A DNA stretch of 64,000 nucleotides. Source: an uncultured Alphaproteobacteria bacterium (lineage in GTDB: Bacteria > Pseudomonadota > Alphaproteobacteria > Rs-D84). Where the stretch lies: assembly GCA_944390125.1 (NCBI GenBank), contig CALXOX010000003.1, positions 21,280 to 85,279 on the forward strand, read 5' to 3'. Below are positions 1 to 64,000 of the stretch, piece after piece (within the stretch, counting starts at the first letter, position 1; every line of letters starts with the position of its first letter). The position numbers were made by a program, and so were the translations under genes. The notes beneath the pieces are model-generated. The model did not search any database. It was not told the DNA's origin and saw only the letters and a program-made list of their open reading frames with translations.

Positions 1-300
1 CAAACTGCCGTGAAGCATTCTGTTGGCTACTCTTAAACAAAGCTGAAATTTTTTATCGTCAGGTGTTACATTTATGTAGTGATGATTTTTTGATTCTATA
101 TTTAAAGACTCAAACAAATTTTTGTCGGCAAGTATTTGTTCAAAACTTAAACCAGACACAACAGAAATATTTTTTATCATAGATGTCAATGCTTCTACTG
201 CGCGCAAAGACTTTGCTTGGGTTTCTGCAAAAACAATTCTGGCTATTTTATAAGGCACAGATTTTGAAGGTTCTGTGTTTTTTATAAGACTCAATTGCAT
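1..300 (-). CDS. Cell-wall hydrolase (SleB/CwlJ Hydrolase_2-like), N-terminal 100 aa; gene continues past window start
   Basis: My translation of the minus strand from ATG at 298-300 gives MQLSLIKNTEPSKSVPYKIARIVFAETQAKSLRAVEALTSMIKN..., with no stop before the window edge. The IARIVFAETQ...AVEAL pattern resembles cell-wall hydrolase family N-termini. Partial gene. Confidence 0.4.
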   Translation of the reverse strand, partial: MQLSLIKNTEPSKSVPYKIARIVFAETQAKSLRAVEALTSMIKNISVVSGLSFEQILADKNLFESLNIESKNHHYINVTPDDKKFQLCLRVANRMLHGSL

Positions 301-325
301 GGTTGCTTTTTCCTTGTTTAAAGAA

Positions 326-352
326 CAAAAAAAGTCGCACGATATGTGCGAC
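326..352 (-). terminator. Intrinsic terminator (minus strand)
   Basis: Hairpin GTCGCAC-GATA(T)-GTGCGAC at 334-352 preceded on plus by an A-run, which is a U-run after the hairpin on minus. Confidence 0.5.
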
Positions 353-360
353 CTGAACGA

Positions 361-393
361 AAAAATAAAAAAAATCCGCCAGTTTCCTGCGGA
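361..393 (-). terminator. Intrinsic terminator downstream of birA (minus strand)
   Basis: A-run 361-374 followed by TCCGC...GCGGA hairpin, downstream of birA stop. Confidence 0.4.
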
Positions 394-471
394 CATAATT
401 TCTCTTTTTTACGCATTATATAATACCATATTTTAACAAAAAAGTCAAGATAATATTTTTTTTGTTGGCGA

Positions 472-1155
472 TTATTGCATACTTATTTCATCACCGTATG
501 CCATTAAATATCTAGAACCATCACGTAAAACCAATGCCCCGTTTTCATTGATGCCGATAAGTTCTACATTTTCACCGCGATATTTAACAATTTTATTTAG
601 TCCTGTTGCCAAATCCATCCAACGTGCTCGTACGAGTGGAAAATCTGTGTTTCTCCACTTATCTAAATTTTTCATCAGTTTGTTTAATATATCCGATTTA
701 TCTACCTTTACGTAATTGTCTGTCTTTGTTGTTTGATATTTATCAACTGTTGGATTGGATTTTATGTTTATACCTATACCTATGATTACGAAGCGTCCGG
801 CGTATTCAGTTAAAGTGCCAGAAACTTTTTTTCCATCAATCAATATATCATTAGGCCATTTTATTTTTGGGTGCATACCAAAATGAATAAGAGTTTCTGC
901 AATTGCGACAGCAATCATATAAGATAGTCTTGGGTCTCGTTCTTCTGCATTGTAAATGAAACTGGCGTATAAATTACCATGATGAGAAATCCATGTCCTT
1001 CTGTATCTTCCACGGCCAGCGGATTGCGCTTCTGCCATGATAACAGTATGATCGCGCGCCTGACCGGTTGCGACCATATTTAAGGCGTATGTCTGGGTGC
1101 TTGATATTTTATCAAAAGAAAGCAATTTATAATTGGCCAATTTTATATACCCCAT
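472..1155 (-). CDS. birA: Biotin--[acetyl-CoA-carboxylase] ligase
   Basis: 227-aa ORF with GRGRYRRTW (the BirA GRGRxGRxW biotin-binding signature) and KWPNDIL motif. Confidence 0.85.
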   Translation of the reverse strand: MGYIKLANYKLLSFDKISSTQTYALNMVATGQARDHTVIMAEAQSAGRGRYRRTWISHHGNLYASFIYNAEERDPRLSYMIAVAIAETLIHFGMHPKIKWPNDILIDGKKVSGTLTEYAGRFVIIGIGINIKSNPTVDKYQTTKTDNYVKVDKSDILNKLMKNLDKWRNTDFPLVRARWMDLATGLNKIVKYRGENVELIGINENGALVLRDGSRYLMAYGDEISMQ

Positions 1156-1549
1156 CAGTGTTTATGATAAATTCGCGTCCAAAAGATTTTCGCAGTTGGT
1201 ATATTGCGGTATCAACGGCATGCGTTGTTGCGTTTGGTGAATATCCTAAAGCCTTTCGTAAATCTGCGGCCGACATTCCGCCGGATTTATAAAGCATTAT
1301 AACTATTTGAGCCTGTATATATGGTAATTGTACTTTCCGCCCGAATATGTCATACAGCAACTGTATGTTTCCATCAATAGCATTTTGAATGGCTGTTTTT
1401 ATGATAATTGGCGTTGCTGGTTGCTTTATGTTCAGAGAATCAAAGTCAATAAATGTTTCATCAAATTCATCACTGACAGTTGCGCCGAGTTCGGATAAAA
1501 TCTGGCGCCAAATTGGGTCTGAAGAATAGATTCTGATACCGTTTAACAT
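1127..1549 (-). CDS. Putative transcriptional regulator with C-terminal winged-helix (OmpR/PhoB-like effector domain)
   Basis: C-terminal AADLRKALGYSPNATTHAVDTAIYQLRKSFG...INTDGVYKIG resembles trans_reg_C winged helix. Start chosen at internal ATG (MLNGIR..., 1547-1549). Overlaps birA start by 29 nt. Confidence 0.4.
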   Translation of the reverse strand: MLNGIRIYSSDPIWRQILSELGATVSDEFDETFIDFDSLNIKQPATPIIIKTAIQNAIDGNIQLLYDIFGRKVQLPYIQAQIVIMLYKSGGMSAADLRKALGYSPNATTHAVDTAIYQLRKSFGREFIINTDGVYKIGQL

Positions 1550-1642
1550 ACTGACATTAGAATAATAGATGTGTACAGACTTGTCCAATAAAAAAGACCG
1601 TGGGCAGCACCACGGTCTTTGTGTATCCAAAACGCGCAGAAA

Positions 1643-1888
1643 CTATTCGCGTTCTCTATTTTGTGGTTCTATGAACTTAGTAAAGTCCTGAATGCTGGCA
1701 CCGGTTGACGACAGAATTTTAGAAATACTGTTCGTCGAAGGCCATCTGGGTTGTCCTTCTTTAGACCAACGCTTGCTTTTATTAAAAGTGGTCGGGTCTA
1801 AACCACTGCACTTTGCTAAACCTGAACAAGACATACCATGTTCTGTTGCAAAGCGTTCTATTGCCCGCCAAACATCTTCATGTGTCAT
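1643..1888 (-). CDS. Small HTH DNA-binding protein (repressor-like); paralog of 46029..46274
   Basis: 81 aa. The W.AI...A..HG.S.SGLA..SG.D.T.FNKSKR...G.P.W.S..S..KI pattern is shared with the ORF at 46029 (about 40% identity by eye). Confidence 0.55.
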   Translation of the reverse strand: MTHEDVWRAIERFATEHGMSCSGLAKCSGLDPTTFNKSKRWSKEGQPRWPSTNSISKILSSTGASIQDFTKFIEPQNRERE

Positions 1889-2301
1889 TTTTTCTCTCTC
1901 CTCTGGTTAGTGTTCGGATTACTCCGAAACTCTGGACACCTGTGACATATGTCTAATACTGATTTTATTCCAGCCCAAGGCTACGGGCAACAAGGACGAT
2001 TTCCTAAATTTTTGCTTTATGTCCTAAAAATAACACTAAAAAATTTTTTTGACAATAATACTTGACAAATAATAAAATATGTATTACATTTCGATTCGTC
2101 AAAGGGGGAAACCCCGGCGACGGGGTGAAAACCTCTTAGGGGTTCAGGGATTCAGACTCCCTCCTACATTCTCTCTCCTCTGGACTCTGGACCCCCACTT
2201 GAAAGTTTAGAATGCCCATTTCTTTTTCTCCTTTCCTTCCTTTCAGGGCATTCGGAAACACCGGCGGGCGACCGCCGGCGTTTTTTTATTTGTTTCAAGT
2301 G

Positions 2302-3228
2302 TTATTTAGTAAATACAGAGAAAAGTTCCCAGTGTGCGCTGCCAACAAACTGGTCAACAGGGATTAGTGTTTGTAATTTATATCCACCACGGGTCAATAT
2401 ATTTGCATCACGTTGCCATGTAGTTGGATTACATGACACGTATATTATTTTAGGAACAGTACTTTTTACCAGTTCTTTGCATTGTGACATTGCGCCTGCA
2501 CGAGGTGGGTCCATTACGATGCAGTCGTACTGTGCCAACATTCCAACCGTCAAGGGGTGAGTGAACAGGTCTCGTTTTACACCTGTACCAACTATATCAA
2601 AGCCGTCGGCGTTCAATGCAAAGGTAAAATTACCAAGGCCACAGAACAAATCTGCAGTATGCTTTGCACCGGTCGCATGATTTATAACCAAATCACGCAA
2701 TGATTTTTCACTTTCTTCTGTCGGTTGCAAAAAAGCACCTGACGGATATTCGACACTCTTGCCCTCAAACGTGATTGACGGAACAGCGGTTTGCATAACT
2801 GTGCGCTCGTTCCAAGTGGCGCGTATAACGTTTGGCAGTTTTTCTGCAGCATTCTTAAATTCGCTAGAAAAGTAAGGAACAGCAGAAGTAATTGCTATAT
2901 CTATACCGTTATTGCAGACTGTTATTAAACAAGAGCCCGCGCCGTTCCAAGGCAACTTGGCAAGTTTCGGCAATATATCATTTATTTCAGAACGCATTAA
3001 AGGACAATTGCGTACAGGTACAATGTTCTTAGACTTATTCTGATACAAACCGAAATTTCCATCGGCAAAAGCAAAATCTGCACGTCTGCGTGTGCCTATA
3101 TCTGTCCATATTGCGCTGCCTGTAAGTGGCAAGTTGTTTAACTCTGCTAATTTCTTGGTACGATAATCACCATCTGCAAAATCATATTTGCAACCACCAC
3201 ATATACCAAAGAACGTACAAGTCTTCAT
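2302..3228 (-). CDS. RNA (uracil-5-)-methyltransferase, RlmD/TrmA family, with N-terminal Fe-S Cys cluster
   Basis: FFGICGGCKYD Cys cluster at N-terminus; class I SAM MTase motifs (DLFCGLGNFTF, MDPPRAG); conserved C-terminal Cys (YVSCNP). Confidence 0.75.
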   Translation of the reverse strand: MKTCTFFGICGGCKYDFADGDYRTKKLAELNNLPLTGSAIWTDIGTRRRADFAFADGNFGLYQNKSKNIVPVRNCPLMRSEINDILPKLAKLPWNGAGSCLITVCNNGIDIAITSAVPYFSSEFKNAAEKLPNVIRATWNERTVMQTAVPSITFEGKSVEYPSGAFLQPTEESEKSLRDLVINHATGAKHTADLFCGLGNFTFALNADGFDIVGTGVKRDLFTHPLTVGMLAQYDCIVMDPPRAGAMSQCKELVKSTVPKIIYVSCNPTTWQRDANILTRGGYKLQTLIPVDQFVGSAHWELFSVFTK

Positions 3229-3232
3229 TGTT

Positions 3233-3886
3233 TTAGAAATGTACTCTTGCGCCTACACGGAATTGATGTGCAATCGGTGAAAAGTCAGAAATTGCTTCGA
3301 ATTTCGGCGAGAACATATACATGTATCTATAGCCAAAATCTAATGCAAAATGTTCGCCTAATTCAACAGATAAACCTGCCATAGCTGCTGCGACAGGGCT
3401 GATTTTATCTTCTATTGCTGTACCATCTGCTGAATTCCAAGAAATACCGGCCCCAAATCCTACGTATGGTACCATACGCTGTTTATAGAACAGGCGGTAT
3501 AGATTTCCGATGCGTGCATCAAATATTGCATTTATCATGGCTGTATTGCTAGTCAGTTCGAACGCATCCCATTTTGCAGGATTATATAGATAATTTGCTT
3601 CAATACGGAAAGTATCAAATACACGCACACCGGCCACAACTTCAAAAGAAGAAGTGTTTTTACCGCTGATGCTAACTACATCATCTGCACCGTTGTTCCA
3701 CATTGAAAAATCGTATGCGCCGCCGATATAAAATCTATGTAAACGTGCCAGCGCCTGTGAGTCTTCACCAGATATAGTCGCCTCTGCGGGCATATTTATC
3801 TGTTCAACACGATAAGGAATCGCGGCATTCGCGGTTAAAGGCAATAAAGTTAAAACGCCAAATAAAATTTTTGATTTCATTTTCAT
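3233..3886 (-). CDS. Outer-membrane beta-barrel protein (Omp25/OmpA-like small porin family)
   Basis: Signal peptide MKMKSKILFGVLTLLPLTANA, alternating-hydrophobic beta-strands and a C-terminal aromatic (ARVHF). Confidence 0.6.
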   Translation of the reverse strand: MKMKSKILFGVLTLLPLTANAAIPYRVEQINMPAEATISGEDSQALARLHRFYIGGAYDFSMWNNGADDVVSISGKNTSSFEVVAGVRVFDTFRIEANYLYNPAKWDAFELTSNTAMINAIFDARIGNLYRLFYKQRMVPYVGFGAGISWNSADGTAIEDKISPVAAAMAGLSVELGEHFALDFGYRYMYMFSPKFEAISDFSPIAHQFRVGARVHF

Positions 3887-3900
3887 TCCCTATCTTTATG

Positions 3901-4665
3901 TTAGAAATTCACGCGGAAAGACGCCATAATGTTGCTGATATTATCAACGCCACCTGCACGAACATCCCAACCAAAACCGTTTCCAATCATCATCTGATAT
4001 TGGTACATAATGTCGATACCAATCAGGTCATTTAACATTATATTAAAACCCAATGTGGCACGTGGTGCGGCAATAACAAAACCATCGGCCCCACCAGCGC
4101 CATCAAATTTATAGAATCCTGCTGCTGCCCCCAGCCCCATAAATGGTACAAAACGGCGACGATATGTAATATCGCCAGTTTGAACATATCTGCGGGCAAA
4201 ATCGAAATATAACATTCCGCCGACAGTCTGGTACGACGCCTGTGCATTGTCAATGTCAGAGAAGTTGAAAGTAGATTCTTGGAAGTCTATTTCCGTACGG
4301 ACATAAGAAGATAAATTCCAACCCAGACCAATTTGAGTTGTCCAGCTGCCAGAACTGCTGTATTCTTTATCGCCAACTTTTGCTTTATCTGTGGCAAAAG
4401 GCAGGTTCAAACCGCCGCCGGCGCGCATATACATAGACGTTGGTATAAACATTTGTATGTCGGAGTTATACCCAGCGTCCGCTGTTTGATACACGTCTAA
4501 GCCTAATTCACCTGGTGCAGGGTCTGGAACGTCGACATTAGCACGCGCTGCGACTAAGTCTAAGCCTTCCAGCACTTCAGCACGAAATTGCTCATCACTG
4601 TATTCCGCCAAAGCGGGGGTTGCCAGCAATACAGATAAAATTCCAAGATATGATATTTTTTTCAT
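3901..4665 (-). CDS. Outer-membrane beta-barrel protein (tandem neighbour of 3233..3886)
   Basis: Signal peptide MKKISYLGILSVLLATPALA and C-terminal ...SFRVNF. Gly/aromatic-rich beta-strand pattern. Confidence 0.6.
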   Translation of the reverse strand: MKKISYLGILSVLLATPALAEYSDEQFRAEVLEGLDLVAARANVDVPDPAPGELGLDVYQTADAGYNSDIQMFIPTSMYMRAGGGLNLPFATDKAKVGDKEYSSSGSWTTQIGLGWNLSSYVRTEIDFQESTFNFSDIDNAQASYQTVGGMLYFDFARRYVQTGDITYRRRFVPFMGLGAAAGFYKFDGAGGADGFVIAAPRATLGFNIMLNDLIGIDIMYQYQMMIGNGFGWDVRAGGVDNISNIMASFRVNF

Positions 4666-4757
4666 ATTTTAATTCACCCAGTATTTAATATATCAAGACA
4701 ATTCTAACATAAATTGCGACTTGATTCCAGCGTGATTTATTCGTACCATATTATGAT

Positions 4758-5588
4758 ATGAAGAAGAAAATAAATAAGTCTGATAAGCAAATAGCTCTGA
4801 TAGCTGGGGCGCTAGATTTACCATTTTTTACCCGAGATGCTTTACGTAGAGCAGGGTGGGACGTTTATGTTGTCGGGTTAAAGAATTTTTATGATCCGCG
4901 ATTAAAGCCTGATATTGCAGTTCGGCCTGGTGGAGGCTGGCCAGCAATTCGTGAATTCCGTCGCCGTGGCATAAAAAAATTGACGTTTGTTGGGGCACTT
5001 GGGCATCCGAACCTAGCGGATATTAGACCAGATTTATGGTCTATTGGGTTATTGTTTAGTATTTTAAGACATCAACGGGGGTATGATTCGATGGCAGTTG
5101 CATTCAATAAAGCATTAGAAAAGCGTGGGTTTGAAATTGTGGCGGCACAAGATGTTGCGCCTGAATTGACTTTTCAAAAGGCTGGTGTTCAGACGAAGGC
5201 AAAACCAACATCACGTGACAAGCATGATATTGAACGTGCTATAGAAGTATCTCATACAATTGGTGCCGCGGATATTGGTGCGTCTGTTGTTGTTGATAAG
5301 CAGGTAATTGCTGTAGAGGCAGCAGAAGGTACAGCAAAAATGTTAGAACGCGTTGTGTCAATGCGTAAAGACCGTAAACGTATAAGTGGTGTTTTTGCAA
5401 AGATGACAAAACCAGGTCAAGATTTAAGAATAGACATTCCGGCAATTGGCGTTGACACGGTGAACGCCGTTGCTGATGCAAAGTTGCGTGGAATTATTGT
5501 GAATACTAAGACGTGTTTTGTTGTGGATAAAGATGCAGTTATAAAACAGGCAAATAAAAGAAAAATATTTATTGTTGCTATGGACTAA
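4758..5588 (+). CDS. LpxI-like (DUF1009) putative UDP-2,3-diacylglucosamine hydrolase
   Basis: 276 aa, no signal peptide. The overall pattern (IAGxLDLP N-terminus, central VAAQDV, C-terminal GVDTV..AKL.GI.V) resembles alphaproteobacterial LpxI. Family call is from memory, not a search. Confidence 0.45.
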   Translation: MKKKINKSDKQIALIAGALDLPFFTRDALRRAGWDVYVVGLKNFYDPRLKPDIAVRPGGGWPAIREFRRRGIKKLTFVGALGHPNLADIRPDLWSIGLLFSILRHQRGYDSMAVAFNKALEKRGFEIVAAQDVAPELTFQKAGVQTKAKPTSRDKHDIERAIEVSHTIGAADIGASVVVDKQVIAVEAAEGTAKMLERVVSMRKDRKRISGVFAKMTKPGQDLRIDIPAIGVDTVNAVADAKLRGIIVNTKTCFVVDKDAVIKQANKRKIFIVAMD

Positions 5589-5621
5589 TAAAAAATCCCG
5601 CTTTTGCGGGATTTGTTTTTT
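5588..5621. terminator. Bidirectional intrinsic terminator
   Basis: ATCCCGC-TTTT-GCGGGAT hairpin (5595-5612) flanked by an A-run and a T-run, between convergent stops at 5588 and 5621. Confidence 0.6.
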
Positions 5622-5770
5622 TAGCAACCGCCGGTTGCATTACCAATAATCTTGGAAATAGAAATATCTTTGTGCAACAAGAAATCATATTCACAATTGC
5701 CTTGCTTATAAGAACCAGTGCAAGCAGCCAAAGTCAAAACGGCGAACAAAGCCAACATTACTTTTTTCAT
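5621..5770 (-). CDS. Small lipoprotein (49 aa), not in ORF track
   Basis: My translation: MKKVMLALFAVLTLAACTGSYKQGNCEYDF..., with lipobox LAAC. SD GGAG 8 nt upstream of the ATG at 5768-5770. Confidence 0.4.
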   Translation of the reverse strand: MKKVMLALFAVLTLAACTGSYKQGNCEYDFLLHKDISISKIIGNATGGC

Positions 5771-5837
5771 ATATTTCTCCTTTTTACGTAAAAAGTGTAT
5801 TTTGATTATAAATTACGGAGGTAATTTTTGCAAGGAA

Positions 5838-6191
5838 CTATATAGCGGATTTTATCCACTGTATTTTATGTGGCATAACAACCACAATGTCAAATCGGGC
5901 ATCACCTTTCCACCGTTTTTGCGCGATGTAAGTTTCTGCTGCTTGGCGTAATCTATTTGTTTGTACTGGGGTTACAGCTTCTAGACCAGTTACCAAATTT
6001 TTGCGTCTTTTAACTTCAACGAAAACGATTAAATTTTTACGTTTGGCGATGATATCTATTTCCGCGCGTCCAGTATTTTTTCCTGTGATGTAGCGCCTGT
6101 GTAATATTTTGAATCCGTGTAAACGCAAATAAATACCAGCAATGAATTCAGAAAATATGCCAATGTCGTACGAAGTTAGATTAGAATGCAT
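5838..6191 (-). CDS. yraN: YraN-family (UPF0102) putative endonuclease
   Basis: Start trimmed to the internal ATG (MHSNLTSYDIG...). The GIFSEFIAGIYLRLHGFKIL...AEIDIIA...LVFVEVKRR pattern is typical of YraN/UPF0102. Confidence 0.7.
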   Translation of the reverse strand: MHSNLTSYDIGIFSEFIAGIYLRLHGFKILHRRYITGKNTGRAEIDIIAKRKNLIVFVEVKRRKNLVTGLEAVTPVQTNRLRQAAETYIAQKRWKGDARFDIVVVMPHKIQWIKSAI

Positions 6192-6969
6192 ATGGTTTTG
6201 CCTGAAAGTTTTCACGTGCTGCTTGAATACCACGGGTTATGTCTGAAGTGTATGTTCCCATATCTACTAAATCCAAAGAGCCATAATAAGCCGTCATCAT
6301 AGGGTCATATGAATTATTTGTAGAAATCCATTTATCGGTACCAGAATTTGGTGCCCCATATTTATCAAGAACCCCTTGCCAGAAAGTTAAAATTTTCTTT
6401 TCGCGTTGGTCTGTAAATTTTTCGTTATCGCCCTCAATTTCATTTACGTCGTTGTTATAGACAACACGCCATACAATATTATCACTGGCATTACTGGTGA
6501 AATATACAACGATTGTTTCGCCTGTATTTTCTCTAACTAGATGTAATTCAGAAGCATACAAAAGACCACGGTTTTTAGCCAAAGAATTTATGCATTGTTC
6601 CAGTTCTGCTGGCACAAAGATTCCTTGTTGGCGACATTCATAATCTAAATTATACTTCCATTCTTTTTGAATAGAATAAATTATACTGTCTTTTTCACGT
6701 GGAGAATACAGACCTTTAGCTTTGAAAAACAACGTTTCTACGTCATCAAAGGGCATTCCTAACATAATACCGGCAATATCAAAATTATTTACTGTTACTG
6801 GTTCTGCCCCTGGATTTAATGATACAGAAGAAGTTGTCAAATCATCGCCGCCGCTTTCTGTAATTGTAAAATTACTGAAATCAAAATCATCCGTTGCCGC
6901 ACAGCACAGGGTTGTGCAAGTCATAACTAATGCAACAGACATTAAAAAGATAAAAGATTTTTTCTGCAT
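6181..6969 (-). CDS. Secreted hypothetical protein (262 aa)
   Basis: Signal peptide MQKKSFIFLMSVALVMTCTTLCCAA. ATG with AAGGG SD. Lies 3 nt after the upstream gene stop and overlaps the yraN start by 11 nt, consistent with an operon. Confidence 0.5.
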   Translation of the reverse strand: MQKKSFIFLMSVALVMTCTTLCCAATDDFDFSNFTITESGGDDLTTSSVSLNPGAEPVTVNNFDIAGIMLGMPFDDVETLFFKAKGLYSPREKDSIIYSIQKEWKYNLDYECRQQGIFVPAELEQCINSLAKNRGLLYASELHLVRENTGETIVVYFTSNASDNIVWRVVYNNDVNEIEGDNEKFTDQREKKILTFWQGVLDKYGAPNSGTDKWISTNNSYDPMMTAYYGSLDLVDMGTYTSDITRGIQAARENFQAKPYAF

Positions 6970-6972
6970 CTA

Positions 6973-7620
6973 TTATTGCCCTTGAATGATTTGATTTACT
7001 CTAAAATTGAATACTGCTGCTGGATCGCCACCGTCTTCTAGATACTGGTGTAAAGCATCTATATCTACGCCGTTTCGCATTCCCATTTCATACGTTATAT
7101 TCATATACATAGTACCACGAGTTACGGTTGGTGATATACTAAAATCATTTGGTTTTTCCCATGTTTTTAGTTCGTAATTTACAACCCAGTATTTACTGCC
7201 GTTTGGTTGAAAAATATCATCTATCACGCGAACGGTTCGCATAGATTTATTTTCCGCTAATTTTTGTATAACACTTGCTTCATTCGCAGCCCATTCGTCA
7301 AATACAGTTGACGATGACATGAGGGCCAAGACACTGTTTGCCCGAGTTCTACTTGCTATGTTTTCTGCATCTGGTGCCGCATAGAAGTACTCTGTTATAT
7401 ACTTTCGTACCAACAAATTTAAAAATTGTGATTCTCCCATATACTCTGCAGTCTGTGGGACCCCGGGACGTTGAGTCGATAAATTATTTGGTTGAAAAAA
7501 GTATGGTATAACAAGTTGTTTTTGACCTGCATCAAATATACCGCCGACAAAATATACCGTCACCCCGGTCAATGCCAGTAGTACTAAGCCTGTTAAAAAC
7601 ATAATCAACTTTTTCATCAA
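6973..7620 (-). CDS. Bitopic inner-membrane protein with periplasmic domain (possible NTF2/VirB8-like fold; speculative)
   Basis: N-terminal TM (LIMFLTGLVLLALTGVTVYFV) then a ~180-aa soluble domain. TTG (7620) or ATG (7617) start overlapping the upstream stop in TGATG, indicating translational coupling. Confidence 0.5.
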   Translation of the reverse strand: MMKKLIMFLTGLVLLALTGVTVYFVGGIFDAGQKQLVIPYFFQPNNLSTQRPGVPQTAEYMGESQFLNLLVRKYITEYFYAAPDAENIASRTRANSVLALMSSSTVFDEWAANEASVIQKLAENKSMRTVRVIDDIFQPNGSKYWVVNYELKTWEKPNDFSISPTVTRGTMYMNITYEMGMRNGVDIDALHQYLEDGGDPAAVFNFRVNQIIQGQ

Positions 7621-8318
7621 TTTATCTTATACGCATTAAAGTCAGCAATATAGTACCCAAGTGTTTGGGGATATGATGACATGTTCCGTGCAACTTTTAC
7701 AAACGCAATAACATTTATATCGCCGGACACATTTGATTGTATCTTTGCGGACAGTCGCCACGTACCGCCAGTTTCTTTAATTTGTCCGGCTGGCTCAATT
7801 TGTATTGTTGTTTTATCTACAATCCAACGTTCGCCAGCAGATACACGTTCTTGATATTCTGGTACAACGTTATAAATGAAGTCAGAAAAAACTTCTTCGC
7901 CAGATGTACAAAACAAAGAACATTTTTTATCACCATAAGGCAGGATTGTTTCTGTACCACAATCTGTTCTTCTTTCACAGGTTTGCCAAATTGCGTCATT
8001 TTCTTCCGATACACTAGAAATTGTGAACCAGTTTGCGGTAAAATTCGCAACAACAGATTGTTGTAAAGACCATAAATAAGGGTATTCAATTGGCCCATTA
8101 CCATGAGAGTGCCCGACAACGCTCCATTGACCAGTAAGTTTATCAATTGATACTATAAACGGGTCAATTCTTTGAGAACGCACTGCCCAAAGTAAAAGGA
8201 CGCATACAAAGATTATCATTACAAACAAAGTGCACGACGCCACCGCCATAAATCTAGATACGGCGATACGTGGCCCCGCTGGGAAAGCGGGTGTGTCAAA
8301 GTTGCTTGGATAATCCAA
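7617..8318 (-). CDS. Bitopic inner-membrane protein (233 aa), TTG start
   Basis: TTG start at 8316-8318 preceded by a GGAGGG SD with 6-nt spacing. Single TM (FMAVASCTLFVMIIFVCVLLLWAV) and a Cys-containing periplasmic domain. Confidence 0.5.
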   Translation of the reverse strand: MDYPSNFDTPAFPAGPRIAVSRFMAVASCTLFVMIIFVCVLLLWAVRSQRIDPFIVSIDKLTGQWSVVGHSHGNGPIEYPYLWSLQQSVVANFTANWFTISSVSEENDAIWQTCERRTDCGTETILPYGDKKCSLFCTSGEEVFSDFIYNVVPEYQERVSAGERWIVDKTTIQIEPAGQIKETGGTWRLSAKIQSNVSGDINVIAFVKVARNMSSYPQTLGYYIADFNAYKIN

Positions 8319-8341
8319 CGAAATCCCTCCAACTTAAAATT

Positions 8342-8488
8342 TTAAGCTTGATAGACCATAATGCAGGCGCATGGACTTAGTTTCAGTTCATTATTATCAT
8401 AACCAACGCCAACGGGTTCACGGTCATAAATTTGCCCACAACCAGCCAAAACCAGTGCGACAAAGAAACCTAATATAACTTTCTTCAT
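8342..8488 (-). CDS. Small lipoprotein (48 aa)
   Basis: Start at the internal ATG (MKKVILGFFVALVLAGCGQ..., lipobox LAGC) with a strong SD (AAGGGGGAAAG). First gene of the operon downstream of bamA. Confidence 0.45.
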   Translation of the reverse strand: MKKVILGFFVALVLAGCGQIYDREPVGVGYDNNELKLSPCACIMVYQA

Positions 8489-8550
8489 ATCTTTCCCCCT
8501 TAGATTTATTGAATTATAAGAAAATTTCGCTATATCGGTCAAGATATAAA

Positions 8551-8588
8551 ACTAAAAAAGGTCGATGATTTAATCGACCTTTTTGTTT
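8551..8588. terminator. Bidirectional intrinsic terminator after bamA
   Basis: GGTCGAT-GATTTA-ATCGACC hairpin with an A-run before and a T-run after on plus, immediately 3' of the bamA stop. Confidence 0.6.
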
Positions 8589-10860
8589 AGAACTGTGTTT
8601 CAAAAGACAACAGGAATCTTTGTTCTCTGTCATACTTTGTCATCTTTAACGGCCAACCCCAGCTGAAGTTCATCGGCCCCATCGGTGTATTCCAGTAAAT
8701 ACCAACACCCAAAGATGTACGTAAATCGCTGTCGATATAGTTTGGATAGCCCATGTAAGTATATTCTTCTTTCGGAGGTTTACCCAAAATACCATAATCA
8801 AAGAACACAAAACCCTTTATTTGGTATTCATCCGGTATGAAAATAGGGAAGTTCAACTGTGTAGAACCATTGATTTTCCATAACCCACCAAGAGAATATG
8901 TTGTATATGCCCAGTTTCTTGAACCGACGCCTGCGATATCAAAACCACGTAAAGATTCACCGCCTAAGAAATAGCGATAAACACGTGAGATATAGTCGCC
9001 GCCAATTGATTGCAATAAGCCAAAGTCCAGCGATGAACGCAGTTGCCATCTATCGTCAAAGAATTTTACCATACCAGTAATATCGGCGCTATATCGCATA
9101 TATGTCTCAGAACCCCCGAAACCTGTATAAGCGATACCGATGTTGCTGACAATACCAGTATGGGTATTCTGTTCGAAATTTGTATCCAGATTGTAATAAC
9201 GGAAATATGTACCCAACGTGTACAAATCTGCATCGCGCCAACCTGTTGCAGATTGTATATCATAGTTCTGGTCAAAAGAGGCTGACAAGCGAACGTTTTG
9301 AGACCAGTGGTCTGTCAACTTCCAACCCATGCGGCCTGCAATTGTTAAAGAGTCGCGATCATAACCAAATCCGCCCAAAGACGAGTAATCGTACATAGTA
9401 TATGAAACGTCAAAGCCAGCGGATAATTGGCGCCCGAACAAGTAAGGTTCTGTGAAACTAAATAATGCTTGTTTTTGGTATTGTGCGATTGAACCACGTA
9501 ATTGAACAACCTGACCGCGCCCCATAAAATTGGTTTCGGTAATACCCGCATCAACCATAAAACCGTTTATGTTGGACCAACCAAAACCGCCAGATAACTC
9601 ACCTGTTGGTTGTTCTTCAACTTCTATATCCAGGTTTATCATATTGGCATCAGCGATACGATTTGGCACCATTTGAACATTTTTGAAGTATCTTGTACGC
9701 ATCAAATTTTGACGACCTTCTTCAATTGTTTGCAACGAGAACGGGTCACCAGAGCGCATAGGTATCAACTGTTCAATAACTGAATCAAACGTACGAACAT
9801 TACCCAAGATATTTATGTTATTCAGATAAATACGATTGGTCTTTTCAATCTGAAATTCCATATCAATTGTCTGATTGTCGTCATTTTTCTTAGGAATTGG
9901 ATTTACGTTGATAAATGCATATCCATAATCAGCGACAGCACCACGCAGGGCAGATATAGTTTCATCAACTAAGTCAATATTATATACGTCGCCAGAATCC
10001 ATTTTCAGAACTTCATACAACTCTTCAGTTGATACGTCAGAAAACGGATTGTTTATTGTCAGTTTGCCGAATTTATATTTTTTGCCCTCATCGACAGTAA
10101 ACGTTACAGAATAATATTGACGGTCTGGTGTAAATACTCCATTTACGTCAGTTACTTGAATGTCAACGTAACCATTGCGCATATAAAATTGTTTCAGCAT
10201 CTGCTGGTCATATAAAATTCTGTCTTCATCAAACACATCAAACTGTGTCATAAAGCGCCACCAAGCATGTTCGCGGGATAGAATTTGATCGCGCAAATCA
10301 GAATCACGGAAGACTTTATTACCTTCAAAATCAATTCTTGTGATATATGTTGGATGTCCTTCATCAATTTCGTAAACAACATTCACTCGATTGTCATCTA
10401 ATTCAATTTTTTGTGGCTCGATTTTTGTTCCAAAGAAACCTTTGCGCTGGTATACAGTCAACATGCGTTGAACATCTGCACCAATTACAGACTCATCATA
10501 TGAATCACGGGCTTTCAGGCGAAGTTCCTTTTTCAAATCATCCGTTGATATTTCATCGTTGCCTTCTATTGTAACCATATTTACAGTAGGCGCTTCTGCA
10601 ATGTCTATCTTCAACGTATTACCAGACATGCTCACGCTAACACGTGAAAAATAACCACTTTCTTGCAGACGCTTTGCAATTCTATTTGTATCATCAGAAT
10701 TTATGTTGTCACCCACCTTTACTTCAGACAGAATTCGAATAGATTCTGCATCCATACGTTGATTGCCTTTCACATCAATTCTAGACACAGTTGCTGCATT
10801 TGCAATCGGTGCTATCAGCATAGAGACTGCTGTGGTAAATAGTACAGTTTTTTTATTCAT
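8587..10860 (-). CDS. bamA: Outer membrane protein assembly factor BamA
   Basis: 757 aa with signal peptide, POTRA-like N-terminal repeats and a C-terminal beta-barrel ending ...LSFETQF. Sits in the canonical position after rseP. Confidence 0.9.
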   Translation of the reverse strand: MNKKTVLFTTAVSMLIAPIANAATVSRIDVKGNQRMDAESIRILSEVKVGDNINSDDTNRIAKRLQESGYFSRVSVSMSGNTLKIDIAEAPTVNMVTIEGNDEISTDDLKKELRLKARDSYDESVIGADVQRMLTVYQRKGFFGTKIEPQKIELDDNRVNVVYEIDEGHPTYITRIDFEGNKVFRDSDLRDQILSREHAWWRFMTQFDVFDEDRILYDQQMLKQFYMRNGYVDIQVTDVNGVFTPDRQYYSVTFTVDEGKKYKFGKLTINNPFSDVSTEELYEVLKMDSGDVYNIDLVDETISALRGAVADYGYAFINVNPIPKKNDDNQTIDMEFQIEKTNRIYLNNINILGNVRTFDSVIEQLIPMRSGDPFSLQTIEEGRQNLMRTRYFKNVQMVPNRIADANMINLDIEVEEQPTGELSGGFGWSNINGFMVDAGITETNFMGRGQVVQLRGSIAQYQKQALFSFTEPYLFGRQLSAGFDVSYTMYDYSSLGGFGYDRDSLTIAGRMGWKLTDHWSQNVRLSASFDQNYDIQSATGWRDADLYTLGTYFRYYNLDTNFEQNTHTGIVSNIGIAYTGFGGSETYMRYSADITGMVKFFDDRWQLRSSLDFGLLQSIGGDYISRVYRYFLGGESLRGFDIAGVGSRNWAYTTYSLGGLWKINGSTQLNFPIFIPDEYQIKGFVFFDYGILGKPPKEEYTYMGYPNYIDSDLRTSLGVGIYWNTPMGPMNFSWGWPLKMTKYDREQRFLLSFETQF

Positions 10861-10861
10861 A

Positions 10862-11920
10862 TTACATCAACCCAAATACACGTGCCAAATCGTTCCACAT
10901 AGTCAAAGCGAACAGACCGATAATGAATATCCAACCGGCAACAATCGCTAATTCCATTCCACGCCCACCAAGTTTCTTACGTGTTATGCCTTCGATAATT
11001 AAAATCAAAAGATAACCGCCGTCAAGTACCGGCAACGGTAAAAGATTTATAACACCCAAATTTACTGATAGCAATGCAATAATTGATAACAATGCAATCA
11101 TTCCCATTGCCATGGCTTGACCAGAAACTTCCGCAATGGTTATGAACGAGCCCAACTGTTTTGTAGAACGTTCGCCCGTTACAATTTGCTTTAATACGAC
11201 CAACAAAGTTTTTGATTGGTAATAAGTTTCACGGGCACCAGAGTACAAGCCATCAAAAAATCCTTTTTTGCGTAATTCTGTTTTGCTGCCATCTGCGACC
11301 AAGCCCCACCGTTCAGCCGGCGATAATTGCACGCGAACCAGTTTATCACCACGCAGCAACACCACATCTGCATCATGTGCAGACGCCAACTCTTTTGCGA
11401 TAATCAGTTCGCCCCAGTTAGTGATTTTCGCATCGTCAATACGTAGCACGACATCGCCTGGTTTGACGCCTGCATCAAATGCGACACTTTCTTGAATTAC
11501 CTGTCCGACGACTGGTAACTGGACTTGTTTCGGTTGAAACATGAATATACCTGAATATATCAACCAAGCCAAAATGAAATTCATAGTTACGCCAGCGGCG
11601 ACGATTATAAATTGCTTCCAAGCTGGGGCAGATAAGTAGTGTCCTTTTTTCTTTTCTGCTGGTAATTCTTTATATTTCTTACGGTCGAACATATCTTCTT
11701 GTCCGTAAATAGAAACATACCCACCCAAAGGTAAACAAGCCAGTTTCCATAAAGTTCCGTGCTTGTCATGCCATTTTACGATAGCTGGTCCAAAACCAAT
11801 AGAGAAAGTATCCACACGAACTTTCGCCCAACGTGCTGCCAGAAAGTGCCCTAATTCGTGAATAAAAACAACGACACCCAAAACAATCAACAATGCAACA
11901 ATTGCCAAAATGATTTGCAT
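10862..11920 (-). CDS. rseP: RIP zinc metalloprotease RseP (site-2 protease)
   Basis: HELGHFLAARW HExxH motif, internal PDZ-like region and C-terminal LDGG motif (LPLPVLDGG). 352 aa. Confidence 0.85.
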   Translation of the reverse strand: MQIILAIVALLIVLGVVVFIHELGHFLAARWAKVRVDTFSIGFGPAIVKWHDKHGTLWKLACLPLGGYVSIYGQEDMFDRKKYKELPAEKKKGHYLSAPAWKQFIIVAAGVTMNFILAWLIYSGIFMFQPKQVQLPVVGQVIQESVAFDAGVKPGDVVLRIDDAKITNWGELIIAKELASAHDADVVLLRGDKLVRVQLSPAERWGLVADGSKTELRKKGFFDGLYSGARETYYQSKTLLVVLKQIVTGERSTKQLGSFITIAEVSGQAMAMGMIALLSIIALLSVNLGVINLLPLPVLDGGYLLILIIEGITRKKLGGRGMELAIVAGWIFIIGLFALTMWNDLARVFGLM

Positions 11921-11957
11921 TTTCTACCTTTCCTTTACCGTATCACGACATAAAATA

Positions 11958-12611
11958 TTACAGCATTACCAACCAGATCAAGGGCAGGGCATAAATCCAA
12001 CCGTCAAAGCGGTCTAATAATCCACCGTGTCCAGGCAGAATGCGCCCAAAATCCTTCAGCCCCATTTTGCGTTTAATCCAACTGGCAGTTAAATCTCCAT
12101 ATTGCGATAACAAAGAAATGCTGATGCCAATCCACATCAACTGCGGCATAAATACATCTGCACCTAACAGACCGTACATAACAGATGCGAAAGTACCGCA
12201 TAAAATGCCGGCGATTTGTCCTGCCCAGGTTTTATTAGCAGATAGGCGTTCCCACATTTTGTCGCCACCAATCATTTTACCAAAGAACCACGCGCCAATA
12301 TCAGCGCTAGCAATAGTCAGCAATAGCAGCAACATAATCCAAGGACGAGTCCCGACAAAACTGGCTGCAGCAAACATTACAAATAACCAAACTAAAAATG
12401 CTCCAAAAGACAACCAATTTTGTCTGATAACATCACGAGATGTACGGCGTAGGCAAACAATCATTTCGATAATCATGCCAAACACTACCAGCATACTTAG
12501 GTATCTAACTGCTGGTATTCCAAAGTATTCACCAACAGCAGCTAAAACAACAATCAGCCCCATTATGATGCCGACAAGAACTCTTTGCATAGTATTTGAC
12601 ATATTTATCAC
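11958..12611 (-). CDS. cdsA: Phosphatidate cytidylyltransferase
   Basis: Polytopic membrane protein with the C-terminal CdsA signature RKMGLKDFGRILPGHGGLLDRFDG. Confidence 0.8.
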   Translation of the reverse strand: MINMSNTMQRVLVGIIMGLIVVLAAVGEYFGIPAVRYLSMLVVFGMIIEMIVCLRRTSRDVIRQNWLSFGAFLVWLFVMFAAASFVGTRPWIMLLLLLTIASADIGAWFFGKMIGGDKMWERLSANKTWAGQIAGILCGTFASVMYGLLGADVFMPQLMWIGISISLLSQYGDLTASWIKRKMGLKDFGRILPGHGGLLDRFDGWIYALPLIWLVML

Positions 12612-12613
12612 CT

Positions 12614-13372
12614 TTATTTCTTACGTCCGGAATAATTGGCTTTTTTGCCACCGCCAAAACGTCTGTTGCGCTTTGCGTATTCATCCAAAGTATATTGCCA
12701 TAATTTTTCGCTGCGGACTAAATCCGGCCAGTGCTCTGGAACAAACAACAATTCAGCATACGCTAATTTCCACAACAAGAAGTTAGATATTCTGAATTCA
12801 TTACTTGTTCTGACCATCAAGTCGATTGGTAATAATTCACCGGTATCCAAGAATGTTTCAAATGTTGCTTTATCAACAGGCTGCCCTGCAGCAATAGCAT
12901 CGTTTACGGCAGCAACAATTTCGTCTTGACCACCATAGTTCAGCGCGAACACAACTGTACCACCAGTGTTTTCTGCAGATGCCTTTTCCAAGTCATCACA
13001 TTTTTTTGCTAATTTTTTTGGCAGTCTGTCGCGAGAACCAATTACACGATAACGTAAATTTTTCTCTAACGCATGCTTCATATTTTTGTCTAGTTCTGTG
13101 TAGAATAAATCCATCAAGAAATTTACTTCTTCATCTGAACGATTCCAGTTTTCCGTTGAAAACAAAAAGAACGTAATTGTAGAAACACCACGTGCAATAA
13201 ACCAGTCTACCAAATTTTCAAAGTTAGTAATTCCTGCCTTATGTCCGGCCAATGGCGGCAAACCACGAGCCTCTGCCCATCGACGATTACCATCACAAAT
13301 GAATGCGATGTGTTGTGGAATTTTTGGTTCTTCAACCGGTTGACTTTCTTTTTTCTTAAAAAGTTTAAACAT
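12614..13372 (-). CDS. uppS: Undecaprenyl-diphosphate synthase (cis-prenyltransferase)
   Basis: HIAFICDGNRRWA and RISNFLLWKLAYAELLF motifs. Confidence 0.9.
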   Translation of the reverse strand: MFKLFKKKESQPVEEPKIPQHIAFICDGNRRWAEARGLPPLAGHKAGITNFENLVDWFIARGVSTITFFLFSTENWNRSDEEVNFLMDLFYTELDKNMKHALEKNLRYRVIGSRDRLPKKLAKKCDDLEKASAENTGGTVVFALNYGGQDEIVAAVNDAIAAGQPVDKATFETFLDTGELLPIDLMVRTSNEFRISNFLLWKLAYAELLFVPEHWPDLVRSEKLWQYTLDEYAKRNRRFGGGKKANYSGRKK

Positions 13373-13416
13373 TTTTTCTAATCCAATATGTTGATACTTG
13401 TTAGCAGATTACTCGT

Positions 13417-13977
13417 TTAGACAGACATAATGTCAGCTTCTTTCTGTTTTGCCAACACGTCAACTTCGCCGGAACGCTTGTCAAAAACTTTCTGTAAATC
13501 ATCTTCAAATTTGCGCTGATCGTCTTCAGAGATTTCTTTATCTGTAACAGCGCGTTTAATTTTTCCCATAGCGTCTTGGCGAATATTGCGCATAGAAATT
13601 TTTGCTTCTTCCGCATATTTGCCAGCAACTTTAGTCAGTTCTTTGCGGCGTTCTTCTGTCAAAGGAGGCATATTCAAACGAATTACACCGCCAGCAGTCA
13701 TTGGATTTAACCCCAGACCAGAATCACGAATTGCCTTTTCAACTGCACCTGCATTATTGATATCCCATACGGTAACCGTCAATGTTTGATTGTCAGGTGT
13801 TGCAACTGTTGCAACCTGGTTGATAGGCATGTCGGAACCATACACAGGAACGCGAACGCCGTCCAACAGATGAACCGATGCACGACCTGTACGCAGGCCA
13901 GCATATTCACCCTGCAAAACTTCTAGAGTTTGTTGAGTTTTTTGTTCAACTTCAGCTTTCAGTGATTGATAATCCAT
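13417..13977 (-). CDS. frr: Ribosome recycling factor
   Basis: Start trimmed to the internal ATG (MDYQSLKAEVEQK...). 186-aa RRF-like sequence. Adjacent to uppS as in the conserved frr-uppS-cdsA cluster. Confidence 0.9.
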   Translation of the reverse strand: MDYQSLKAEVEQKTQQTLEVLQGEYAGLRTGRASVHLLDGVRVPVYGSDMPINQVATVATPDNQTLTVTVWDINNAGAVEKAIRDSGLGLNPMTAGGVIRLNMPPLTEERRKELTKVAGKYAEEAKISMRNIRQDAMGKIKRAVTDKEISEDDQRKFEDDLQKVFDKRSGEVDVLAKQKEADIMSV

Positions 13978-14057
13978 AATAAATCTCCTTGTACTGAAAA
14001 AGGGTAGCAAATTGATTTGACTTTTGGCAAGAAGAAATATAGAATAATGCAGCACAT

Positions 14058-14133
14058 GGGGTTGTAGCTCAGTTGGTAGAGCACTTGCATGGCATGCAAG
14101 GGGTCGTCGGTTCGAGTCCGATCAGCTCCACCA
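14058..14133 (+). tRNA. tRNA-Ala (anticodon GGC)
   Basis: Manual cloverleaf: acceptor GGGGTTG/CAGCTCC with G3:U70 Ala identity pair, D arm GCTC-AGTTGGTA-GAGC, anticodon stem CTTGC/GCAAG with loop ATGGCAT, T arm GTCGG-TTCGAGT-CCGAT, encoded CCA. Confidence 0.8.
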
Positions 14134-14173
14134 TTTTTTTGCGTTTTTTCTGTTTGTTATTTATGGTCTTAGT

Positions 14174-14716
14174 ATGGTTTCCAGATGCCCGTGGGTAAAT
14201 CTTAAAAATGAAAAGTATATTGCGTACCATGACAGAGAGTGGTGTGTACCCAAACACGATGACCACGAGTTATATGAATTGTTGATATTAGAAAGTTTTC
14301 AGGCTGGTCTATCATGGGAATGTGTATTAAATAAGCGCGAATTTTTCAGACGTGCATATGATAATTTTGATATAGATAAAATAGAAAATTATACGGATAT
14401 AGACATTGCCCGATTGATGTCAAACTCTGGTATAATAAGGAATAAGTTAAAAATACAGGCAAGCATAACTAACAGCCGCATATTCAAGGAAATTCAGCAA
14501 GAATTTGGCAGTTTTGATAAATATATTTGGGGATTCAGTGACAATAAAATTATACGAGAAGATTGCACAAAATATACACACTCGGAATTATCTGATAAAG
14601 TATCCAAAGATTTACGTCGTCGTGGTATGAAATATGTAGGAACGACAATAATATATTCATATTTACAAGCGATAGGTATAATAAATGGGCATACTGAAGG
14701 TTGCTTTTGTTCATAA
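14174..14716 (+). CDS. tag: DNA-3-methyladenine glycosylase I
   Basis: CPW...YHDREWCVP motif and LILESFQAGLSW, typical of Tag. 180 aa. Confidence 0.8.
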   Translation: MVSRCPWVNLKNEKYIAYHDREWCVPKHDDHELYELLILESFQAGLSWECVLNKREFFRRAYDNFDIDKIENYTDIDIARLMSNSGIIRNKLKIQASITNSRIFKEIQQEFGSFDKYIWGFSDNKIIREDCTKYTHSELSDKVSKDLRRRGMKYVGTTIIYSYLQAIGIINGHTEGCFCS

Positions 14717-14769
14717 TATCTTGACAAAAAGATAAAGATATATTAGAATGGACGGGCTTTAATGAGTAT

Positions 14770-14847
14770 GGCGGATGTAGCTCAGTTGGTTAGAGCACTG
14801 GTTTGTGGTACCAGGTGTCGCCGGTTCGAATCCGGTTATCCGCCCCA
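14770..14847 (+). tRNA. tRNA-His (anticodon GTG) with G-1
   Basis: Manual fold: extra 5' G-1 opposite discriminator C73, anticodon stem CTGGT/ACCAG with loop TTGTGGT, T arm GCCGG-TTCGAAT-CCGGT, encoded CCA. Confidence 0.8.
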
Positions 14848-14848
14848 G

Positions 14849-14882
14849 TTATAAAAAAGCCGGCTTCATGCCGGTTTTTTTT
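14849..14882 (+). terminator. Intrinsic terminator after tRNA-His
   Basis: AAAAGCCGGC-TTCAT-GCCGG hairpin followed by T9. Confidence 0.7.
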
Positions 14883-14995
14883 TATAACTTTGGTCGGGTC
14901 GGGTTCGAACCGGCGAAAAAAGCGACTTGTATATTTTTAGTTGACAATAATATTTTTTCGTCTAATATCTTTGGGCAATATAAAAAGGATTTTAC

Positions 14996-15298
14996 ATGTC
15001 AGAAGTACAAGAATTACATGGACAAATTGAATTTTTAAAAGAACACAGTGCTCGTTTGCACGGTGAAAAAAAGCAATTGGAGCATAAATTAGAAAAAGCT
15101 GCTGAAGAAAAACGTGCTTTGTTGCAGAAGTTGGCAGAGGCAGAAGGTAGAGTGCTGTTGGCTGAAAGAAAAGCGGCTGATATTGAAGCAGAAAACAGCA
15201 AACTGCACAAACAGATAGAAGTATTGAAAGAATTTAATACCAGATTAAACGAACAGGTAAAATACGCTGAACGCGCACAATACGTTCGTCAGAAATAA
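14996..15298 (+). CDS. Coiled-coil hypothetical protein (100 aa)
   Basis: Heptad-rich sequence (EFLKEHSARLHGEKKQLEHKLEKAAEEKRALLQKLAEAEGR...) followed by a strong terminator. Confidence 0.5.
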   Translation: MSEVQELHGQIEFLKEHSARLHGEKKQLEHKLEKAAEEKRALLQKLAEAEGRVLLAERKAADIEAENSKLHKQIEVLKEFNTRLNEQVKYAERAQYVRQK

Positions 15299-15328
15299 AA
15301 AAAACGCCCATTTGGGCGTTTTTTATTT
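15297..15328. terminator. Bidirectional intrinsic terminator
   Basis: ACGCCCA-TT-TGGGCGT hairpin with flanking A and T runs, between convergent stops (15298 plus, 15327 minus). Confidence 0.7.
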
Positions 15329-17123
15329 AACCAATCAATTTGTGCCACAGACCGGATTTCTTTGCCGGTGTCTTTTTACGACGACGATGCGGCGCATTCA
15401 TTGTTGTTTTCTTTGCCTCAACATGCTGCGCGTTTTTCTTTTTCGCATCAGTAGAGGGTTCGTAAGCGGCCAACAATTCTTCCGTTTTATTTTGTTCCGG
15501 CGCCACACGTTGGATTGAATATTGATCAATATTCATCAAACTGTCATCGCCAACAATTACGATTTCCGTTTCAAATTCGGCTTCCATTGCGGCCAGTTCT
15601 GCGCGTTTGTGATTTAACAGATAAATCGCTACGTCTGTTGGAACTGTCATAATGATTTTCTGTGCCGTCTTTGCCAACAGTTTTTCCTGTAGGTGACGGA
15701 ACAATATAATTGCCGCAGTTTGAATACTTGGCACAACACCTGCACCCATACAGTGTGGACATTGAACATATGAAGATTCCATAAAACTGCTGCGCAAGCG
15801 CTGACGTGATAACATCAATACACCAAAGTTATTGATTTTTGCAACCTGTGTACGTGCGCGGTCGCGTTTCATAACTTCACGCATTTTAGCTTCTAATTTG
15901 CGATTGTTCTTTTCTTCTTCCATATCAATGAAGTCAATTGCAACAATGCCAGCCAAATCACGCAAGCGTAATTGTAGGGCAATTTCCTCAGCAGCTTCCA
16001 GATTTGTATTCAACGCTGTCTGTTCAATGTCTTTTTCTTTAATTGCACGCGAAGAGTTTACGTCAATTGTAACCATTGCTTCAGTCTGATTGATTACCAA
16101 TGAACCGCCTGATGGCAATTGAACGTATGGCCCGTGTAAGCCTTCTAGTTGTTTTTCAACACCTGCTTTTACCATTAAAGGAACAGCTGGGTCTTTATAC
16201 TGAACTAATTGCTTACGTGGTGCTTTGCCGTACATTTGCTGAAAATATTGCTTTGCAGCATCATAAGCTTCTTCACCTTGAATAACCAAGACGTCATCTT
16301 TGTCAGACAGAAAATCACGAACTACACGACGCAGTAAAGAATCTTCTGTATGAATTGTGATAGGTGCTACTGATTCCAGCGTTGTTTTACGAATTTCATT
16401 CCACAAGTTTACCAGATAGTCATAATCATTTGCTATGGATGAAGCATCTGCGCCAAAAGCAGCTGTACGCAGAACAACCGTCATACCCTTTGGAATTTTC
16501 AGATTATGCAGAATTTCACGAAGACGTGCACGTTCTGCCTTATCAGAAATCTTTTTAGAAATTCCATAACTATTGCGTTTGCGAGAGTTTGGCATTAGAA
16601 CGGCAAAGCGGCCTGCCAACGACAGGTATGTCGTCATAGAAGCGCCTTTTTGCCCACGTTCTTCTTTAACACCTTGAACCAGCAAAATTTGCTTAGGTTT
16701 AATTACGTCCTGAATTTTAAATTCGTGTGAACGTTTTACAAGTTCTTTATTGTCTTCGCCTGCACTGTGGTCATCGTATTCTGCGACTTCATCATTTTCA
16801 TCGTCTGGGTCGTCATCGTCATCAACGATGTTGGCATGTGCTAATTCCAGCAATTTTTTTTTCTGTTCTGGTGTCACCTGATAGTAGTCTGGGTGAATTT
16901 CAGAAAACGGTAAAAAGCCATTTTTTCCCGAGCCATAATCAACGAATGCCGCCTGCAAGGAAGGTTCAACGCGAATAACCTTTGCCAGATAAATGTTCCC
17001 TTTTATCTGGGGTTTTGTGGTTGTTTCAACGTCAAAATCAGAAACACGATTGGTAGCAGTATCTACCACCACCACTCGGGTTTCCTCTGGGTGGACTGCG
17101 TCCACATAAATCTTCTTTGACAT
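15327..17123 (-). CDS. rne: Ribonuclease E/G family endoribonuclease (short RNase E)
   Basis: N-terminal S1 region (GNIYLAKVIRVEPSLQAAFVDYG), catalytic-domain similarity throughout, an acidic insertion (DDDDDPDDENDE) and a basic C-terminal tail. Confidence 0.8.
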   Translation of the reverse strand: MSKKIYVDAVHPEETRVVVVDTATNRVSDFDVETTTKPQIKGNIYLAKVIRVEPSLQAAFVDYGSGKNGFLPFSEIHPDYYQVTPEQKKKLLELAHANIVDDDDDPDDENDEVAEYDDHSAGEDNKELVKRSHEFKIQDVIKPKQILLVQGVKEERGQKGASMTTYLSLAGRFAVLMPNSRKRNSYGISKKISDKAERARLREILHNLKIPKGMTVVLRTAAFGADASSIANDYDYLVNLWNEIRKTTLESVAPITIHTEDSLLRRVVRDFLSDKDDVLVIQGEEAYDAAKQYFQQMYGKAPRKQLVQYKDPAVPLMVKAGVEKQLEGLHGPYVQLPSGGSLVINQTEAMVTIDVNSSRAIKEKDIEQTALNTNLEAAEEIALQLRLRDLAGIVAIDFIDMEEEKNNRKLEAKMREVMKRDRARTQVAKINNFGVLMLSRQRLRSSFMESSYVQCPHCMGAGVVPSIQTAAIILFRHLQEKLLAKTAQKIIMTVPTDVAIYLLNHKRAELAAMEAEFETEIVIVGDDSLMNIDQYSIQRVAPEQNKTEELLAAYEPSTDAKKKNAQHVEAKKTTMNAPHRRRKKTPAKKSGLWHKLIG

Positions 17124-17328
17124 TTAGTAATCCTTTTATGTTGTATGCGTATGGAATGGCAATAATCCGTCCCTGTGGGGCGTCCAAGCCCATGCCAAGG
17201 GAGTGCGCAACGATGATAAACAGCGCGTATCGAATTAAAAATAGCAGTGATAGTATAAACACTTATATCAACCCCATTTCATACGTTGACATCTAGCATA
17301 GCATGCCAATGCCACGCAAGCAAGGTAT

Positions 17329-18369
17329 TTATTTTTTGTGTTTTTTTACATGCTTTATGTTCTTGATATTTTTGATTTTTTCGGGAATTTGTGGAATTTT
17401 CTCTTTGGCTTCCGCCAACCAACGTTTCATACGACTACGCAGCCAGTTTTCGTATATAAAGAACAACCCGCCAGCTCCAATCAATGGCAGTACATAATAT
17501 ATTATTCTGTACGCTAATAAGGCACCAAAGATGTCAGCCTTATCAACACTGTCTGGTAATGCCAATAAGAAAATGCTTTCAAATACCCCGATGCCACCAG
17601 GAACCTGACTGAACACACCAGTAGTTTGCGCGATAACGAACAAGCCGATATAGGTTCCAAATGGTATTTGCACGAAAGGCAGCAGACAACAATATAGTAC
17701 TAAGCCCGCTAATACACTGTCAGTTGCACCCAACAGCATTTGCAAAAAAGCAGTTTGGGTCGTAGGGACTTGAAATTTTAAACTGCCGATTTTGATACTT
17801 TTCTTTTGGAAAAATATGGTCGCGGCAAAATACGCCAGCACTGCTGCCGAGCAAATAATGAATAGAGTATTTATGCCAAGGCTTGCCCCGACAGAGCGGT
17901 CTAATAGTGCAGAAGGCACCAAGAAATATCCTAATATTAGAATAGCAGAGCAGCCCAAAAAGAACGTAAAACCGGAAAATGTAAGCATTTTTACGATATC
18001 ACCGCCACTGATGCGCCAACGGGTATAAAGGCGATATCTGATTGCACCGCCACTTACAACTGCATGCCCAGCGTTATTGCTGATTGCAAAACCCAACATT
18101 CCGGCCAGCATCCATTTCCACCAAGAAACATGACCGCCCACATATCGCAGTGCCAACAGGTCATATAAAGAAAGTGCCAGGTAACCTGCGAAACACGCTA
18201 CGCAAGCCATTATTAAATTTATCCATGGAATTGCCAGCAAGGCATGAATTATATCCGACAGATTGTAATCGCGCAACTGCCACCAAAGCATAAAAGCGGC
18301 CAGAATAAAGAAAAATATACCCGAATAACTAACTAACTTTTTAAACAGGCGTTTCGTCTTAGCTGACAT
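17329..18369 (-). CDS. Polytopic membrane protein, lysyl-PG-synthase-TM/flippase-like (UPF0104) family
   Basis: Start trimmed to MSAKTKRLFKK.... About 8 TM segments; resembles LPG_synthase_TM-type proteins. Assignment is from memory. Confidence 0.5.
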   Translation of the reverse strand: MSAKTKRLFKKLVSYSGIFFFILAAFMLWWQLRDYNLSDIIHALLAIPWINLIMACVACFAGYLALSLYDLLALRYVGGHVSWWKWMLAGMLGFAISNNAGHAVVSGGAIRYRLYTRWRISGGDIVKMLTFSGFTFFLGCSAILILGYFLVPSALLDRSVGASLGINTLFIICSAAVLAYFAATIFFQKKSIKIGSLKFQVPTTQTAFLQMLLGATDSVLAGLVLYCCLLPFVQIPFGTYIGLFVIAQTTGVFSQVPGGIGVFESIFLLALPDSVDKADIFGALLAYRIIYYVLPLIGAGGLFFIYENWLRSRMKRWLAEAKEKIPQIPEKIKNIKNIKHVKKHKK

Positions 18370-18491
18370 AAAAATCCTTTTGCAAGCAAGCAGGGTACAC
18401 TTATATATGTAAAAAAGCAAATGTAAAAAGCATTGCAATCTGGAACTGGTATTATATAGTAGAGTTCTGATACAATAAAAAGGGTATATTT

Positions 18492-19208
18492 ATGATGCGA
18501 CCATCAATGCGTAAAAACGACCAAATGCGTCCTGTTTCTATAGAAACCGGTGTGAATAAGTGGGCAGAGGGTTCTTGTCTAATAAAAATGGGTGGAACGC
18601 AAGTACTATGTACTGCATCTATTGATTTAAATCAGCCATTATGGAAGCGTATGCAGAATAAGACGGGTGGTTGGGTAACAGCAGAATATTCTATGCTGCC
18701 ACGTGCCAACGGTACCCGAAAAGGTCGAGAAGCAATGATTAAAGACCATCGTAGTGCAGAGATTTCCAGATTGATTGGCCGTGCTTTTCGCAGTATTGTT
18801 GATATGGAAAAATTGGGCCGTCATACAATAACAATTGACTGTGATGTTATTCAGGGCGATGGTGGTACAAGATGTGCGTCTATAACGGGTGGATACGTTG
18901 CGCTGGTTTTAGCTGTTCGCTGGTTGATGGAACGTGGGCGTATTCGTGAAAATCCAATACGGGATTATGTTGCCGCAATTTCGGCTGGGCTTTGGAACAA
19001 TGAATTGATTTTGGATTTGGATTATGACGAAGATTGTGTGGCGGAATTAGACTCTAACTTTGTTGTTTCAGGTTCTGGTAAATTTATAGAAATTCAGGCA
19101 ACGGGTGAACAACATCCATTTGATAAGGAGCAATTGAACACTTTAATGGACATGGCGTCTGCCGGGTGTAAAAAACTAATAGACCTGCAGAAGCAAGTTT
19201 TAGAGTAA
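18492..19208 (+). CDS. rph: Ribonuclease PH
   Basis: Aligns by eye along its full length with E. coli RNase PH (MRP..R.N.Q.RPV..., VLCTAS, TAEY.MLPR, DCDV.Q.DGGTR.ASITG). The true start is probably the second or third Met. Confidence 0.9.
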   Translation: MMRPSMRKNDQMRPVSIETGVNKWAEGSCLIKMGGTQVLCTASIDLNQPLWKRMQNKTGGWVTAEYSMLPRANGTRKGREAMIKDHRSAEISRLIGRAFRSIVDMEKLGRHTITIDCDVIQGDGGTRCASITGGYVALVLAVRWLMERGRIRENPIRDYVAAISAGLWNNELILDLDYDEDCVAELDSNFVVSGSGKFIEIQATGEQHPFDKEQLNTLMDMASAGCKKLIDLQKQVLE

Positions 19209-19277
19209 GAAAATGCCGCTATTTGGCGGTATTTTTATTATTGATAAATTGGTCAGATTTGACTAATTTTATAGTAT

Positions 19278-21332
19278 ATGAAGAAAGAATTATTTGATTT
19301 TTTGAATATGGACTTACAGTTCATCAAAGGTGTTGGACCGGTTTTAGCGGGGCGTTTTGAAGACGTGCTTGGTGGGCGGCGTGTTTTGGATTTTATGTTG
19401 CATACACCGTCATATATTCGCGCACGTGGGGTAACTGAAAATGTTTTGACAGCAGAGCCTGGGGACGTAATAACAATTCCGTTATTGGTAAAATCGCACA
19501 AACCTGGTGGAACATTTCGTGGACATAGGCGGCCGACCCAAATTATTTGTAATGATAAGATGGGGAATTCGGTCGTAATTCAGTTTTTCAATGTGAACTT
19601 TTTAGATTACTGGTTGAAAAAATTGCCAATCGGTCAGTGGCGTATGGTCAGTGGTAAGCTGGAGCGTGGTGCGCGTCCGACCATAAATCATCCTGATTTT
19701 ATTGAGGAAATGCAGAATGCGGATAAAATTCCGTCAATTCAGGCTATTTATCCTGCGGGAGAAGGCTTGACACAGAAAGTTTTTGCAAATGTCAGAGACC
19801 AAATTTTTAATATTTTACCGGATAAGATTTCTGGGGAAACAGAGCCCAATGTTTGCGAATTTTTCGATGCGTTACGGAATGTACATTACCCCACGTCTGC
19901 AGAAGAATTGTCTGCGAATTCAACATATATGGTAAAATTAGCGTATTGGGAATTGTTGGCTCATCAGTCTGCGATTGTAATCAGTCGCAGAAACCGTTCA
20001 GATGTTCGAAATCGCCGTACGGTGCGTCCAAAGAAATATGATTTGTTGGATAAATTTTATGCCGCTTTACCGTTTGCTATGACTGGTGCGCAGCAACGTA
20101 CAGTTGATGAAATTTATACAGATATGTCAAAAGACGTACCGATGATGCGCCTTGTTCAAGGTGATGTAGGTAGTGGTAAAACAATCGTTGCATTGGCTGC
20201 GGCAGTAAAAATGGCTGAAACTGGGGCCCAGACAGCATTGCTTGCACCGACTGATACTTTGGCACAACAACATTATGCAAAATTGAAACCTTTGTGTGAT
20301 AAGATAGGTTTAGTCTGTGATGTTTTAACGGGGCGAGACAAAGGTGCACCCAGAAGGGAAAAGTTGATATCTTTGCGTTCAGGACGAACGAAGATAGTTG
20401 TCGGGACTCACGCATTGTTTTCCGAGGATGTCGAGTATAAAGACTTGGGCTTAGTAATTGTGGATGAACAGCATCGATTTGGTGTTTCGCAACGCGAAGC
20501 ATTGCGCTCTAAGGGAAATAATCCAGATTTATTGGCTTTGTCTGCGACACCGATACCAAGAACCTTGTCTATGACAATATATGGAGACATGGACGTTTCT
20601 ATTATAAATGAAAAACCTGCAGGTAGATTACCGATAAAGACTACTAAATTACCGATTGGACGAATTGATGATTTGATTGCCCGTTTAAAATTACAGATAG
20701 ACGCGGGGGCAAAAGTATTTTGGGTATGTCCATTGGTTGAAGAATCAGAAACGTCTGATTTGACTGCGGTTCAATCAAGGTACGAAGACTTGAAAAAAAT
20801 ATTTCCTCATGCAGGACTTGTGCATGGTCAGATGGATAAAAAGCAACGCGATAAAGTAATGGCGGAGTTTGCAGATGACGCATCTAATATGAAGATATTG
20901 GTTGCGACGACAGTTATAGAAGTTGGCATAGATGTTCCAAAAGCAACAATAATAGTAATTGAAAATGCGGAACGTTTTGGTTTGGCCGCGTTGCACCAGT
21001 TGCGTGGTCGTGTTGGCCGTGGAAGTTTACAGTCTTATTGTATATTGGTATATGGGAACAATATCAGTGAAGAAGGCTTGAAGCGCTTAGAAGTTTTGAC
21101 ACAAACTGATGATGGATTTGTTATAGCCGAACAAGACCTGATTATGCGTGGTACAGGTGAATTGTTGGGTACGCGTCAAAGTGGTTGGATAAATTATCAT
21201 TTTGTCGACTATGCAAGACATCGGGATTTATTCAAATTGGCCGCATCAGCGGCGCGAGATATGGTGTCTGCAGATTCTTGGACAAAAGATTTAATGTTTA
21301 TATTTGACCGTGGGGTTGGCATCAGTGCGTAA
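19278..21332 (+). CDS. recG: ATP-dependent DNA helicase RecG
   Basis: Superfamily 2 helicase motifs (GDVGSGKT, DEQHRFGV, SATPIPRTL, HGQM...RGRVGRG) with a wedge-domain N-terminus. 684 aa. Confidence 0.9.
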   Translation: MKKELFDFLNMDLQFIKGVGPVLAGRFEDVLGGRRVLDFMLHTPSYIRARGVTENVLTAEPGDVITIPLLVKSHKPGGTFRGHRRPTQIICNDKMGNSVVIQFFNVNFLDYWLKKLPIGQWRMVSGKLERGARPTINHPDFIEEMQNADKIPSIQAIYPAGEGLTQKVFANVRDQIFNILPDKISGETEPNVCEFFDALRNVHYPTSAEELSANSTYMVKLAYWELLAHQSAIVISRRNRSDVRNRRTVRPKKYDLLDKFYAALPFAMTGAQQRTVDEIYTDMSKDVPMMRLVQGDVGSGKTIVALAAAVKMAETGAQTALLAPTDTLAQQHYAKLKPLCDKIGLVCDVLTGRDKGAPRREKLISLRSGRTKIVVGTHALFSEDVEYKDLGLVIVDEQHRFGVSQREALRSKGNNPDLLALSATPIPRTLSMTIYGDMDVSIINEKPAGRLPIKTTKLPIGRIDDLIARLKLQIDAGAKVFWVCPLVEESETSDLTAVQSRYEDLKKIFPHAGLVHGQMDKKQRDKVMAEFADDASNMKILVATTVIEVGIDVPKATIIVIENAERFGLAALHQLRGRVGRGSLQSYCILVYGNNISEEGLKRLEVLTQTDDGFVIAEQDLIMRGTGELLGTRQSGWINYHFVDYARHRDLFKLAASAARDMVSADSWTKDLMFIFDRGVGISA

Positions 21333-22620
21333 AATACTTGTATTTTTGTTTTGCATAATTTTTGCATTGCCTGTTCAGGCGGCGTCACTTATAAATGATA
21401 CAGAAACTGAACGCGTTATAACAGAATTGATAACCCCGTTGGCAAAGGCTGCAGATATACCTGATGGACGTTTGCGAGTTCATATTGTAAATGATAATGA
21501 CTTTAACGCATTTGTTATGGGGGGAGAAGATGTATATGTTTATACGGGGCTATTAAAACAGATAAAATCTCCTGATGCTTTGCAGGCAGTTGTGGCGCAT
21601 GAACTGGGGCATACACTTGGCGGACATATGGCGCAGATGGCAGATCGTATGAACGCAGAAATGACCAGAACAATGTTGATACAAGCTCTGGGTATAGGCC
21701 TGATGGCGCTTGGTGGCGACCCATCTATGGGGGCAGGGGTATTGGCTGGTTCAAGTGGAATTGCTCAACAGTCTATGTTGGCGTTCACTCGCGATGAAGA
21801 ACGCATTGCAGATGACATGGGATTAAAGTTGATGATAAAAGCAAAATTAAATCCCAATGGCTTTATAGAAGTTTTTGAACAAATGGAAAATATGACGGGT
21901 GCTTTTGAATCAAAAATCAACCCGAATAGAATAAATCACCCCCTGACGGCAGAACGTTTGAGTAATGTTCGTGCGCAAATTGGTAAAATGGATTCTGGGT
22001 ATAGGGCGACAAATTCTCCAACAGATGCACAGCGTGCGGAGTATGAGCTTGTTCGTGCCAAACTGATAGGTTATTTGGATAATTCCGACAAAGTTTCAAC
22101 ACTATATCCAAATTCTGATACGTCTGATGCTGCTTTGTACGCACGTGCAATCACCAGAATGCAAAATGGGAATTTGGACGGTGCACGTGTTGGCACGATG
22201 AGTCTTATATCGCGTAATCCAGATAATCCGTATTTTTATGAATTGCTTGGGGATATAGAATATCAATTGGGGCATTATGACGACAGTGTAGATGCGTATG
22301 AAGAAAGTTTAAAATTGGTAAAAGATAAGTCGCCCCAGATAGAAACTGCGCTGGCCCTTGTTTTGACGGAACGTAATAAACCCAATGATAAGGAACGTGC
22401 AATAGAATTATGTAAGCGTTCTTTATTGACGCAACCCGCGCCATTGACATATTGGGTTTTGGCACGTGCGTATGACGATGGTCGCGCTGATTGGGCGCGA
22501 GCAGAATATTATCATATGATTGGTAAAGAAGATAAAGCGCGCGATTATGCCAAGCGTGCACAGAAATCTTTAAAGCAAGGTTCTCCGGAATACATCAAAG
22601 CAGGAGATTTATTAAAATAA
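21304..22620 (+). CDS. M48-family metalloprotease with C-terminal TPR repeats (BepA-like)
   Basis: HELGHTLGGH zinc motif, signal-peptide-like N-terminus and TPR-like C-terminal helices. Start may be the GTG at 21325 rather than the ATG at 21304 (the ATG overlaps recG by 29 nt). Confidence 0.7.
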   Translation: MTVGLASVRKILVFLFCIIFALPVQAASLINDTETERVITELITPLAKAADIPDGRLRVHIVNDNDFNAFVMGGEDVYVYTGLLKQIKSPDALQAVVAHELGHTLGGHMAQMADRMNAEMTRTMLIQALGIGLMALGGDPSMGAGVLAGSSGIAQQSMLAFTRDEERIADDMGLKLMIKAKLNPNGFIEVFEQMENMTGAFESKINPNRINHPLTAERLSNVRAQIGKMDSGYRATNSPTDAQRAEYELVRAKLIGYLDNSDKVSTLYPNSDTSDAALYARAITRMQNGNLDGARVGTMSLISRNPDNPYFYELLGDIEYQLGHYDDSVDAYEESLKLVKDKSPQIETALALVLTERNKPNDKERAIELCKRSLLTQPAPLTYWVLARAYDDGRADWARAEYYHMIGKEDKARDYAKRAQKSLKQGSPEYIKAGDLLK

Positions 22621-22635
22621 TATAATGTAGGATAA

Positions 22636-22666
22636 TGAAAAACCGCCCGTTTGGGCGGTGTTTTTA
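22636..22666. terminator. Bidirectional intrinsic terminator (bepA-like / ackA)
   Basis: ACCGCCC-GTTT-GGGCGGT hairpin with flanking A and T runs. Confidence 0.7.
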
Positions 22667-23905
22667 TTTTGCGAAAGAATAATCCATTTCCAAATGGTTT
22701 GGATTATATGTGCCGTTCATAATTGCCAATGTATCTTCAACGATAACCAGTTCTTCGTTTGTAGCAATCATAAAGATTTTTACACGGCTATCTGGTGTAG
22801 AAATTTCTGCTTCATCAACACCTTTACGAGCCAATGCTGCGGCATTCTTTTCTTTGTCCAGTTTAATGCCCAATTCTTCCAAACCGGTGCAGAATTTTTC
22901 ACGCAGATAATCGTCGTTTTCACCAACGCCGGCCGTAAAGACCAAAGCATCAACATGGCCTAATTCAGCCATATATGCACCAATGTATTTTTTTACATTG
23001 TGCGCTTCCATATCAATTGCCAAACGACACTTATCGTTTGTGTCTTTATTAGATTCTACGTCGCGGCGGTCAACGAAACATTCTGTCAATCCCATTAAAC
23101 CAGAATCTTTGTTTAAGTGCTTTTGCATTTGATCTGGTGTCAGATGCAGACGTTCCATAACGTATAAGATTACACCTGGGTCAACGTCACCTGGACGTGT
23201 TCCCATTGTTAAACCAGCAAGTGGTGTCATTCCCAAAGATGTATCAACAGAAACACCGTTTTTAATTGCTGTGGCAGATGCGCCGGAACCAATGTGTAAA
23301 GTAATTAAATTACATTCTGAGGCTGGTTTTCCCAACATTTTTGCAGCGCGCTTTGAAACATATAAATGCGATGTTCCGTGGAATCCGTATCTGCGTACGC
23401 CCAGTTCGGTATACCAAGCACTTGGAACCGCGTAACGATATGCATAGTCAGGCATGGTCTGGTGGAAAGCAGTATCAAATACAGCGACTTGACGGGCATT
23501 TGGTAATAACTGTTTTGCAGTTACAATACCCAACAAAGCAGACGGATTGTGTAATGGTGCAATAGGAGATAACTCTTCAATAGTCTTCATAACTTCATCT
23601 GTAATTTCCACAGACGATGCAAACTTATCCCCCCCCATAACAACACGATGACCAACACCCTTTATTTCATTCATGTCGATTGAAGCTTCGCGCAGCATGA
23701 ACAAAACCACATTCAGCGCTTCGTTATGATTTTTCATTTCTGTGTCTTTGCGCTGTTTGGTTCCATCTGGGTATTTTTGTGTAATGAAGGAATCCGGTAG
23801 ACCAATTTTTTCCACATTGCCGCCAACAATGGCTTTTTTAGAATCTGCATCAAAAACTTGGTATTTAAGTGATGAAGAACCACAATTCAAAGCAAGTATA
23901 TACAT
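22664..23905 (-). CDS. ackA: Acetate kinase
   Basis: Start trimmed to MYILALNCGSSSLKYQVFD (AckA N-terminal signature); ASKHP-fold similarity throughout. Confidence 0.85.
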   Translation of the reverse strand: MYILALNCGSSSLKYQVFDADSKKAIVGGNVEKIGLPDSFITQKYPDGTKQRKDTEMKNHNEALNVVLFMLREASIDMNEIKGVGHRVVMGGDKFASSVEITDEVMKTIEELSPIAPLHNPSALLGIVTAKQLLPNARQVAVFDTAFHQTMPDYAYRYAVPSAWYTELGVRRYGFHGTSHLYVSKRAAKMLGKPASECNLITLHIGSGASATAIKNGVSVDTSLGMTPLAGLTMGTRPGDVDPGVILYVMERLHLTPDQMQKHLNKDSGLMGLTECFVDRRDVESNKDTNDKCRLAIDMEAHNVKKYIGAYMAELGHVDALVFTAGVGENDDYLREKFCTGLEELGIKLDKEKNAAALARKGVDEAEISTPDSRVKIFMIATNEELVIVEDTLAIMNGTYNPNHLEMDYSFAK

Positions 23906-23985
23906 GTTATCCCCTTTGTTTTCTGGGCTCAGCATAGCACAGTAAAAAAGCTGTTTCAACAGTAAAAGTCGTGGTAGTTTTTGGG

Positions 23986-24675
23986 CTATTTTTTTTCTGA
24001 AGAGATTTGATTTTTTGCGTCTATTTTTGCCGCACCAAGCAGTTGCTGAAAATGCATCGCAGCAAAGGCGTCAGAATCAAGCCATTCTATGATTTTTCCA
24101 ATTATATTTTCTATATATTTTGCTGCAACGCGACGATTGTGCCGAAATTTGTATTCGTTTATCAACAAAGATAATTCCCGCATTAAACCGGTCAATAATT
24201 GTACTTGGCTATTTGTAAAGGCATCAGTTTGTGTGCTGTGATAAACTAAAGAATCTAACTCGTTATAATATATTCTTAAGTCTCTGATTTGTGATGGCGT
24301 AATTTTAAAATTCTTTATCATTTGCGAAATTGATATGTCGCCCATTTTATTAAGAGATATGAACGTAAGATTTTTTCTTATTCCTAATATTTGCCTAATT
24401 ATTATAATCAGGTTTAATAGAATCACGTTTAATTTGTCGGTCATATGGTCGGCCATGGTTTTATTTAGACGTCGTGATACTAAATAATTGGAGTAATCGT
24501 ATAGAATAAAAACCAGCGGTATAGCCAACAAAGACGCAGCAATGTTGGTTACCAAACCTGCTAAATCTTCGTCATGAATGTTGTTTTCAGTAAGTTTGAA
24601 CAACACAACGCCGCCAATAATAGAAAGCAGGTATGGAACCATTTTTAAGAAAAAATTTCGTACGTTTATCGTCAT
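23986..24675 (-). CDS. Hypothetical membrane protein
   Basis: Start at the internal ATG (MTINVRNFFLKMVPYLLSIIGGVVLF...). Two N-terminal TM segments, then a helical domain. No family recognised. Confidence 0.4.
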   Translation of the reverse strand: MTINVRNFFLKMVPYLLSIIGGVVLFKLTENNIHDEDLAGLVTNIAASLLAIPLVFILYDYSNYLVSRRLNKTMADHMTDKLNVILLNLIIIIRQILGIRKNLTFISLNKMGDISISQMIKNFKITPSQIRDLRIYYNELDSLVYHSTQTDAFTNSQVQLLTGLMRELSLLINEYKFRHNRRVAAKYIENIIGKIIEWLDSDAFAAMHFQQLLGAAKIDAKNQISSEKK

Positions 24676-24728
24676 ACTCTCTATGATATAAAAACAAATA
24701 TGACGAATATATAGGAAAGATTGTGCTT

Positions 24729-25856
24729 TTAGTCTACTGGCAATGTAGTTTTTACTTTGCCGGCACCAGGGGTTGGTGCAATTGCGCACTTGTCACGAAT
24801 GAAAAGTAAAGCCCATGCACCTACACCAATCAATATCATGCCAAGCCCTAAAATACTATAGCGCCAACTGCCAAGCATTCCGCCAATTCCAATAATTAAA
24901 CATGTGCCGATATAAATGATATTATCGCCGATGCTGTACAAAGATAGAATTACAGAACGGTAGGTAGTTGGTACGAAATCTTGGAATCTGGAATAAAGCA
25001 GAACATTTACACCGCTGAACAGTACATATGCCAACCCAAGTGCCCATAATCCTGCCAACGAATAGAAGAACGAAAATAGAACGAAAGCTACACCGCCGGC
25101 ACAAATTACAGAATATAAAATCCAGTCTTTAACGCGTGTAAAGCGGTATGCAAATGTTTGACCCAAAACAGCACAGCCCAATATAAAGAATTGGATAAAA
25201 CCAACAAATTGTACTGGCAGTCCCACTTCTATACCAATAGGGCTCAGGTAGTCGTCCAAATAAGCTATATTTGCTACAAGCAAACTAAGCATAAACATCA
25301 AAAGTATACAAGGAGTTTTTGCGCATATGCGTACGCCGGTTTTCATCAGTTTGATAAAGTTTGTTTTGCGAACTTTGCGTTTAACATTCTGACTTGAACG
25401 CATATTTATGCTTGCAATACACATTGCAGCAATGGCCAATGATACTAATGATGCAAAGGTAATCCAGCCATATCCGGCGAACATCAGCAAAGACCCAAAT
25501 GCTGATAAAGCTGTACCGATTGCTTGTAAATTATACCGAATTCCCAGTACTTTTGCGTAAATCTTTTGGTGACGTCTTGCGCGTAGCTCGTCATATAGCA
25601 TGCTTTCAAATGCAACGTTATAAAATGCCACCTCTGTTCCCCATAAAAACATACCAATTGCAAAACCCTAGAAGGTGGGATTTAGGAACCATAGCATAAA
25701 AGCACAAGCTTTCAGGAATAAACCAAGTAAAATTGCACGCTTGGTTCCAAGTTTATTTGTAATCCAAGTAACAGGTATCTGTGTTACAAACGTTCCGACG
25801 GACAGAATTATGAACATCAGAGATAATTGAATGTCTGTCAGTCCATTTTCCTGCAT
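24729..25856 (-). pseudogene. MFS transporter pseudogene (in-frame amber stop plus N-terminal truncation)
   Basis: ORFs 24729..25652 and 25668..25856 are in the same frame, separated only by TAG at 25668-25670 (...WFLNPTF*GFAIGMFLWG...). MFS motif A (WITNKLGTKRAILLG) is present, but TM1 is missing: the frame upstream of 25893 is closed. Confidence 0.55.
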
Positions 25857-26014
25857 AAAAACAGCATAAACTGGTGTCAGTAATAATAACTTGTTAAAAA
25901 ACGCATAGCCATAAACGCTTCTTAAAAAACGCCTTAAAGTAGATTGCTTATTCAGAAAACCTTCCTATTGGGTAGGATTATACCCCATTTTATTGTTGTT
26001 TTGTACTGAAAAGA

Positions 26015-26042
26015 TTGAAATTTTGTCAAAAAATGCTATAAT
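26015..26042 (+). promoter_or_regulatory. Near-consensus sigma-70 promoter for the 812-aa gene
   Basis: TTGAAA (26015-26020), 16-nt spacer, TATAAT (26037-26042), about 28 nt upstream of the ATG at 26070. Confidence 0.55.
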
Positions 26043-26069
26043 TTACGGGGTAAGCAAGGGGACGCTGAG

Positions 26070-28508
26070 ATGGCAGTGAAAATGGATGAATTTTTATTAC
26101 AGTATTATATGCAGTATCGGTTTAACCATATGCCGCCAGAGGTTCGTGCGCAATTTGATGCTTACGTAAAGTCTGATGATTTCCGCGGGAATATGAAAAC
26201 GTGGAAAACGAAATTGATGCACCAGGATGCTAACGGTAAGTGGATTGAAAATGCTATGCCCGACCCAGCAAATTCTGCAGATGCGTTTTATATGGAAGAC
26301 GGCGATTGGAAGAAGTTATTTATCGCGTTTCAAAATGCTTTTCGTAATATGTCAGCGGACCGAGAAAAGCTTGTAAAAGACGGAAAAACTGACGCCGTAA
26401 ATTTCCTTGATACATATTTTGGGACTTTGCCAAGCCAACTATTTTCTAATAGTGTGGCGAACGCTGTCGCAGATAATCTTATCAGTAATGAATTTAAGAA
26501 CTTTTTAAATACCTATAAGACAAGATTAGAGGTCCAATTTCAAAATTGGGGGATTTTAGATAAAGATTTTACCTACAGTCAGTTGTTGTCAGGCATAATC
26601 TCGAAAAAATATAATTCTTCGCCAAGCTTTCAGAAGAAAATAAAGAAGATTGCGCAATATATTGATGCGTACAGTACATCAGAAGAATTTCGTAATGTTT
26701 TAAGGTTAAATCCAGGCGATACAATACCAGACTTTAGCCCGATTATAAATGGTTTTGATGACGAGCATGTTGATCCAGCAAAAATGGATCTGTTTAAGGG
26801 TAATGCCAATACTCGCGGTGATTATGTAGATTTGCTGAATACTCTTGTGAAGAACAAAAAAGTATATGAAGTATTCAAGCAATATGATGACAATAAAATT
26901 TCTGGTAAGTTAGAAGCTGCAAATTCTAAGTTAGAATATGATAATACAGATAGTAAGGATTATGTCCCGCCAAAGCGCACCGAGGAATTGACTTTTTATC
27001 AAAAGTTAAAGGGGGATGTAAATGATACTATCGAGGACTATCTTGATAAGTATCTGAAAATATCGGGTGACAGACTTTATTTCTCAGAATCTGCAAAACT
27101 TATAATCAAGGCTATAGGGAAGAGTTATAAACCAACGGAAGGCTTGGATAAGATATTAGAGAAAAAGTCTGATATAAAGAAGAGCCTTATGTATAAATCT
27201 CCAAGGGCAACGGACCATTTTGATTGGTTTACGAAGACCATGGAGGAGCTAAAAGCATCAATGCCAAAGACTTTTGCTGGGGCATTAAAAAATGGGCGTC
27301 AGTTAAAAGCAGTTGTTGAAGAACTGATTATGAAAGCCGTTCGTGAAAACAAGATAGAAGAAGCCAAAACAGCGATGGAAGTTTTGTCTGTCGTGAAATA
27401 TGGTTATACGAACAGCAAGATTATGGAGGCTTTTAATAAATCTGACCTGACGATATTTTCTGACAAAGGCTTGTCTTGGAATAAGAACGAGGGAGTCAAA
27501 TTTGTTACAACTGCGTTTGATTATACAATCAAAAAGGGACTGCAAGCGGTTGGATATACTTTGACGGGTCTTGGTAATGTTATAAGGCTGTCTGGCAGTA
27601 AATTTAATGGTCAGGCGAACAGAATAAGGAATCTTCATAATCAATGGGTTGCAAGTAATGCAGCGGAACGTAATACCGCGGAACAACGTAGAAATACAGA
27701 AAATCCACTTGATCAATCAATAATAAACGCGCAGCAGGCTATATTGACCAATTTGAATAATGCGGGGATAAATGCGGCAAGTTTGGCTCAAAAGAAGAAC
27801 GATTTACGAAGTGCTAAAGCTGCAGCGCAAACCGCACATGAAGCATACACGCAAGCTTCGGACACTTATGATGAAAAGAATTATATTGTCCAGATGGTAA
27901 ACGAGGTCAATACTATTGCGCAAGAAATGCAGACGTTAAATTCTGATATATCGGCATTACAAAATAGGTTTAGAGATCCTAATACTTATGCGGGGCTAAA
28001 TCCTGCAGCGGCATCTGCATTGGCTAATGATATAATGCGACAAGGACGTCAAAAGTCTGCTGAGGTGCAAGAAAAGTTTAATAGGTATCAAGAATTAAAT
28101 AACGTGCTGCAGCAAATTCCTCAGGCAGATATAAATGATGCAGTTGCAAATATTGGCAATTATCAGCAAGCGATGAATAGGGCAGAACAAGACAGTCTTG
28201 TAAAGCAACAGACCGCAGATACGTTAGAAACGCAAATAAACGAATTTGAAAACGCAACGGAGCTGGTTCAAGAGGCGACAGCACGTATTACACGGCGTAA
28301 CGAAGAAATGAGGACTTGGGACAATAAACACAAGGATAATTATAAAGAACTTGTTGCGTTCTGGGATATGTTGGAAACAGGGCGTAATTTGCATCTGGGT
28401 AAGTTTTATTCTTGGTCACTGGGAAGCGCGAAGGCAAAACAAAATGCGTTTAATGCCGTGAAAGTGGCTCAATTTAACCAGTATGCAACTAACTACAGTT
28501 TAACATAA
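26070..28508 (+). CDS. Large hypothetical coiled-coil protein (812 aa), candidate secreted effector
   Basis: No signal peptide. Long alpha-helical and coiled-coil stretches; N/Q/A-rich segments in the C-terminal third (QQAILTNLNNAGINAASLAQKKNDLRSAKAAAQTAHEAYTQ...); the extreme C-terminus is not low-complexity. Strong promoter and terminator. Confidence 0.6.
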   Translation: MAVKMDEFLLQYYMQYRFNHMPPEVRAQFDAYVKSDDFRGNMKTWKTKLMHQDANGKWIENAMPDPANSADAFYMEDGDWKKLFIAFQNAFRNMSADREKLVKDGKTDAVNFLDTYFGTLPSQLFSNSVANAVADNLISNEFKNFLNTYKTRLEVQFQNWGILDKDFTYSQLLSGIISKKYNSSPSFQKKIKKIAQYIDAYSTSEEFRNVLRLNPGDTIPDFSPIINGFDDEHVDPAKMDLFKGNANTRGDYVDLLNTLVKNKKVYEVFKQYDDNKISGKLEAANSKLEYDNTDSKDYVPPKRTEELTFYQKLKGDVNDTIEDYLDKYLKISGDRLYFSESAKLIIKAIGKSYKPTEGLDKILEKKSDIKKSLMYKSPRATDHFDWFTKTMEELKASMPKTFAGALKNGRQLKAVVEELIMKAVRENKIEEAKTAMEVLSVVKYGYTNSKIMEAFNKSDLTIFSDKGLSWNKNEGVKFVTTAFDYTIKKGLQAVGYTLTGLGNVIRLSGSKFNGQANRIRNLHNQWVASNAAERNTAEQRRNTENPLDQSIINAQQAILTNLNNAGINAASLAQKKNDLRSAKAAAQTAHEAYTQASDTYDEKNYIVQMVNEVNTIAQEMQTLNSDISALQNRFRDPNTYAGLNPAAASALANDIMRQGRQKSAEVQEKFNRYQELNNVLQQIPQADINDAVANIGNYQQAMNRAEQDSLVKQQTADTLETQINEFENATELVQEATARITRRNEEMRTWDNKHKDNYKELVAFWDMLETGRNLHLGKFYSWSLGSAKAKQNAFNAVKVAQFNQYATNYSLT

Positions 28509-28518
28509 GTTGAAATTA

Positions 28519-28550
28519 TAAAAAAAACGCGGGTAACCGCGTTTTTTATT
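28519..28550. terminator. Bidirectional intrinsic terminator
   Basis: CGCGG-GTAA-CCGCG hairpin flanked by an A-run and a T-run, between the 812-aa gene and tRNA-Lys. Confidence 0.65.
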
Positions 28551-28551
28551 C

Positions 28552-28627
28552 TGGTGGGGACACAGGGACTCGAACCCTGGACCCAATGATTAAAAGTCAT
28601 TTGCTCTACCAACTGAGCTATGTCCCC
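28552..28627 (-). tRNA. tRNA-Lys (anticodon TTT)
   Basis: Reverse complement folds as GGGGACA-TA-GCTC AGTTGGTA GAGC-A-AATGA CTTTTAA TCATT-GGGTC-CAGGG TTCGAGT CCCTG-TGTCCCC-A-CCA. Confidence 0.85.
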
Positions 28628-28796
28628 AAAACTGAACTGGAATAAAGAACTTTTCTGTTCTTTTTCCAAAGTTCGGGCTCAATTTTGACACATAAAAAAC
28701 AAAAAATCAAGAAAAATATATGATTTTTTTACTTTTTTATTATAATTCGGTTATATTACTATTTCTAACATATACTACGCAGCCAAAGGCTTTTTT

Positions 28797-29522
28797 ATGC
28801 AACTCTATATTGATGCTCATTGTCATTTAAAAAATATATGTAATTATAGTGATGACTTAGAAAAACTGATTTCCCAAGGCATATGTGGCTTTATTTGTAA
28901 TGCTGAAAATCCCGACAACTGGGATAATATTTTAACTTTGACCCAACAATATAATAATGTTTATGGTTGTGTCGGAGTTCACCCATGGTGTATCGGGAGT
29001 CTACAAGATGATTGGGTACGGGACATGCAGAAATTATTAAACAAAAACTCACGTTTGATGATAGGCGAAGTTGGGCTTGATAAAAACTATCCAGATTTAG
29101 AACTTCAAGAAAGTATTTTTATGGCACAATTAGAGCTGGCGATAGAATTAAATCGACCAATACATATTCATTGTGTGGGTGCATGGGACAAGATGTTGCG
29201 TATATTAAAAACGTATAAGGGTTGTGTTGAGTTACACGCTTTTTCTGCGTCTGATGAGATTTTGAAACAGTTGCTAAAGAAAGATAACGTGTTCTTTTCT
29301 TATTCTGCCGCAGTTTTGGATTCTGGACGACAAAAGCTTTTAGAAGTTGTAAAGAATACCCCTGCAGATAGGATTCTTGTTGAAAGCGATACCAAAAGCC
29401 CGTTGATTATTATTGATATCGTAAAACGTATTGCGGATATAAAATCTGTTGCGGTTGATAAAATAGCAGATACAATCTATAAAAATTCTTTAAGGTTGAT
29501 AGAAAATGGACAGATTTCATAG
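28797..29522 (+). CDS. tatD: TatD-family metal-dependent hydrolase (DNase)
   Basis: IDAHCHL N-terminal His motif plus conserved HCVGAW and ILVESDTKSP motifs. Confidence 0.8.
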   Translation: MQLYIDAHCHLKNICNYSDDLEKLISQGICGFICNAENPDNWDNILTLTQQYNNVYGCVGVHPWCIGSLQDDWVRDMQKLLNKNSRLMIGEVGLDKNYPDLELQESIFMAQLELAIELNRPIHIHCVGAWDKMLRILKTYKGCVELHAFSASDEILKQLLKKDNVFFSYSAAVLDSGRQKLLEVVKNTPADRILVESDTKSPLIIIDIVKRIADIKSVAVDKIADTIYKNSLRLIENGQIS

Positions 29523-30183
29523 GACTCGTTTGCTATTGGGTGATGAAGCGACTAATAAATTGCAAAAATCGACAGTAATGATTGTTGGGTGTGGGGCGGT
29601 CGGGTCTTTTGCTATAGAGGCTTTGGCACGCATAGGTGTCGGCAATTTAATAATAATAGATTTTGATAAGGTTGAAGAATCCAATATAAATAGACAATTG
29701 TTTGCATTGGATTCTACGATTGGTAAAGCCAAAGTTGATGTTGCAAAAGCCAGAATTTTAGACATAAATCCATGTATAAAAGTACAGGCTTTGAATTTGT
29801 TTTTCGATGAAAATTCTGTTATTGAGTATACTCCGGATGTTGTGATAGATGCGATTGATTCTGTGGACTCAAAGATTGCTCTTTATAGTTGGTGCCAGAG
29901 CAGGCGCATCCCTTTTATTTCCAGTATGGGGGCGGCACGTAAAACAGACCCTATGCAGATAAAAATTGCAAAACTTTCTAAAACGACAGTTTGTCCGCTG
30001 GCTGCAAAAATTCGAAAGTTGGTTCGTACTAAATCAATTCCTGATTTCGATGTTGTTTATTCTACTGAAACACCAGATAAAAACGTTGGGCCATGCAAAA
30101 CATTTGGGTCGCTTATAACTGTAACCGGTACATTCGGATTGCTTATGGCGAATTATGCCATAAAAAATATAGTAAAGCACTAA
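29506..30183 (+). CDS. tcdA: tRNA threonylcarbamoyladenosine dehydratase (ThiF/MoeB-like E1 fold)
   Basis: VGCGAVGSFAIEALARIGVG Rossmann motif and overall TcdA/CsdL pattern. Overlaps the tatD end by 17 nt. Confidence 0.7.
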   Translation: MDRFHRTRLLLGDEATNKLQKSTVMIVGCGAVGSFAIEALARIGVGNLIIIDFDKVEESNINRQLFALDSTIGKAKVDVAKARILDINPCIKVQALNLFFDENSVIEYTPDVVIDAIDSVDSKIALYSWCQSRRIPFISSMGAARKTDPMQIKIAKLSKTTVCPLAAKIRKLVRTKSIPDFDVVYSTETPDKNVGPCKTFGSLITVTGTFGLLMANYAIKNIVKH

Positions 30184-30350
30184 TTGCAATTGCGGCATTT
30201 TGTACAAGTATTTTATTCTGAAAGGCTTTGTTTCTCTGTATAAGAACGTTTTCCTAAATGCAGTATTCAGATTGAAAGACAATATAAAAGCGGGTATAAT
30301 GCCATTGTCTTACTAAAGACAAAGTCAAATCTTGAAAAGGAGAAAAAGAG

Positions 30351-30557
30351 ATGAGAGGACTGACAACATTTGTGTTGATGCCATTGACAATTATTGGTGC
30401 CTTGAACTGGGGGCTGATTGGAATCTTTGGTTTTGACTTAGTTGCGTTTATATTTGGACCAGCTACGATTGCAAGCAGTATTGTGTACAGCATAATAGGT
30501 ATTGCTGCATTGGTATGGTTGATTTGGATGATTATTGATCGTCCAGAACATAACTAA
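30351..30557 (+). CDS. DUF378-family small membrane protein
   Basis: 68 aa with two TM segments and the GALNWGLIG motif typical of DUF378. SD AAAGGAGAAAAAG. Confidence 0.6.
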   Translation: MRGLTTFVLMPLTIIGALNWGLIGIFGFDLVAFIFGPATIASSIVYSIIGIAALVWLIWMIIDRPEHN

Positions 30558-30736
30558 GGTTAAAAATAACGAAAATTTTTCATGTCACATGCCCCGATTG
30601 TGCCGGTAATAAGCAGAGGCGGGGCGTTTTGTTTTTTTTATAAAAATATTACTGGAATATGGGGATTTTTTATTGCATGCTAGTCTCGCACACAGAATAA
30701 AGGTGATAGAATCTGTAACTTCTGACATAAGGGTAA

Positions 30737-31897
30737 ATGATGAAAATCGCGTTTTGCATACCAGATATGATAATAGGTGGTGTGGAAGCCGTTTTGCTGC
30801 GTACGTTAAATGAGTTGTTGGATACTGTTAAAGAAAATCCAAAATATGCTGGGGCAGAAATATGTGTTATAACTCATGCGCAGATAACAGAACCGTTATA
30901 CAGTCAGTGGTTTAAACAGCACCCAGAGGTAAAACTTTATACTTTTTACCCTTTGCAAAATTATTTTGAAAGTATGATTGCTTATACAGACTTTGTGTTT
31001 GTTCGTCAGGTACGTAAATTGATTTTCAGTTTATACAAAAAGTGCAGACGATTATCATTTAGGAATAAGTTTTCAGACATTGATGTTTTTATTGATTATA
31101 AGAACTGCTCATTTTTTAAAGAGTTGCGCGATTATAAGACTCGTAAGATAACTTGGATACATGGCAGCATAGGATATTTGCAAGATAATAATATTGATAA
31201 TCGTTTGCCAATGTACGACAACATTGTCGGGCTTACAGATGATTTCGTTTCAGATTTTAAAAAAATATTTCCAGATTTGGCGGACAGGGTTGTAAGAGTT
31301 TATAATCCAATTGATATAAATTTTATACGGAATTTATCTAAAGATGCACCCCATACAAGCGGCAAGTATTTTTGCCATGTTTCAAGATTGGAAAGCTTAC
31401 AAAAGGATGTTCGTACACTAATTGCAGCATTCAATGAGTTTTATCTAGATAATGGTTTGCCTGATATAAAGTTGTTGATAGTTGGCGATGGGCCGCAGAT
31501 AAAAGAACTAAAAAAAATGGTGTCGTTATTGCCAAGTAGCAATAACATTGTTTTTACTGGGTTGGCAAGAAACCCATTTGGTTATATGGAAAATGCACTT
31601 GCGAACATTTTGTCATCTAAGTCAGAAGGTTTGCCAACTGTTTTAGTAGAATCTATGGCGCTTGGGGTGTTATGTATTGCATCAAATTGTAAATATGGTC
31701 CACATGAAATTTTGCAAGATGGCAAGTCTGGTGTATTGTTTGAAGTAGGCAATGTTAAACAACTGGCACAGATTATGTCGGATGTTTATAATGGGAAGAT
31801 AGATGTATCATCTATAACTCAAAGTGCTACTGAGTCTTTAGAAAGATTTTCGCCGAAGGTTATAAATAAACAAATAATGGATTTGTTATGGAAGTAA
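30737..31897 (+). CDS. Glycosyltransferase family 4 (GT-B, group 1)
   Basis: E-x7-E motif (SKSEGLPTVLVESMALG) and GT4 C-terminal domain pattern. 386 aa. Confidence 0.75.
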   Translation: MMKIAFCIPDMIIGGVEAVLLRTLNELLDTVKENPKYAGAEICVITHAQITEPLYSQWFKQHPEVKLYTFYPLQNYFESMIAYTDFVFVRQVRKLIFSLYKKCRRLSFRNKFSDIDVFIDYKNCSFFKELRDYKTRKITWIHGSIGYLQDNNIDNRLPMYDNIVGLTDDFVSDFKKIFPDLADRVVRVYNPIDINFIRNLSKDAPHTSGKYFCHVSRLESLQKDVRTLIAAFNEFYLDNGLPDIKLLIVGDGPQIKELKKMVSLLPSSNNIVFTGLARNPFGYMENALANILSSKSEGLPTVLVESMALGVLCIASNCKYGPHEILQDGKSGVLFEVGNVKQLAQIMSDVYNGKIDVSSITQSATESLERFSPKVINKQIMDLLWK

Positions 31898-32820
31898 AAA
31901 GACTATTTTTATTTGCTGGCTATGATAATCAGGGAATCATAGATGATACCCTGTTGCATTATCTACGTTATTTATCTGGATATGGCGACATCATATTTGT
32001 AATGGACAATGTTGCTGCAAATGCAGAGTTGAATAAATTAAATGATATACAAAATATTTTATACCGTACTGCAGAACGTCATGGGGAATATGATTTTGGG
32101 TCTTATAAGCGTGGTTATCAGTGGGCGGACAAGCATGATTTATTGAATAAATATGACTGGATTTACCTTGTAAATGACAGCGTTTATGGCCCATTGTTTG
32201 ATATTAGGAATACATTAGAAGATTTAGAATCTAGGGGTGTTGATTTAACCGGTATGATAGATTTTGTAAACAAATTTACACCGGTACAAGTACAGTCATG
32301 GTTTGTTGGTTTAAGCCGACGCGTTGTGAATGAACAATTTTTTAAGGATTTTATGAATGGTATTCAGGCACAGACGGACAAACAACTGATTGTATTAAAG
32401 TATGAAGTTGGTTTATCACAATTGATATTGCAACATGGGTATAAGATGTCTACTTTTATAAGTGGCGAAAAGGGTGATGCTGTTCATCGCATATATGAGC
32501 AACCGTTAAAGATGTTAAAAAAGGGGCTGCCATTTATAAAAAAGCAGGCATTGATGAATTTGCAGGGAATGCAGTATTTGTACCCTTATACAACAGAGGC
32601 TTTTGTGGATGAAATTTATCATAATGCCTCAAGAACAGGCGTAAAGATAAATGTAATAAGGACAGAAAAACCGCGTTACGAGAAGTATTATCGATTGACA
32701 TTTTTATCAATACCAATATTGACTATTTACAGACAGTTGCACGACAACGGGATGTTGGTTTGTTATAAAGTCTATATATTTGATTTTGTGCCTGTGATTA
32801 AGATTTTACTAAACAGATAA
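31888..32820 (+). CDS. Rhamnan-synthesis-F (RgpF)-like N-terminal-domain protein
   Basis: LFAGYDNQGIIDDTLLHYLRYL...YDFGSYKRGYQW...YLVNDSVYGPLF resembles the N-terminal half of the RgpF/PF05045 family, from memory. Overlaps the GT4 end by 10 nt. Confidence 0.5.
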   Translation: MEVKRLFLFAGYDNQGIIDDTLLHYLRYLSGYGDIIFVMDNVAANAELNKLNDIQNILYRTAERHGEYDFGSYKRGYQWADKHDLLNKYDWIYLVNDSVYGPLFDIRNTLEDLESRGVDLTGMIDFVNKFTPVQVQSWFVGLSRRVVNEQFFKDFMNGIQAQTDKQLIVLKYEVGLSQLILQHGYKMSTFISGEKGDAVHRIYEQPLKMLKKGLPFIKKQALMNLQGMQYLYPYTTEAFVDEIYHNASRTGVKINVIRTEKPRYEKYYRLTFLSIPILTIYRQLHDNGMLVCYKVYIFDFVPVIKILLNR

Positions 32821-32953
32821 AAGTTCATTGATTTTTTTACTGTTTTGTGGTATAATTATGGGAAAGATTTGGGGCGATTTATTCGCCCTAATTTCTTTTT
32901 TAGGCCCCGCATATTTATGCGGGATTTTTTTGTTAAAAAATGAAGGCTAAAAG

Positions 32954-33787
32954 ATGTTTGAAATAAAATATTCTGGAGATGGGCAAACGAAAAAATTTGT
33001 TTTTTCTTTCCCATTTTTTACACCGTCTGATGTTTTTGTAATGTTGAATGGCGACGTAATACATTCTGGATACCAGTTATCAACGGTTAGTAATCAAGAA
33101 TCTTCTGATATACCGTATTCTGGTGGTACAGTTACGTTTGATGTTGCACCGAAACTTGGTGATAATATAAAAATTTTTAGAAGAATTGGTGTATCGCGCG
33201 TGGTAGATTATCAGCCGACTAAACCCATAGATCCACAGGCTTTGAACCAAGATTTTTCTTTTATGTTGGAAAAGTTAAAGGATTTTGACGGGATGCTGAC
33301 TGATTTTTATGACAAGTATTCTGAAATTATAAATTCAGATAGTTATAATGTTTTTACGCAAAAGTTAGATGATATAAATAATAAATTAAATGCATTGGGC
33401 GGGATAGATAATATTGGCAAGAAGAGCGATATAACGGCGCTACAAAATGCAACCAGTTTTACGGCGTCTGGCAAAGAATCTGTAGTATCTTGGCTGCAGA
33501 TAAACGGAAAATTCATAAATGCCAACTTCTTGGGAACGGAAGCTGGGGGGTATTTATACACGCCTGAGGCGCATGGTATATTGTCAGTAGTTTTCACAGC
33601 AAATGTTAGTGGAGATGCTGCCGTAGAGGCTCCTGATGCTAAAACTATATACCATAAAAGTATAACTGTTAATGCAAGAGAAACTATTTTGTTACCAGTG
33701 CATAAGGGATTGCAAATAAAGTTCACTGTACCGGCGCTAAAAGAAGTGAATTATCAAAGATTGTTTTTATTCAAGGGAGAACAATAA
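32954..33787 (+). CDS. Phage T7 gp17-like tail-fibre N-terminal (tail-attachment) domain protein
   Basis: IKYSGDGQTKKFVFSFPFF..VFVMLNGDV...GYQLS...VTFDVAPKLGDNIKIFRRIGVSRVVDYQ matches the conserved N-terminal pattern of T7-type tail fibres (Y.GDG....F.F.FPY...V.V..G....YT....V.F..AP..G..I.I.R.....VD). Confidence 0.5.
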   Translation: MFEIKYSGDGQTKKFVFSFPFFTPSDVFVMLNGDVIHSGYQLSTVSNQESSDIPYSGGTVTFDVAPKLGDNIKIFRRIGVSRVVDYQPTKPIDPQALNQDFSFMLEKLKDFDGMLTDFYDKYSEIINSDSYNVFTQKLDDINNKLNALGGIDNIGKKSDITALQNATSFTASGKESVVSWLQINGKFINANFLGTEAGGYLYTPEAHGILSVVFTANVSGDAAVEAPDAKTIYHKSITVNARETILLPVHKGLQIKFTVPALKEVNYQRLFLFKGEQ

Positions 33788-34086
33788 TGTTTTACACAAA
33801 TGAAATAAAGGACCACAAAATTGGTTCTTACACGGATGACAAGAATTTGGCTAAAAAGCTGGGTTTTAATATAAAACTTGAGAATATAGAAATAGCAGAT
33901 AATGGTATCGCATATGAAGCTGGCTTTGCGCCTGCGGCGCCACAAAAAAGTTATATAGAATTGCGACTTTTGGCGTACCCGCCTGTTGAAGAGCAATTGG
34001 ATATGATTTATTGGGATATGGTCAATGGTACCAGAAAATGGCAAGATACAATACAAGCAATCAAAGAGAAATATCCTAAAAATTGA
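33787..34086 (+). CDS. Small hypothetical protein translationally coupled to the tail-fibre-like gene
   Basis: ATG overlaps the upstream TAA (TAATG). 99 aa, no recognisable family. By position it could be a tail-fibre assembly or chaperone analogue. Confidence 0.4.
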   Translation: MFYTNEIKDHKIGSYTDDKNLAKKLGFNIKLENIEIADNGIAYEAGFAPAAPQKSYIELRLLAYPPVEEQLDMIYWDMVNGTRKWQDTIQAIKEKYPKN

Positions 34087-34087
34087 A

Positions 34088-34112
34088 AGAACCGGGTTTA
34101 TCCCGGTTTTTA
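34088..34112 (+). terminator. Intrinsic terminator
   Basis: CCGGG-TTTAT-CCCGG hairpin followed by T5. Confidence 0.5.
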
Positions 34113-34184
34113 TGGTAAAAATAACTTGATTTTACGTGATTATTGCTACTATACTCCCCTCTACAGTTATTTATGGAGAAAGGT

Positions 34185-37100
34185 ATGTCTTTTTTAAAGC
34201 GTAGCACGGAATATAATCTAATAGCAAAATCAAAATATTTCAATAAAAGATGGTATTTAAGGAAGTACGCAGATGTTGCCAGCAAGAGGGTGGACCCTGT
34301 AACACATTATTTGGAACATGGCTGGAAAGAGGGCAGAAATCCTGGACCTAAGTTTAGTACAGAACTTTATCTGAAAAATAATCCTGATGTGGCGGCAGCA
34401 AGGATAAATCCTTTGTTGCATTACGAGAGAAACGGGAAGTATGAGGTTGGAAGAATAGCCGTAAGACACAAATGTAATCGTTTTTTATATAAGTACCTTT
34501 CTTTTGTTCACAAATGTTTTAAACGTGCAGATATAAAACGTATTTTATTGATTTCGCATGAGTTTACTTATACCGGTGCGCCTTTATCTCTGTTAAAGGC
34601 CGCACAATTGCTGAAAGAAAAGGGATATGAAATAATAACTGTTTCTTTAAAGGCTGGAGGATTAGAAACAGAATTTAAGAAACTTGGCAAAGTAATTATA
34701 ACGAGTAATCTTAACAAAATACTACGTTGTGCCACTTTTGCGGATTTTGCCGTTGTGAATACAATCATTCCATATGAAGCGTACGACATGTTAAAGAATT
34801 TTATGCCTACTGCTTGGTGGATTAGGGAACCCGTTGGTGTTCTTAAAGGAAATTGCTTTATGCGGCAGATTTTTATGAATGCAGATAACGTATATACTAT
34901 GTCGCCGTGGTCCAGAGATGAGTTTTTGCCATATAACAGAAATATCGAAGTGATGCCGCATGGCTTAGACGACATGTTTGCTGGTAGTAAAGCTTTCCCT
35001 AAAAAGCCTACTTTTGCTGTGATTGGTAGTATTCATCCAAGAAAAGGACAGGATGTTTTTATAGATGCTGTAAAGAAATTACCGGCAGAGATTAGGAAAA
35101 AAGCTGCTTTTTTAATTGTTGGTAAATTAAATGTGTCAGATAGTGATTGGGAGAGCCTTGGGGCGCCAAAATGTATACAAGTAAAGCCAGAAATATCTAA
35201 TTTTGAGGATATGATAAAGTTTTATGGTGACATATCTTGTACAGTTGTTCCGTCTAGGGAAGAGCCTACATCCAGGGTCGCAATAGAATCCATGATGATG
35301 GGGCGCCCAGTTGTGATGTCAGATCAGGTCGGCGCACAATACTTGGTCAATAGCCGCAATGGTTATGTGTTCAAAAATGAAGATGCTAAACAATTGTCTG
35401 GTATATTAGCTAAACTTATAAAGTCTCCTGAAAAATTAAAAACGATGGGTAAGTATGCCAGAGAAGCTTATTTGAAGAACAATTCTATTCCTGTTTATAC
35501 GAAAAATTTACTTAATATGCTGTCAGATTGTAAAAATTCTTTTGATAATAAACCGACTAAAATACTGGTACATATTCATTTATTTTACCACGAGCAGTTA
35601 GATTGGTTTATATCTAGATTGAAAAATATAACCTGTGATTATGATTTGTGGATTACGGTTACAGAAAAAAATAAAGAAACTGAGGATAAAATAAAGAATT
35701 TTAAACCAGATACACATATTTTAAAAGTGCCCAATCGTGGTTATGATCTTTATCCATTTTGGTTGGTTTTACAAAATGTTTCATTGTTTGATTATGACGC
35801 GGTATTGAAGTTGCACACCAAGAATAAAAGAACTAAAAAATGGTGCAAGAACGGTATTTGCTATAATGGTTTTGAATGGCGTAACGATTTGATAAATCCT
35901 TTGTTGGGCAGTAAGAAATTGTTTCAGAAAGCAGTGGATTTTGTGAAATGCGATAATATTGGCATGGTTGGGTCCGCCAATTTGATTGGTAATAAAGAAA
36001 ATCCAGAGCAGGCCAAAAATACAAAAAAATTGTGTGAATTGATGGGAATAAAATATTCTCATGATGGCAAGTTTGTATGTGGCACGATGTTTTTGATAAA
36101 GGCAAATTTATTGCTGGTTTTTCAGCAGTATCCATTCAAAAAATCTGATTTCAGCTCGGAGTCAAAGACTGGAAGTACTGGTACTGTTGCGCATAGCTTA
36201 GAAACAGTTATGGGTTTGATTGTCGCAGACAGAAAATTAAAATTGGTTGGTGTTGATACGCTTGGAACATCGTTTAAGCATTTTTGCGCAAGGTACAAAC
36301 AAAAATATATAAATTTATTAAAAACAATAAGAAAACGTAAAAAAGAAGTTGATTATATAAAACATTCTAAGTATTTCAGTAAAAGGTGGTACTTGCGTAC
36401 ATATCCAGATGTTGCAAAGGCAAAGGTGAACCCAGCACATCATTATTTGCTGCATGGTTGGAAAGAAGGTCGTAAACCAGGACCTAAATTTGATCCTAAA
36501 TTTTATTTAGAAAATAATCTTGATGTGAAAAGAGCTGGGGTAAATCCATTGCTGCATTATGAGAAACATGGGAAATACGAAGGCAGAATTGTTTGCCTTA
36601 AAAGAAGTTTAAAGCCAGCTGGACTTAAAGAGTTTCATGATGTTTACGTTGACGCCTTTAAATGGCGTGGCAAGATTGCCAAACGGGTTGTTGTATCATT
36701 GACAACATATCCTGGACGAATCAAGTCAGTTTATGAAACTATAAACACGTTAAAAAATCAGTCTGTTAAACCAGATAAGGTCGTACTGTACTTATCTGAG
36801 CAAGAGTTTCCTAAAAAGGATAAGGGACTGCCAAGAAATTTAACAAAGTTATGTGACGATTGCTTTGAAATACATTGGATTAAGAAAACTCTGTATAGTT
36901 TTCAAAAACTTATACCGGCAATAAAAGAATATCCAAATGCTGTAATTGTTACTGCCGATGACGACATTTTGTATAAAAGCAATTGGCTGGAATTATTGGT
37001 GAAGGCATATTTAGAAAATCCTAATATAATTCATTGTCATCGTGCGCATAGAATAAAATTCCGTGGTGGCCATGTTATATCCTATAACTTATGGAAAATG

Positions 37101-37517
37101 GCGATACGTAATGAGTCTGCTCTATATAACAACTTTTTAACTGGGGTTGGCGGAGTGTTGTATCCACCACATTGTTTGGATAAAAATATTACTAATTCAA
37201 AGGAATTTTTGAAGTTATGCCCGAAAGCTGACGATATATGGATTTGGGCAATGGCGGTAAAAAATCATACAAAAATTCATGTCATAAAAGACAATATAAC
37301 TGCATTAGAATTGGTGCCTGGCAGTCAAGATGGTGATTGCTTATGCAAAATCAATACCGGTGCTGAATGTTATAATGATGTGCAATTAAAAAATGTTTTT
37401 GCAAAATATCCAGAAATTTTAGAAATGCTAAAGGACGAAAGAAGGAAAAACGCCATATTATCTTATTTGCTATACCCGTATTATTTACTATACTTTCTTA
37501 GAAAGGGTAAGAGATAG
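34185..37517 (+). CDS. Three-module polysaccharide glycosyltransferase (GT4, RgpF-like and GT-A-like modules) with duplicated ~75-aa module
   Basis: Start set to the ATG at 34185 with a GGAGAAAGG SD. GT4 E-x7-E motif (SREEPTSRVAIESMMMG). RgpF-like motifs (ILVHIHLFYHEQL, PNRGYDLYPF, KLHTKNKRT). C-terminal module VVVSLTTYPGRI...VTADDDILY. The block YF(N/S)KRWYLR.Y.DVA...V.P..HYL.HGWKEGR.PGPKF...YL.NN.DV..A..NPLLHYE..GKYE occurs twice. Confidence 0.7.
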   Translation: MSFLKRSTEYNLIAKSKYFNKRWYLRKYADVASKRVDPVTHYLEHGWKEGRNPGPKFSTELYLKNNPDVAAARINPLLHYERNGKYEVGRIAVRHKCNRFLYKYLSFVHKCFKRADIKRILLISHEFTYTGAPLSLLKAAQLLKEKGYEIITVSLKAGGLETEFKKLGKVIITSNLNKILRCATFADFAVVNTIIPYEAYDMLKNFMPTAWWIREPVGVLKGNCFMRQIFMNADNVYTMSPWSRDEFLPYNRNIEVMPHGLDDMFAGSKAFPKKPTFAVIGSIHPRKGQDVFIDAVKKLPAEIRKKAAFLIVGKLNVSDSDWESLGAPKCIQVKPEISNFEDMIKFYGDISCTVVPSREEPTSRVAIESMMMGRPVVMSDQVGAQYLVNSRNGYVFKNEDAKQLSGILAKLIKSPEKLKTMGKYAREAYLKNNSIPVYTKNLLNMLSDCKNSFDNKPTKILVHIHLFYHEQLDWFISRLKNITCDYDLWITVTEKNKETEDKIKNFKPDTHILKVPNRGYDLYPFWLVLQNVSLFDYDAVLKLHTKNKRTKKWCKNGICYNGFEWRNDLINPLLGSKKLFQKAVDFVKCDNIGMVGSANLIGNKENPEQAKNTKKLCELMGIKYSHDGKFVCGTMFLIKANLLLVFQQYPFKKSDFSSESKTGSTGTVAHSLETVMGLIVADRKLKLVGVDTLGTSFKHFCARYKQKYINLLKTIRKRKKEVDYIKHSKYFSKRWYLRTYPDVAKAKVNPAHHYLLHGWKEGRKPGPKFDPKFYLENNLDVKRAGVNPLLHYEKHGKYEGRIVCLKRSLKPAGLKEFHDVYVDAFKWRGKIAKRVVVSLTTYPGRIKSVYETINTLKNQSVKPDKVVLYLSEQEFPKKDKGLPRNLTKLCDDCFEIHWIKKTLYSFQKLIPAIKEYPNAVIVTADDDILYKSNWLELLVKAYLENPNIIHCHRAHRIKFRGGHVISYNLWKMAIRNESALYNNFLTGVGGVLYPPHCLDKNITNSKEFLKLCPKADDIWIWAMAVKNHTKIHVIKDNITALELVPGSQDGDCLCKINTGAECYNDVQLKNVFAKYPEILEMLKDERRKNAILSYLLYPYYLLYFLRKGKR

Positions 37518-37523
37518 AATGCT

Positions 37524-38201
37524 ATGAAAAAAAGAAATAAACTTTTAATTTTATTTATCAGCTTGCTTTTGGTGTTTATAGCAGGATGGTTGATTCATTA
37601 TCAAGTAAATGTATTCAAACTGAATCAGGATATCAAGAATACCGCTGTTGATACTGTTGTATATCGACCATATTTATTGGGTACAAAAATATCATTTGCT
37701 GAAGGTGGAAATAGTTCTGACTACATAAAAACAGAAGATGGTTGGGGTGGTCAAGAACCAGAACACAGATGTGCATTGGGCAAGCGTGCAGTTGTTCGGC
37801 TTTATATTCCAGATAGCATTGGTGAGAATTTACGTTTAACAGTTGATGGTTTTGGTGTGTTTTCGTTTAAAACAGCGACGTACCAGGAAGTAAAAGTTTA
37901 CGGTAATGATGTGTTGATGACCACATGGCAGGCTGGATATGATGGCCCCTTTAGTGTAGATATTCCGAACAATATAATTACTGATAATTCTCTGATATTA
38001 CGTTTTGAGTTTGCTAAGCCGCATAGTCCTGCGGGGGATAAACGAAAAATAGGTATGGCGGTTAGAAGTATGGAAATAAGCCGTATAGTTGGGTCTCAGA
38101 CAAAGCGAAAAATTGGTAAATGGGTAAAAGATAATTTGATGGGTGGCGGCGTAAAGCAGGAATATGATACCGCCGTATCAAAAAACGAAAATTGGTTATA
38201 A
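37524..38201 (+). CDS. Membrane-anchored hypothetical protein (225 aa)
   Basis: N-terminal TM (LLILFISLLLVFIAGWLI) with an extracytoplasmic beta-rich domain. Sits inside the polysaccharide locus. Confidence 0.45.
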   Translation: MKKRNKLLILFISLLLVFIAGWLIHYQVNVFKLNQDIKNTAVDTVVYRPYLLGTKISFAEGGNSSDYIKTEDGWGGQEPEHRCALGKRAVVRLYIPDSIGENLRLTVDGFGVFSFKTATYQEVKVYGNDVLMTTWQAGYDGPFSVDIPNNIITDNSLILRFEFAKPHSPAGDKRKIGMAVRSMEISRIVGSQTKRKIGKWVKDNLMGGGVKQEYDTAVSKNENWL

Positions 38202-38213
38202 TATAGGGCGATT

Positions 38214-40007
38214 ATGTCTAACGATAAACAGCAAAATAGTATAAATAAGTTGGCTAAAAATGCGATAATAAAAAATTACAAGCGCATGTGGCCGTATGTG
38301 AAGCCTTATTGGAAGCAGGGGCTGCTTTCCATATTGTTGGCTATGCCTATTGGTGCCTTAGAGGGCGTTATAGCGATGTCTTTGCGCCCATATATGGATT
38401 TGGTTATGGTGGATAAATCCATTGAGGCGGCTTGGTATATTCCATTGGTTATAGTGTTGTTTACTTCTGTACAGGGTGGTTTGACATATGCAGCAAATTA
38501 TTTGAATACATGGGTTGGTGCAAAAATTACGAATTTGCTGAAGTTGGATTTGTACAAGAAGATGTTGATGTTTGATACTAATTTCTTCAACCGTCGCAAT
38601 TCTGGTGATATTTTGCAAATGTTTAACAGAAATGCGGATGCAGCGTGTTCAGGTTTGCTTACGAACTTAAAGAATTTTGTGCAGAAACTGTTTACGGCTT
38701 TGTCTTTAATATTTGTTTTGTTTTATAATTCATGGCAACTAGCGTTGGTATGCGTAACAATTTTGGTTGTTGCTTTTTTGCCCATGACTACATTAAAGAA
38801 AAAAATTCAGTCTGTTTTTGATAGTTCTTTGGTGGCAGAATCTTCTTTAATGACTGCCTATAATGAAACGTATTCTGGTAATAAAACGATTATCTCGTAT
38901 AATTTATCTGATTATCAAAAGAATAAATTCAAAAGCATTTTGGATGGCGTTTTTAAATTGCAGATGAAGATGGTTCAACGAACCAGATGGTTGACGCCTG
39001 TAATGCACATAATTTTATCAATTGGTATTGGTGCGGCAATATGGTTTGGTTCATTTTTGGTGTTGAATGGGTTTATAACTAGTGGCGCATTTGTATCATT
39101 TTTAACGGCTCTTATAATGTTGTATAACCCTATGAAAAGCATTGGCTCTAATTATAATTCTGTATTGATGTCTTTTATGGCCATAGAACGGGTTTTTGAG
39201 ATTATGGATTCAAAACCAGCTATTGTCGATAAGCCAGAATCTAAAGAAATGCCGGCTTTACATCATACAATAGAGTTTAAGAATTTAAATTTTGAATATA
39301 ATCGTGGCGTTCCTATCTTAAAGAACATAAACCTGACGGTACAGCAAGGACAAATTATCGCTTTGGTTGGGAATTCTGGTGGTGGTAAGACAACTTTGGT
39401 AAGTTTGTTGCCGCGTTTTTATGACCCTACAAGTGGTGCAATTTTAATTGATGGGACAGATATTCGCGATTTTACATTGAAATCATTGCGTCAAAACATA
39501 GGTGTGGTTTTCCAGGATAATTTCTTATTTGCAGGCACAATTCGTGAAAACATTATGTTGGGTAACGAGAACGCTACTCAAGAACAGTTAGACACAGCGA
39601 TAAAAATGGCGTGTTTGGACGATTTTGTGCACAGTTTGAAAAATGGCTTAGACACTCAAATTGGCGAGCGTGGTATATTGTTATCAGGTGGTCAGAAACA
39701 GCGTGTTGCCATTGCGCGGGCATTTTTGAAGAATGCGCCTATATTGATATTGGATGAAGCGACATCTGCGCTTGATAATAAATCCGAAGCAGTCGTTCAG
39801 CAGGCAATAGAAAACTTGATGAAGGACAAAACAGTATTCGTTATAGCGCACAGATTATCCACAATAAGAAATGCTTCTAAGATAGTTGTGGTAAATCAGG
39901 GTGAAATTGTTGAAGCTGGTACCCACGAAGAATTACTGCAACATGAATGTGGGGCATATAAGACTTTGTATGATATGCAGTTTAAGTGTAATGCTCCATC
40001 GGAATAG
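38214..40007 (+). CDS. ABC exporter, fused permease/ATPase (MsbA/NdvA-like type I exporter)
   Basis: Six-TM N-terminal domain. NBD with Walker A GNSGGGKTT, signature LSGGQKQRVAIARA and Walker B ILILDEATSALD. Confidence 0.8.
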   Translation: MSNDKQQNSINKLAKNAIIKNYKRMWPYVKPYWKQGLLSILLAMPIGALEGVIAMSLRPYMDLVMVDKSIEAAWYIPLVIVLFTSVQGGLTYAANYLNTWVGAKITNLLKLDLYKKMLMFDTNFFNRRNSGDILQMFNRNADAACSGLLTNLKNFVQKLFTALSLIFVLFYNSWQLALVCVTILVVAFLPMTTLKKKIQSVFDSSLVAESSLMTAYNETYSGNKTIISYNLSDYQKNKFKSILDGVFKLQMKMVQRTRWLTPVMHIILSIGIGAAIWFGSFLVLNGFITSGAFVSFLTALIMLYNPMKSIGSNYNSVLMSFMAIERVFEIMDSKPAIVDKPESKEMPALHHTIEFKNLNFEYNRGVPILKNINLTVQQGQIIALVGNSGGGKTTLVSLLPRFYDPTSGAILIDGTDIRDFTLKSLRQNIGVVFQDNFLFAGTIRENIMLGNENATQEQLDTAIKMACLDDFVHSLKNGLDTQIGERGILLSGGQKQRVAIARAFLKNAPILILDEATSALDNKSEAVVQQAIENLMKDKTVFVIAHRLSTIRNASKIVVVNQGEIVEAGTHEELLQHECGAYKTLYDMQFKCNAPSE

Positions 40008-40036
40008 AGATTTTATAGGTTTGTTTGGTTTAATGT

Positions 40037-40067
40037 CAGCGGGTTATAACCGCTGGTATTTTTTTTA
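40037..40067 (+). terminator. Intrinsic terminator after ABC exporter
   Basis: CAGCGG-GTTATAA-CCGCTG hairpin followed by T9. Confidence 0.6.
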
Positions 40068-40101
40068 ATTTCTTGAAAATCTGCTAATTTATGCTAGTTA
40101 T

Positions 40102-40653
40102 GTGTGCATAATGGACAGCATAAAAGAATCTTTAACACAAATTAAAATGCGCGAATTATTTGGCGCAAACCATCAATTCATAGAATGTTTTAACTATGAC
40201 ACCTGGAGCCGTGATGACGGAATCAAAGTTTTAAATCCAGAGATAGCAACTTATAAAAATTTCAGAAACATTTTAAAAAGCGATGCTCGTTTTAATAATA
40301 ATTATGATTTGGTTGCAGTCGTTTCTTTAAGTATATGTCCATATCCATATTCAAATAGTCCATTTTGGGGACAGATTGTAAGAAACCCGAAATATGTCCA
40401 ACCGAATATAAAATTTTTGGGAGAAACTGGTTTCGCAGGTACAATAGTATGTCGTGATAAGAAGACGGGGCAGATATTACCTGTACCAAATAAGTGGCTT
40501 TACACGTCTACCAGTCATTGTATAATTCCCGAACGGACGAAGACGAATGGCTTACCTGGTTTAGCGAATTTGATAGAAAGTGACGTATTTTGCCAAGATT
40601 ATGAAACGTACGAAAAACTGATACGGATACATGTATCAGAGCGATATAGATAA
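40102..40653 (+). CDS. Hypothetical protein (183 aa)
   Basis: ORF with no recognisable motifs, followed by a hairpin (ACCGC...GCGGT at 40663-40679). Confidence 0.35.
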   Translation: MCIMDSIKESLTQIKMRELFGANHQFIECFNYDTWSRDDGIKVLNPEIATYKNFRNILKSDARFNNNYDLVAVVSLSICPYPYSNSPFWGQIVRNPKYVQPNIKFLGETGFAGTIVCRDKKTGQILPVPNKWLYTSTSHCIIPERTKTNGLPGLANLIESDVFCQDYETYEKLIRIHVSERYR

Positions 40654-40794
40654 AGACTAAAAACCGCCCGTGTAGCGGTTTGTGCTCTTTATATCATACA
40701 TATGATCATCTTTATAAGAAAGACGCCCACTAGCAATGCTATTACAAACAAATACAGTAAAATTTTCTAATCTTAAGCGGTTCCGTCCTATTTA

Positions 40795-40971
40795 TTATTT
40801 ACAAATGTGACAATGAATTTCTGGGTCACCATTATAGGTACAATTCATCGGTATTTGAACTTCTGTTACACCACATTTACGAATTTTATCCCATTCGCTC
40901 GGCGAATAATCGGCGTGTGCAACGTTAGAAATTATAACAATTCCAAATAAACATATTAAAATTCTTGTCAT
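40795..40971 (-). CDS. Small secreted Cys-containing peptide (58 aa), below ORF-track cutoff
   Basis: My translation: MTRILICLFGIVIISNVAHADYSPSEWDKIRKCGVTEVQIPMNCTYNGDPEIHCHICK. Confidence 0.25.
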   Translation of the reverse strand: MTRILICLFGIVIISNVAHADYSPSEWDKIRKCGVTEVQIPMNCTYNGDPEIHCHICK

Positions 40972-41011
40972 CTATAATCCTTGTTTTCATATAGTTTTTT
41001 GTTAAACGTGG

Positions 41012-41179
41012 TTACATACATATTTTTGCGGCTTCTTCTGGTGCAACCGAACCTTCATAATTGTCTAGACAAGCGTTATATGTAATATCATCTACATAGC
41101 CCATATATAAGATAAGCCCGACTGGTATTGCAGCAACCGTTAGAAATGCCCCTAAAAAATATGCCAAAAACTTTTTCAT
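41012..41179 (-). CDS. Small membrane/secreted peptide (55 aa), below ORF-track cutoff
   Basis: My translation: MKKFLAYFLGAFLTVAAIPVGLILYMGYVDDITYNACLDNYEGSVAPEEAAKICM. Confidence 0.25.
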   Translation of the reverse strand: MKKFLAYFLGAFLTVAAIPVGLILYMGYVDDITYNACLDNYEGSVAPEEAAKICM

Positions 41180-41424
41180 TTCGTTTCGTCTTTGTTTAGC
41201 GATTATAAGTATTTTTATTCAAGATAATCTTAAAATTGTTTTTATAGATTTTCAAGTATGCTCAATTCTGATTTCAAGTATGAAATCTATGTGATTTCAG
41301 AGGTGATTTCAGCAGTAATGGTATATATTACTGTGTGTCAAATATGTGTTTTTGTTCTACAACTAGAGCAATTTAGAGCCATTTTCATCCAATTTTGCAT
41401 AAAAACGGGGTAGAAGACAGACAA

Positions 41425-41503
41425 TAAAAAATCCGCAGAAATCTGCGGAAATCTGTGGCTCGGGCAACTGGACTCGAACCAGGACATACGGATTAACAGT
41501 CCG
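41425..41503 (-). repeat. Direct repeat A: degenerate partial copy of the tRNA-Asn 3' half plus downstream terminator (att-like)
   Basis: 41426-41503 matches 44831-44909 (AAAAAATCCGCAGAAATCTGCGGAAATCTGTGGCTCGGGCAACTGGACTCGAACCAG[T]GACATACGGATTAACAGTCCGTT) with a 1-nt deletion; it diverges after CCGTT. Confidence 0.7.
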
Positions 41504-41686
41504 TTTTTATTAAGATTGATAGAAATTGATAAAGTTTAATTTTTATTGATTTTCTGCGGGTTATAGGCTATGTTGCACTTGATGACGATTAATGAAAAGA
41601 AGCAATATCTGATGGAACTGATGATTAGTGTTGATGCTTTGCTTTCTATATTTTTTATAATAAAAGGTGCCAAGTGGCACCTTTTT

Positions 41687-42697
41687 TTAATTCTGTAAAC
41701 CAGATATACTTTTGTCGCATAATTTTGCATAGATCGGTTTATCTAAACCGTATGCTTTTATCAAGTTACTTGGTTTTTGATTGCACCACAGATCACGATA
41801 GGAAACAATGCTGTTTTTAACCGTTTTTATCAGGCCGCTTGGCAGTTCGGCACGCCCAATGCACGAAGACAGGTAAACAAAACATTCGTCGTTGTCGGCC
41901 AGATTTTCGCACGCCAGGATACGAGCATACACATTAAGGGTCAAATCTGCCTTGCTAGCATCCTTTGTCCATGGGCTGCCACCACCAATCGGACATGCGG
42001 TTGAATAAAAGTCACATGCCAATTTTCGTCCTGTAATGCCACAGTCTGCTATGGAACCATGATATGTATAACGTCCAGTACCATTTATGATAATGTGCGC
42101 TGGCTTTTCGCCCAATGTTTCAATGATAAAGTCGGTCAGGTCTTCGTCCTTTAACATCGGGATTGCCACAATAGTGGTTTCAATCTTGTCGTCGTTCAAT
42201 GTGATTTGTGTCTTGATATCTATGCCGAGATTATCAGATTGACGGGCTTTATCGTACAGGGCTTTGTTCAGCTTTCGGGCCAAATATAATTCCCGATTTA
42301 TCTTACCTTCGCCTTGGCAGGCATAGCCAACAAACACACCTTGATCGCCCCAGCCATCGGCAACAACACCACGATTGATATCTGCGGATTGTACGCCAAT
42401 TAAATTGGTAACCTTTATTTGCGCTGGGTTAATGGCCAAATCGCCCCATATTGATGCGTATCGGTCATTGTACCCGATTTCGGCAATGGCGGCCTTAACA
42501 TAGTCGGTCAAATTACCAAGTGGGGCAGAGGTGGTAACTTCGCCACCAAGGACGACATTGTTGTCTTTTATTAAGACTTCAACGGCATATTTGACCTGTG
42601 GATCTTGCTCAATTAACCGATCCAAAATGTAACTGGAAATGTAATCGGCAACTTTATCTGGGTGTCCCAATGACACCGCTTCTGCTGTTCTTTGCAT
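41687..42697 (-). CDS. S-adenosylmethionine synthetase-like protein (divergent MetK family)
   Basis: GHPDKVADYIS, DGWGDQGVFVGYA and GGGSPWTKDASKAD correspond to the MetK motifs GHPDK, GAGDQG and GGGAFSGKDPSKVD. 336 aa versus about 384 for canonical MetK. Good SD AAGGAGTG. Confidence 0.65.
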   Translation of the reverse strand: MQRTAEAVSLGHPDKVADYISSYILDRLIEQDPQVKYAVEVLIKDNNVVLGGEVTTSAPLGNLTDYVKAAIAEIGYNDRYASIWGDLAINPAQIKVTNLIGVQSADINRGVVADGWGDQGVFVGYACQGEGKINRELYLARKLNKALYDKARQSDNLGIDIKTQITLNDDKIETTIVAIPMLKDEDLTDFIIETLGEKPAHIIINGTGRYTYHGSIADCGITGRKLACDFYSTACPIGGGSPWTKDASKADLTLNVYARILACENLADNDECFVYLSSCIGRAELPSGLIKTVKNSIVSYRDLWCNQKPSNLIKAYGLDKPIYAKLCDKSISGLQN

Positions 42698-42970
42698 AAT
42701 TCACTCCTTTGGTTTTTGCAGTAAGAACCAAAGGTGGATTCATGTAGCTACCAACACAGGTGCAAAAGCACTGTGCAAAATGCGGCATAAAGTATAGGAA
42801 AATTTGCATATAACAACTCCTTGTTTAGTCCATTTAGAGGTAGGACAAGTCAGGTTAAATCCACCTTTACTGATCCATATTGTAAATCATTTGAAAAAAA
42901 ATGCAAGCCAGATCACTACAACAAGATAAGCCACCCAAAAGAGTGGCTTATTCATAATAGATCAAACCGT

Positions 42971-44644
42971 TTATTTTGCACCGTACGAGATCAATAATTT
43001 AGCAATATCTTTATCAGAGTTTTTCTTGGCATGTTTGAGGGGTGTATAGCCAGACGTGTCGGCCATATTGACATCTGCACCAGCATCCAATAGAACAGTT
43101 ATCAATTCAAGTTTAGCCTTCTTATCAAACTTTGAATTAGGATAAAGCTTACGATTTATAGCGTAAATGAGAGCTGTAGACGTGTATGTGTCGGCATTAA
43201 CATCCGCACCAAGTTCTATAAGTTTCTCTATTACTTTAGGATTTGAATTGTTTGCAACAGCATTCATTAAAACTGTGCGTCCTGTTTTTGTCGCATAATT
43301 AGGATCGGCACCGTATTTAACTAATACAGCAAAAATTTCTGGGTTTGTGTTGTACGTCGAAGCTTCCATCAGAGGAATAATTTTTTCTGTTTTTTCCAAT
43401 TTAATTGGTCTTATTGCATGCTTTAATACTTCTTTAGGCAATTTGTGTACTACTTCAACAGAATTAGGATCTATTCCTTTTTTTAGCAATTCTTCAACTT
43501 GTTTAGCGTTACCAGAATTTTGTATTAAATGTACAAATGCTTTTACCTTGTCATCGCTAGCTGGTGTTAATACTTCTTCTAAACCTTTTTCCCAGGAAAT
43601 CATCCGAGAAGAAATAACTGCCCCTTTATCAACAAAAAGGCGAAGAATTTCTAAATCTTGTTCTCGTTCTTCTTTGCGTGCGCTTGTGTTTCTAACAATA
43701 CATTCTATAATTGGTTCTCCGTCTATTTTGGCATTCACATCGGCACCTAGGTCGACAAGTTTTTTTACTGAATTTGCAGTATATTCAAAGCTATCGATCA
43801 AATCGCACAAAACTAGAGTGATGTCTTGTTTGTCCACCAATCCCTTTTTGTTGAGCAGTTTATAAATCTTTTCAATCATGTCCGGGTTAGGATTGTGTGT
43901 AGCGGCATTCAGCAAGGTTTGATTTTCGGGACCAGCAAAAATCCCACCATCTTCGTTGATAGAAACCCCTAAATTAGCACCGGCTGAGATCAGATAATCA
44001 ACAACCTCTAATGATGGGTTGTCTCTACATGCTACATATAAAGCTACGTCTAGCTCGTCTTTGGGCATCCCATTATCAAACAATGATTTTATAATCAACG
44101 GATTAGGGTTGCATTGTGCGGCGATAATCAATGCACTACGGTCTTCTTCATCGCAGGCGGACATATCAGCACCGTTATGTAAGAGATAATCAATAATTTC
44201 AACATTTTGGTTAAATTTTGCTGCGTAAAGCAAGGCACTGCCTGCAACAATGCTATCTTCGCCATAATCATCACGTTCATCAGATAAGAACAACTTCTGT
44301 GCCTCGTTTACTATCGAATTTAGTACGGATTTCGGTATGTTGTCAGGGTCCTTTATTTTTGCAGCATAATTCTTTTTTTTCATGACACATCTTACTAAGA
44401 AACCAAAGTAGTCTTTTGTTTCGGCATTTATGTCGGCCCCAGCCTCTACTAAAGTCTTAATAACATCTAGGCATGCTCCGGATTTAACAGCTATAATAAG
44501 GGGTGTGGAACCATTTTTTGTTTCGCAATTTACATCTGCACCTAGCGATATGAATTTTTGTATTTCTTTACTAGATACTTTGCTGTTTGAACAGGCAGTA
44601 AGCAATTCTATATCTACATCAATAATATCTTCAGAATGTGACAT
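42971..44644 (-). CDS. Ankyrin-repeat protein (557 aa)
   Basis: At least 10 ankyrin-like repeats with GADVNA, GADINAE, GANLGV, GADPNY and LL.AGADVN loops. Confidence 0.85.
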   Translation of the reverse strand: MSHSEDIIDVDIELLTACSNSKVSSKEIQKFISLGADVNCETKNGSTPLIIAVKSGACLDVIKTLVEAGADINAETKDYFGFLVRCVMKKKNYAAKIKDPDNIPKSVLNSIVNEAQKLFLSDERDDYGEDSIVAGSALLYAAKFNQNVEIIDYLLHNGADMSACDEEDRSALIIAAQCNPNPLIIKSLFDNGMPKDELDVALYVACRDNPSLEVVDYLISAGANLGVSINEDGGIFAGPENQTLLNAATHNPNPDMIEKIYKLLNKKGLVDKQDITLVLCDLIDSFEYTANSVKKLVDLGADVNAKIDGEPIIECIVRNTSARKEEREQDLEILRLFVDKGAVISSRMISWEKGLEEVLTPASDDKVKAFVHLIQNSGNAKQVEELLKKGIDPNSVEVVHKLPKEVLKHAIRPIKLEKTEKIIPLMEASTYNTNPEIFAVLVKYGADPNYATKTGRTVLMNAVANNSNPKVIEKLIELGADVNADTYTSTALIYAINRKLYPNSKFDKKAKLELITVLLDAGADVNMADTSGYTPLKHAKKNSDKDIAKLLISYGAK

Positions 44645-44829
44645 GAAATATTCTTTTTGTTATATTACTGATATTAGCACACGACGAGTACGGTTAACAA
44701 GATAAAACTATTAAATTAGAAAAACATACGTATATCCCGTATGTAAATATATGTTTTTATAACGCATCTAGGGGCAGTTTTAGGAACTTTAAAGCACTTT
44801 TGTTAAAAAACATGATTTTTAATAAACGT

Positions 44830-44909
44830 AAAAAAATCCGCAGAAATCTGCGGAAATCTGTGGCTCGGGCAACTGGACTCGAACCAGTGACATACGGATT
44901 AACAGTCCG
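44830..44909 (-). repeat. Direct repeat B (intact copy, spanning tRNA-Asn 3' half and its terminator)
   Basis: See repeat A. Includes the terminator hairpin TCCGCAGA-AA-TCTGCGGA (44838-44856) downstream of the tRNA 3' end. Confidence 0.7.
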
Positions 44910-44936
44910 TTGTTCTACCGACTGAACTATGCCCGA
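44861..44936 (-). tRNA. tRNA-Asn (anticodon GTT)
   Basis: Reverse complement TCGGGCA-TA-GTTC AGTCGGTA GAAC-A-ACGGA CTGTTAA TCCGT-ATGTC-ACTGG TTCGAGT CCAGT-TGCCCGA-G-CCA. Closely resembles E. coli tRNA-Asn (U1, discriminator G). Confidence 0.85.
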
Positions 44937-45061
44937 ATAACGTGCGTATATCTTATACTACTTTTTATCCCATTTCAAGTCTTTTTTTATTCGTTGCCAT
45001 TTTATTTTTACAGTGCTATATTTTCTACCGTCCAATACATAATTACATAGAGGAAGTAAAA

Positions 45062-45877
45062 ATGTTATTAAAAGGAAAAAAGATTCTTATTACAGGCGTT
45101 GCTAACGACTGGTCTATGGCTTGGGCTATCGCTAAGCGCGCACATGAAGAAGGCGCAGAAATTGCTATGCCTTATGCAATGCCTAATCTGGAAAAACGTG
45201 TTCGCCCATTGGCAGAGTCTATCGATGCCAAATTTGTGCAGAAATGCAATGTTCAAAATGATGAACAAATGGATGCTTTGTTCGGCGCAATCGAAAAAGA
45301 ATGGGGGCATCTAGACGGTATGTTGCATGCTATCGCTTTTTCAGATAAAAATGAACTGACAGGGCGTTATGCAGATACTACACGTGCTAATTTCAAGAAT
45401 ACTATGGATATTTCTGTATATTCTTTGGTTGATTTAACACGTCGCGCGTCTAAATTGATGACAGACGGCGGCAGCATCGTTGCATTGACTTATTATGGTG
45501 GTGAAAAGTCTGTTCCAAACTATAACGTCATGGGCGTTGCAAAATCCGCTTTGGATAGCAGTGTTCGTTACTTGGCTTCAGATTTGGGTAAAGATAAGAT
45601 CCGTGTAAATGCTATCAGTGCAGGTCCTATTATGACATTGGCTTCTTCTGGTGTCGGAGGCTTTAAAGCAATGTTGCGCTTGAACGCAGAAACAACACCT
45701 TTGCGCCGCAATATGACATTAGAGGACGTTTCTGGCGCTGCTTTGTATCTGTTTAGTGATTTGTCTAGTGCTGTAACTGGTGAAGTTCATCACGTTGATT
45801 GTGGCTATTCTACAACAGGTATGATGCCGAACGAAATGAAGGATATTTTGTTGAAGGGTTTGGACGAACAAAACTAA
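45062..45877 (+). CDS. fabI: Enoyl-[acyl-carrier-protein] reductase (NADH)
   Basis: Start at internal ATG 45062 with SD AGAGGAAG. ILITGVANDWSMAWAIAKRAHEEGAEIA N-terminus and Y-x6-K (YNVMGVAKSAL) as in FabI. Confidence 0.85.
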   Translation: MLLKGKKILITGVANDWSMAWAIAKRAHEEGAEIAMPYAMPNLEKRVRPLAESIDAKFVQKCNVQNDEQMDALFGAIEKEWGHLDGMLHAIAFSDKNELTGRYADTTRANFKNTMDISVYSLVDLTRRASKLMTDGGSIVALTYYGGEKSVPNYNVMGVAKSALDSSVRYLASDLGKDKIRVNAISAGPIMTLASSGVGGFKAMLRLNAETTPLRRNMTLEDVSGAALYLFSDLSSAVTGEVHHVDCGYSTTGMMPNEMKDILLKGLDEQN

Positions 45878-45895
45878 TCAGCAAGTTCTTTTAAT

Positions 45896-45928
45896 AAAAA
45901 TCCTGCCAAATTTGGCGGGATTTTTTAT
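45896..45928 (+). terminator. Intrinsic terminator after fabI
   Basis: ATCCTGCCAAA-TTTGGCGGGAT hairpin of about 10 bp followed by T6. Confidence 0.7.
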
Positions 45929-46028
45929 TACGAATTTTTTCTTATAAAAACCAATTGATTCTTTATAAGAATACAATCATAATTAGAATATAATCTTATA
46001 AAATAAGGGGGTAGCAAGGGAGAACAAA

Positions 46029-46274
46029 ATGTTGACTAATTCTATGTTCTGGCGGGCTATAGATAATTTGGCGGCGGCGCACAATATATCTTGTTCCAGA
46101 TTGGCGCAAATCAGCGGTATGGATATAACGGCATTGAATAAAAGCAAGAGGATTGGTGCGGACGGCAAACCTCATTGGATGTCTGTTGGTAGTTTGGCCA
46201 AAATTATGAATGCAACGAATACTAGTTGGGCTGATTTTGCAAGGTACTTTCCGCAAGAAATTGGCAGAGCATAA
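46029..46274 (+). CDS. Small HTH DNA-binding protein, paralog of 1643..1888
   Basis: 81 aa. FWRAIDNLAAAHNISCSRLAQISGMDITALNKSKR...GKPHWMSVGSLAKIMNAT aligns with the 1643..1888 product. Confidence 0.55.
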   Translation: MLTNSMFWRAIDNLAAAHNISCSRLAQISGMDITALNKSKRIGADGKPHWMSVGSLAKIMNATNTSWADFARYFPQEIGRA

Positions 46275-46313
46275 ATACAACAAGAAGATATTTCCGTTGT
46301 ATTAAATTTATGA

Positions 46314-48335
<2,022 letters not shown>

Positions 48336-48590
48336 AATCTCGTTTTATATTTCTTGCAATTTAATTTTATAAGATGTATCATACTAGAAGTATCAGGTGT
48401 TCTGATATTGGGGTGTGATGACCTTAGAAATATAGCGTCAGAGATGACGGAAAACTTCTCCAACTCTTTGGGTTGGAGGGCTTGCGAATATATTGAATAA
48501 GCAGCACTATTTCTATATTTATAGTCATCAACCTCCAACCGTCCAAGTTTTTGGCGGTTTTTTCATTCGCAATGAAAAAGGGGGTTTTGG

Positions 48591-49235
48591 ATGAAGAATG
48601 TTTTATTTTTTTCTTTATTATTCTTAGTGTTGTGGACTTGCGATGCTTTTGCTGTTCTAACCAATTGTATAGGAACTACCACGTGTCCTGACCAAAATGG
48701 TTGTCAGTATTTGAATGTGGTAGGATGTGCAACTGGAAAAGATATGTTTTATGGTAGTTATGCTGTTAGAAGTTGTTTGACTTGCGGCAATGGTTACGAA
48801 TTGGTTTCTAAAAGTGTGTTTGTGCCGGGGTGCACCAGAGCCGTCTTTTATAATGATTGCCAAGCAACATGTGTAAAATGCCCAGATTGCGAAAGTGAAG
48901 ATTGGACAAGTGTTAGTTTGCTTAGTTTTTATGAGAAAAAAGTCAATGCAGTATGTAATAAGACTACGTGTACGTGTAGTAAAACAACATCGTACAGATG
49001 TAAAAAAGGATATTATGGTACGGCCAATGCAACAGGAACTTCTGGTTGTTCTAGATGTCCTTCGCTTGGAGCAGGGCGCCCAATAGGTAGTGAAACTTGG
49101 CTTTCTTTGTATGCCTCTACACCAGGTGCTGGTAATGGTTACGATATAACAGACTGTTATGCTCCCTCTACAAACGAGTATAAAGACACGTATGGAATCT
49201 ATAATTATACGTCGGACTGTTATTATACAGAATAA
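48591..49235 (+). CDS. Cys-rich secreted protein, family-1 copy A (214 aa)
   Basis: Signal peptide, about 20 Cys. Shares the core NVVGC...SC.TC..G...V.KS..VPGC..A..Y.DC...C..CPDCESEDW and ...DCY with copies B and C. Confidence 0.6.
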   Translation: MKNVLFFSLLFLVLWTCDAFAVLTNCIGTTTCPDQNGCQYLNVVGCATGKDMFYGSYAVRSCLTCGNGYELVSKSVFVPGCTRAVFYNDCQATCVKCPDCESEDWTSVSLLSFYEKKVNAVCNKTTCTCSKTTSYRCKKGYYGTANATGTSGCSRCPSLGAGRPIGSETWLSLYASTPGAGNGYDITDCYAPSTNEYKDTYGIYNYTSDCYYTE

Positions 49236-49307
49236 ATTTGATAATAAATTTATTCTTGATTTTGTTACACATTGATATGTAATATGCAAATATAGAAAGG
49301 CATTATC

Positions 49308-49937
49308 TTGAAAAAAATATTGTTTAGTTTTTTTCTGGTTTGGGCATGTTTAAATACACATAGTGGTTTTGCTGCAGAGTTTGTTAGATGTATAGGCACA
49401 GCAGATTGTGCTGTTGGTATACAATGCCCAATTATAAATTTAGTTGGATGCGGATCTTTTACGACCCAATACTATAATAATATGGGGGTTTCAAGTTGTA
49501 CTACATGTCCAAGTGGTTTTAATAGAGTTTCTAAATCTATAACTGTTCCAGGGTGTTCAAACGCAATAACTTATTATGATTGTGAGCAGCCATGTATAGA
49601 ATGCCCAGACTGTGAAAGTGAAGATTGGAAGACGTATGTAACACCAAGTGGTGTAATTAGAATCGCGTATCAGAGAAAAGTTACTGCTACTTGTAATTAT
49701 GCTACGTGTGTTTGTTCTAAAAAATACCAATATCGTTGCAATGATGGGTATTATGGTAGGTCGATAAACGGTTTGACAGGATGTTCTCGTTGCCCAGCAA
49801 ATGGAAGTAATGGGTTGCTTACGTGGGGAAGTAGTGTCGCAGGAAATAACTTGTCTATAGCTGGTTGCTTTGTTGCAAGTGGCGGCGATGAGTCTGGAGA
49901 TTATATGTATTCACAGGATTGCTATTATAAAAGATAA
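49308..49937 (+). CDS. Cys-rich secreted protein, family-1 copy B (209 aa), TTG start
   Basis: TTG start at 49308 after a GAAAGG SD. About 75% identical to copy C across the core. Upstream motif ATATAGAAAGG is shared with copy C. Confidence 0.6.
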   Translation: MKKILFSFFLVWACLNTHSGFAAEFVRCIGTADCAVGIQCPIINLVGCGSFTTQYYNNMGVSSCTTCPSGFNRVSKSITVPGCSNAITYYDCEQPCIECPDCESEDWKTYVTPSGVIRIAYQRKVTATCNYATCVCSKKYQYRCNDGYYGRSINGLTGCSRCPANGSNGLLTWGSSVAGNNLSIAGCFVASGGDESGDYMYSQDCYYKR

Positions 49938-50039
49938 TCAGGCGTCTATTCTAGTTTGTTTTAATACTAACAATTTTTAACTTGACTTAATAATAGTGTA
50001 CTGTTTAACATATATAGAAAGGGACAAGAGGTTATTGCT

Positions 50040-50681
50040 GTGAAGAGAATATTTTTTTGTTTTTTGGTAATTTGTGTTTGTTATAATCCATGTAAATCCT
50101 TTGCGTCTTTTCAGGCTTGTGCGGGGGTGGCTTTCTGCTCTGCTGGTGTAAGGTGTCCAAATTTAAACGTTGTTGGATGCGCGAATTTTACAACTACGTA
50201 TTACAATGACATGGGCGTGTCCAGTTGTACTACATGTCCAAGTGGTTTTAATAAAGTTGCTAAATCTATAACAGTTCCTGGGTGTTCAAACGCAATACTT
50301 TATTATGATTGTGAGGCACCGTGCCTAGAGTGCCCAGATTGTGAAAGCACTGATTGGACTTCTACGGAGGCTCGTGGTGGTTATGAGAAGAAAGTTACAG
50401 CGATTTGTAATACGGCTTTGTGTGTATGTAGAAAAACAACTTCCTATAGATGTAAGCAAGGATTTTATGGCACGTCTAATTCATTGGGAACGTCTGGATG
50501 CACACAATGCCCACAGGTCGGGGTTGCAGATAACGGAAACTATTTGATATATGTAACTGGTGAAACTCCTGCTGCCGGGAATGGGTATTCTATAACAGAT
50601 TGTTATGCACCAAATACTTACGAATATATAGGAACCGGCGGAAACTGGGTCTTTACAGAAAATTGTTATTATACAGAATAA
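50040..50681 (+). CDS. Cys-rich secreted protein, family-1 copy C (213 aa), GTG start
   Basis: GTG start at 50040 after an AGAAAGGGA SD. Conserved Cys scaffold. C-terminal DCYAPNTYEY...NCYYTE matches copy A. Confidence 0.6.
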   Translation: MKRIFFCFLVICVCYNPCKSFASFQACAGVAFCSAGVRCPNLNVVGCANFTTTYYNDMGVSSCTTCPSGFNKVAKSITVPGCSNAILYYDCEAPCLECPDCESTDWTSTEARGGYEKKVTAICNTALCVCRKTTSYRCKQGFYGTSNSLGTSGCTQCPQVGVADNGNYLIYVTGETPAAGNGYSITDCYAPNTYEYIGTGGNWVFTENCYYTE

Positions 50682-50870
50682 CGTGTACTACGTTGTTTAC
50701 GGTGTTTCTTTGTGAGGAATAACATGTTTAGTCTTGATTTTAAAATGTAATACAGGATATTATGACTATAAAGATTCCACTGGTATATATGATTATTCAC
50801 AGGAATGTTGGTATTCAATGTAAAAGTTAAAATTTGTTATAAAAATAGCCCCCATTAGAGGGGGCTTCTT

Positions 50871-51473
50871 TTATAATCCAAATTTATATGCAGCGCTTAT
50901 GTAAAACTCTGTGCCATCGATTTCAGTTGAAGCATCGCCGATGTCTAGGTCTCCATAATTCTGATACTTTAAACCAAGGTTTAAGTCAACGCGATTATTT
51001 AATGCGAAGTTTACACCGATCATTGCAGACCAAGACATATCAGCGGTCTCATTTGATATATTGTGCAATCCGTCTATGTTTCCCCATATGCCAGAAACAC
51101 CGATGCCAAGGCCAATATATGGTTCAACTGCACCTTCTATTTGTTGATACACGTATACGTTCAGCATATTTGACCATATGTTAAATCCAAAATCTTTTCC
51201 ATATTTTTCCTGGTTTCCACCGTTATACAAGGTCTCAAATTCAATTTTTACGTGATTTGTCAGACGATTGCCTATATATAAACCAACCCCAAAACCATCA
51301 TCGCGAACGGTTGTTCCTGTATTTTCTTGTGTTTCTAATCTAAAGGCAATGTTGTCATTTTTATGTAACCGCATACCTACATAATTGTCGCGTTGGGTTG
51401 AATTGTAGTCATAGCCATTTGCAAATGCAGGCAGTGTCAATATAGACAATACTGCGGTTATTATTTTTTTCAT
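50871..51473 (-). CDS. Small outer-membrane beta-barrel protein (OmpW/opacity-like)
   Basis: Start trimmed to MKKIITAVLSILTLPAFA with an AAGGAAAGAGAG SD. Beta-strand pattern; ends ...AAYKFGL. Confidence 0.55.
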   Translation of the reverse strand: MKKIITAVLSILTLPAFANGYDYNSTQRDNYVGMRLHKNDNIAFRLETQENTGTTVRDDGFGVGLYIGNRLTNHVKIEFETLYNGGNQEKYGKDFGFNIWSNMLNVYVYQQIEGAVEPYIGLGIGVSGIWGNIDGLHNISNETADMSWSAMIGVNFALNNRVDLNLGLKYQNYGDLDIGDASTEIDGTEFYISAAYKFGL

Positions 51474-51574
51474 CTCTCTTTCCTTTTTAAGCACATTGGA
51501 CATTATAGGTTTAATTTATGGAATTTTGCAAGGCGTTTGTGATATAATTCTGGAGAGAATAAAAGGAAGGGCGC

Positions 51575-53353
51575 TTGTTTAGCAAAAATACGGATACACA
51601 CGTAAAAGTTTCTGTAGAGCAAAAAACTGGACCGTCACGGGCGTTGCGCCTATTTGTGTGGTGTGTAGATTTATTCTTGTTGGCTTTGGTGGCGGTGGCG
51701 ATATATGTTGTTATAATTTTCTTACAGATGCCTTCTTTGGATGCGATATTACATGAAACGCGCCCAGCTGCGATTGTGTTTTTAGATAAGGACGGGACAG
51801 AGATACGGTCTTCAAATCGAATAATGGGAACGCCTGTATCTGTAGAAACTTTACCGCCATATGTGTGGCAGGCAATAGTTGCGATTGAAGATAAAAGATT
51901 TTTTGAACATGGCCCTATTGATGTGCGTGGTATAACGCGAGCAATGTTGTCTAATTTGATACATGGGCGGTTGGCGGCTGGCGGTTCTTCAATTACGCAG
52001 CAAACGGCAAAGAACGTTTTTTTATCTAGGGAAAAGAAAATTTCTCGTAAAGTACAAGAGCTGATTTTGTCTTATTGGCTGGAGAACAGATTTGATAAGA
52101 ATCAAATTCTTGATTTATATATGAACCGAGTATCTTTAGTTGGTGGAATGCGCGGTATAGATGCGGCGGCGCGTGTAATGTTCCAAACCAGTGCAAATAA
52201 GTTGTCTATTGCACAGGCGGCACAAATTGCAGCAATGTTAAAGGCTCCGACGACATATAGCCCACTAATAAACCCAGATAAGAATATTGCGCGAGCACGT
52301 ATAATATTACAAGAGATGGTTCGACAAGGTTATATAACTTTAAATCAGGCTAGAATTGCGGCCAAAGAATTGGCACCTGCAACCCCTGCACCGAATACTA
52401 ACATATACAGATATTGGACGGATTTTGTATTAGATGAAGTAGAATCGACAATTGGAACGTTCGAATCAGATATGTACGTGTATACCACGCTGGATATGGA
52501 TTTACAAGAGCGAATTGCCGCGATTTTGCCGGAAAAGGTTGGGGGATATCAGGGTGCGTCAGTGGCTATGGAGACTGATGGCGCAGTACGTGCTATGGTC
52601 GGCGGAACAAATTATCAAGAAAGTCAATTTAATAGAGTGCTAGCTTTACGACAGCCAGGTAGTTCTTTTAAGCCAGTCGTGTATCTGGTTGCACTGGAAA
52701 ACGGAATGACGCCAGATTCTTACGTGAATGATTCGCCGTTTTCAATTGGTGATTATTCTCCGCAGAATTATAACAAACGTTATTATGGTGATATTACGTT
52801 GGCAACCGCATTTGCAAAGTCTGTAAATTCAGTGCCGTTGAAGTTGACAGAAGCATTTGGAATAGACAGCGTTTTAAATATGGCTGGTCGTTTGGGAGTT
52901 GGCAATACGTTGCGTAGGGAGTATTCTACAGTTCTGGGTGCATCAGAAATGTCCTTGCTGGATTTGACGACGATTTATGCAGTTATATGGAATGACGGGT
53001 TCTCAGTGCGACCTTATTCAATAACTAAAATTACAGATCCAAAAGGCAATATAATATATCAGCGTAATCCGTCTGAACCTTTGCGTATTTTGATGCCACA
53101 AACGGTGGAATATATGACAGATTTGTTGGCAGATGTGGTTAAAGTCGGTGGAACGGGGCACCGTGCGATGGCACCTGGTGTACTGGGTGGAAAAACAGGT
53201 ACCAGCAATGATAATCGTGATGCGTGGTTTGTGGGTGCTTGGCATGATTTAATAATTGGGGTTTGGATGGGAAATGATAATTTTACGTCCATGTCATCCA
53301 AGATAACTGGTGGTACAATACCAGCAGAGATTTTTCATGAAATTGTGAAATAG
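51575..53353 (+). CDS. Class A penicillin-binding protein (glycosyltransferase GT51 plus transpeptidase), short form
   Basis: GT51 motif EDKRFFEHGPIDVRGITRA. Transpeptidase motifs SSFKP (SxxK), SVNSV (SxN) and KTGTS (KTG). N-terminal TM anchor. Confidence 0.8.
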   Translation: MFSKNTDTHVKVSVEQKTGPSRALRLFVWCVDLFLLALVAVAIYVVIIFLQMPSLDAILHETRPAAIVFLDKDGTEIRSSNRIMGTPVSVETLPPYVWQAIVAIEDKRFFEHGPIDVRGITRAMLSNLIHGRLAAGGSSITQQTAKNVFLSREKKISRKVQELILSYWLENRFDKNQILDLYMNRVSLVGGMRGIDAAARVMFQTSANKLSIAQAAQIAAMLKAPTTYSPLINPDKNIARARIILQEMVRQGYITLNQARIAAKELAPATPAPNTNIYRYWTDFVLDEVESTIGTFESDMYVYTTLDMDLQERIAAILPEKVGGYQGASVAMETDGAVRAMVGGTNYQESQFNRVLALRQPGSSFKPVVYLVALENGMTPDSYVNDSPFSIGDYSPQNYNKRYYGDITLATAFAKSVNSVPLKLTEAFGIDSVLNMAGRLGVGNTLRREYSTVLGASEMSLLDLTTIYAVIWNDGFSVRPYSITKITDPKGNIIYQRNPSEPLRILMPQTVEYMTDLLADVVKVGGTGHRAMAPGVLGGKTGTSNDNRDAWFVGAWHDLIIGVWMGNDNFTSMSSKITGGTIPAEIFHEIVK

Positions 53354-53414
53354 GAATAAAATACCTGATAAAATCTGTTTTTATTGAATGCCGTTTTGTG
53401 ATATAATACGAAGC

Positions 53415-54395
53415 ATGAGAAGTAGGAACTTATTTTTATTACCTTTTTTGTCGTGCCTGTTTTTTGGTGCTGCAAATGCTAACTGGGAATATCAGGGTTA
53501 TTATGTTGGCGATGGCGCATATGAAGACGATGGAAGTCGTTTTATTGTGTCTGTGCGTGGTGGTGCTTCATTCGGAATGGGAAGCATCAAGAATGAAATT
53601 GGTGAACTAACACCTTTGTATTACATGAGCCCAGATGGCAGTACCATTATGTCTGAGTTGGGATATTACCAGTGTACAGATCGTGGGCAGTGTGAAGACT
53701 ACATCGCAGCCGGTTATGTGAATTTGGGCAGCTTGCCAGCAACCCAAGATTATGAATCTTTCGGTTTTGCCGCTGGTGCAAGTTTAGGTTGGACGTTGCC
53801 TTATACGCCACAATGGCGTTTAGAATTGGGGTGGGATCATATTGCGGAAAGTGAATATAATGCCTCACCGTTTATCGAGGGAGAAACGCCTTTGTTTGGT
53901 GGCAGTGTTTCCAATGCTACAGCAGTTATATCAAGTGGTGCGGTTCAGTCTAAGGTCGAAACTGATATCATCAGTGTAATGGCGTTTTATGATTTTTATG
54001 ACGGCCTACAAAAACCAATGCGTACAGCAATACCGTATGTTGGGTTTGGCGTTGGTTATGCCGATATAAAAACGACTTTGCAGTTATCTGACCCGTATGG
54101 TGATTTGTCTGGAATTTACGAATTGTTGCCTTACGGTGTCAAAGAGCAAGACGATTCCGTAATTCAGTTTTATCGTTCAGAACTTAGTTCTGGAAATATC
54201 GCAGGATTGTTGGCGTTAGGTGTTTCGTATGGTCTGACAGAAAATATGTTCTTTGATATTGGGGCTCGTGTTGCATATATACCTCGTATTCGTTGGGCGT
54301 TGAGTAATGAGGATGCAAGCCAACATCGTGATTGGTTTAGTGCAGAGAATGCAATATACGCTAATATTATGTTGAGTCTTAGATTCGAATTTTAA
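53415..54395 (+). CDS. Outer-membrane beta-barrel protein
   Basis: Start at the internal ATG (MRSRNLFLLPFLSCLFFGAANA signal peptide). C-terminus ...MLSLRFEF is a beta-barrel signature. Confidence 0.55.
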   Translation: MRSRNLFLLPFLSCLFFGAANANWEYQGYYVGDGAYEDDGSRFIVSVRGGASFGMGSIKNEIGELTPLYYMSPDGSTIMSELGYYQCTDRGQCEDYIAAGYVNLGSLPATQDYESFGFAAGASLGWTLPYTPQWRLELGWDHIAESEYNASPFIEGETPLFGGSVSNATAVISSGAVQSKVETDIISVMAFYDFYDGLQKPMRTAIPYVGFGVGYADIKTTLQLSDPYGDLSGIYELLPYGVKEQDDSVIQFYRSELSSGNIAGLLALGVSYGLTENMFFDIGARVAYIPRIRWALSNEDASQHRDWFSAENAIYANIMLSLRFEF

Positions 54396-54419
54396 AAAAG
54401 TCCGCAATTTGCGGATTTT

Positions 54420-55940
54420 TTATTTAACGCCATATTTCCCACGATTTATGGGTCTATATGATAAGGCCTCTGCTAAATCTGTCGTTTCTATGTTTGGTGA
54501 GCCGCGTAAATCAGCGATTGTTCTAGCAATTCGTTTAATCCGGTTATAGCCTCGCGCAGATAGTCCCATTTTTTCAGCGGCAGTATTCAAAAATTTAGTT
54601 AGTTCCTCTGATAAATGTGTAACAGATTCTAATTCTGAGCCGTCTAGCTGAGCATTTGGCTTGCCTTGACGTTCTATTTGTGTTTTTCTGGCGGCGATAA
54701 CGCGGGCTCGAATTTCTGCACTTGTTTCACGTGGTTCTTCGTCTTTACTGTTCATTTCCCAGGGGTTTACAGCATCCACATCAACATGTAAGTCAATTCT
54801 GTCTAACAATGGGCCAGATATCTTATTCTGGTATGCTTCAGCACATCTTGGGGCACGTGTACACGATAGGGCAGCGTTACCCAAATGTCCGCAGGGACAC
54901 GGGTTCATTGCTGCTATTAGTTGGAATCTTGCCGGATAAATTGCAGTACGTTTGGCGCGCGCAATCATGATTTTCCCAGCTTCCATAGGCTGACGTAATA
55001 TTTCCAATGTTGCGCGATTAAATTCTGGTAATTCATCTAAGAATAAAACGCCATTATGGGCCAAAGATATTTCGCCTGGACGGGCGTCTGTACCGCCACC
55101 TGCCAAAGATACTGCACTGGAAGTGTGGTGTACACTGCGGAATGGTCGTGTAGTGACAAGGTCTTTATCGCCAAGTTGACCCGCAATTGAATAAATTATG
55201 GATGTTTCAAGTATTTCTTCTGGGGTCATTTCTGGCAGGATTGTGGGTAACCGTGATGCCAGCATGGTTTTTCCAGAACCAGGAGGTCCAACCATCAACA
55301 TAGCGTGTCCCCCAGCGGCTGCAATTTCTAAAGCGCGTTTCGCGGCAGATTGTCCGTGAACTTCAGCCATGTCTAAGTTGGATGACTCGCTGTTATTTGA
55401 ACTGGCGACTTGTGGTACGGGTAAAATTTGTGTGCCTTTGAAATGATTTATCAATTCTAAAACATGAAATGGCGCCAAAATATTTGTGTGGCCGGCCCAT
55501 CGAGCTTCATGCCCTTGGTCACCTGGGCATATTATGCCAAGGTTATTTTGATTAGCCCAGACGCTGGCGGGTAGAACACCGCTAGTTTTTACTATTGTGC
55601 CGTTTAAGCCGATTTCGCCTATAATTATATATTTTTTTAGTTCTTCTTCGGGCAATACACCAATTGCGCATAGTATTCCGCATAAGATAGGTAAATCAAA
55701 ATGAGAGCCTGTTTTTTCTACGTCTGCTGGAGATAGATTTACTGTTAAACGTCTTGGAGGTAAAGATAAATTCAGTGCAGATAAAACATTTCGTATTCTT
55801 TCTGCGGATTCTTTAACTGCGCGGTCGGCTAATCCGATAATATTAAACTCTGGTTTTGCAAGACCGGAAGACAACTGAACTTGAACGTCAATCTGTGTTG
55901 CATCCATGCCGTTAAATATAATAGAATTCAAAGAGATCAT
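54420..55940 (-). CDS. yifB: YifB/ComM-family Mg-chelatase-like AAA+ ATPase
   Basis: Walker A GPPGSGKT, ChlI-like core and Cys-rich insertion (AMNPCPCGHLG). 506 aa. Confidence 0.85.
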   Translation of the reverse strand: MISLNSIIFNGMDATQIDVQVQLSSGLAKPEFNIIGLADRAVKESAERIRNVLSALNLSLPPRRLTVNLSPADVEKTGSHFDLPILCGILCAIGVLPEEELKKYIIIGEIGLNGTIVKTSGVLPASVWANQNNLGIICPGDQGHEARWAGHTNILAPFHVLELINHFKGTQILPVPQVASSNNSESSNLDMAEVHGQSAAKRALEIAAAGGHAMLMVGPPGSGKTMLASRLPTILPEMTPEEILETSIIYSIAGQLGDKDLVTTRPFRSVHHTSSAVSLAGGGTDARPGEISLAHNGVLFLDELPEFNRATLEILRQPMEAGKIMIARAKRTAIYPARFQLIAAMNPCPCGHLGNAALSCTRAPRCAEAYQNKISGPLLDRIDLHVDVDAVNPWEMNSKDEEPRETSAEIRARVIAARKTQIERQGKPNAQLDGSELESVTHLSEELTKFLNTAAEKMGLSARGYNRIKRIARTIADLRGSPNIETTDLAEALSYRPINRGKYGVK

Positions 55941-56011
55941 ATTGGCATATTAAAACTTGCGCTAAATCAATTCAAGTTATAAAATGGTGCGAACACAAAG
56001 GGTGAAAGGTT

Positions 56012-56899
56012 ATGCCACTAAAGAAAAAGACTAATGCTGCGCGTGATTGGTTTAATACAATATTTTATGGTGCGTTGATAGCAATTGCTTTCCGCAGTTT
56101 TTTGTTAGAGCCATTTAACATACCGTCAGGCTCAATGATACCAACCCTACATGTGGGGGATCATATATTTGTTGAAAAGTGGCCATATGGTTATTCTCGT
56201 TATTCTTTTCCGTTCGGTTCTTGGCATTTGTGGGACGGGCGCTTTTGGGGCGGCGAGCCAGAAGTTGGAGATGTAATTGTTTTTCGTAACCCCATAAATG
56301 AGTCACAAGATTATGTAAAGCGTTTAATAGGCAAACCTGGTGATACGATCCAGATGATGGAAGGCCGCTTGTATATAAATGGTGAAATGGTGGAACGGGC
56401 TAATCCGCGCCCATATGTAATTGCAACATTGCCAAAGGCTTTGCGTAGTGCCGGCTATCATATTCCAGAAAAGAATATGATGATAAAAGGTAATAAAATT
56501 TGGGTAGATAATAAGCCTGCAGAATTTAATTATACTATCGAGTATAAGGACGATAAATTCTGTCGAGCAAATAGTTGGGCTTGTGGGGTATTTGAAGGCA
56601 CAGAATATACAGAGACCTTGCCAAACGGTGTGCAGCATAGCATTGTTGAAATGACGGATGAGGGGCCATTGGATAATACTATGATGTTTACAGTTCCAGA
56701 AAATCATTATTTCTTTATGGGCGATAATCGTGATAATAGTGGTGATAGCCGCGCTGATATTGGTTATGTTCCACGAGATAATGTTTTGGGCCCAGTTTGG
56801 TTTATATGGTATTCGCATAATTACTATTCTTCAATGTTAGCTGTTTGGAATTGGGGAAATAAGATGCGCTGGGACAGATTTGGAATGGGGATAAATTAA
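56012..56899 (+). CDS. lepB: Signal peptidase I
   Basis: SGSMIPTL (catalytic Ser box), VKRLIGKPGD (Lys box) and GDNRDNSGDSR motifs. Confidence 0.9.
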   Translation: MPLKKKTNAARDWFNTIFYGALIAIAFRSFLLEPFNIPSGSMIPTLHVGDHIFVEKWPYGYSRYSFPFGSWHLWDGRFWGGEPEVGDVIVFRNPINESQDYVKRLIGKPGDTIQMMEGRLYINGEMVERANPRPYVIATLPKALRSAGYHIPEKNMMIKGNKIWVDNKPAEFNYTIEYKDDKFCRANSWACGVFEGTEYTETLPNGVQHSIVEMTDEGPLDNTMMFTVPENHYFFMGDNRDNSGDSRADIGYVPRDNVLGPVWFIWYSHNYYSSMLAVWNWGNKMRWDRFGMGIN

Positions 56900-56900
56900 A

Positions 56901-57533
56901 TTGGCAAAGTTAAATTACACTTTTAAGAATCCAAAATTATTAGAGTTGGCGCTGACTCAAAGTGGTGCGGACGCTGAACATAATAATGAACGTTTAGAAT
57001 TTATTGGTGACAGAGTCTTGGGATTGTCTGTCGCGGTTCTGTTGTACGAAATGTTTCCGAATGAACATGAAGGAGAATTAGCGCGTCGACATGCAGTATT
57101 GGTTTCAACGGAAACGTTGGCTCAGGTTGCACATAGTTTGGAAATTGACAAGCATGTTCGTCATGGCCATATGACAGCTGGGCGCAGTCAGCATATGTAC
57201 GCTGATGCGATGGAAGCTGTATTGGGGGCGATATTCTTAGATGGTGGTTTTGAAGCTGCGCGTAAGTTGATAGTTGATAATTGGCATGAATTGGCTGCTG
57301 CAGATATCAAAGCACCAAAAGATGCCAAAACGGCGCTGCAAGAATTGGTTCAGAAGTCAGATTCTGGTGCTTTACCTTTGTATGAATATTTGGAACCAAC
57401 GGGTGCGTCGCATAAGCCCGTATTTAATGTTCGTGTATCTGCAATGGGACATACTGCGAACGGCAGTGGTGCGTCAAAGAAGGCGGCAAGTATTGCAGCG
57501 GCTGAAGAGTTATTGAAAATTCTTGCAATTTAA
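56901..57533 (+). CDS. rnc: Ribonuclease III
   Basis: ERLEFIGDRVLG RNase III signature with a C-terminal dsRBD. Starts 2 nt after the lepB stop. Confidence 0.9.
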   Translation: MAKLNYTFKNPKLLELALTQSGADAEHNNERLEFIGDRVLGLSVAVLLYEMFPNEHEGELARRHAVLVSTETLAQVAHSLEIDKHVRHGHMTAGRSQHMYADAMEAVLGAIFLDGGFEAARKLIVDNWHELAAADIKAPKDAKTALQELVQKSDSGALPLYEYLEPTGASHKPVFNVRVSAMGHTANGSGASKKAASIAAAEELLKILAI

Positions 57534-57574
57534 GGAAAGCACATATAAAATTAGCGCAAAGTAAAGGATAAAAT

Positions 57575-57931
57575 ATGTTCACTATATTACTAGTTTTGTT
57601 GATAATAGTTGCCATTCTGATGATAGGTATCATTTTGTTGCAGAAATCTGAAGGCAGCGGTATGTCTGGTTCTTCTGCGGCATCTATGTTTGGTGGTGCT
57701 TTGACTGGTGCGGCGGCTGGTAATTTCTTGACTCGTGCAACCGCTTGGTTGGCTACGATATTCTTTGTATTGTGTGCGCTATTGGCATTGGTTTCTTCAA
57801 AGTCAGATATGGCGCGTCAACAAAGCGATTTGCGTCAAGAGTTGGTAGAGCAGGGTAATGCGCCAGTTCAGTCTGCGATACCTGGGGCAGTTGAAACAGA
57901 AAGCGTACCAAGCGTTCCAGAAACAAAATAA
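57575..57931 (+). CDS. secG: Preprotein translocase subunit SecG
   Basis: Two TM segments with LLQKSEGSG, typical of SecG. 118 aa. Confidence 0.7.
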   Translation: MFTILLVLLIIVAILMIGIILLQKSEGSGMSGSSAASMFGGALTGAAAGNFLTRATAWLATIFFVLCALLALVSSKSDMARQQSDLRQELVEQGNAPVQSAIPGAVETESVPSVPETK

Positions 57932-57960
57932 TAAAAAAACCGCCGAAATGGCGGTTTTAA
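57932..57960. terminator. Bidirectional intrinsic terminator
   Basis: ACCGCC-GAAAT-GGCGGT hairpin with flanking A and T runs, between secG and the convergent small gene. Confidence 0.6.
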
Positions 57961-57965
57961 TTTAA

Positions 57966-58238
57966 CTATTTCTTTTTAGATGTTTTCTTTTTAGCGGCTT
58001 TTTTTACGGGTGCCTTTTTTTCTGCTGCGGCAACCGTCTTTTTACCACCGAATTCTTTTTTGAATTCTTTGTACAACATGACGATGCAAGTATATCCGAC
58101 AACAGCGCTGAAAGCAGTTATTAAACCGTAAATCAAACCATCTGAGAAAAATGCAAAGAATATAATCGCAATGATTAAAACGATTGTATATCCCAGATTT
58201 TTACCGAAAACGCCCAAAATTTTATCAAAATTGTTCAT
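57966..58238 (-). CDS. Small membrane protein with Lys/Ala-rich C-terminal tail
   Basis: Two TM segments followed by GGKKTVAAAEKKAPVKKAAKKKTSKKK. Confidence 0.45.
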   Translation of the reverse strand: MNNFDKILGVFGKNLGYTIVLIIAIIFFAFFSDGLIYGLITAFSAVVGYTCIVMLYKEFKKEFGGKKTVAAAEKKAPVKKAAKKKTSKKK

Positions 58239-58345
58239 GTCTCTCCCTTTTACTTGGACGTCTGATTATATCATATTTAGCATAAAAAATCCATAAAAAA
58301 CGGTTGCATATTTGCAACCGTCACAGGGAGAATTAAAACTTCGAC

Positions 58346-59119
58346 TTACAATATCACTTGACCACCGATACGTGCTGTGCCTGGTATTGGGCCAAAAGAA
58401 GATGTTGGTGTAACATAGATATTGCCAGTTACAGTAAATTCGCCAGCAAACTGCAACAAGCCCATGTCGCGTAAGAATAAGTCGCCTTCAATACGAATAC
58501 CGCAAGGTAAAACATATTTGCGCATATTCTGCAAGTATAAGTTTCCTTTTATAACTGCGCCAGGTTTCAACATTGTTGCGGCGCCACGGCTGTCAACGAT
58601 TACGTCTCCGTACATTACGTTGCGGACACGTGCTGTTTGTTTAATAGCTGTTGTGTCAGGTTTAACATGTGCAACTTCTATTGTTTTTTCTGTAAATTGA
58701 CGTTGACTATCGCGTTGCAAAGGTAAAGAAGAAACTTTTTGTGCGTTGCGATTGCGTACGATGCGTGGTGCAGATTTGTCTGATACACGTACCTGTTGTG
58801 AAATATCATTTTGGGCGATTATGACAACTGGTTTCTTGTTGCAACCAACAATATCCATAATCAGCATAGAAAATAAAACGATTATTGCGGATAGCAATGT
58901 AATGTTTACTAAACCTATTAAATCAATGCTGCTAACCCATTTCCAAAACATGCTCAGCCAACGACCAATTGTACGAAATGGCTTGCATATGATATCCCAA
59001 GCACGCTTCCAGAAAGAAGCTTTGTGCGCATTATTGCGGTTGTTCTTTTTAGCTGGTTTGCGTATGTTTTTACGTTCCATACGACGCGCAGCTAATTTCA
59101 TTTTCAATGCTTTAAACAT
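58346..59119 (-). CDS. Hypothetical membrane-anchored protein (basic N-terminus, C-terminal beta-helix-like repeats)
   Basis: N-terminus KLAARRMERKNIRKPAKK, one TM. C-terminus GDVIVDSRGAATM..GAVIKGNLYL...IRIEGDLFL...FTVTGNIYV is reminiscent of a bactofilin-type beta-helix. Uncertain. Confidence 0.4.
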   Translation of the reverse strand: MFKALKMKLAARRMERKNIRKPAKKNNRNNAHKASFWKRAWDIICKPFRTIGRWLSMFWKWVSSIDLIGLVNITLLSAIIVLFSMLIMDIVGCNKKPVVIIAQNDISQQVRVSDKSAPRIVRNRNAQKVSSLPLQRDSQRQFTEKTIEVAHVKPDTTAIKQTARVRNVMYGDVIVDSRGAATMLKPGAVIKGNLYLQNMRKYVLPCGIRIEGDLFLRDMGLLQFAGEFTVTGNIYVTPTSSFGPIPGTARIGGQVIL

Positions 59120-59261
59120 TTTCTCACCTTTGCTTTAGTTATTGCTAATATATTCCAAAAAATATATTTGTCAAGTATTTTGTCAATTATTTTTTGTCAA
59201 TTTAGTTTTTTTATTTGTTACGTTTGACTGTTTAAGGTGCAGGGTATAAAATTTACCTACG

Positions 59262-64000: not shown

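Follow-up and report, generated by a model that had tools for sequence, protein, structure and literature searches.

A podovirus-type tail fibre gene pair in an LPS glycosylation locus, a candidate trans-encoded fibre of a phage-derived, GTA-like element in Candidatus Enterousia

What does a podovirus-type tail fibre do when its gene stands among the glycosyltransferases of a bacterial LPS locus? The question is raised by a 64,000-nucleotide stretch of DNA (the window) from the gut alphaproteobacterium Candidatus Enterousia (genome, <1 Mb; PMC12306168), in which a first-pass annotation made from the sequence had noted a T7-type fibre N-terminal domain protein followed by a coupled small open reading frame (here genes A and B) and had considered both a domesticated glycan-binding module and a remnant of a phage. 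The two genes and their neighbors are as follows.

30737-31897, + strand: GT1 glycosyltransferase, conserved upstream
31888-32820, + strand: stand-alone RgpF-N-type protein, conserved upstream
32954-33787, + strand: gene A, 277-aa short tail fibre (A and B confirmed at the coordinates first noted)
33787-34086, + strand: gene B, 99-aa partner, whose start overlaps the stop codon of A
34143-37517, + strand: large multidomain glycosyltransferase (GT4/GT1, RgpF C-part, C-terminal GT)
37524-38201, + strand: p225, membrane-anchored beta-rich protein, conserved downstream
38214-40007, + strand: MsbA-type lipid A flippase, conserved downstream (TIGR02203, 531 bits)

Gene A encodes a complete short podovirus tail fibre in which an N-domain of the T7-gp17 type is followed by a helical shaft and then by a beta-sandwich tip. 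Residues 1 to 79 are the tail-docking beta domain, the neck motif reads R..DYQPT..IDP..LNQDF, residues 94 to 166 make up the shaft, a recombination hinge, QNAT, occupies residues 164 to 167 (33443 to 33454), and residues 183 to 273 (33500 to 33772) form the tip. The protein begins MFEIKYSGDGQ with its first strand already at residue 3, and it has neither a signal peptide nor an anchor. Its assignment as a T7-type fibre N-domain protein was upheld by profile searches, in which PHROG tail-fibre families matched residues 4 to 106 (phrog_2710, E = 8.5e-7; phrog_1640, E = 2.1e-6; phrog_21412, E = 3.3e-6), and by tblastn, which recovered annotated fibres of T7-like podoviruses. The Pfam part of the profile check fell short: Phage_T7_tail (PF03906) aligned with residues 4 to 61 only, at E = 0.13 and 12.3 bits, under its cut-off (gathering score) of 25.2 bits. 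The fold of the N-domain is that of the gp17 N-domain in solved tail complexes. A profile search gathered 2747 relatives, the N-domain and shaft alone being common to most of them; many of the fibres in the clade of A are 260 to 300 aa long, so that the length of 277 aa, which had seemed odd, is the usual one. When the fold of the C-terminal part was examined, as had been suggested, it proved to be a beta-sandwich (jelly-roll) tip; in this fold it agrees with carbohydrate-binding modules (CBMs), and the absence of any Pfam match to residues 170 to 277 leaves it with no CBM family membership by sequence.

The overlap between A and B is a single base, within TAATG. B matches PHROG families of unknown function (phrog_9114, E = 2.5e-12; also phrog_1787) and cyanophage proteins that are 41 to 48% identical to it, and homologues occur among the consecutive fibre genes of P-SSP7 and MEP301. 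Viral contigs yielded 341 relatives; 10 of these contigs were sampled, and 6 have a tail or fibre protein gene directly upstream of the B homologue, no more than 14 nt away. Judged from these matches, B is a member of a phage family placed after fibre genes, and the view of it as a phage-type small partner coupled to A stands, as its homologues follow fibre genes in phages too. We could not sustain its designation as an assembly chaperone, for which position was the sole basis: it has no match in Pfam or NCBIfam, and its predicted model (pLDDT 91) found no fold match in the PDB (best E, 2.6). A specific tie of B to A-type fibres was likewise rejected, as a detectable A-family N-domain lies near B in only 3 of 80 viral loci; B accompanies fibres in general.

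The presence of p225 and of an MsbA-type flippase defines the locus as one of LPS/LOS glycosylation, the neighbor first described as an ABC exporter being the flippase recognized by TIGR02203, which is 87 to 90% identical between lineages. Glycosyltransferases do surround A-B, with the GT1 enzyme upstream and the multidomain enzyme downstream. On the RgpF profile the upstream open reading frame covers positions 1 to 200 and the downstream glycosyltransferase covers positions 255 to 502; the idea that insertion of A-B had split an rgpF gene was rejected, since the form of ~310 aa is a widespread stand-alone family with 1433 homologues, and the upstream open reading frame is thus complete and not half of a split gene. 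Searches around A-B for repeats, att sites, or inverted repeats found nothing meaningful, and PADLOC defence models gave no match to A or B at E <= 0.01. Some relatives carry invertase genes beside the locus.

Signals that would set A-B apart as a transcription unit of their own lie on either side of the pair.

32828-32856, + strand: promoter-like site from a consensus scan (TTGATT, 17-nt spacer, TATAAT, with TG upstream)
32869-32891, + strand: terminator-like leader hairpin 1 plus T-run, within the 5' leader of A
32906-32923, + strand: leader hairpin 2 followed by a T-run
34090-34108 (strand not given): terminator-like hairpin with T-run after B, closing the A-B transcription unit

The TTGATTTTTTT core and the TG-extended -10 element are invariant across eight divergent loci, the inverted copy in locus L033 among them, and the A-B site is the single one in the window at which TTGATTTTT stands at the proper spacing from a good TATAAT -10 element; we infer that it acts as a promoter. 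The large glycosyltransferase has a promoter-like site of its own (34126 to 34155). Hairpin 1 and its T-run are kept in all lineages although the stem sequences differ completely, which makes the changes compensatory, and because L033 has no co-directional gene upstream, this hairpin is part of the leader of A. Hairpin 2 is found in five of the eight aligned loci, equivalent to four of six lineages, and is absent from the L009, L030, and L031 lineages. The hairpin after B is kept with compensatory changes in seven aligned loci, again including the inverted L033. Promoter, leader, and terminator thus travel along with the module, and the position of terminator-like hairpins 3' of the promoter suggests that expression may be conditional. 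A comparison of the leader with Rfam gave only sub-threshold noise and no known RNA element, and no promoter motif common to A-B and the phage-derived element described below was found.

A-B are intact and host-maintained, fixed in a variable LPS-glycosylation locus beside msbA. Comparison of synteny in relatives placed them in this LPS/msbA locus across lineages in which identity falls to 40% for A and 53% for B, and even where they are inverted, as in L033, in which they sit after the glycosyltransferase of the same locus. The dN/dS values are 0.04 to 0.16 for the N half of A, 0.07 to 0.23 for its C half, and 0.08 to 0.17 for B, with the N-domain the best conserved part of A. Such strong purifying selection, together with long-term synteny, rules out a nonfunctional remnant, and with it the earlier suggestion that the pair is what is left of a phage. 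Two relatives depart from the pattern: the 17-kb locus read in the syntenic L032 lacks A-B, and in L034 the locus is occupied by an unrelated Mtd_N-type fibre, for which homology to the N-domain of A was rejected (hhalign probability, 0.1). The tip of this Mtd_N protein is 38% identical to A-family fibre tips.

Within one species, the tip of A, B, and the adjacent glycosyltransferase have been exchanged as one cassette. The window and the same-species genome L011 agree in their flanks (identity, at least 99%) and diverge from ~33430, inside A, across B, to 37517, the end of the glycosyltransferase gene; the tip of A is 61% identical at the amino acid level, B 65%, and the glycosyltransferase, whose domain architecture differs, 39%. 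A strict co-variation of tip and glycosyltransferase type fits this pair and fails across lineages, where the glycosyltransferases are 79 to 86% identical when the tips are 59 to 64% identical and, conversely, the tips are 74% identical when the glycosyltransferases are 37% identical. Only the linkage was retained.

Where, then, are the tail genes that such a fibre could serve? The claim that there are no other phage genes nearby holds for everything scanned in the 64-kb window, with a qualification at the left edge, where the first bases lead into a podovirus-like cluster outside it.

1-375, - strand: start of a 160-aa gene, leading from birA into the podovirus-like element (homologues in L015 and L020)
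472-1155: birA

The start of the 160-aa gene is 46 to 48% identical to the L015 and L020 homologues. Contig L137, of the same species (identity to positions 1 to 3171 of the window, 99.65%), places the element just beyond the left edge, ~38 kb from A-B. After the 160-aa gene it carries, in order, genes for the scaffold, head, tubular protein A, tubular protein B, a 115-aa protein, and TerL-N. The element in L137 is collinear with those of relatives that have a 182-aa fibre gene (the stub); in L137, TerL-N begins only 8 bp after the 115-aa gene with no fibre gene between them, and throughout its 12.7 kb there is no match to A, B, or the stub. The recommended check for a prophage lacking its fibre gene thus led to a podovirus-like cluster of the same species with an empty fibre slot. 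As this cluster neither adjoins A-B nor is complete, it is not a complete adjoining prophage, and the earlier view that A-B are domesticated and not part of one is retained.

The element has the marks of long residence. It adjoins birA in eight of eight informative copies and keeps its right flank in four of five, while the BirA proteins of the eight hosts are only 62 to 73% identical to that of the window; seven divergent contigs keep its gene order for at least 17 kb, and its genes have diverged about as far as the flanking host genes. In copies without the stub, dN/dS is 0.02 to 0.12 for the head, 115-aa, and TerL-N genes; for tubular proteins A and B the values (<0.09) are upper bounds because dS is saturated. 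The head, portal, and terminase genes are conserved, the tail genes vary, terL is split by an antisense cassette, and the products of the element include an XRE-type regulator and a DnaB-like helicase, the gene for the latter lying within the split terL. No integrase was found among the element open reading frames scanned (several flanking ones had no matches), and integration at a tRNA was rejected, there being no tRNA genes in five loci. IMG/VR classes many of the copies as viral. The fixed chromosomal position with vertical inheritance and the purifying selection on structural genes are what is expected of a GTA-like element, and, as far as sequence comparison can tell, this one looks like a domesticated (GTA-like) particle system, passed on vertically, whose genes would lie at more than one locus.

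The empty slot is common. Of 75 element copies surveyed, 43 carry the stub of ~182 aa and 32 (43%) do not; an N-domain hidden Markov model recovered nothing on the 32 stub-less contigs and matched 10 of 10 controls. The absence is clean, with only 3 to 82 bp left and no decay of the element. When the elements are ordered by sequence identity, those with and those without the stub are intermixed, and several gains or losses have to be assumed. A and the stubs have 27 invariant positions in common, neck motif included, and their N-domains are only ~40% identical, the DIPYSGG loop insertion being peculiar to A. Among the matches listed in a genome scan, two genomes with A-B had no stub match and six with a stub had no A-B match. 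A-B together with a stub-less element were observed in one species only; single-protein scans of viral contigs found nothing, and a scan of metagenome contigs returned one irrelevant locus.

Because the same-species cluster lacks a fibre gene and an intact A-B pair stands in the LPS locus, the fibre is probably supplied from the latter, and the reading of A-B probably moves from an orphan glycan-binding module to the trans-encoded fibre of a phage-derived element. We lean toward the specific form of this reading in which A-B are the trans-encoded fibre of the resident, domesticated, GTA-like element. In outline, A would form a trimer in the cytoplasm, with B assisting it or capping its tip. 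The N-domain would then dock on tubular proteins A and B of the birA-side element, a step suggested by the observed empty slot, common N-domain family, and selection. The tip is predicted, from its fold and its linkage, to bind a glycan of the cell surface, the best candidate being the LPS glycoform made by the neighboring glycosyltransferase, and the swapping of tip, B, and glycosyltransferase as one cassette may keep receptor and receptor-binding domain matched. Extended to the whole Rs-D84 clade (Candidatus Enterousia and relatives), the proposal becomes decidedly more tentative: a podovirus-derived GTA-like particle whose fibre moved in many lineages into the LPS-glycan locus, where receptor and tip are co-swapped, so that particles are directed to the same glycotype. 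Stub-less particles might also work without any fibre.

Other readings dispense with the link between A-B and the element. The pair could be an anti-phage device, either a cytoplasmic decoy in which A takes up the sites where infecting podophages would dock their own fibres, so that their virions are defective, or a mask freed at lysis that covers the LPS receptor of kin cells. This would suit the N-domain, the most strongly conserved portion of A and one whose type is found in podophage elements of the host clade, as well as the location of A-B in the locus that makes the likely phage receptor; the hairpins after the promoter could make expression antiterminator-dependent, and, among the matches listed, the two A-B genomes without a stub and the six stub genomes without A-B show the two fibres apart. 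We nevertheless hold it to be unlikely, as a decoy would need neither a selected, variable receptor-binding tip nor a fibre partner, the birA-side element, with its conserved synteny and the purifying selection on it, is no invader, no PADLOC model matched, and a literature search gave no precedent. Another proposal is that the element is an ordinary temperate podophage, integrating site-specifically beside birA, of which the stub-less copies are defective, with A-B an unrelated fibre module caught by a recombination-prone LPS locus and kept by linkage or for another reason. The viral classification of many copies by IMG/VR, the XRE-type regulator and DnaB-like helicase, the phage-like gradient from conserved head, portal, and terminase genes to a variable tail, and the two unrelated N-domain types of fibre gene at the LPS locus would all be accommodated. 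We doubt it strongly: adjacency to birA holds in all eight cases at a BirA identity of 62 to 73% to that of the window, stub-less copies make up 43% of elements and have dN/dS values of 0.02 to 0.12, the stub has gone cleanly (3 to 82 bp left) from undecayed elements, and linkage alone does not give A-B a dN/dS of 0.04 to 0.23 over saturated dS in a genome of <1 Mb.

A further alternative is that A-B are a cytoplasmic part of LPS-glycan assembly, in the form of a free-standing carbohydrate-binding module carried by a coiled-coil and acting in chain-length or quality control by the WbdD/Wzt-CBM logic, in which the finished glycan is recognized in ABC transporter-dependent O-antigen pathways. 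This is improbable given that the syntenic L032 locus works without A-B, that the pair can be inverted after the glycosyltransferase in L033, and that its own promoter and terminators insulate it; the conserved tail-docking N-domain and the phage partner B would also be left unexplained. Least of all do we expect A to be a cell-surface adhesin fibre for host or partner cells, comparable to the MAT fibres of Bdellovibrio, because A has no signal peptide or anchor, a signal peptide precedes a conserved N-terminal domain of their own in 21 of 21 MAT proteins, and the N-domain of A is of the phage tail-docking type.

If A-B are indeed the trans-encoded fibre of the element, this would be, to our knowledge, the first known case of a phage-derived particle whose receptor-binding protein has its gene within the locus that makes the likely receptor, a simple genetic means of keeping "lock and key" matched as surface glycans diversify. 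Gut bacteria would also have a second GTA-like system of the podovirus type, here in a clade of uncultured alphaproteobacteria whose genomes are <1 Mb and in which every retained gene is informative. The reading predicts that fibre-less elements (32 of 75) have their counterpart in a fibre gene at another genomic site, and for annotators it means that "orphan" fibres in glycan loci and "defective" fibre-less prophages may be halves of one system.

Several known systems share parts of this organization. In contrast to the T7-type podovirus fibres (gp17, LME-1, Carin-1, P-SCSP1u), A is chromosomal among LPS glycosyltransferases, ~38 kb from the nearest tail genes, sub-threshold for PF03906, short (277 aa), and equipped with its own host-type promoter and hairpin leader. 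The mosaic adhesive trimer (MAT) proteins of Bdellovibrio, encoded on the chromosome, form trimeric fibres whose phage-like tips can be swapped, and they have a signal peptide and an N-terminal domain of their own (PMC10769870). A has neither the signal peptide nor the MAT N-terminal domain and keeps the phage tail-docking domain. In phages Mu (G segment) and P1 (C segment), the variable fibre end switches together with the downstream assembly gene. A-B resemble them in that the N part of the fibre is constant and the C part changes together with a small downstream gene at a conserved hinge, and differ in that the exchange is allelic between strains, includes a glycosyltransferase, and involves no inverted alternative copies.

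Other parallels are with GTAs. FpGTA of Faecalibacterium prausnitzii is a GTA-like element made up of two operons and was judged most likely to be podovirus-like; its second operon encodes a tail fibre and a receptor-binding protein and is missing in some strains (PMC12946183). Like the Enterousia element, it belongs to a gut bacterium, and its fibre in a second operon would parallel A-B; its host is a Firmicute, the second operon is structural/lysis and not a glycan locus, and no sequence relationship to the Enterousia element was found. RcGTA of Rhodobacter capsulatus is not known to be of the T7 tubular-tail type. It differs further in that its fibre gene has not been reported within a receptor-biosynthesis locus; the Enterousia element, a candidate GTA, has a terL split by an antisense cassette. 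The fibre and head-spike genes of RcGTA stand at separate loci, and their proteins bind the capsule (PMC5026251, PMC10218006). The likeness between the two covers an alphaproteobacterial host and, if A serves the element, genes at several loci, cell-recognition genes away from the main cluster, and the binding, predicted for A, of a surface polysaccharide.

The two overlapping reading frames reported in the glycan locus were both recovered at their annotated positions, the upstream one being a short tail fiber (A) and the downstream one its small partner (B). Together with the two genes that follow them, they are as follows.
32954-33787: ORF A, 277 aa, overlapping ORF B in TAATG
33787-34086: ORF B, 99 aa, its start overlapping A in TAATG
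34143-37517: multidomain glycosyltransferase after B, 1110 to 1124 aa
37524-38201: p225, membrane-anchored protein of 225 aa

The T7-type N-terminal domain claimed for A scored below threshold against Pfam Phage_T7_tail (12.3 bits; cut-off, 25.2) but was borne out otherwise: residues 4 to 106 match PHROG tail-fiber families (E, ~1e-6), tblastn with A recovers fibers of T7-like podoviruses, and a profile of the A family recovers 2747 relatives, mostly common over the first ~150 residues. Because of these three results, we consider the prediction of A as a tail fiber secure on sequence grounds despite the Pfam miss. A had been thought oddly short; many relatives, however, are 260 to 300 aa long, so that 277 aa is normal for a short fiber and truncation is ruled out. 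An 801-aa fiber with an N-domain of the A-type family is encoded on a 47-kb IMG/VR phage contig (L116:3636-6041), and long-fiber versions therefore occur in larger phages. In the predicted structure, residues 94 to 166 are helical, with the low model confidence that a trimeric shaft would show when modeled as a monomer, and residues 183 to 273 form a confident beta-sandwich like those of carbohydrate-binding modules and other fiber tips. Despite this likeness the fold is generic; the tip would presumably bind a glycan.

The predicted structure of B is likewise confident (pLDDT, 91), with no match in a fold search of the PDB and no Pfam family. B falls in a large phage family (phrog_9114; E = 2.5e-12) with relatives at 341 viral loci, including members within the fiber gene runs of P-SSP7 and MEP301, and a B-family gene lies directly 3' of a tail/fiber gene in 6 of 10 viral contigs sampled. 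Since its homologs sit among or after fiber genes in phages, gene context supports B as a fiber partner; this part of the proposed fiber-assembly chaperone stands, and B may act as a chaperone proper.

The nearest named genome is that of Candidatus Enterousia avicola; Enterousia belongs to the uncultured alphaproteobacterial order Rs-D84 of animal guts, with genomes of ~0.75 to 1.0 Mb (PMC12306168). The locus, which runs GT1 glycosyltransferase, stand-alone RgpF-N-type protein, A, B, large glycosyltransferase, p225, and MsbA-type flippase, is best read as one of LPS/LOS glycosylation. The ABC exporter reported near A-B was identified (531 bits) as a lipid A flippase of the MsbA type and not as a polysaccharide exporter. 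The remaining window is housekeeping (including BamA, RseP, UppS, LpxI, RNase E/G, RecG, AckA, LigA, PBP1, and signal peptidase), and apart from A-B the parts scanned contain no further phage genes, in agreement with the first-pass annotation.

Several other features of the window genes were observed. The large glycosyltransferase carries two copies of a ~70-aa motif (YF.KRWYLR.Y.DV...P..HY...GW.EGR.PGP.F...YL..N.DV....NPLLHYE..GKYEGR), one near the N terminus and one after the RgpF-C part, and in strain L005 a ~167-bp insertion breaks it up, giving products of 728 and 429 aa. The p225 protein, an N-terminal membrane anchor followed by a beta-rich domain, has no match in Pfam, NCBIfam, or PHROGs, and its gene is directly 5' of msbA wherever both occur, including the A-B-less locus L032. 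An MFS transporter (24729-25652) has 307 aa in the window, 419 aa in the same-species L002, L004, and L006, and in L001 it is in parts of 300 and 95 aa, which looks like strain-level truncation or frameshift. Ankyrin repeats make up nearly all of a 557-aa protein (42971-44644, minus strand), which is a eukaryote-like trait for a gut bacterium with a reduced genome. Between ackA and tatD lies a conserved 812-aa ORF (26070-28508), syntenic in all Enterousia loci, with no match in Pfam, PHROGs, NCBIfam, or PADLOC.

The A family comprises ~20 members, every one of 276 to 277 aa, with identities of 53 to 100%, and in all long contigs the pair has the RgpF-N gene on one side and the large glycosyltransferase on the other. 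In the distant lineage of L033, the pair is inverted and 3' of the glycosyltransferase, in the same locus beside msbA and a p225 homolog (identities of 40% for A, 53% for B, and only 34% for p225). Where dS is unsaturated, dN/dS is 0.04 to 0.16 for the N half of A, 0.07 to 0.23 for its C half, and 0.08 to 0.17 for B, similar to neighboring genes. These values (0.04 to 0.23 overall) and the long-range synteny, including L033, refute the idea that A-B is a phage remnant. The pair has an invariant promoter-like site (TTGATTTTTTT...TG.TATAAT), a leader of one or two hairpins with T-runs whose stems differ wholly between lineages while pairing is always kept, and a conserved hairpin and T-run 3' of B. 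All of these move with A-B in L033, in which no gene 5' of the module is co-directional, and the leader suggests that read-through at promoter-proximal terminators may be conditional.

In several lineages a resolvase/invertase gene, absent from the window, directly precedes the glycan locus; in some window-species strains (L002; L004:19006-19566) it follows the locus. It might drive phase variation or locus rearrangement, such as the L033 inversion. The copies are as follows.
L009:7059-7775: resolvase gene, with HTH_7
L010:5575-6291: resolvase gene, with HTH_7
L012:7058-7774: resolvase gene
L028:8129-8725: resolvase gene, with HTH_7
L032:7130-7762: resolvase gene

Comparison of the window with the same-species locus L011 revealed a divergent segment, flanked on either side by sequence of at least 99% identity, that begins inside A (~33430), just 5' of an invariant QNAT hinge, and ends at the start of p225. 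Within it, amino acid identity is 61% for the A tip, 65% for B, and 39% for the glycosyltransferase, which differs in architecture; tip, B, and glycosyltransferase are genetically linked. In other locus pairs, too, the two halves of A (N and C) differ in history, and the hinge is therefore a recurrent recombination point. Tip identity does not track glycosyltransferase identity across lineages, so that linkage is what the comparison establishes, and matched specificity is what we infer. In a sister lineage, the homologous glycan locus has at its 3' edge a gene for a 304-aa protein (L034:15643-16557, minus strand) whose head is unrelated to A, being of the Mtd_N type (N-domain of the tropism determinant of phage BPP-1), and whose tip is 38% identical to those of fibers with the A-type N-domain (P0036); no B-like gene was seen beside it. 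Thus, more than one type of phage fiber has settled at the LPS-glycan locus.

The closest phage relatives of the A N-domain (~40% identity) are stub fibers of 178 to 184 aa, which combine the N-domain and helices with a conserved acidic tail and lack a beta tip. The acidic peptide ending them (LINDYG...DDYGxL; L024:3811-4359 and ~40 other copies, stubs of ~182 aa) could allow another protein to dock. The stubs are encoded within a compact, podovirus-like gene cluster that occurs in MAGs of Rs-D84 and in IMG/VR contigs, with the order scaffold, major head, tubular A, tubular B, 115- to 128-aa gene, stub, TerL-N, an antisense block (213-aa gene, XRE-type regulator, DnaB-like helicase), TerL-C, and portal. 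Divergent contigs share this order over at least 17 kb, and every copy has terL split into well-conserved ATPase (~202 aa; phrog_38 positions 275 to 459) and nuclease (~307 aa; positions 482 to 705) parts.
L015:10518-15251: split terL, halves apart by the 3.2-kb antisense block (also in L014, L017, L019, L020, L024, L025, and L137)

The genes to the left of the cluster (LpxI, a TrmA-like gene, small ORFs, and BirA) are also those at the left end of the window, and window bases 1 to 375 encode the beginning of the gene that comes next in this series. Contig L137, from the same species (99.65% identity to window positions 1 to 3171), runs past that edge into the cluster, whose genes all occur there in collinear order with the stub alone missing: only 8 bp separate the 115-aa gene from TerL-N, and the 12.7 kb of L137 contain no A-, B-, or stub-like sequence. 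The prophage without its fiber gene envisaged in the first-pass annotation thus has a counterpart, with an empty slot ~38.4 kb from A. Among the 75 element copies with both genes flanking the slot, the stub is present in 43 (gap, 530 to 563 bp) and absent from 32 (gap, 3 to 82 bp), the two kinds interleaving by sequence identity. An N-domain HMM found no match on the 32 stub-less contigs (294 kb) and recovered 10 of 10 stub-bearing controls (1e-45 to 1e-51). In stub-less copies, structural-gene dN/dS is 0.02 to 0.12. All eight copies with enough flank have birA directly 5', in hosts whose BirA is 62 to 73% identical to that of the window, and the right flank is common to four of five. Among the matches listed in a genome scan, two A-B genomes had no stub match and six stub genomes no A-B match.

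The simplest account, which we favor by a little, is that A-B supplies the resident element with its fiber module in trans, the pair and an empty slot occurring together in one species; A would dock on the tail of the element. This explains why the tail-docking domain is the best conserved in A although no tail genes are nearby, why the pair is kept in a <1-Mb genome, why the slot is cleanly empty with the rest of the element under selection, and why the phage partner B is retained with the tip. That A-B is instead a decoy or receptor mask seems unlikely. A role in glycan assembly is improbable, given that the syntenic L032 lacks A-B in the 17-kb locus readable, and assembly therefore needs no A-B; that A is a surface adhesin is highly improbable, as it has no signal peptide.

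The fixed birA position, host-paced divergence, probable spread of the genes over more than one locus, and split terminase point to a domesticated, GTA-like system, which may transfer DNA as GTAs do; an ordinary prophage with some defective copies we consider slightly less credible than a decoy. With a trans-encoded fiber in the LPS locus, and with tip, B, and glycosyltransferase co-moving, receptor and receptor-binding domain would stay matched. There is precedent in RcGTA, whose recognition proteins bind the capsule and are encoded at loci separate from the main cluster (PMC5026251, PMC10218006), and in FpGTA of Faecalibacterium, which is encoded in two operons (PMC12946183).

Follow-up and report, generated by a model that had tools for sequence, protein, structure and literature searches.

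Within a 64-kb stretch of DNA (hereafter the window) from Candidatus Enterousia, a gut alphaproteobacterium of the order Rs-D84 with a reduced genome (roughly 0.9 Mb), an intact tRNA-Asn(GTT) gene, recognized by ARAGORN and by the Rfam tRNA model at 74.1 bits, is accompanied by a second, partial copy of its 3′ part. Pfam analysis of the DNA bracketed by the two copies revealed an ORF consisting entirely of ankyrin repeats, an ORF with three S-AdoMet synthetase domains and small ORFs, in agreement with the original prediction that an ankyrin-repeat protein and a divergent SAM-synthetase homologue are located there. The bracket is set between flanks whose conservation is evident from synteny, and two small ORFs adjoining the right flank are perhaps what is left of an earlier unit (Table 1). 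Related loci and strains that were compared with the window are designated by L-numbers.

Table 1. Features of the tRNA-Asn locus, in window coordinates
Feature	Position	Strand	Remarks	Basis
FabI	45062..45877	+	Conserved left flank	Pfam, synteny
Intact tRNA-Asn(GTT)	44861..44936	-	attL side of bracket and integration target	ARAGORN, Rfam
Repeat copy 1, 81 nt	44831..44911	-	tRNA positions 26-76 and 30-nt terminator hairpin (44831-44860)	
Spacer F2	44714..44830	-	Downstream of tRNA terminator; ~70-80% similar to flank F1	
Strain-variable segment	42868..44830	.	Holds ankyrin gene	
Ankyrin-repeat protein, 557 aa	42971..44644	-	No other domain detected	Pfam
Terminator-like hairpin	42926..42951	-	After ankyrin gene	
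SAM-V-like leader motif	42817..42865	-	P1 at 42825-42848; 3′ end is Shine-Dalgarno sequence	
Upstream ORF, 51 codons	42654..42809	-	Starts after motif's Shine-Dalgarno; overlaps MetK start	
Hairpin CCACCUUUGG/CCAAAGG	42702..42740	-	Predicted to hide MetK Shine-Dalgarno	Folding
MetK-like S-adenosylmethionine synthetase, divergent, 336 aa	41687..42697	-		Pfam, PDB alignment
Bidirectional terminator hairpin	41662..41685	.	After MetK; right end of conserved MetK module (41657-42884)	
P-arm-like sequence	41506..41598	-	Directly 5′ of partial tRNA; TATCAAT twice (41502-41532)	
Repeat copy 2, 80 nt, attR-like	41426..41505	-	tRNA 3′ 51 nt minus 1 nt (41456-41505) and terminator copy (41426-41455)	
Flank F1	41267..41425	-		
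Two small ORFs, 55 and 58 aa	40795..41179	-	Signal-peptide-like; between F1 and conserved flank	
ABC transporter (38214-40007) and 183-aa ORF (40102-40653)	38214..40653	+	Conserved right flank	Pfam, synteny

A repeat of about 80 bp, in which the 3′ half of the tRNA and the terminator are copied with one base deleted, had been predicted at this locus, and it is confirmed: ARAGORN and Rfam identify the intact tRNA, and comparison of the two copies gives the boundaries. A repeat search of the window detected an exact 57-nt direct repeat (41426-41482 and 44831-44887), beyond which the tRNA copy holds one extra base at position 44888 before the identity resumes (41483-41505 and 44889-44911); this 1-nt deletion is the sole difference between the copies. 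The repeated sequence begins in the 5′ strand of the anticodon stem and runs through the CCA end into the terminator hairpin, past which a further ~85 nt of weaker similarity (~79%) can be aligned. Because a 57-nt exact match occurs within 6.5 kb, the repeat is not attributable to chance. The same pair of copies was observed in more than 10 independent metagenome assemblies, in which the partial copy is identical to the tRNA at 81 of 81 positions, and the deletion is therefore a strain variant. A second partial copy in L008 was discarded as an assembly artefact containing adapter sequence.

The MetK-like protein matches the N and C domains of SAM synthetases above the Pfam cut-offs (80 and 51 bits) and the M domain at 28.0 bits against a cut-off of 29, and its catalytic motifs (GHPDK, GDQG, DxKTQ, GRK and GGG..KD) align to those of MetK proteins in the PDB. 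Its score with the NCBIfam equivalog TIGR01034 (169.8 bits) falls below the cut-off of 309.4, and PADLOC does not recognize it. To judge from sequence, then, it is a divergent SAM synthetase subfamily. This family occurs in at least 273 species, almost always with tRNA-Asn as a neighbour, and in most of them the bracket does not enclose the gene, which sits immediately distal to the att fragment. A gene that is nearly universal in the clade and mostly distal to the fragment looks more like a native flank than like cargo; MetK is thus the probable SAM synthetase for housekeeping in this lineage rather than an imported gene, and we infer that it is essential. A scan of viral contigs yielded 22 MetK loci with 64-76% identity, none of them near tRNA-Asn or a homologous integrase, so that a phage-borne MetK is without evidence. 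L022 might carry a tandem second MetK copy just past the start of its contig, since a resolvase is situated at that start, as one is after MetK in L061.

A SAM-V-like leader precedes MetK in 88 of the 100 sources compared (the window and 99 other loci). Its 6-bp P1 stem is invariant, and one outer pair covaries (UA 26, AU 8, CG 3, unpaired none), with none of 500 shuffles reaching the observed covariation score. The leader shares with SAM-V (RF01826) the P1 stem (UUGUSC/GSAC-U-AA), conserved single-stranded blocks and a 3′ AAGGAG Shine-Dalgarno sequence, but it has a shorter loop and remains sub-threshold: Rfam reports no known riboswitch in the long-form leader of the window, and the short-form leader of L088 scores 19.7 bits (E = 0.37), where the gathering score is 41. 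It differs from SAM-V also in preceding a SAM synthetase in gut Rs-D84 bacteria and in being followed, in close relatives, by a long-range anti-sequestor/sequestor platform and an upstream ORF. In folding models, the 5′ arm of the hairpin predicted to sequester the MetK Shine-Dalgarno can pair alternatively with the 5′ end of the motif. With this leader in most sources, its wide distribution and its usual position outside the bracket, MetK does not behave as the ordinary cargo that it had been taken for.

The ankyrin gene is accessory and has few close homologues. In two loci from the window's species, L001 and L008, it is absent and the repeat brackets MetK alone, an unrelated 173-nt spacer occupying the place of the strain-variable segment in L001. 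By this comparison of strains, the gene was inserted or deleted independently within the bracket, and the repeat does not mark its limits, contrary to the proposal that it represents cargo of the repeat-bounded unit. As regards the putative effector role suggested by the original prediction, inspection of the start of the protein revealed no obvious signal peptide, and its matches to models of Legionella Dot/Icm Ank effectors (at most 75 bits, against cut-offs of 500-1400, with 600 as the cut-off cited for the 75-bit match) and in PADLOC are confined to the repeats. Base composition distinguishes the two genes: MetK has a GC3 of 43%, among the highest in the window, whose ORFs average 34 ± 4%, and the ankyrin gene has a GC3 of 30%. 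Of the two, MetK has the atypical composition; a foreign origin of the ankyrin gene on compositional grounds was rejected, its GC and GC3 being ordinary or low.

A tblastn search of the 64-kb window, with a resolvase and integrases of two types as queries, detected no recombinase, nor did Pfam among the bracket ORFs, which upholds the prediction that a recognizable integrase is missing; an integrase of matching type was likewise not seen in the 64 kb and short contigs that represent the window's own species. In relatives, the same tRNA-Asn fragments form the ends of islands with tyrosine integrases, restriction-modification systems and further defence genes, the cargo of this hotspot comprising type II, IIG and I-like restriction-modification systems, GmrSD/NsnA, PDC-S01 and a Dcm-AIPR-Z1 cluster. 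An integrase lies 0.4-2 kb to the left of the fragment in L021, L022, L030, L032, L036, L037, L039, L053 and L057, and that of L022 combines Arm-DNA-bind_3 and Phage_integrase domains. Arrays in which an island is inserted between the tRNA and a fragment followed by MetK occur in L033 (type II REase, two MTases and DUF4238), L040 (an Eco57I-like enzyme), L042, L132 and L021, where the order is integrase (Pfam Phage_integrase, 1.3e-20), fragment, GmrSD/NsnA with two MTases, fragment and MetK. Other strains of the window's species harbour a further island at the partial copy, with Mpi-type resolvases and PDC-S01; the fragment at its end is of the T-loop type and is followed by the same terminator and F1 as in the window.

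The fragments fall into three boundary classes, extending from the anticodon stem/loop to the 3′ end, covering an 18-nt anticodon-loop core, or extending from the T-loop to the 3′ end; 5′-half and 3′-half fragments alike break in the anticodon loop. Tyrosine integrases reportedly recombine in the 3′ part of tRNA genes, at anticodon-loop and T-loop sublocations. At the partial copy in the window, the P-arm-like sequence is 95% identical to the stretch between integrase island and partial tRNA in L022, and the entire arm/partial-tRNA junction (41426-41598) is 95% identical to its L022 counterpart, which there follows integrase and HNH genes. On the other side, F1 is 91-92% conserved after the partial tRNA-Asn in L021 and L061 and ~99.7% identical in L020, and restriction-modification or defence cargo comes next in all three; partial tRNA and 155-nt flank together constitute a unit that recurs in other species and other contexts. 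Spacer F2 is 79-83% identical to the L021 spacer between tRNA fragment and MetK. In L020, the order is MetK, fragment, F1, restriction-modification cargo, a decayed third fragment and the conserved flank, and the window has no such third fragment in the interval from F1 to the 183-aa ORF. The breakpoint of the L020 assembly falls where the repeated F1 unit ends, so that this assembly may be chimeric. PADLOC recognizes neither the 183-aa ORF nor a 225-aa ORF.

Since the same fragments bound integrase islands in relatives, the repeat can be read as an attL/attR-type scar at a hotspot, and it is likely that these ends were generated by a tyrosine integrase acting at tRNA-Asn and that they now enclose an integrase-less, CIME-like unit in a tandem array of islands. 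Both attL and attR are retained: each copy is intact over the span of anticodon stem to 3′ end, and in most strains the two are identical. Two copies would result from recombination in the anticodon-loop region: the incoming element would bring a copy of the tRNA 3′ part, and integration would rebuild the tRNA at one end and displace the original 3′ fragment and terminator to the other. The tRNA is a heavily used hotspot, both in Candidatus Enterousia and among related Rs-D84 Alphaproteobacteria, and repeated integration there would stack units in tandem with a tRNA fragment between each. The window unit is designated CIME-like because it contains no recombinase, and it would be mobile only by means of an integrase supplied in trans, or might simply be fixed; the ankyrin gene would be a strain-variable accessory, and the 90-nt arm beside the partial copy a leftover of an integrase island of the kind intact in L022. 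The order of events, the loss of the integrase and mobilization in trans are steps that we infer. Several observations weigh against this reading: no empty site came to light in the window's species or in JGI metagenomes, MetK is nearly universal in the clade and mostly distal to the fragment, L136 has the tRNA-ankyrin-MetK block with no fragment downstream, a matching integrase was not seen in the 64 kb and short contigs of the species, and L020 may be chimeric. Site-specific integration at the tRNA 3′ part, as originally proposed, agrees with both the repeat geometry and the islands of relatives, and of the proposed decayed island with retained cargo, the scar and the missing integrase are supported, whereas the repeat-delimited cargo, as originally stated, is not.

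A possible but doubtful alternative retains that cargo: a single island carrying both genes would have integrated at tRNA-Asn and lost its integrase. Both genes are indeed enclosed by the intact tRNA and the partial copy, sequential integration implies that DNA in this position was inserted, the composition of MetK is atypical, L061 has the order tRNA, MetK, Mpi-type recombinase and fragment, and some genomes possess two MetK copies, one beside tRNA fragments and defence genes (L041, L023/L048). Against it stand the strains with the same repeat around MetK alone, the dedicated leader and the at least 273 species in which MetK usually lies outside the bracket, and also loci in which the ankyrin-MetK block and the repeat are dissociated. 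In L136, from another species, the block adjoins the tRNA without a downstream repeat, and in L022 and L024 the partial copy precedes the block instead of following it. The original prediction had named as contrary evidence the same genes without a repeat in related strains, or a partial tRNA that is an independent element of all relatives; this is borne out in part, by the L136 block in another species, by the L022 and L024 blocks that the partial copy precedes, and by the recurrence of the partial tRNA elsewhere. An empty site, in which the tRNA is joined to F1, was not found in the window's species or in JGI metagenomes: a scan for the predicted junction of full tRNA, terminator and F1 gave 0 matches, a looser second metagenome scan returned a single contig, L136, an exact look-up of the window's FabI gave no record, and look-ups of the ABC transporter and the 58-aa ORF led instead to strains in which a different island occupies the partial copy.

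Nucleotide identities between species indicate that part of the locus has moved. The ankyrin-MetK segment of L022 is 99.0% identical to the window over 3253 nt, where its ABC transporter is 75.5% identical; the MetK module of L021 is 97.8% identical; MetK in L033 and L132 is 91-92% identical, compared with 74-76% for LigA-FabI; and L061 shows 73.8% for MetK and 73.1% for LigA. Identities of 98-99% across species, against ~75% in housekeeping genes, argue for horizontal exchange of the block. The tRNA-proximal block (tRNA, spacer, with or without the ankyrin gene, and MetK) would most likely be exchanged through homologous recombination, for which the invariant tRNA and the conserved MetK module would serve as anchors. 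A more radical and unlikely reading is an integron-like cassette array, in which short integrase-less units, each headed by a tRNA-3′ fragment, terminator and arm, would be cut out, rearranged and transferred from species to species by integrases acting in trans, with the lineage's only SAM synthetase and its SAM-V-like leader as one travelling unit. If this were true, MetK may be co-selected with the SAM-dependent restriction-modification systems in the array.

It is quite unlikely that no integration took place and that the partial copy is the remnant of a tandem second tRNA-Asn gene, with its terminator and flank, whose 5′ half was deleted, or that an island inserted into such a second gene, located downstream of a native MetK, was later lost. 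The terminator and the weakly similar flank that the copies share besides the tRNA, together with the native appearance of MetK, are consistent with such a history, but in not one of 79 related loci is MetK set between two complete tRNA-Asn genes, the copy starts at the anticodon stem as integrase-generated fragments do, and it abuts the arm that resembles the L022 island joint. Retention of the partial tRNA and terminator for a function of their own, such as termination or insulation behind MetK or the supply of a tRNA-derived small RNA, is highly improbable: although the copy is perfectly preserved in most strains, its terminator hairpin is intact and the fragment-F1 unit is 91% conserved across species, MetK has its own terminator 150 nt upstream, the window strain tolerates the 1-nt deletion, other strains have most of the fragment replaced by a different island end, and the unit is found at unrelated array positions. 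An assembly artefact or chimera, to which the Illumina adapter fused to the repeat at the start of the L008 contig and the L020 junction at the repeat end might point, has next to no probability, given that more than 10 independent assemblies, built by different assemblers from different samples, show the same architecture.

An integration scar at a tRNA gene is a well-known kind of feature; the Yersinia high-pathogenicity island, for instance, is integrated at asn tRNA genes. As in other tRNA-integrated islands, an intact tRNA marks one end of the window unit and a direct repeat of its 3′ part the other, the fragment boundaries fall at the anticodon stem/loop or T-loop, and integrases adjoin the fragments in relatives. 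Unlike them, the window unit lacks an integrase, its identity block runs 30 nt past the tRNA end, and it encloses a clade-wide SAM synthetase with a SAM-V-like leader. The tandem Dehalococcoides islands at ssrA are said to leave short direct repeats, in what is likewise reported to be a small genome. Several islands occupy that tmRNA gene (PMC3146451), and there too multiple islands integrate at one small-RNA gene; the target differs, as does the content, reductive dehalogenases there against defence, ankyrin and MetK genes here. CIMEs and their accretion have been defined (PMC5704250), with tandem accretion described for Streptococcus thermophilus elements of the ICESt1/ICESt3 family (reviewed in PMC5704250 from Pavlovic 2004 and Bellanger 2011). 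Like CIMEs, the window unit is flanked by attL and attR and its recombination genes are gone; arrays grow by entry of new elements at a retained att site, as L126-type strains and L021 are stacked. A cognate-looking arm lies beside the integrase of L022; excision or mobilization in trans would be a putative parallel. Unlike CIMEs, no related island was seen to contain conjugation genes, and the host genome is roughly 0.9 Mb. Defence islands occur on chromosomally integrated mobile elements (PMC10201445), which the restriction-modification and other defence cargo of relatives at tRNA-Asn resembles, whereas the window's own unit has no recognized defence system.

The locus is a good test case for annotation pipelines, as it combines an integrase-less islet with a sub-threshold riboswitch variant, the SAM-V-like leader being missed at present Rfam thresholds. 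It also illustrates that a gene between att repeats need not be cargo, since the one enclosed here is most likely the clade's own SAM synthetase. In these little-studied, uncultivated gut bacteria with genomes below 1 Mb, tRNA-Asn appears to be the main landing site for accessory DNA; because that DNA is mostly anti-phage defence, even reduced genomes would seem to keep a busy hotspot with exchange between species.

Alignment of the two copies of the repeat revealed an exact 57-nt identity (41426-41482 and 44831-44887), followed by one extra base in the tRNA copy, after which identity resumes (41483-41505 and 44889-44911). The duplicated segment covers the tRNA from the 5′ anticodon stem onwards (positions 26-76, up to its 3′ end), together with the 30-nt terminator hairpin behind the tRNA; beyond it, a similarity of ~79% extends for another ~85 nt. 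ARAGORN and Rfam agree on the tRNA, and the tRNA-Asn direct repeat described in the original prediction stands as an observation. In most contigs encoding exactly the window's proteins, which come from many samples, the partial copy is identical to the tRNA copy at 81 of 81 positions, and therefore the 1-nt deletion in the window's partial copy is a strain variant. The reported lack of an integrase is likewise borne out within the 64-kb window, where tblastn queries from relatives (integrases of two types and one serine recombinase) returned no matches. The window contains three further tRNA genes, and in several more distant relatives tRNA-Lys sits 2-7 kb off MetK.

Coordinates of features in the window and in related loci (window unless a locus is named)
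Feature	Position	Strand	Remarks
tRNA-Asn(gtt)	44861-44936	-	ARAGORN; Rfam 74 bits
Ankyrin protein	42971-44644	-	ORF between copies; 557 aa, ankyrin repeats only
MetK-like protein	41687-42697	-	ORF between copies; 336 aa, three S-AdoMet-synthetase domains
Leader motif of MetK	42817-42865	-	linked features 42702-42740, 42654-42809
Arm	41506-41598		90 nt directly 5′ of partial copy; two TATCAAT repeats
Flank F1	41267-41425		~155 nt after partial copy
tRNA-Ala, -His, -Lys	14058-14133, 14771-14847, 28552-28627		
RgpF/glycosyltransferase gene	34143-37517 and upstream	+	large; adjoins ABC transporter
Three tandem paralogues	48591-50681	+	214, 209, 213 aa; 42-50% identical
Two MetK-like copies, L041	447-1448, 8977-9978		
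Small serine recombinases	L061 11257-11856; L126 660-1277, 3675-4235; L022 151-768; L051 134-562		beside MetK or within islands

The repeat would represent an attL/attR-type scar of anticodon-loop integration at a tRNA-Asn hotspot, and the unit that it brackets, which lacks a recombinase, would resemble a cis-mobilizable element (CIME) in the sense of PMC5704250. MetK would be the clade's own synthetase, either caught in a tRNA-proximal block or travelling with it, and the ankyrin gene a separate accessory insertion. Taken as a whole, we regard this reading as probable. A single decayed island with the ankyrin gene and MetK as its two cargo genes, as initially proposed, agrees with it on the integration part. 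In the same-species strains L001 and L008, however, the ankyrin gene is absent, an unrelated 173-nt spacer stands in place of window 42868-44830, and the repeat encloses MetK alone. The ankyrin gene is therefore an indel inside the bracket rather than cargo delimited by the repeat, and a single island appears rather unlikely.

The relatives provide a broader view of the tRNA-Asn site. The positions of tRNA-Asn, its fragments and marker genes were charted in 79 MetK-oriented loci. Among those whose MetK is at least 77% identical, at least 25 have tRNA-Asn, complete or as a fragment, 350-550 nt upstream of MetK. Several loci contain arrays in the order tRNA-[island]-fragment-MetK. The islands of these arrays include a type II REase, two MTases and DUF4238 (L033), an Eco57I-like enzyme (L040) and, in L132 of another species, two ORFs separating tRNA from fragment; L042 has the same form, and L021, also of another species, displays the order integrase, fragment, GmrSD/NsnA plus two MTases, fragment, MetK. 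Hotspot cargo is mostly anti-phage defence. A tyrosine integrase is located immediately left of a fragment in L021, L030, L032, L036, L037, L039, L053 and L057, and that of L022 (another species) carries an arm-binding domain. Fragment boundaries fall into three classes, extending from the anticodon stem/loop to the 3′ end, spanning an 18-nt anticodon-loop core, or extending from the T-loop to the 3′ end. These integrases and fragment classes indicate that tRNA-Asn is a hotspot for several integrase lineages. It is unlikely that the window's partial copy is the leftover of a duplicated tRNA gene.

L027, L041, L049 and L052 contain fragments of the 5′ half of tRNA-Asn that likewise break off within the anticodon loop and suggest inversions there. 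tRNA-Asn is inverted relative to MetK in L025, L049, L051, L052, L056, L059, L060 and L065. Small serine recombinases are present in four loci, that of L061 (another species) scoring above the NCBIfam Mpi master-invertase cut-off (316.5 versus 272).

The surroundings of the window's partial copy also recur in other species. Arm and partial copy together are 95% identical to a junction in L022, where integrase and HNH genes precede it. F1 reappears behind the fragment in L021 and L061 (91-92%) and in L020 (~99.7%), and is followed in all three by R-M or defence cargo. L020 (= L009) bears a third, decayed fragment 27 nt from a conserved 183-aa ORF; at its position 1484, window-like sequence (99.7%) gives way to foreign sequence exactly where the repeated F1 unit ends, and this MAG contig may therefore be chimeric. 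In the same-species contigs L126 and L128-L131, the right flank is 99.1% identical to that of the window, but similarity does not start until 41462. The sequence upstream of this point belongs to a different island, which holds two resolvase genes and a candidate defence ATPase (PDC-S01) and terminates in a decayed T-loop-type tRNA fragment fused to the window-type terminator and F1; integration of another element into a retained partial copy would give this layout. An empty site, with the full tRNA joined straight to F1, was not found among the contigs searched. In the relative L136, the tRNA-Ank-MetK block is 81.5% identical in nucleotide sequence, and the 11 kb downstream contain no tRNA fragment. 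It is very unlikely that the partial tRNA is a functional stand-alone element. An Illumina adapter fused to the tRNA repeat at the start of L008 (1-51) is an assembly artefact; for the architecture as a whole, seen in contigs from many samples, such an origin is highly improbable.

Comparisons of the tRNA-to-MetK block with housekeeping sequence point to horizontal exchange. From tRNA fragment to MetK terminator (3253 nt), L022 is 99.0% identical to the window, versus 75.5% in the ABC transporter; L033 and L132 reach 91-92% in the MetK module versus 74-76% in LigA-FabI; L021 is 97.8% identical in the MetK module and shares no housekeeping sequence; and L061 shows 73.8% in MetK and 73.1% in LigA. 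Similarly, L001 and L132 share 92.7% over 1431 nt of this block versus 73-76% in housekeeping sequence. The high-identity tracts begin within the tRNA and stop at the MetK terminator (41657-41664), a pattern consistent with homologous recombination that uses two conserved sequences as anchors. MetK lies between tRNA and fragment in three species only (the window's and those of L020 and L061), for which either of two histories would account: a unit that carried MetK integrated, or MetK is native and an island integrated downstream of it and then decayed.

The MetK-like protein contains the GHPDK, GDQG, DxKTQ, GRK and GGG..KD motifs of solved MetK structures, although it scores 169.8 bits against TIGR01034 (cut-off 309.4) and its family is ~50 aa shorter than canonical MetK. 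Identity across the clade is 70-100%. Its GC3 is 43%, versus 34 ± 4% for window ORFs, and remains near 43-46% even within a 35%-GC genome. Of 100 sources (the window and 99 loci), 88 have a ~50-nt motif (GGAUUUAACCUGACUUGUCC-loop-GGACUAAACAAGGAG) ahead of this gene, and in 1.67 Mb of sequence searched all 88 matches fall just upstream of a MetK-like gene; the position is the same in L021-L098, L100-L107, L116 and L132. The best Rfam match of its short form is SAM-V (E = 0.37), with which it shares P1 and the conserved blocks, but its score of 19.7 bits is below the threshold of 41. One outer base pair, closing onto the Shine-Dalgarno sequence, exhibits clean covariation, and close relatives have an upstream ORF and a sequestor/anti-sequestor pair downstream of the motif. 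Folding of the window's long form points to a sequestor hairpin that covers the Shine-Dalgarno sequence of MetK; the 5′ arm of this hairpin might alternatively pair with the 5′ end of the motif. The leader is a candidate SAM riboswitch variant that Rfam 15 misses. Because of its motifs, clade-wide conservation and SAM-V-like leader, MetK appears to be long-established and SAM-regulated, and is probably a housekeeping gene.

Some MAGs carry two MetK-like copies (L041; L023/L048, on the single contig CACZUL010000005.1; L025/L071), one adjoining a housekeeping gene (LeuRS in L041) and the other tRNA-Asn fragments and defence genes; in L071, the leader motif in front of the second copy is internally deleted.

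Close homologues of the ankyrin protein form three clusters only (81-99% identity), with a few more distant homologues at 43-53%. Its matches to Legionella effector models are confined to the repeats, and its match to the PADLOC candidate-defence model PDC-M72A (1.5e-33), in the C-terminal repeats, may reflect these repeats only. As the hotspot carries defence cargo, the protein may as well act in phage defence as serve as an effector.

Other regions of the window also vary among strains. The RgpF/glycosyltransferase gene encodes 1110 aa in most strains; L001 and L008 have a 973-aa version with other domains, and L131 has unrelated 429-aa and 728-aa genes in its place. Polymorphism thus extends to a surface-polysaccharide locus next to the hotspot. 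The tandem paralogues are Cys-rich with signal-peptide-like N-termini, have no Pfam match on record in related loci, and number two in L002 and three in L006 and L001.

Integration at tRNA sites, tandem accretion, integrase-less relics and defence-island hotspots are already well described. What is new is, first, the host group: relatives of the MetK-like protein occur in at least 273 Rs-D84-type species genomes, all of them MAGs from gut or rumen that carry the label Candidatus Enterousia or uncultured Alphaproteobacteria, with one closed chromosome (OZ007020.1, 958 kb, locus L021). Enterousia belongs to the order Rs-D84, with genomes below ~1 Mb that lack the TCA cycle and respiration (PMC12306168). 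Also new are a SAM-V-like leader below the Rfam threshold and the placement inside such an array of a core-like SAM synthetase with candidate riboswitch control.

Follow-up and report, generated by a model that had tools for sequence, protein, structure and literature searches.

Tandem cysteine-rich proteins with Sec-type N-termini and mosaic alleles between strains in a gut alphaproteobacterium of the order Rs-D84

Families of cysteine-rich, CXXC-bearing and protease-resistant coat proteins are known in the variant-specific surface proteins (VSPs) of Giardia and in the surface antigens of ciliates. The three consecutive genes described here (A, B and C), found in a window of 64 kb that comprises the whole stretch of DNA analysed, resemble them in a putative extracellular location, in dense and regularly spaced cysteines including CxxC, in belonging to a large, divergent multigene family of gut dwellers, and in a constant scaffold with a variable surface. 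Unlike this trio, the Giardia and ciliate antigens are eukaryotic, have a C-terminal transmembrane anchor, form far larger families per genome and are expressed one gene at a time. The trio has no such anchor, and neither its proteins nor their homologs gave a match to the Pfam VSP family.

Antigenic variation by segmental gene conversion is known in Anaplasma Msp2/P44, Neisseria pilE/pilS, Borrelia VlsE and Treponema TprK. The trio shares with these systems paralogous cassettes at one locus, mosaic alleles with sharp breakpoints and conserved framework regions as recombination anchors; several paralogous cassettes together with statistically supported mosaic breakpoints, as expected of antigenic variation, were both found. 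However, in those systems a single expression site is fed by silent donors that are truncated and lack promoters, and switching takes place within one clone in the course of an infection, whereas the trio consists of three apparently expressible copies, with exchange observed between strains only. No single expression site with silent donors was found at the locus, its sole truncated piece being a 66-nt relic. A third comparison is offered by the chlamydial proteins OmcA and OmcB, Sec-exported, cysteine-rich envelope proteins of an obligately partner-dependent bacterium, as the trio would be; the odd cysteine count of the trio adds the potential for intermolecular cross-links. OmcA and OmcB have no sequence or domain similarity to the trio and are conserved and single-copy, whereas the trio is hypervariable with variable copy number.

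The window belongs to the lineage Candidatus Enterousia (order Rs-D84), uncultured gut bacteria with genomes of ~0.75-1 Mb. The features of the locus are as follows.

48591..49235, + strand: gene A, 214 aa, ATG start (ORF list, alignment, family HMM E 6e-85)
48591-48653, + strand: predicted signal peptide of gene A (aa 1-21)
48993-49160, + strand: C-terminal module of gene A, putatively Ephrin_rec_like-type (YRC...ITDCY)
49290..49300, + strand: ATATAGAAAGG, the upstream element common to B and C, here in front of gene B; an exact 11-mer that includes the ribosome-binding site (RBS) of B
49308..49937, + strand: gene B, 209 aa, TTG start, RBS GAAAGG 7 nt upstream
49308-49373, + strand: predicted signal peptide of gene B (aa 1-22)
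49731-49871, + strand: C-terminal module of gene B
50012..50022, + strand: ATATAGAAAGG again, in front of gene C and preceded by promoter-like TTGACT-18-TAACAT at 49982-50011
50040..50681, + strand: gene C, 213 aa, GTG start, RBS AAGAGG 8 nt upstream
50040-50105, + strand: predicted signal peptide of gene C (aa 1-22)
50445-50606, + strand: C-terminal module of gene C
50682..50764, + strand: imported 3' flank of 83 bp, 100% identical (blastn) to the sequence directly 3' of gene A in strain L007 (8640-8722)
50758..50823, + strand: 3' relic left by a displaced C-terminal segment, reading YYDYKDSTGIYDYSQECWYSM followed by a stop (nucleotide matches to L007 and L094; match to the C-terminus of P0011)
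50847..50866, no strand: G+C-rich hairpin with T-runs on both strands, likely a bidirectional terminator common to the convergent outer-membrane protein gene
50871..51503, - strand: small outer-membrane beta-barrel gene (OMP_b-brl/Opacity-like, from precomputed Pfam on syntenic loci), not a member of the family

An earlier note, made from the sequence alone, had described three consecutive same-strand genes of which B and C use TTG and GTG starts, and both the genes and the starts were confirmed at these positions; the product of gene B is identical to a database protein (P0004). The alignment of A, B and C has 72 invariant columns, which include the entire cysteine scaffold, and each mature protein has 19 cysteines, in agreement with the ~20 conserved cysteines previously counted. 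Over the core NVVGC...CESxDW, identity is 52% for A-B and 53% for A-C, as had been estimated for A (~50%), and 83% for B-C, for which the estimate of ~75% was too low. The stretches after CES.DW and the last ~50 aa, singled out before as diversified, are the least conserved and most indel-rich parts of the alignments. In the window no copy is damaged, each having its own start codon, RBS and signal peptide, and the paralogs have dN/dS of 0.19-0.33 with saturated dS, which indicates purifying selection on the coding sequence; it follows that the resemblance among the ORFs is not by chance and that the genes are not decayed.

The upstream element reported as common to B and C is indeed an exact 11-mer, ATATAGAAAGG. 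The 64-kb window has just two occurrences of it, at 49290 and at 50012, separated by 7 nt from the TTG of B and by 17 nt from the GTG of C, respectively. Promoter-like hexamers were found upstream of both B and C, and with its start codon, RBS and signal peptide each of the three genes looks independently expressible. Phase variation through homopolymer tracts was considered and rejected, since the four A7/T7 tracts in the 2.4 kb of the trio, compared with 0.86 per kb window-wide, are an unconvincing excess; all four lie within signal-peptide codons.

The three proteins, which the earlier note had described as carrying signal peptides, have by inspection N-termini with the features of Sec signals cleaved by SPase I. 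Of the expected basic n-region, hydrophobic h-region of ~12-15 aa and small residues at -3 and -1, the counterparts are MK(K/R/N), a hydrophobic stretch (mean Kyte-Doolittle of 2.1-2.6 over residues 4-16) and xFA ahead of the first conserved cysteine. This pattern is kept family-wide (M1 96%, K2 73%, A22 71%). The lipobox [LVI][ASTVI][GAS]C is absent, the first conserved cysteine being preceded by LTN, FVR and FQA, and the N-termini have no twin-arginine (RR) motif. Cysteines of the h-region vary between alleles, and allele B of L004 has none. In diderm bacteria a Sec signal alone takes a protein only as far as the periplasm, and neither a dedicated exporter nor an anchor was detected near the trio; export beyond the periplasm, a surface location and a role in interaction are inferred for these proteins.

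The AlphaFold2 model, built with 114 homologs, is all-beta with 13 strands (pLDDT 91.1, pTM 0.68) and had no significant match in the PDB. According to the model, the mature part of ~190 aa would consist of three distinct hairpin-rich modules, in which variable hairpin excursions, in C at residues ~107-114, 159-178 and 190-207, would be mounted on a conserved scaffold of cysteines and aromatic residues, and the last module would be an ephrin-receptor-like (GCC2/GCC3-type) cysteine-rich repeat followed by a terminal beta-hairpin. No internal repeat relationship was detected by hhalign among the N-terminal, middle, C-terminal and tail modules. The corresponding Pfam family, PF07699 Ephrin_rec_like (formerly GCC2_GCC3), represents the cysteine-rich repeat of Eph receptors and of other eukaryotic extracellular proteins. 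By this curated family A, B and C are not members, as they have no match at E<=10, and six of the 114 homologs match at E<=1, with one above the gathering threshold of 23.1 bits (P0032, residues 132-168, 24.4 bits, profile positions 13-48 of 48). The cysteine spacing of PF07699, taken as C-x(2)-C-P-x-G ... C within a beta-hairpin repeat of ~45 residues, has its counterpart in the three proteins as GC-x2-CP-x2-G ... ITxC, and C154, C157, P158, G180 and C188 are present at 89-100% family-wide. Furthermore, two stand-alone mini-proteins carry precomputed PF07699, the C-terminal module is also found alone behind a signal peptide, and a paralog from the same species has CarboxypepD_reg beta-sandwich domains between its middle and C-terminal modules. 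The C-terminal module may therefore be a distant, borderline relative of PF07699.

Of the 19 cysteine positions, 17 are Cys in at least 85% of the 114 family members, and C-x2-C and C-x3-C-x2-C-x2-C motifs are present. The mature proteins would be stapled by disulfides. The pairing could not be read from the co-loss of cysteines in the 114 sequences, where the signal was too weak and only the alternates C39/C54 and C125/C128 stood out. The count of 19 is odd, which leaves one thiol unexplained. Respiratory chains are reportedly missing in this organism, which makes the route of oxidation of periplasmic disulfides a problem for the disulfide reading. The signature of a 4Fe-4S ferredoxin-type or other metal-cluster protein was not found: the motif is C-x3-C-x2-C-x2-C instead of CxxCxxCxxxCP and there was no Fer4 or related Pfam match, the sole Fe-S-related match being to NCBIfam (9.5 bits, E 0.51).

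The locus of the trio is a recombination hotspot. Between strains of the same species the flanks are 0.97-1.00 identical, compared with 0.5-0.9 inside the cassette, in blocks, and alleles are mosaics with sharp breakpoints (maximum chi-squared 135.6 and 159.4, permutation p<=2e-4), this mosaicism being observed between strains and not within one clone. Segment types reassort, N1 being found with C1, C2 or C4 and N3 with C3 or C5. Strains of the species have two or three genes at this slot and relatives have 0, 1, 2 or 3, the slot being empty in the three species representatives whose LigA comes closest. The breakpoint in gene C falls at alignment codon column ~154, its identity to strain L007 dropping from 0.87 to 0.60 at ~50473, and the 3' part from ~50485 is imported. 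The import brought along 83 bp of the 3' flank belonging to it and left behind a relic of the old 3' end, which matches undamaged counterparts at 90% nucleotide identity in gene C of L007 and at 95% in gene 3 of L094. The duplication with local diversification noticed earlier is thus real and stronger than claimed, given the mosaic alleles between conspecific strains and the variable copy number. The test for diversifying selection that the note had suggested gave no support for positive selection through point mutation: pairwise Nei-Gojobori dN/dS was below 1 wherever counts were adequate, and values above 1 rested on at most 11 substitutions. Most of the diversification observed between strains stems from exchange of pre-existing segments.

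Searches of Pfam, NCBIfam, PHROGs and PADLOC with A, B and C returned nothing usable, and the family profile matched PDB sequences only by chance, at the antibody CDR-H3 'YYCARGYYG'. An exhaustive HMMER search recovered 1113 representatives of 50%-identity clusters at E<=1e-3, nearly all of them full-length matches of 190-240 aa, so the family is large and neither small nor private to this genome. The few named representatives are all 'hypothetical protein' from Alphaproteobacteria or Rickettsiales MAGs, and labelled members come, so far, exclusively from gut Alphaproteobacteria with reduced genomes, of the Enterousia/Rs-D84 type. The previous statement that no known family could be recognised stands in that there is no curated family and 'hypothetical protein' is the sole source name; it needs amending for the C-terminal module, with its borderline resemblance to Ephrin_rec_like. 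A scan of GTDB species representatives with family patterns found no relative, and relatives are located near LigA in some of the LigA-bearing loci. A phage-borne origin was rejected, with no relative among phage records or IMG/VR contigs.

Here it is proposed, with a probability of roughly 55%, that A, B and C are Sec-exported interaction or coat proteins, stabilised by disulfides, which owe their diversity to segments exchanged between paralogs. Tandem paralogs would swap segments by homologous recombination, through gene conversion or unequal crossover, with the outcome that strains of one species show differing combinations of N-terminal, middle and C-terminal segments. The products would resist proteases, be located outside the cell or on its surface, and serve to mediate or to shield contacts, be it with a host, with a partner cell, with antibodies or with phage; selection would maintain their diversity. 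The presence of reshuffled versions among strains suggests that the proteins face a host, partner cell or enemy. For Enterousia, the prediction is an obligately symbiotic or parasitic life in which metabolites are drawn from other cells, together with many uncharacterised envelope proteins (PMC12306168). Genes for peptidoglycan synthesis are present (window ORFs; PMC12306168).

Small, exported, cysteine-rich, tandem-duplicated and strain-variable proteins of an organism that is probably parasitic on other cells could also be secreted disulfide-rich toxins or bacteriocin-like effectors against competing microbes or host cells, the paralogs having different specificities. This reading, also raised in the earlier note, has nothing that speaks specifically for it and is quite unlikely, as the neighbourhood has neither an immunity gene nor a dedicated exporter, a processing protease or a toxin domain, Pfam, PADLOC and PHROGs gave no match, the conserved part is a scaffold of cysteines and aromatic residues without a candidate active site, and the best hint from the fold is to receptor-type cysteine-rich repeats. 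It is likewise improbable that they are periplasmic or envelope components, either cross-linked through cysteines into a structure like the chlamydial outer-membrane complex or acting as thiol- or metal-binding redox proteins via CxxC and CxxCxxC. The thiol that the odd number of cysteines leaves for intermolecular bonds, the C-x2-C and C-x3-C-x2-C-x2-C motifs, the periplasmic location that a Sec signal alone implies and the reduced genome of this symbiont would all suit such components; however, a copy number that ranges from 0 to 3 in close relatives (zero at this slot for the three species representatives closest by LigA) and hypervariable alleles are unusual for structural or redox housekeeping. 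Furthermore, Fe-S, rubredoxin and thioredoxin families gave no match, a twin-arginine signal for cofactor-loaded export is lacking, and the organism has its peptidoglycan synthesis genes.

By analogy with arrays of orphan immunity genes, the three genes might encode periplasmic proteins that confer immunity or act as inhibitors against incoming toxins, proteases or phage proteins, with which tandem signal-peptide proteins, a strain-specific repertoire and copy-number variation agree. The flanks are without cognate toxin genes, recombinases or mobile-element hallmarks, PADLOC had no match and no immunity family is known to have a 19-cysteine scaffold, which makes this a very unlikely reading. 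As for non-functional sequence, either chance ORFs or decaying duplicates, gene 1 of L094 is frameshifted, P0239 is a deletion derivative and the window itself holds the 3' relic; for A, B and C the idea can be practically dismissed, being contradicted by their intact starts, RBSs and signal peptides, by the low dN/dS at saturated dS, by the scaffold kept across more than 1000 clusters and by the confident fold model.

The reading of interaction or coat proteins can be extended to a working variation system, in which three expressed paralogs of a structurally novel cysteine-rich fold, with an ephrin-receptor-type end, would continually swap segments and so re-tune or disguise a ligand whose partner would be eukaryotic (host or protist) or bacterial. 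This extension is rather doubtful; if true, it would be a bacterial analogue of the variant surface proteins of protists and a first molecular entry point into the attachment of Rs-D84 bacteria to the cells they live off. Bacteria of the Enterousia/Rs-D84 type are found widely in the guts of humans and animals. With its more than 1000 clusters, the family is an obvious candidate for their interface of contact or evasion, the grounds being the lack of annotation, a confident fold without a solved relative, a eukaryote-like cysteine-rich module and a locus where recombination far outpaces that of the surroundings. The family makes a concrete target for structural work, for strain typing and for assays of IgA and glycan binding; should the proteins turn out to be periplasmic housekeeping components, the finding reduces to a new domain family.

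Around the trio, a 93-aa ORF at 63034-63315 could not be placed as a fourth member, as only its last 23 residues align (hhalign probability 10%). The outer-membrane protein gene bounds the insertion slot and has a nucleotide identity between strains of 93-96%, compared with 98-99.7% for LigA and PBP1A. Upstream of the trio, at a distance of 4 kb, is an ankyrin-repeat gene that varies between strains.

The cassette of three cysteine-rich paralogs, genes A, B and C, lies between ligA and a convergent gene for a small outer-membrane beta-barrel protein (OMP_b-brl/Opacity-like, hereafter OMP), which is followed by a gene for a penicillin-binding protein (PBP):

46332-48335, ligA, NAD-dependent DNA ligase, upstream border of the trio
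48591-49235, + strand, gene A, ATG start, 214 aa
49308-49937, + strand, gene B, TTG start, 209 aa
50040-50681, + strand, gene C, GTG start, 213 aa
50871-51503, minus strand, OMP gene, convergent, other border of the trio
51575-53353, class A PBP gene, next after the OMP gene

The three consecutive same-strand signal-peptide ORFs with a common cysteine scaffold, described in the earlier note, were found at these positions, and their products can be aligned over the full length with 72 invariant columns, including all scaffold cysteines. The mature proteins contain 19 cysteines each. This count, also the most frequent in the family, is odd and leaves one thiol outside any intramolecular disulfide; that thiol may be free, form an intermolecular bond or bind metal. 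The N-termini have the Sec signal peptide pattern (MK[NKR], a hydrophobic part with a mean Kyte-Doolittle value of 2.1-2.6, and xFA), assigned by inspection and by its retention across the family; neither a lipobox nor a twin-arginine motif was seen by inspection. Over the core NVVGC...CESxDW, A is 52-53% identical to B or C, agreeing with the approximately 50% first estimated, and B and C share 83%, above the estimate of approximately 75%. After the core the order is reversed (A-C 53%, B-C 36%), a sign of mosaic ancestry. The common upstream element of B and C, noted earlier along with their TTG and GTG starts, is the 11-mer ATATAGAAAGG, which has exactly two copies in the 64 kb, 5' of B, where it supplies the ribosome-binding site, and 5' of C, which has a further AAGAGG closer to its GTG. 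Inter-paralog dN/dS is 0.19-0.33 and synonymous sites are saturated, so the three genes are old, constrained coding sequences.

No match to A, B or C was found in Pfam, NCBIfam, PHROGs or PADLOC, and the only name borne by family members is "hypothetical protein", in entries from MAGs of Alphaproteobacteria or Rickettsiales, in line with the initial reading that they belong to no recognised family. A PDB sequence search returned chance antibody matches only, and the phage records and IMG/VR contigs searched contained no relatives. A word-indexed search of 5.8 billion proteins gave 22 clusters, and an exhaustive scan of 1.84 billion representatives with HMMER gave 1113 matches at E<=1e-3, of which 506 reached E<=1e-10, the best 150 being nearly all full-length (190-240 aa). 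The family is large and unannotated, labelled so far only from Rs-D84-type gut Alphaproteobacteria. Across 114 members, 17 cysteine positions are at least 85% conserved, and at two more the cysteine can sit at either of two sites (C39/C54 and C125/C128). Conservation is strongest at W106, G-Y (114-115), Y-R-C-x2-G-Y-Y-G (136-144), G-C-x2-C-P (153-158), A-G (179-180), I-T-x-C-Y (185-189), D198, G201 and C209-x-Y211.

AlphaFold2 gave a mediocre pLDDT of 75 from 21 sequences; from the 114 sequences it gave a pLDDT of 91.1 and pTM of 0.68, with five models in agreement (89.6-91.1), predicting an all-beta protein whose 13 strands form one hairpin after another. In the model, the regions earlier described as diversified and predicted to be exposed fall on hairpin turns or excursions (C residues ~107-114, 159-178 and 190-207), which are also indel-rich columns. 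A likeness of the C-terminal module to the Ephrin_rec_like (GCC2/GCC3) repeat, expected from its motif, was then tested. PF07699 was matched by 6 of the 114 members, with P0032, a database relative, scoring 24.4 bits over residues 132-168 (gathering threshold 23.1; profile positions 13-48), and two stand-alone mini-proteins have it as a precomputed annotation, the only Pfam annotation in the family. As A, B and C themselves fall below every PF07699 threshold, the module is termed ephrin-receptor-like and membership is not claimed. The C-terminal module also occurs alone behind a signal peptide (proteins of 90-140 aa), the N-terminal module is doubled in members of 270-320 aa, and paralogs of 331-338 aa have CarboxypepD_reg beta-sandwich domains between the middle and C-terminal modules. 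One of these shares an 86.5-kb contig with the triplet of the conspecific assembly L007:

L091 6001-6996, 331-aa paralog elsewhere in the genome, flanked by genes for RNase J and alanyl-tRNA synthetase, two CarboxypepD_reg domains interleaved with family middle and C-terminal modules

Comparison of the family modules by hhalign detected no relationship among them. A 93-aa ORF (63034-63315, +), with a homolog at L064 15821-16105, has a signal-peptide-like N-terminus and six cysteines; at its end, 23 residues (EYEDDSGTFVFTSICEM) look like the hairpin that closes the family proteins (E 0.0036 with the family HMM, hhalign probability of only 10%).

The number of genes at this slot varies among related genomes. 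Among species representatives, the three whose LigA is most similar (L011-L013) have none, and there ligA abuts the OMP gene; L097 and L090 have one, L093 (ligA identity 95.6%) two, and the species of the window and its sister species L094 (ligA identity 87%) three. Several more distant species have a single family gene adjoining ligA or a second OMP-like gene. The first gene of L093 joins the N-terminus of A to the C-terminus of B, the product expected from unequal crossover between A and B. Damaged or rearranged alleles include L094 gene 1 (3527-4084), with a frameshift after ~45 codons, and the database relatives P0009, with an internal tandem duplication of ~25 aa, and P0239 (87 aa), in which the beginning of the signal peptide of A runs straight into a C-terminal module.

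The locus is present in four further assemblies of this species (L004, L005, L007 and L008), with nucleotide identities to the window, where the gene is present, of 98.3-98.5% for ligA and 99.4-99.7% for the PBP gene. In 150-nt windows, identity is 0.94-1.00 in the flanks and 0.48-0.93, in blocks, in the cassette, falling to 0.04 at outright sequence replacement. With N-terminal, middle and C-terminal segments typed at 80% identity, N-terminal type 1 is paired with C-terminal types 1, 2 and 4, N-terminal type 3 with C-terminal types 3 and 5, and C-terminal type 1 with N-terminal types 1 and 4. By the three-sequence maximum chi-squared test, window gene C follows L007 gene C in its 5' part and L007 gene A in its 3' part (chi-squared 135.6, permutation p<=2e-4; breakpoint at alignment codon column ~154), and L007 gene A follows window A in 5' and window C in 3' (chi-squared 159.4). 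In agreement with these breakpoints, dS between window C and L007 A falls from 3.1 in the N-domain to 0.056 for the C-terminal segment. Downstream of the gene C stop codon, a stretch of 83 bp (50682-50764) shares 100% identity with the 83 bp that follow L007 gene A, and directly beyond this imported flank is a remnant:

50758-50823, relic of the displaced 3' end, YYDYKDSTGIYDYSQECWYSM plus stop, matching the intact 3' ends of L007 gene C and L094 gene 3

The OMP gene is 93-96% identical between strains (150-nt windows down to 0.87), compared with 98-99.7% for ligA and the PBP gene, so the variable zone reaches the neighbouring surface protein. Segment exchange among the paralogs and change in their number are much faster at this locus than change in the genome around it. 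The mosaicism was observed between strains, not within a clone.

LigA of the window is at most 86% identical, as protein, to that of any species representative among the 185,579 in GTDB. Its best matches come from uncultured Alphaproteobacteria and from several MAGs bearing the name Candidatus Enterousia, from the guts of chicken, horse, yak, sheep, buffalo, mouse and Hadza humans. Enterousia, of the uncultured order Rs-D84, has genomes of ~0.75-1.0 Mb with no TCA cycle, no respiratory chains and none of the standard nutrient transporters. It has numerous uncharacterised envelope proteins, and an obligately symbiotic or parasitic life on metabolites taken from other cells has been proposed for it (PMC12306168). 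Guts commonly harbour this lineage, its biology is opaque, and the A/B/C family offers a concrete, still putative, candidate for its interaction interface.

The family consists of real, constrained, Sec-type, Cys-rich all-beta proteins, and there is hardly any chance that the locus is non-functional DNA. Sec export, the lack of any match to metal-cluster families and the receptor-type Cys-rich repeat suggest that the cysteines form disulfides. Here it is proposed, with a probability of roughly 55%, that these are exported proteins, presumably disulfide-bonded, at an interface outside the cytoplasmic membrane and under diversity-maintaining selection, for which host antibody, a partner receptor or phage may be the selecting agent. 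Against this proposal are counted the odd number of cysteines, mosaicism seen only between strains, dN/dS, which is nowhere above 1 where counts suffice (all <1), and the lack of any visible exporter to carry the proteins past the periplasm. A periplasmic structural or redox component is an improbable explanation, and a secreted toxin is equally so; an immunity or inhibitor array is less probable still. The remaining probability is kept for explanations outside those considered.

In function, the locus may be most alike to the variable Cys-rich coat families of Giardia (VSPs) and ciliates (surface antigens), and to bacterial segmental gene conversion as in Msp2/P44, pilE/pilS, VlsE and TprK. 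A defining feature of the gene-conversion systems is one expression site with silent donors; unlike these, A, B and C all look expressible. Because the pattern is familiar, yet the silent-donor layout and curated membership of PF07699 are both lacking, A/B/C is rated as an undescribed protein family and fold within a known kind of evolution.

Elsewhere in the window, an 812-aa ORF (26070-28508) had no Pfam match, and two further features were found:

30737-40007, + strand, surface polysaccharide locus, low GC (~0.35), with glycosyltransferase, RgpF-like and ABC-exporter genes
42971-44644, minus strand, ankyrin-repeat protein gene, 557 aa (Pfam Ank_2, E 9e-41)

For a bacterium with a genome of <1 Mb, ankyrin repeats are a hint that it interacts with a eukaryotic cell. 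The gene lies within a 1.96-kb segment (42868-44830) adjoining a tRNA gene (44864-44936) and missing from the conspecific L007, in which the flanks are 98.6-99.2% identical. A direct repeat of ~88 bp (41421-41508 and ~44826-44914, ~95% identical via L007), overlapping the tRNA gene region, has the SAM synthetase and ankyrin genes between its copies and could be an integration-site duplication.
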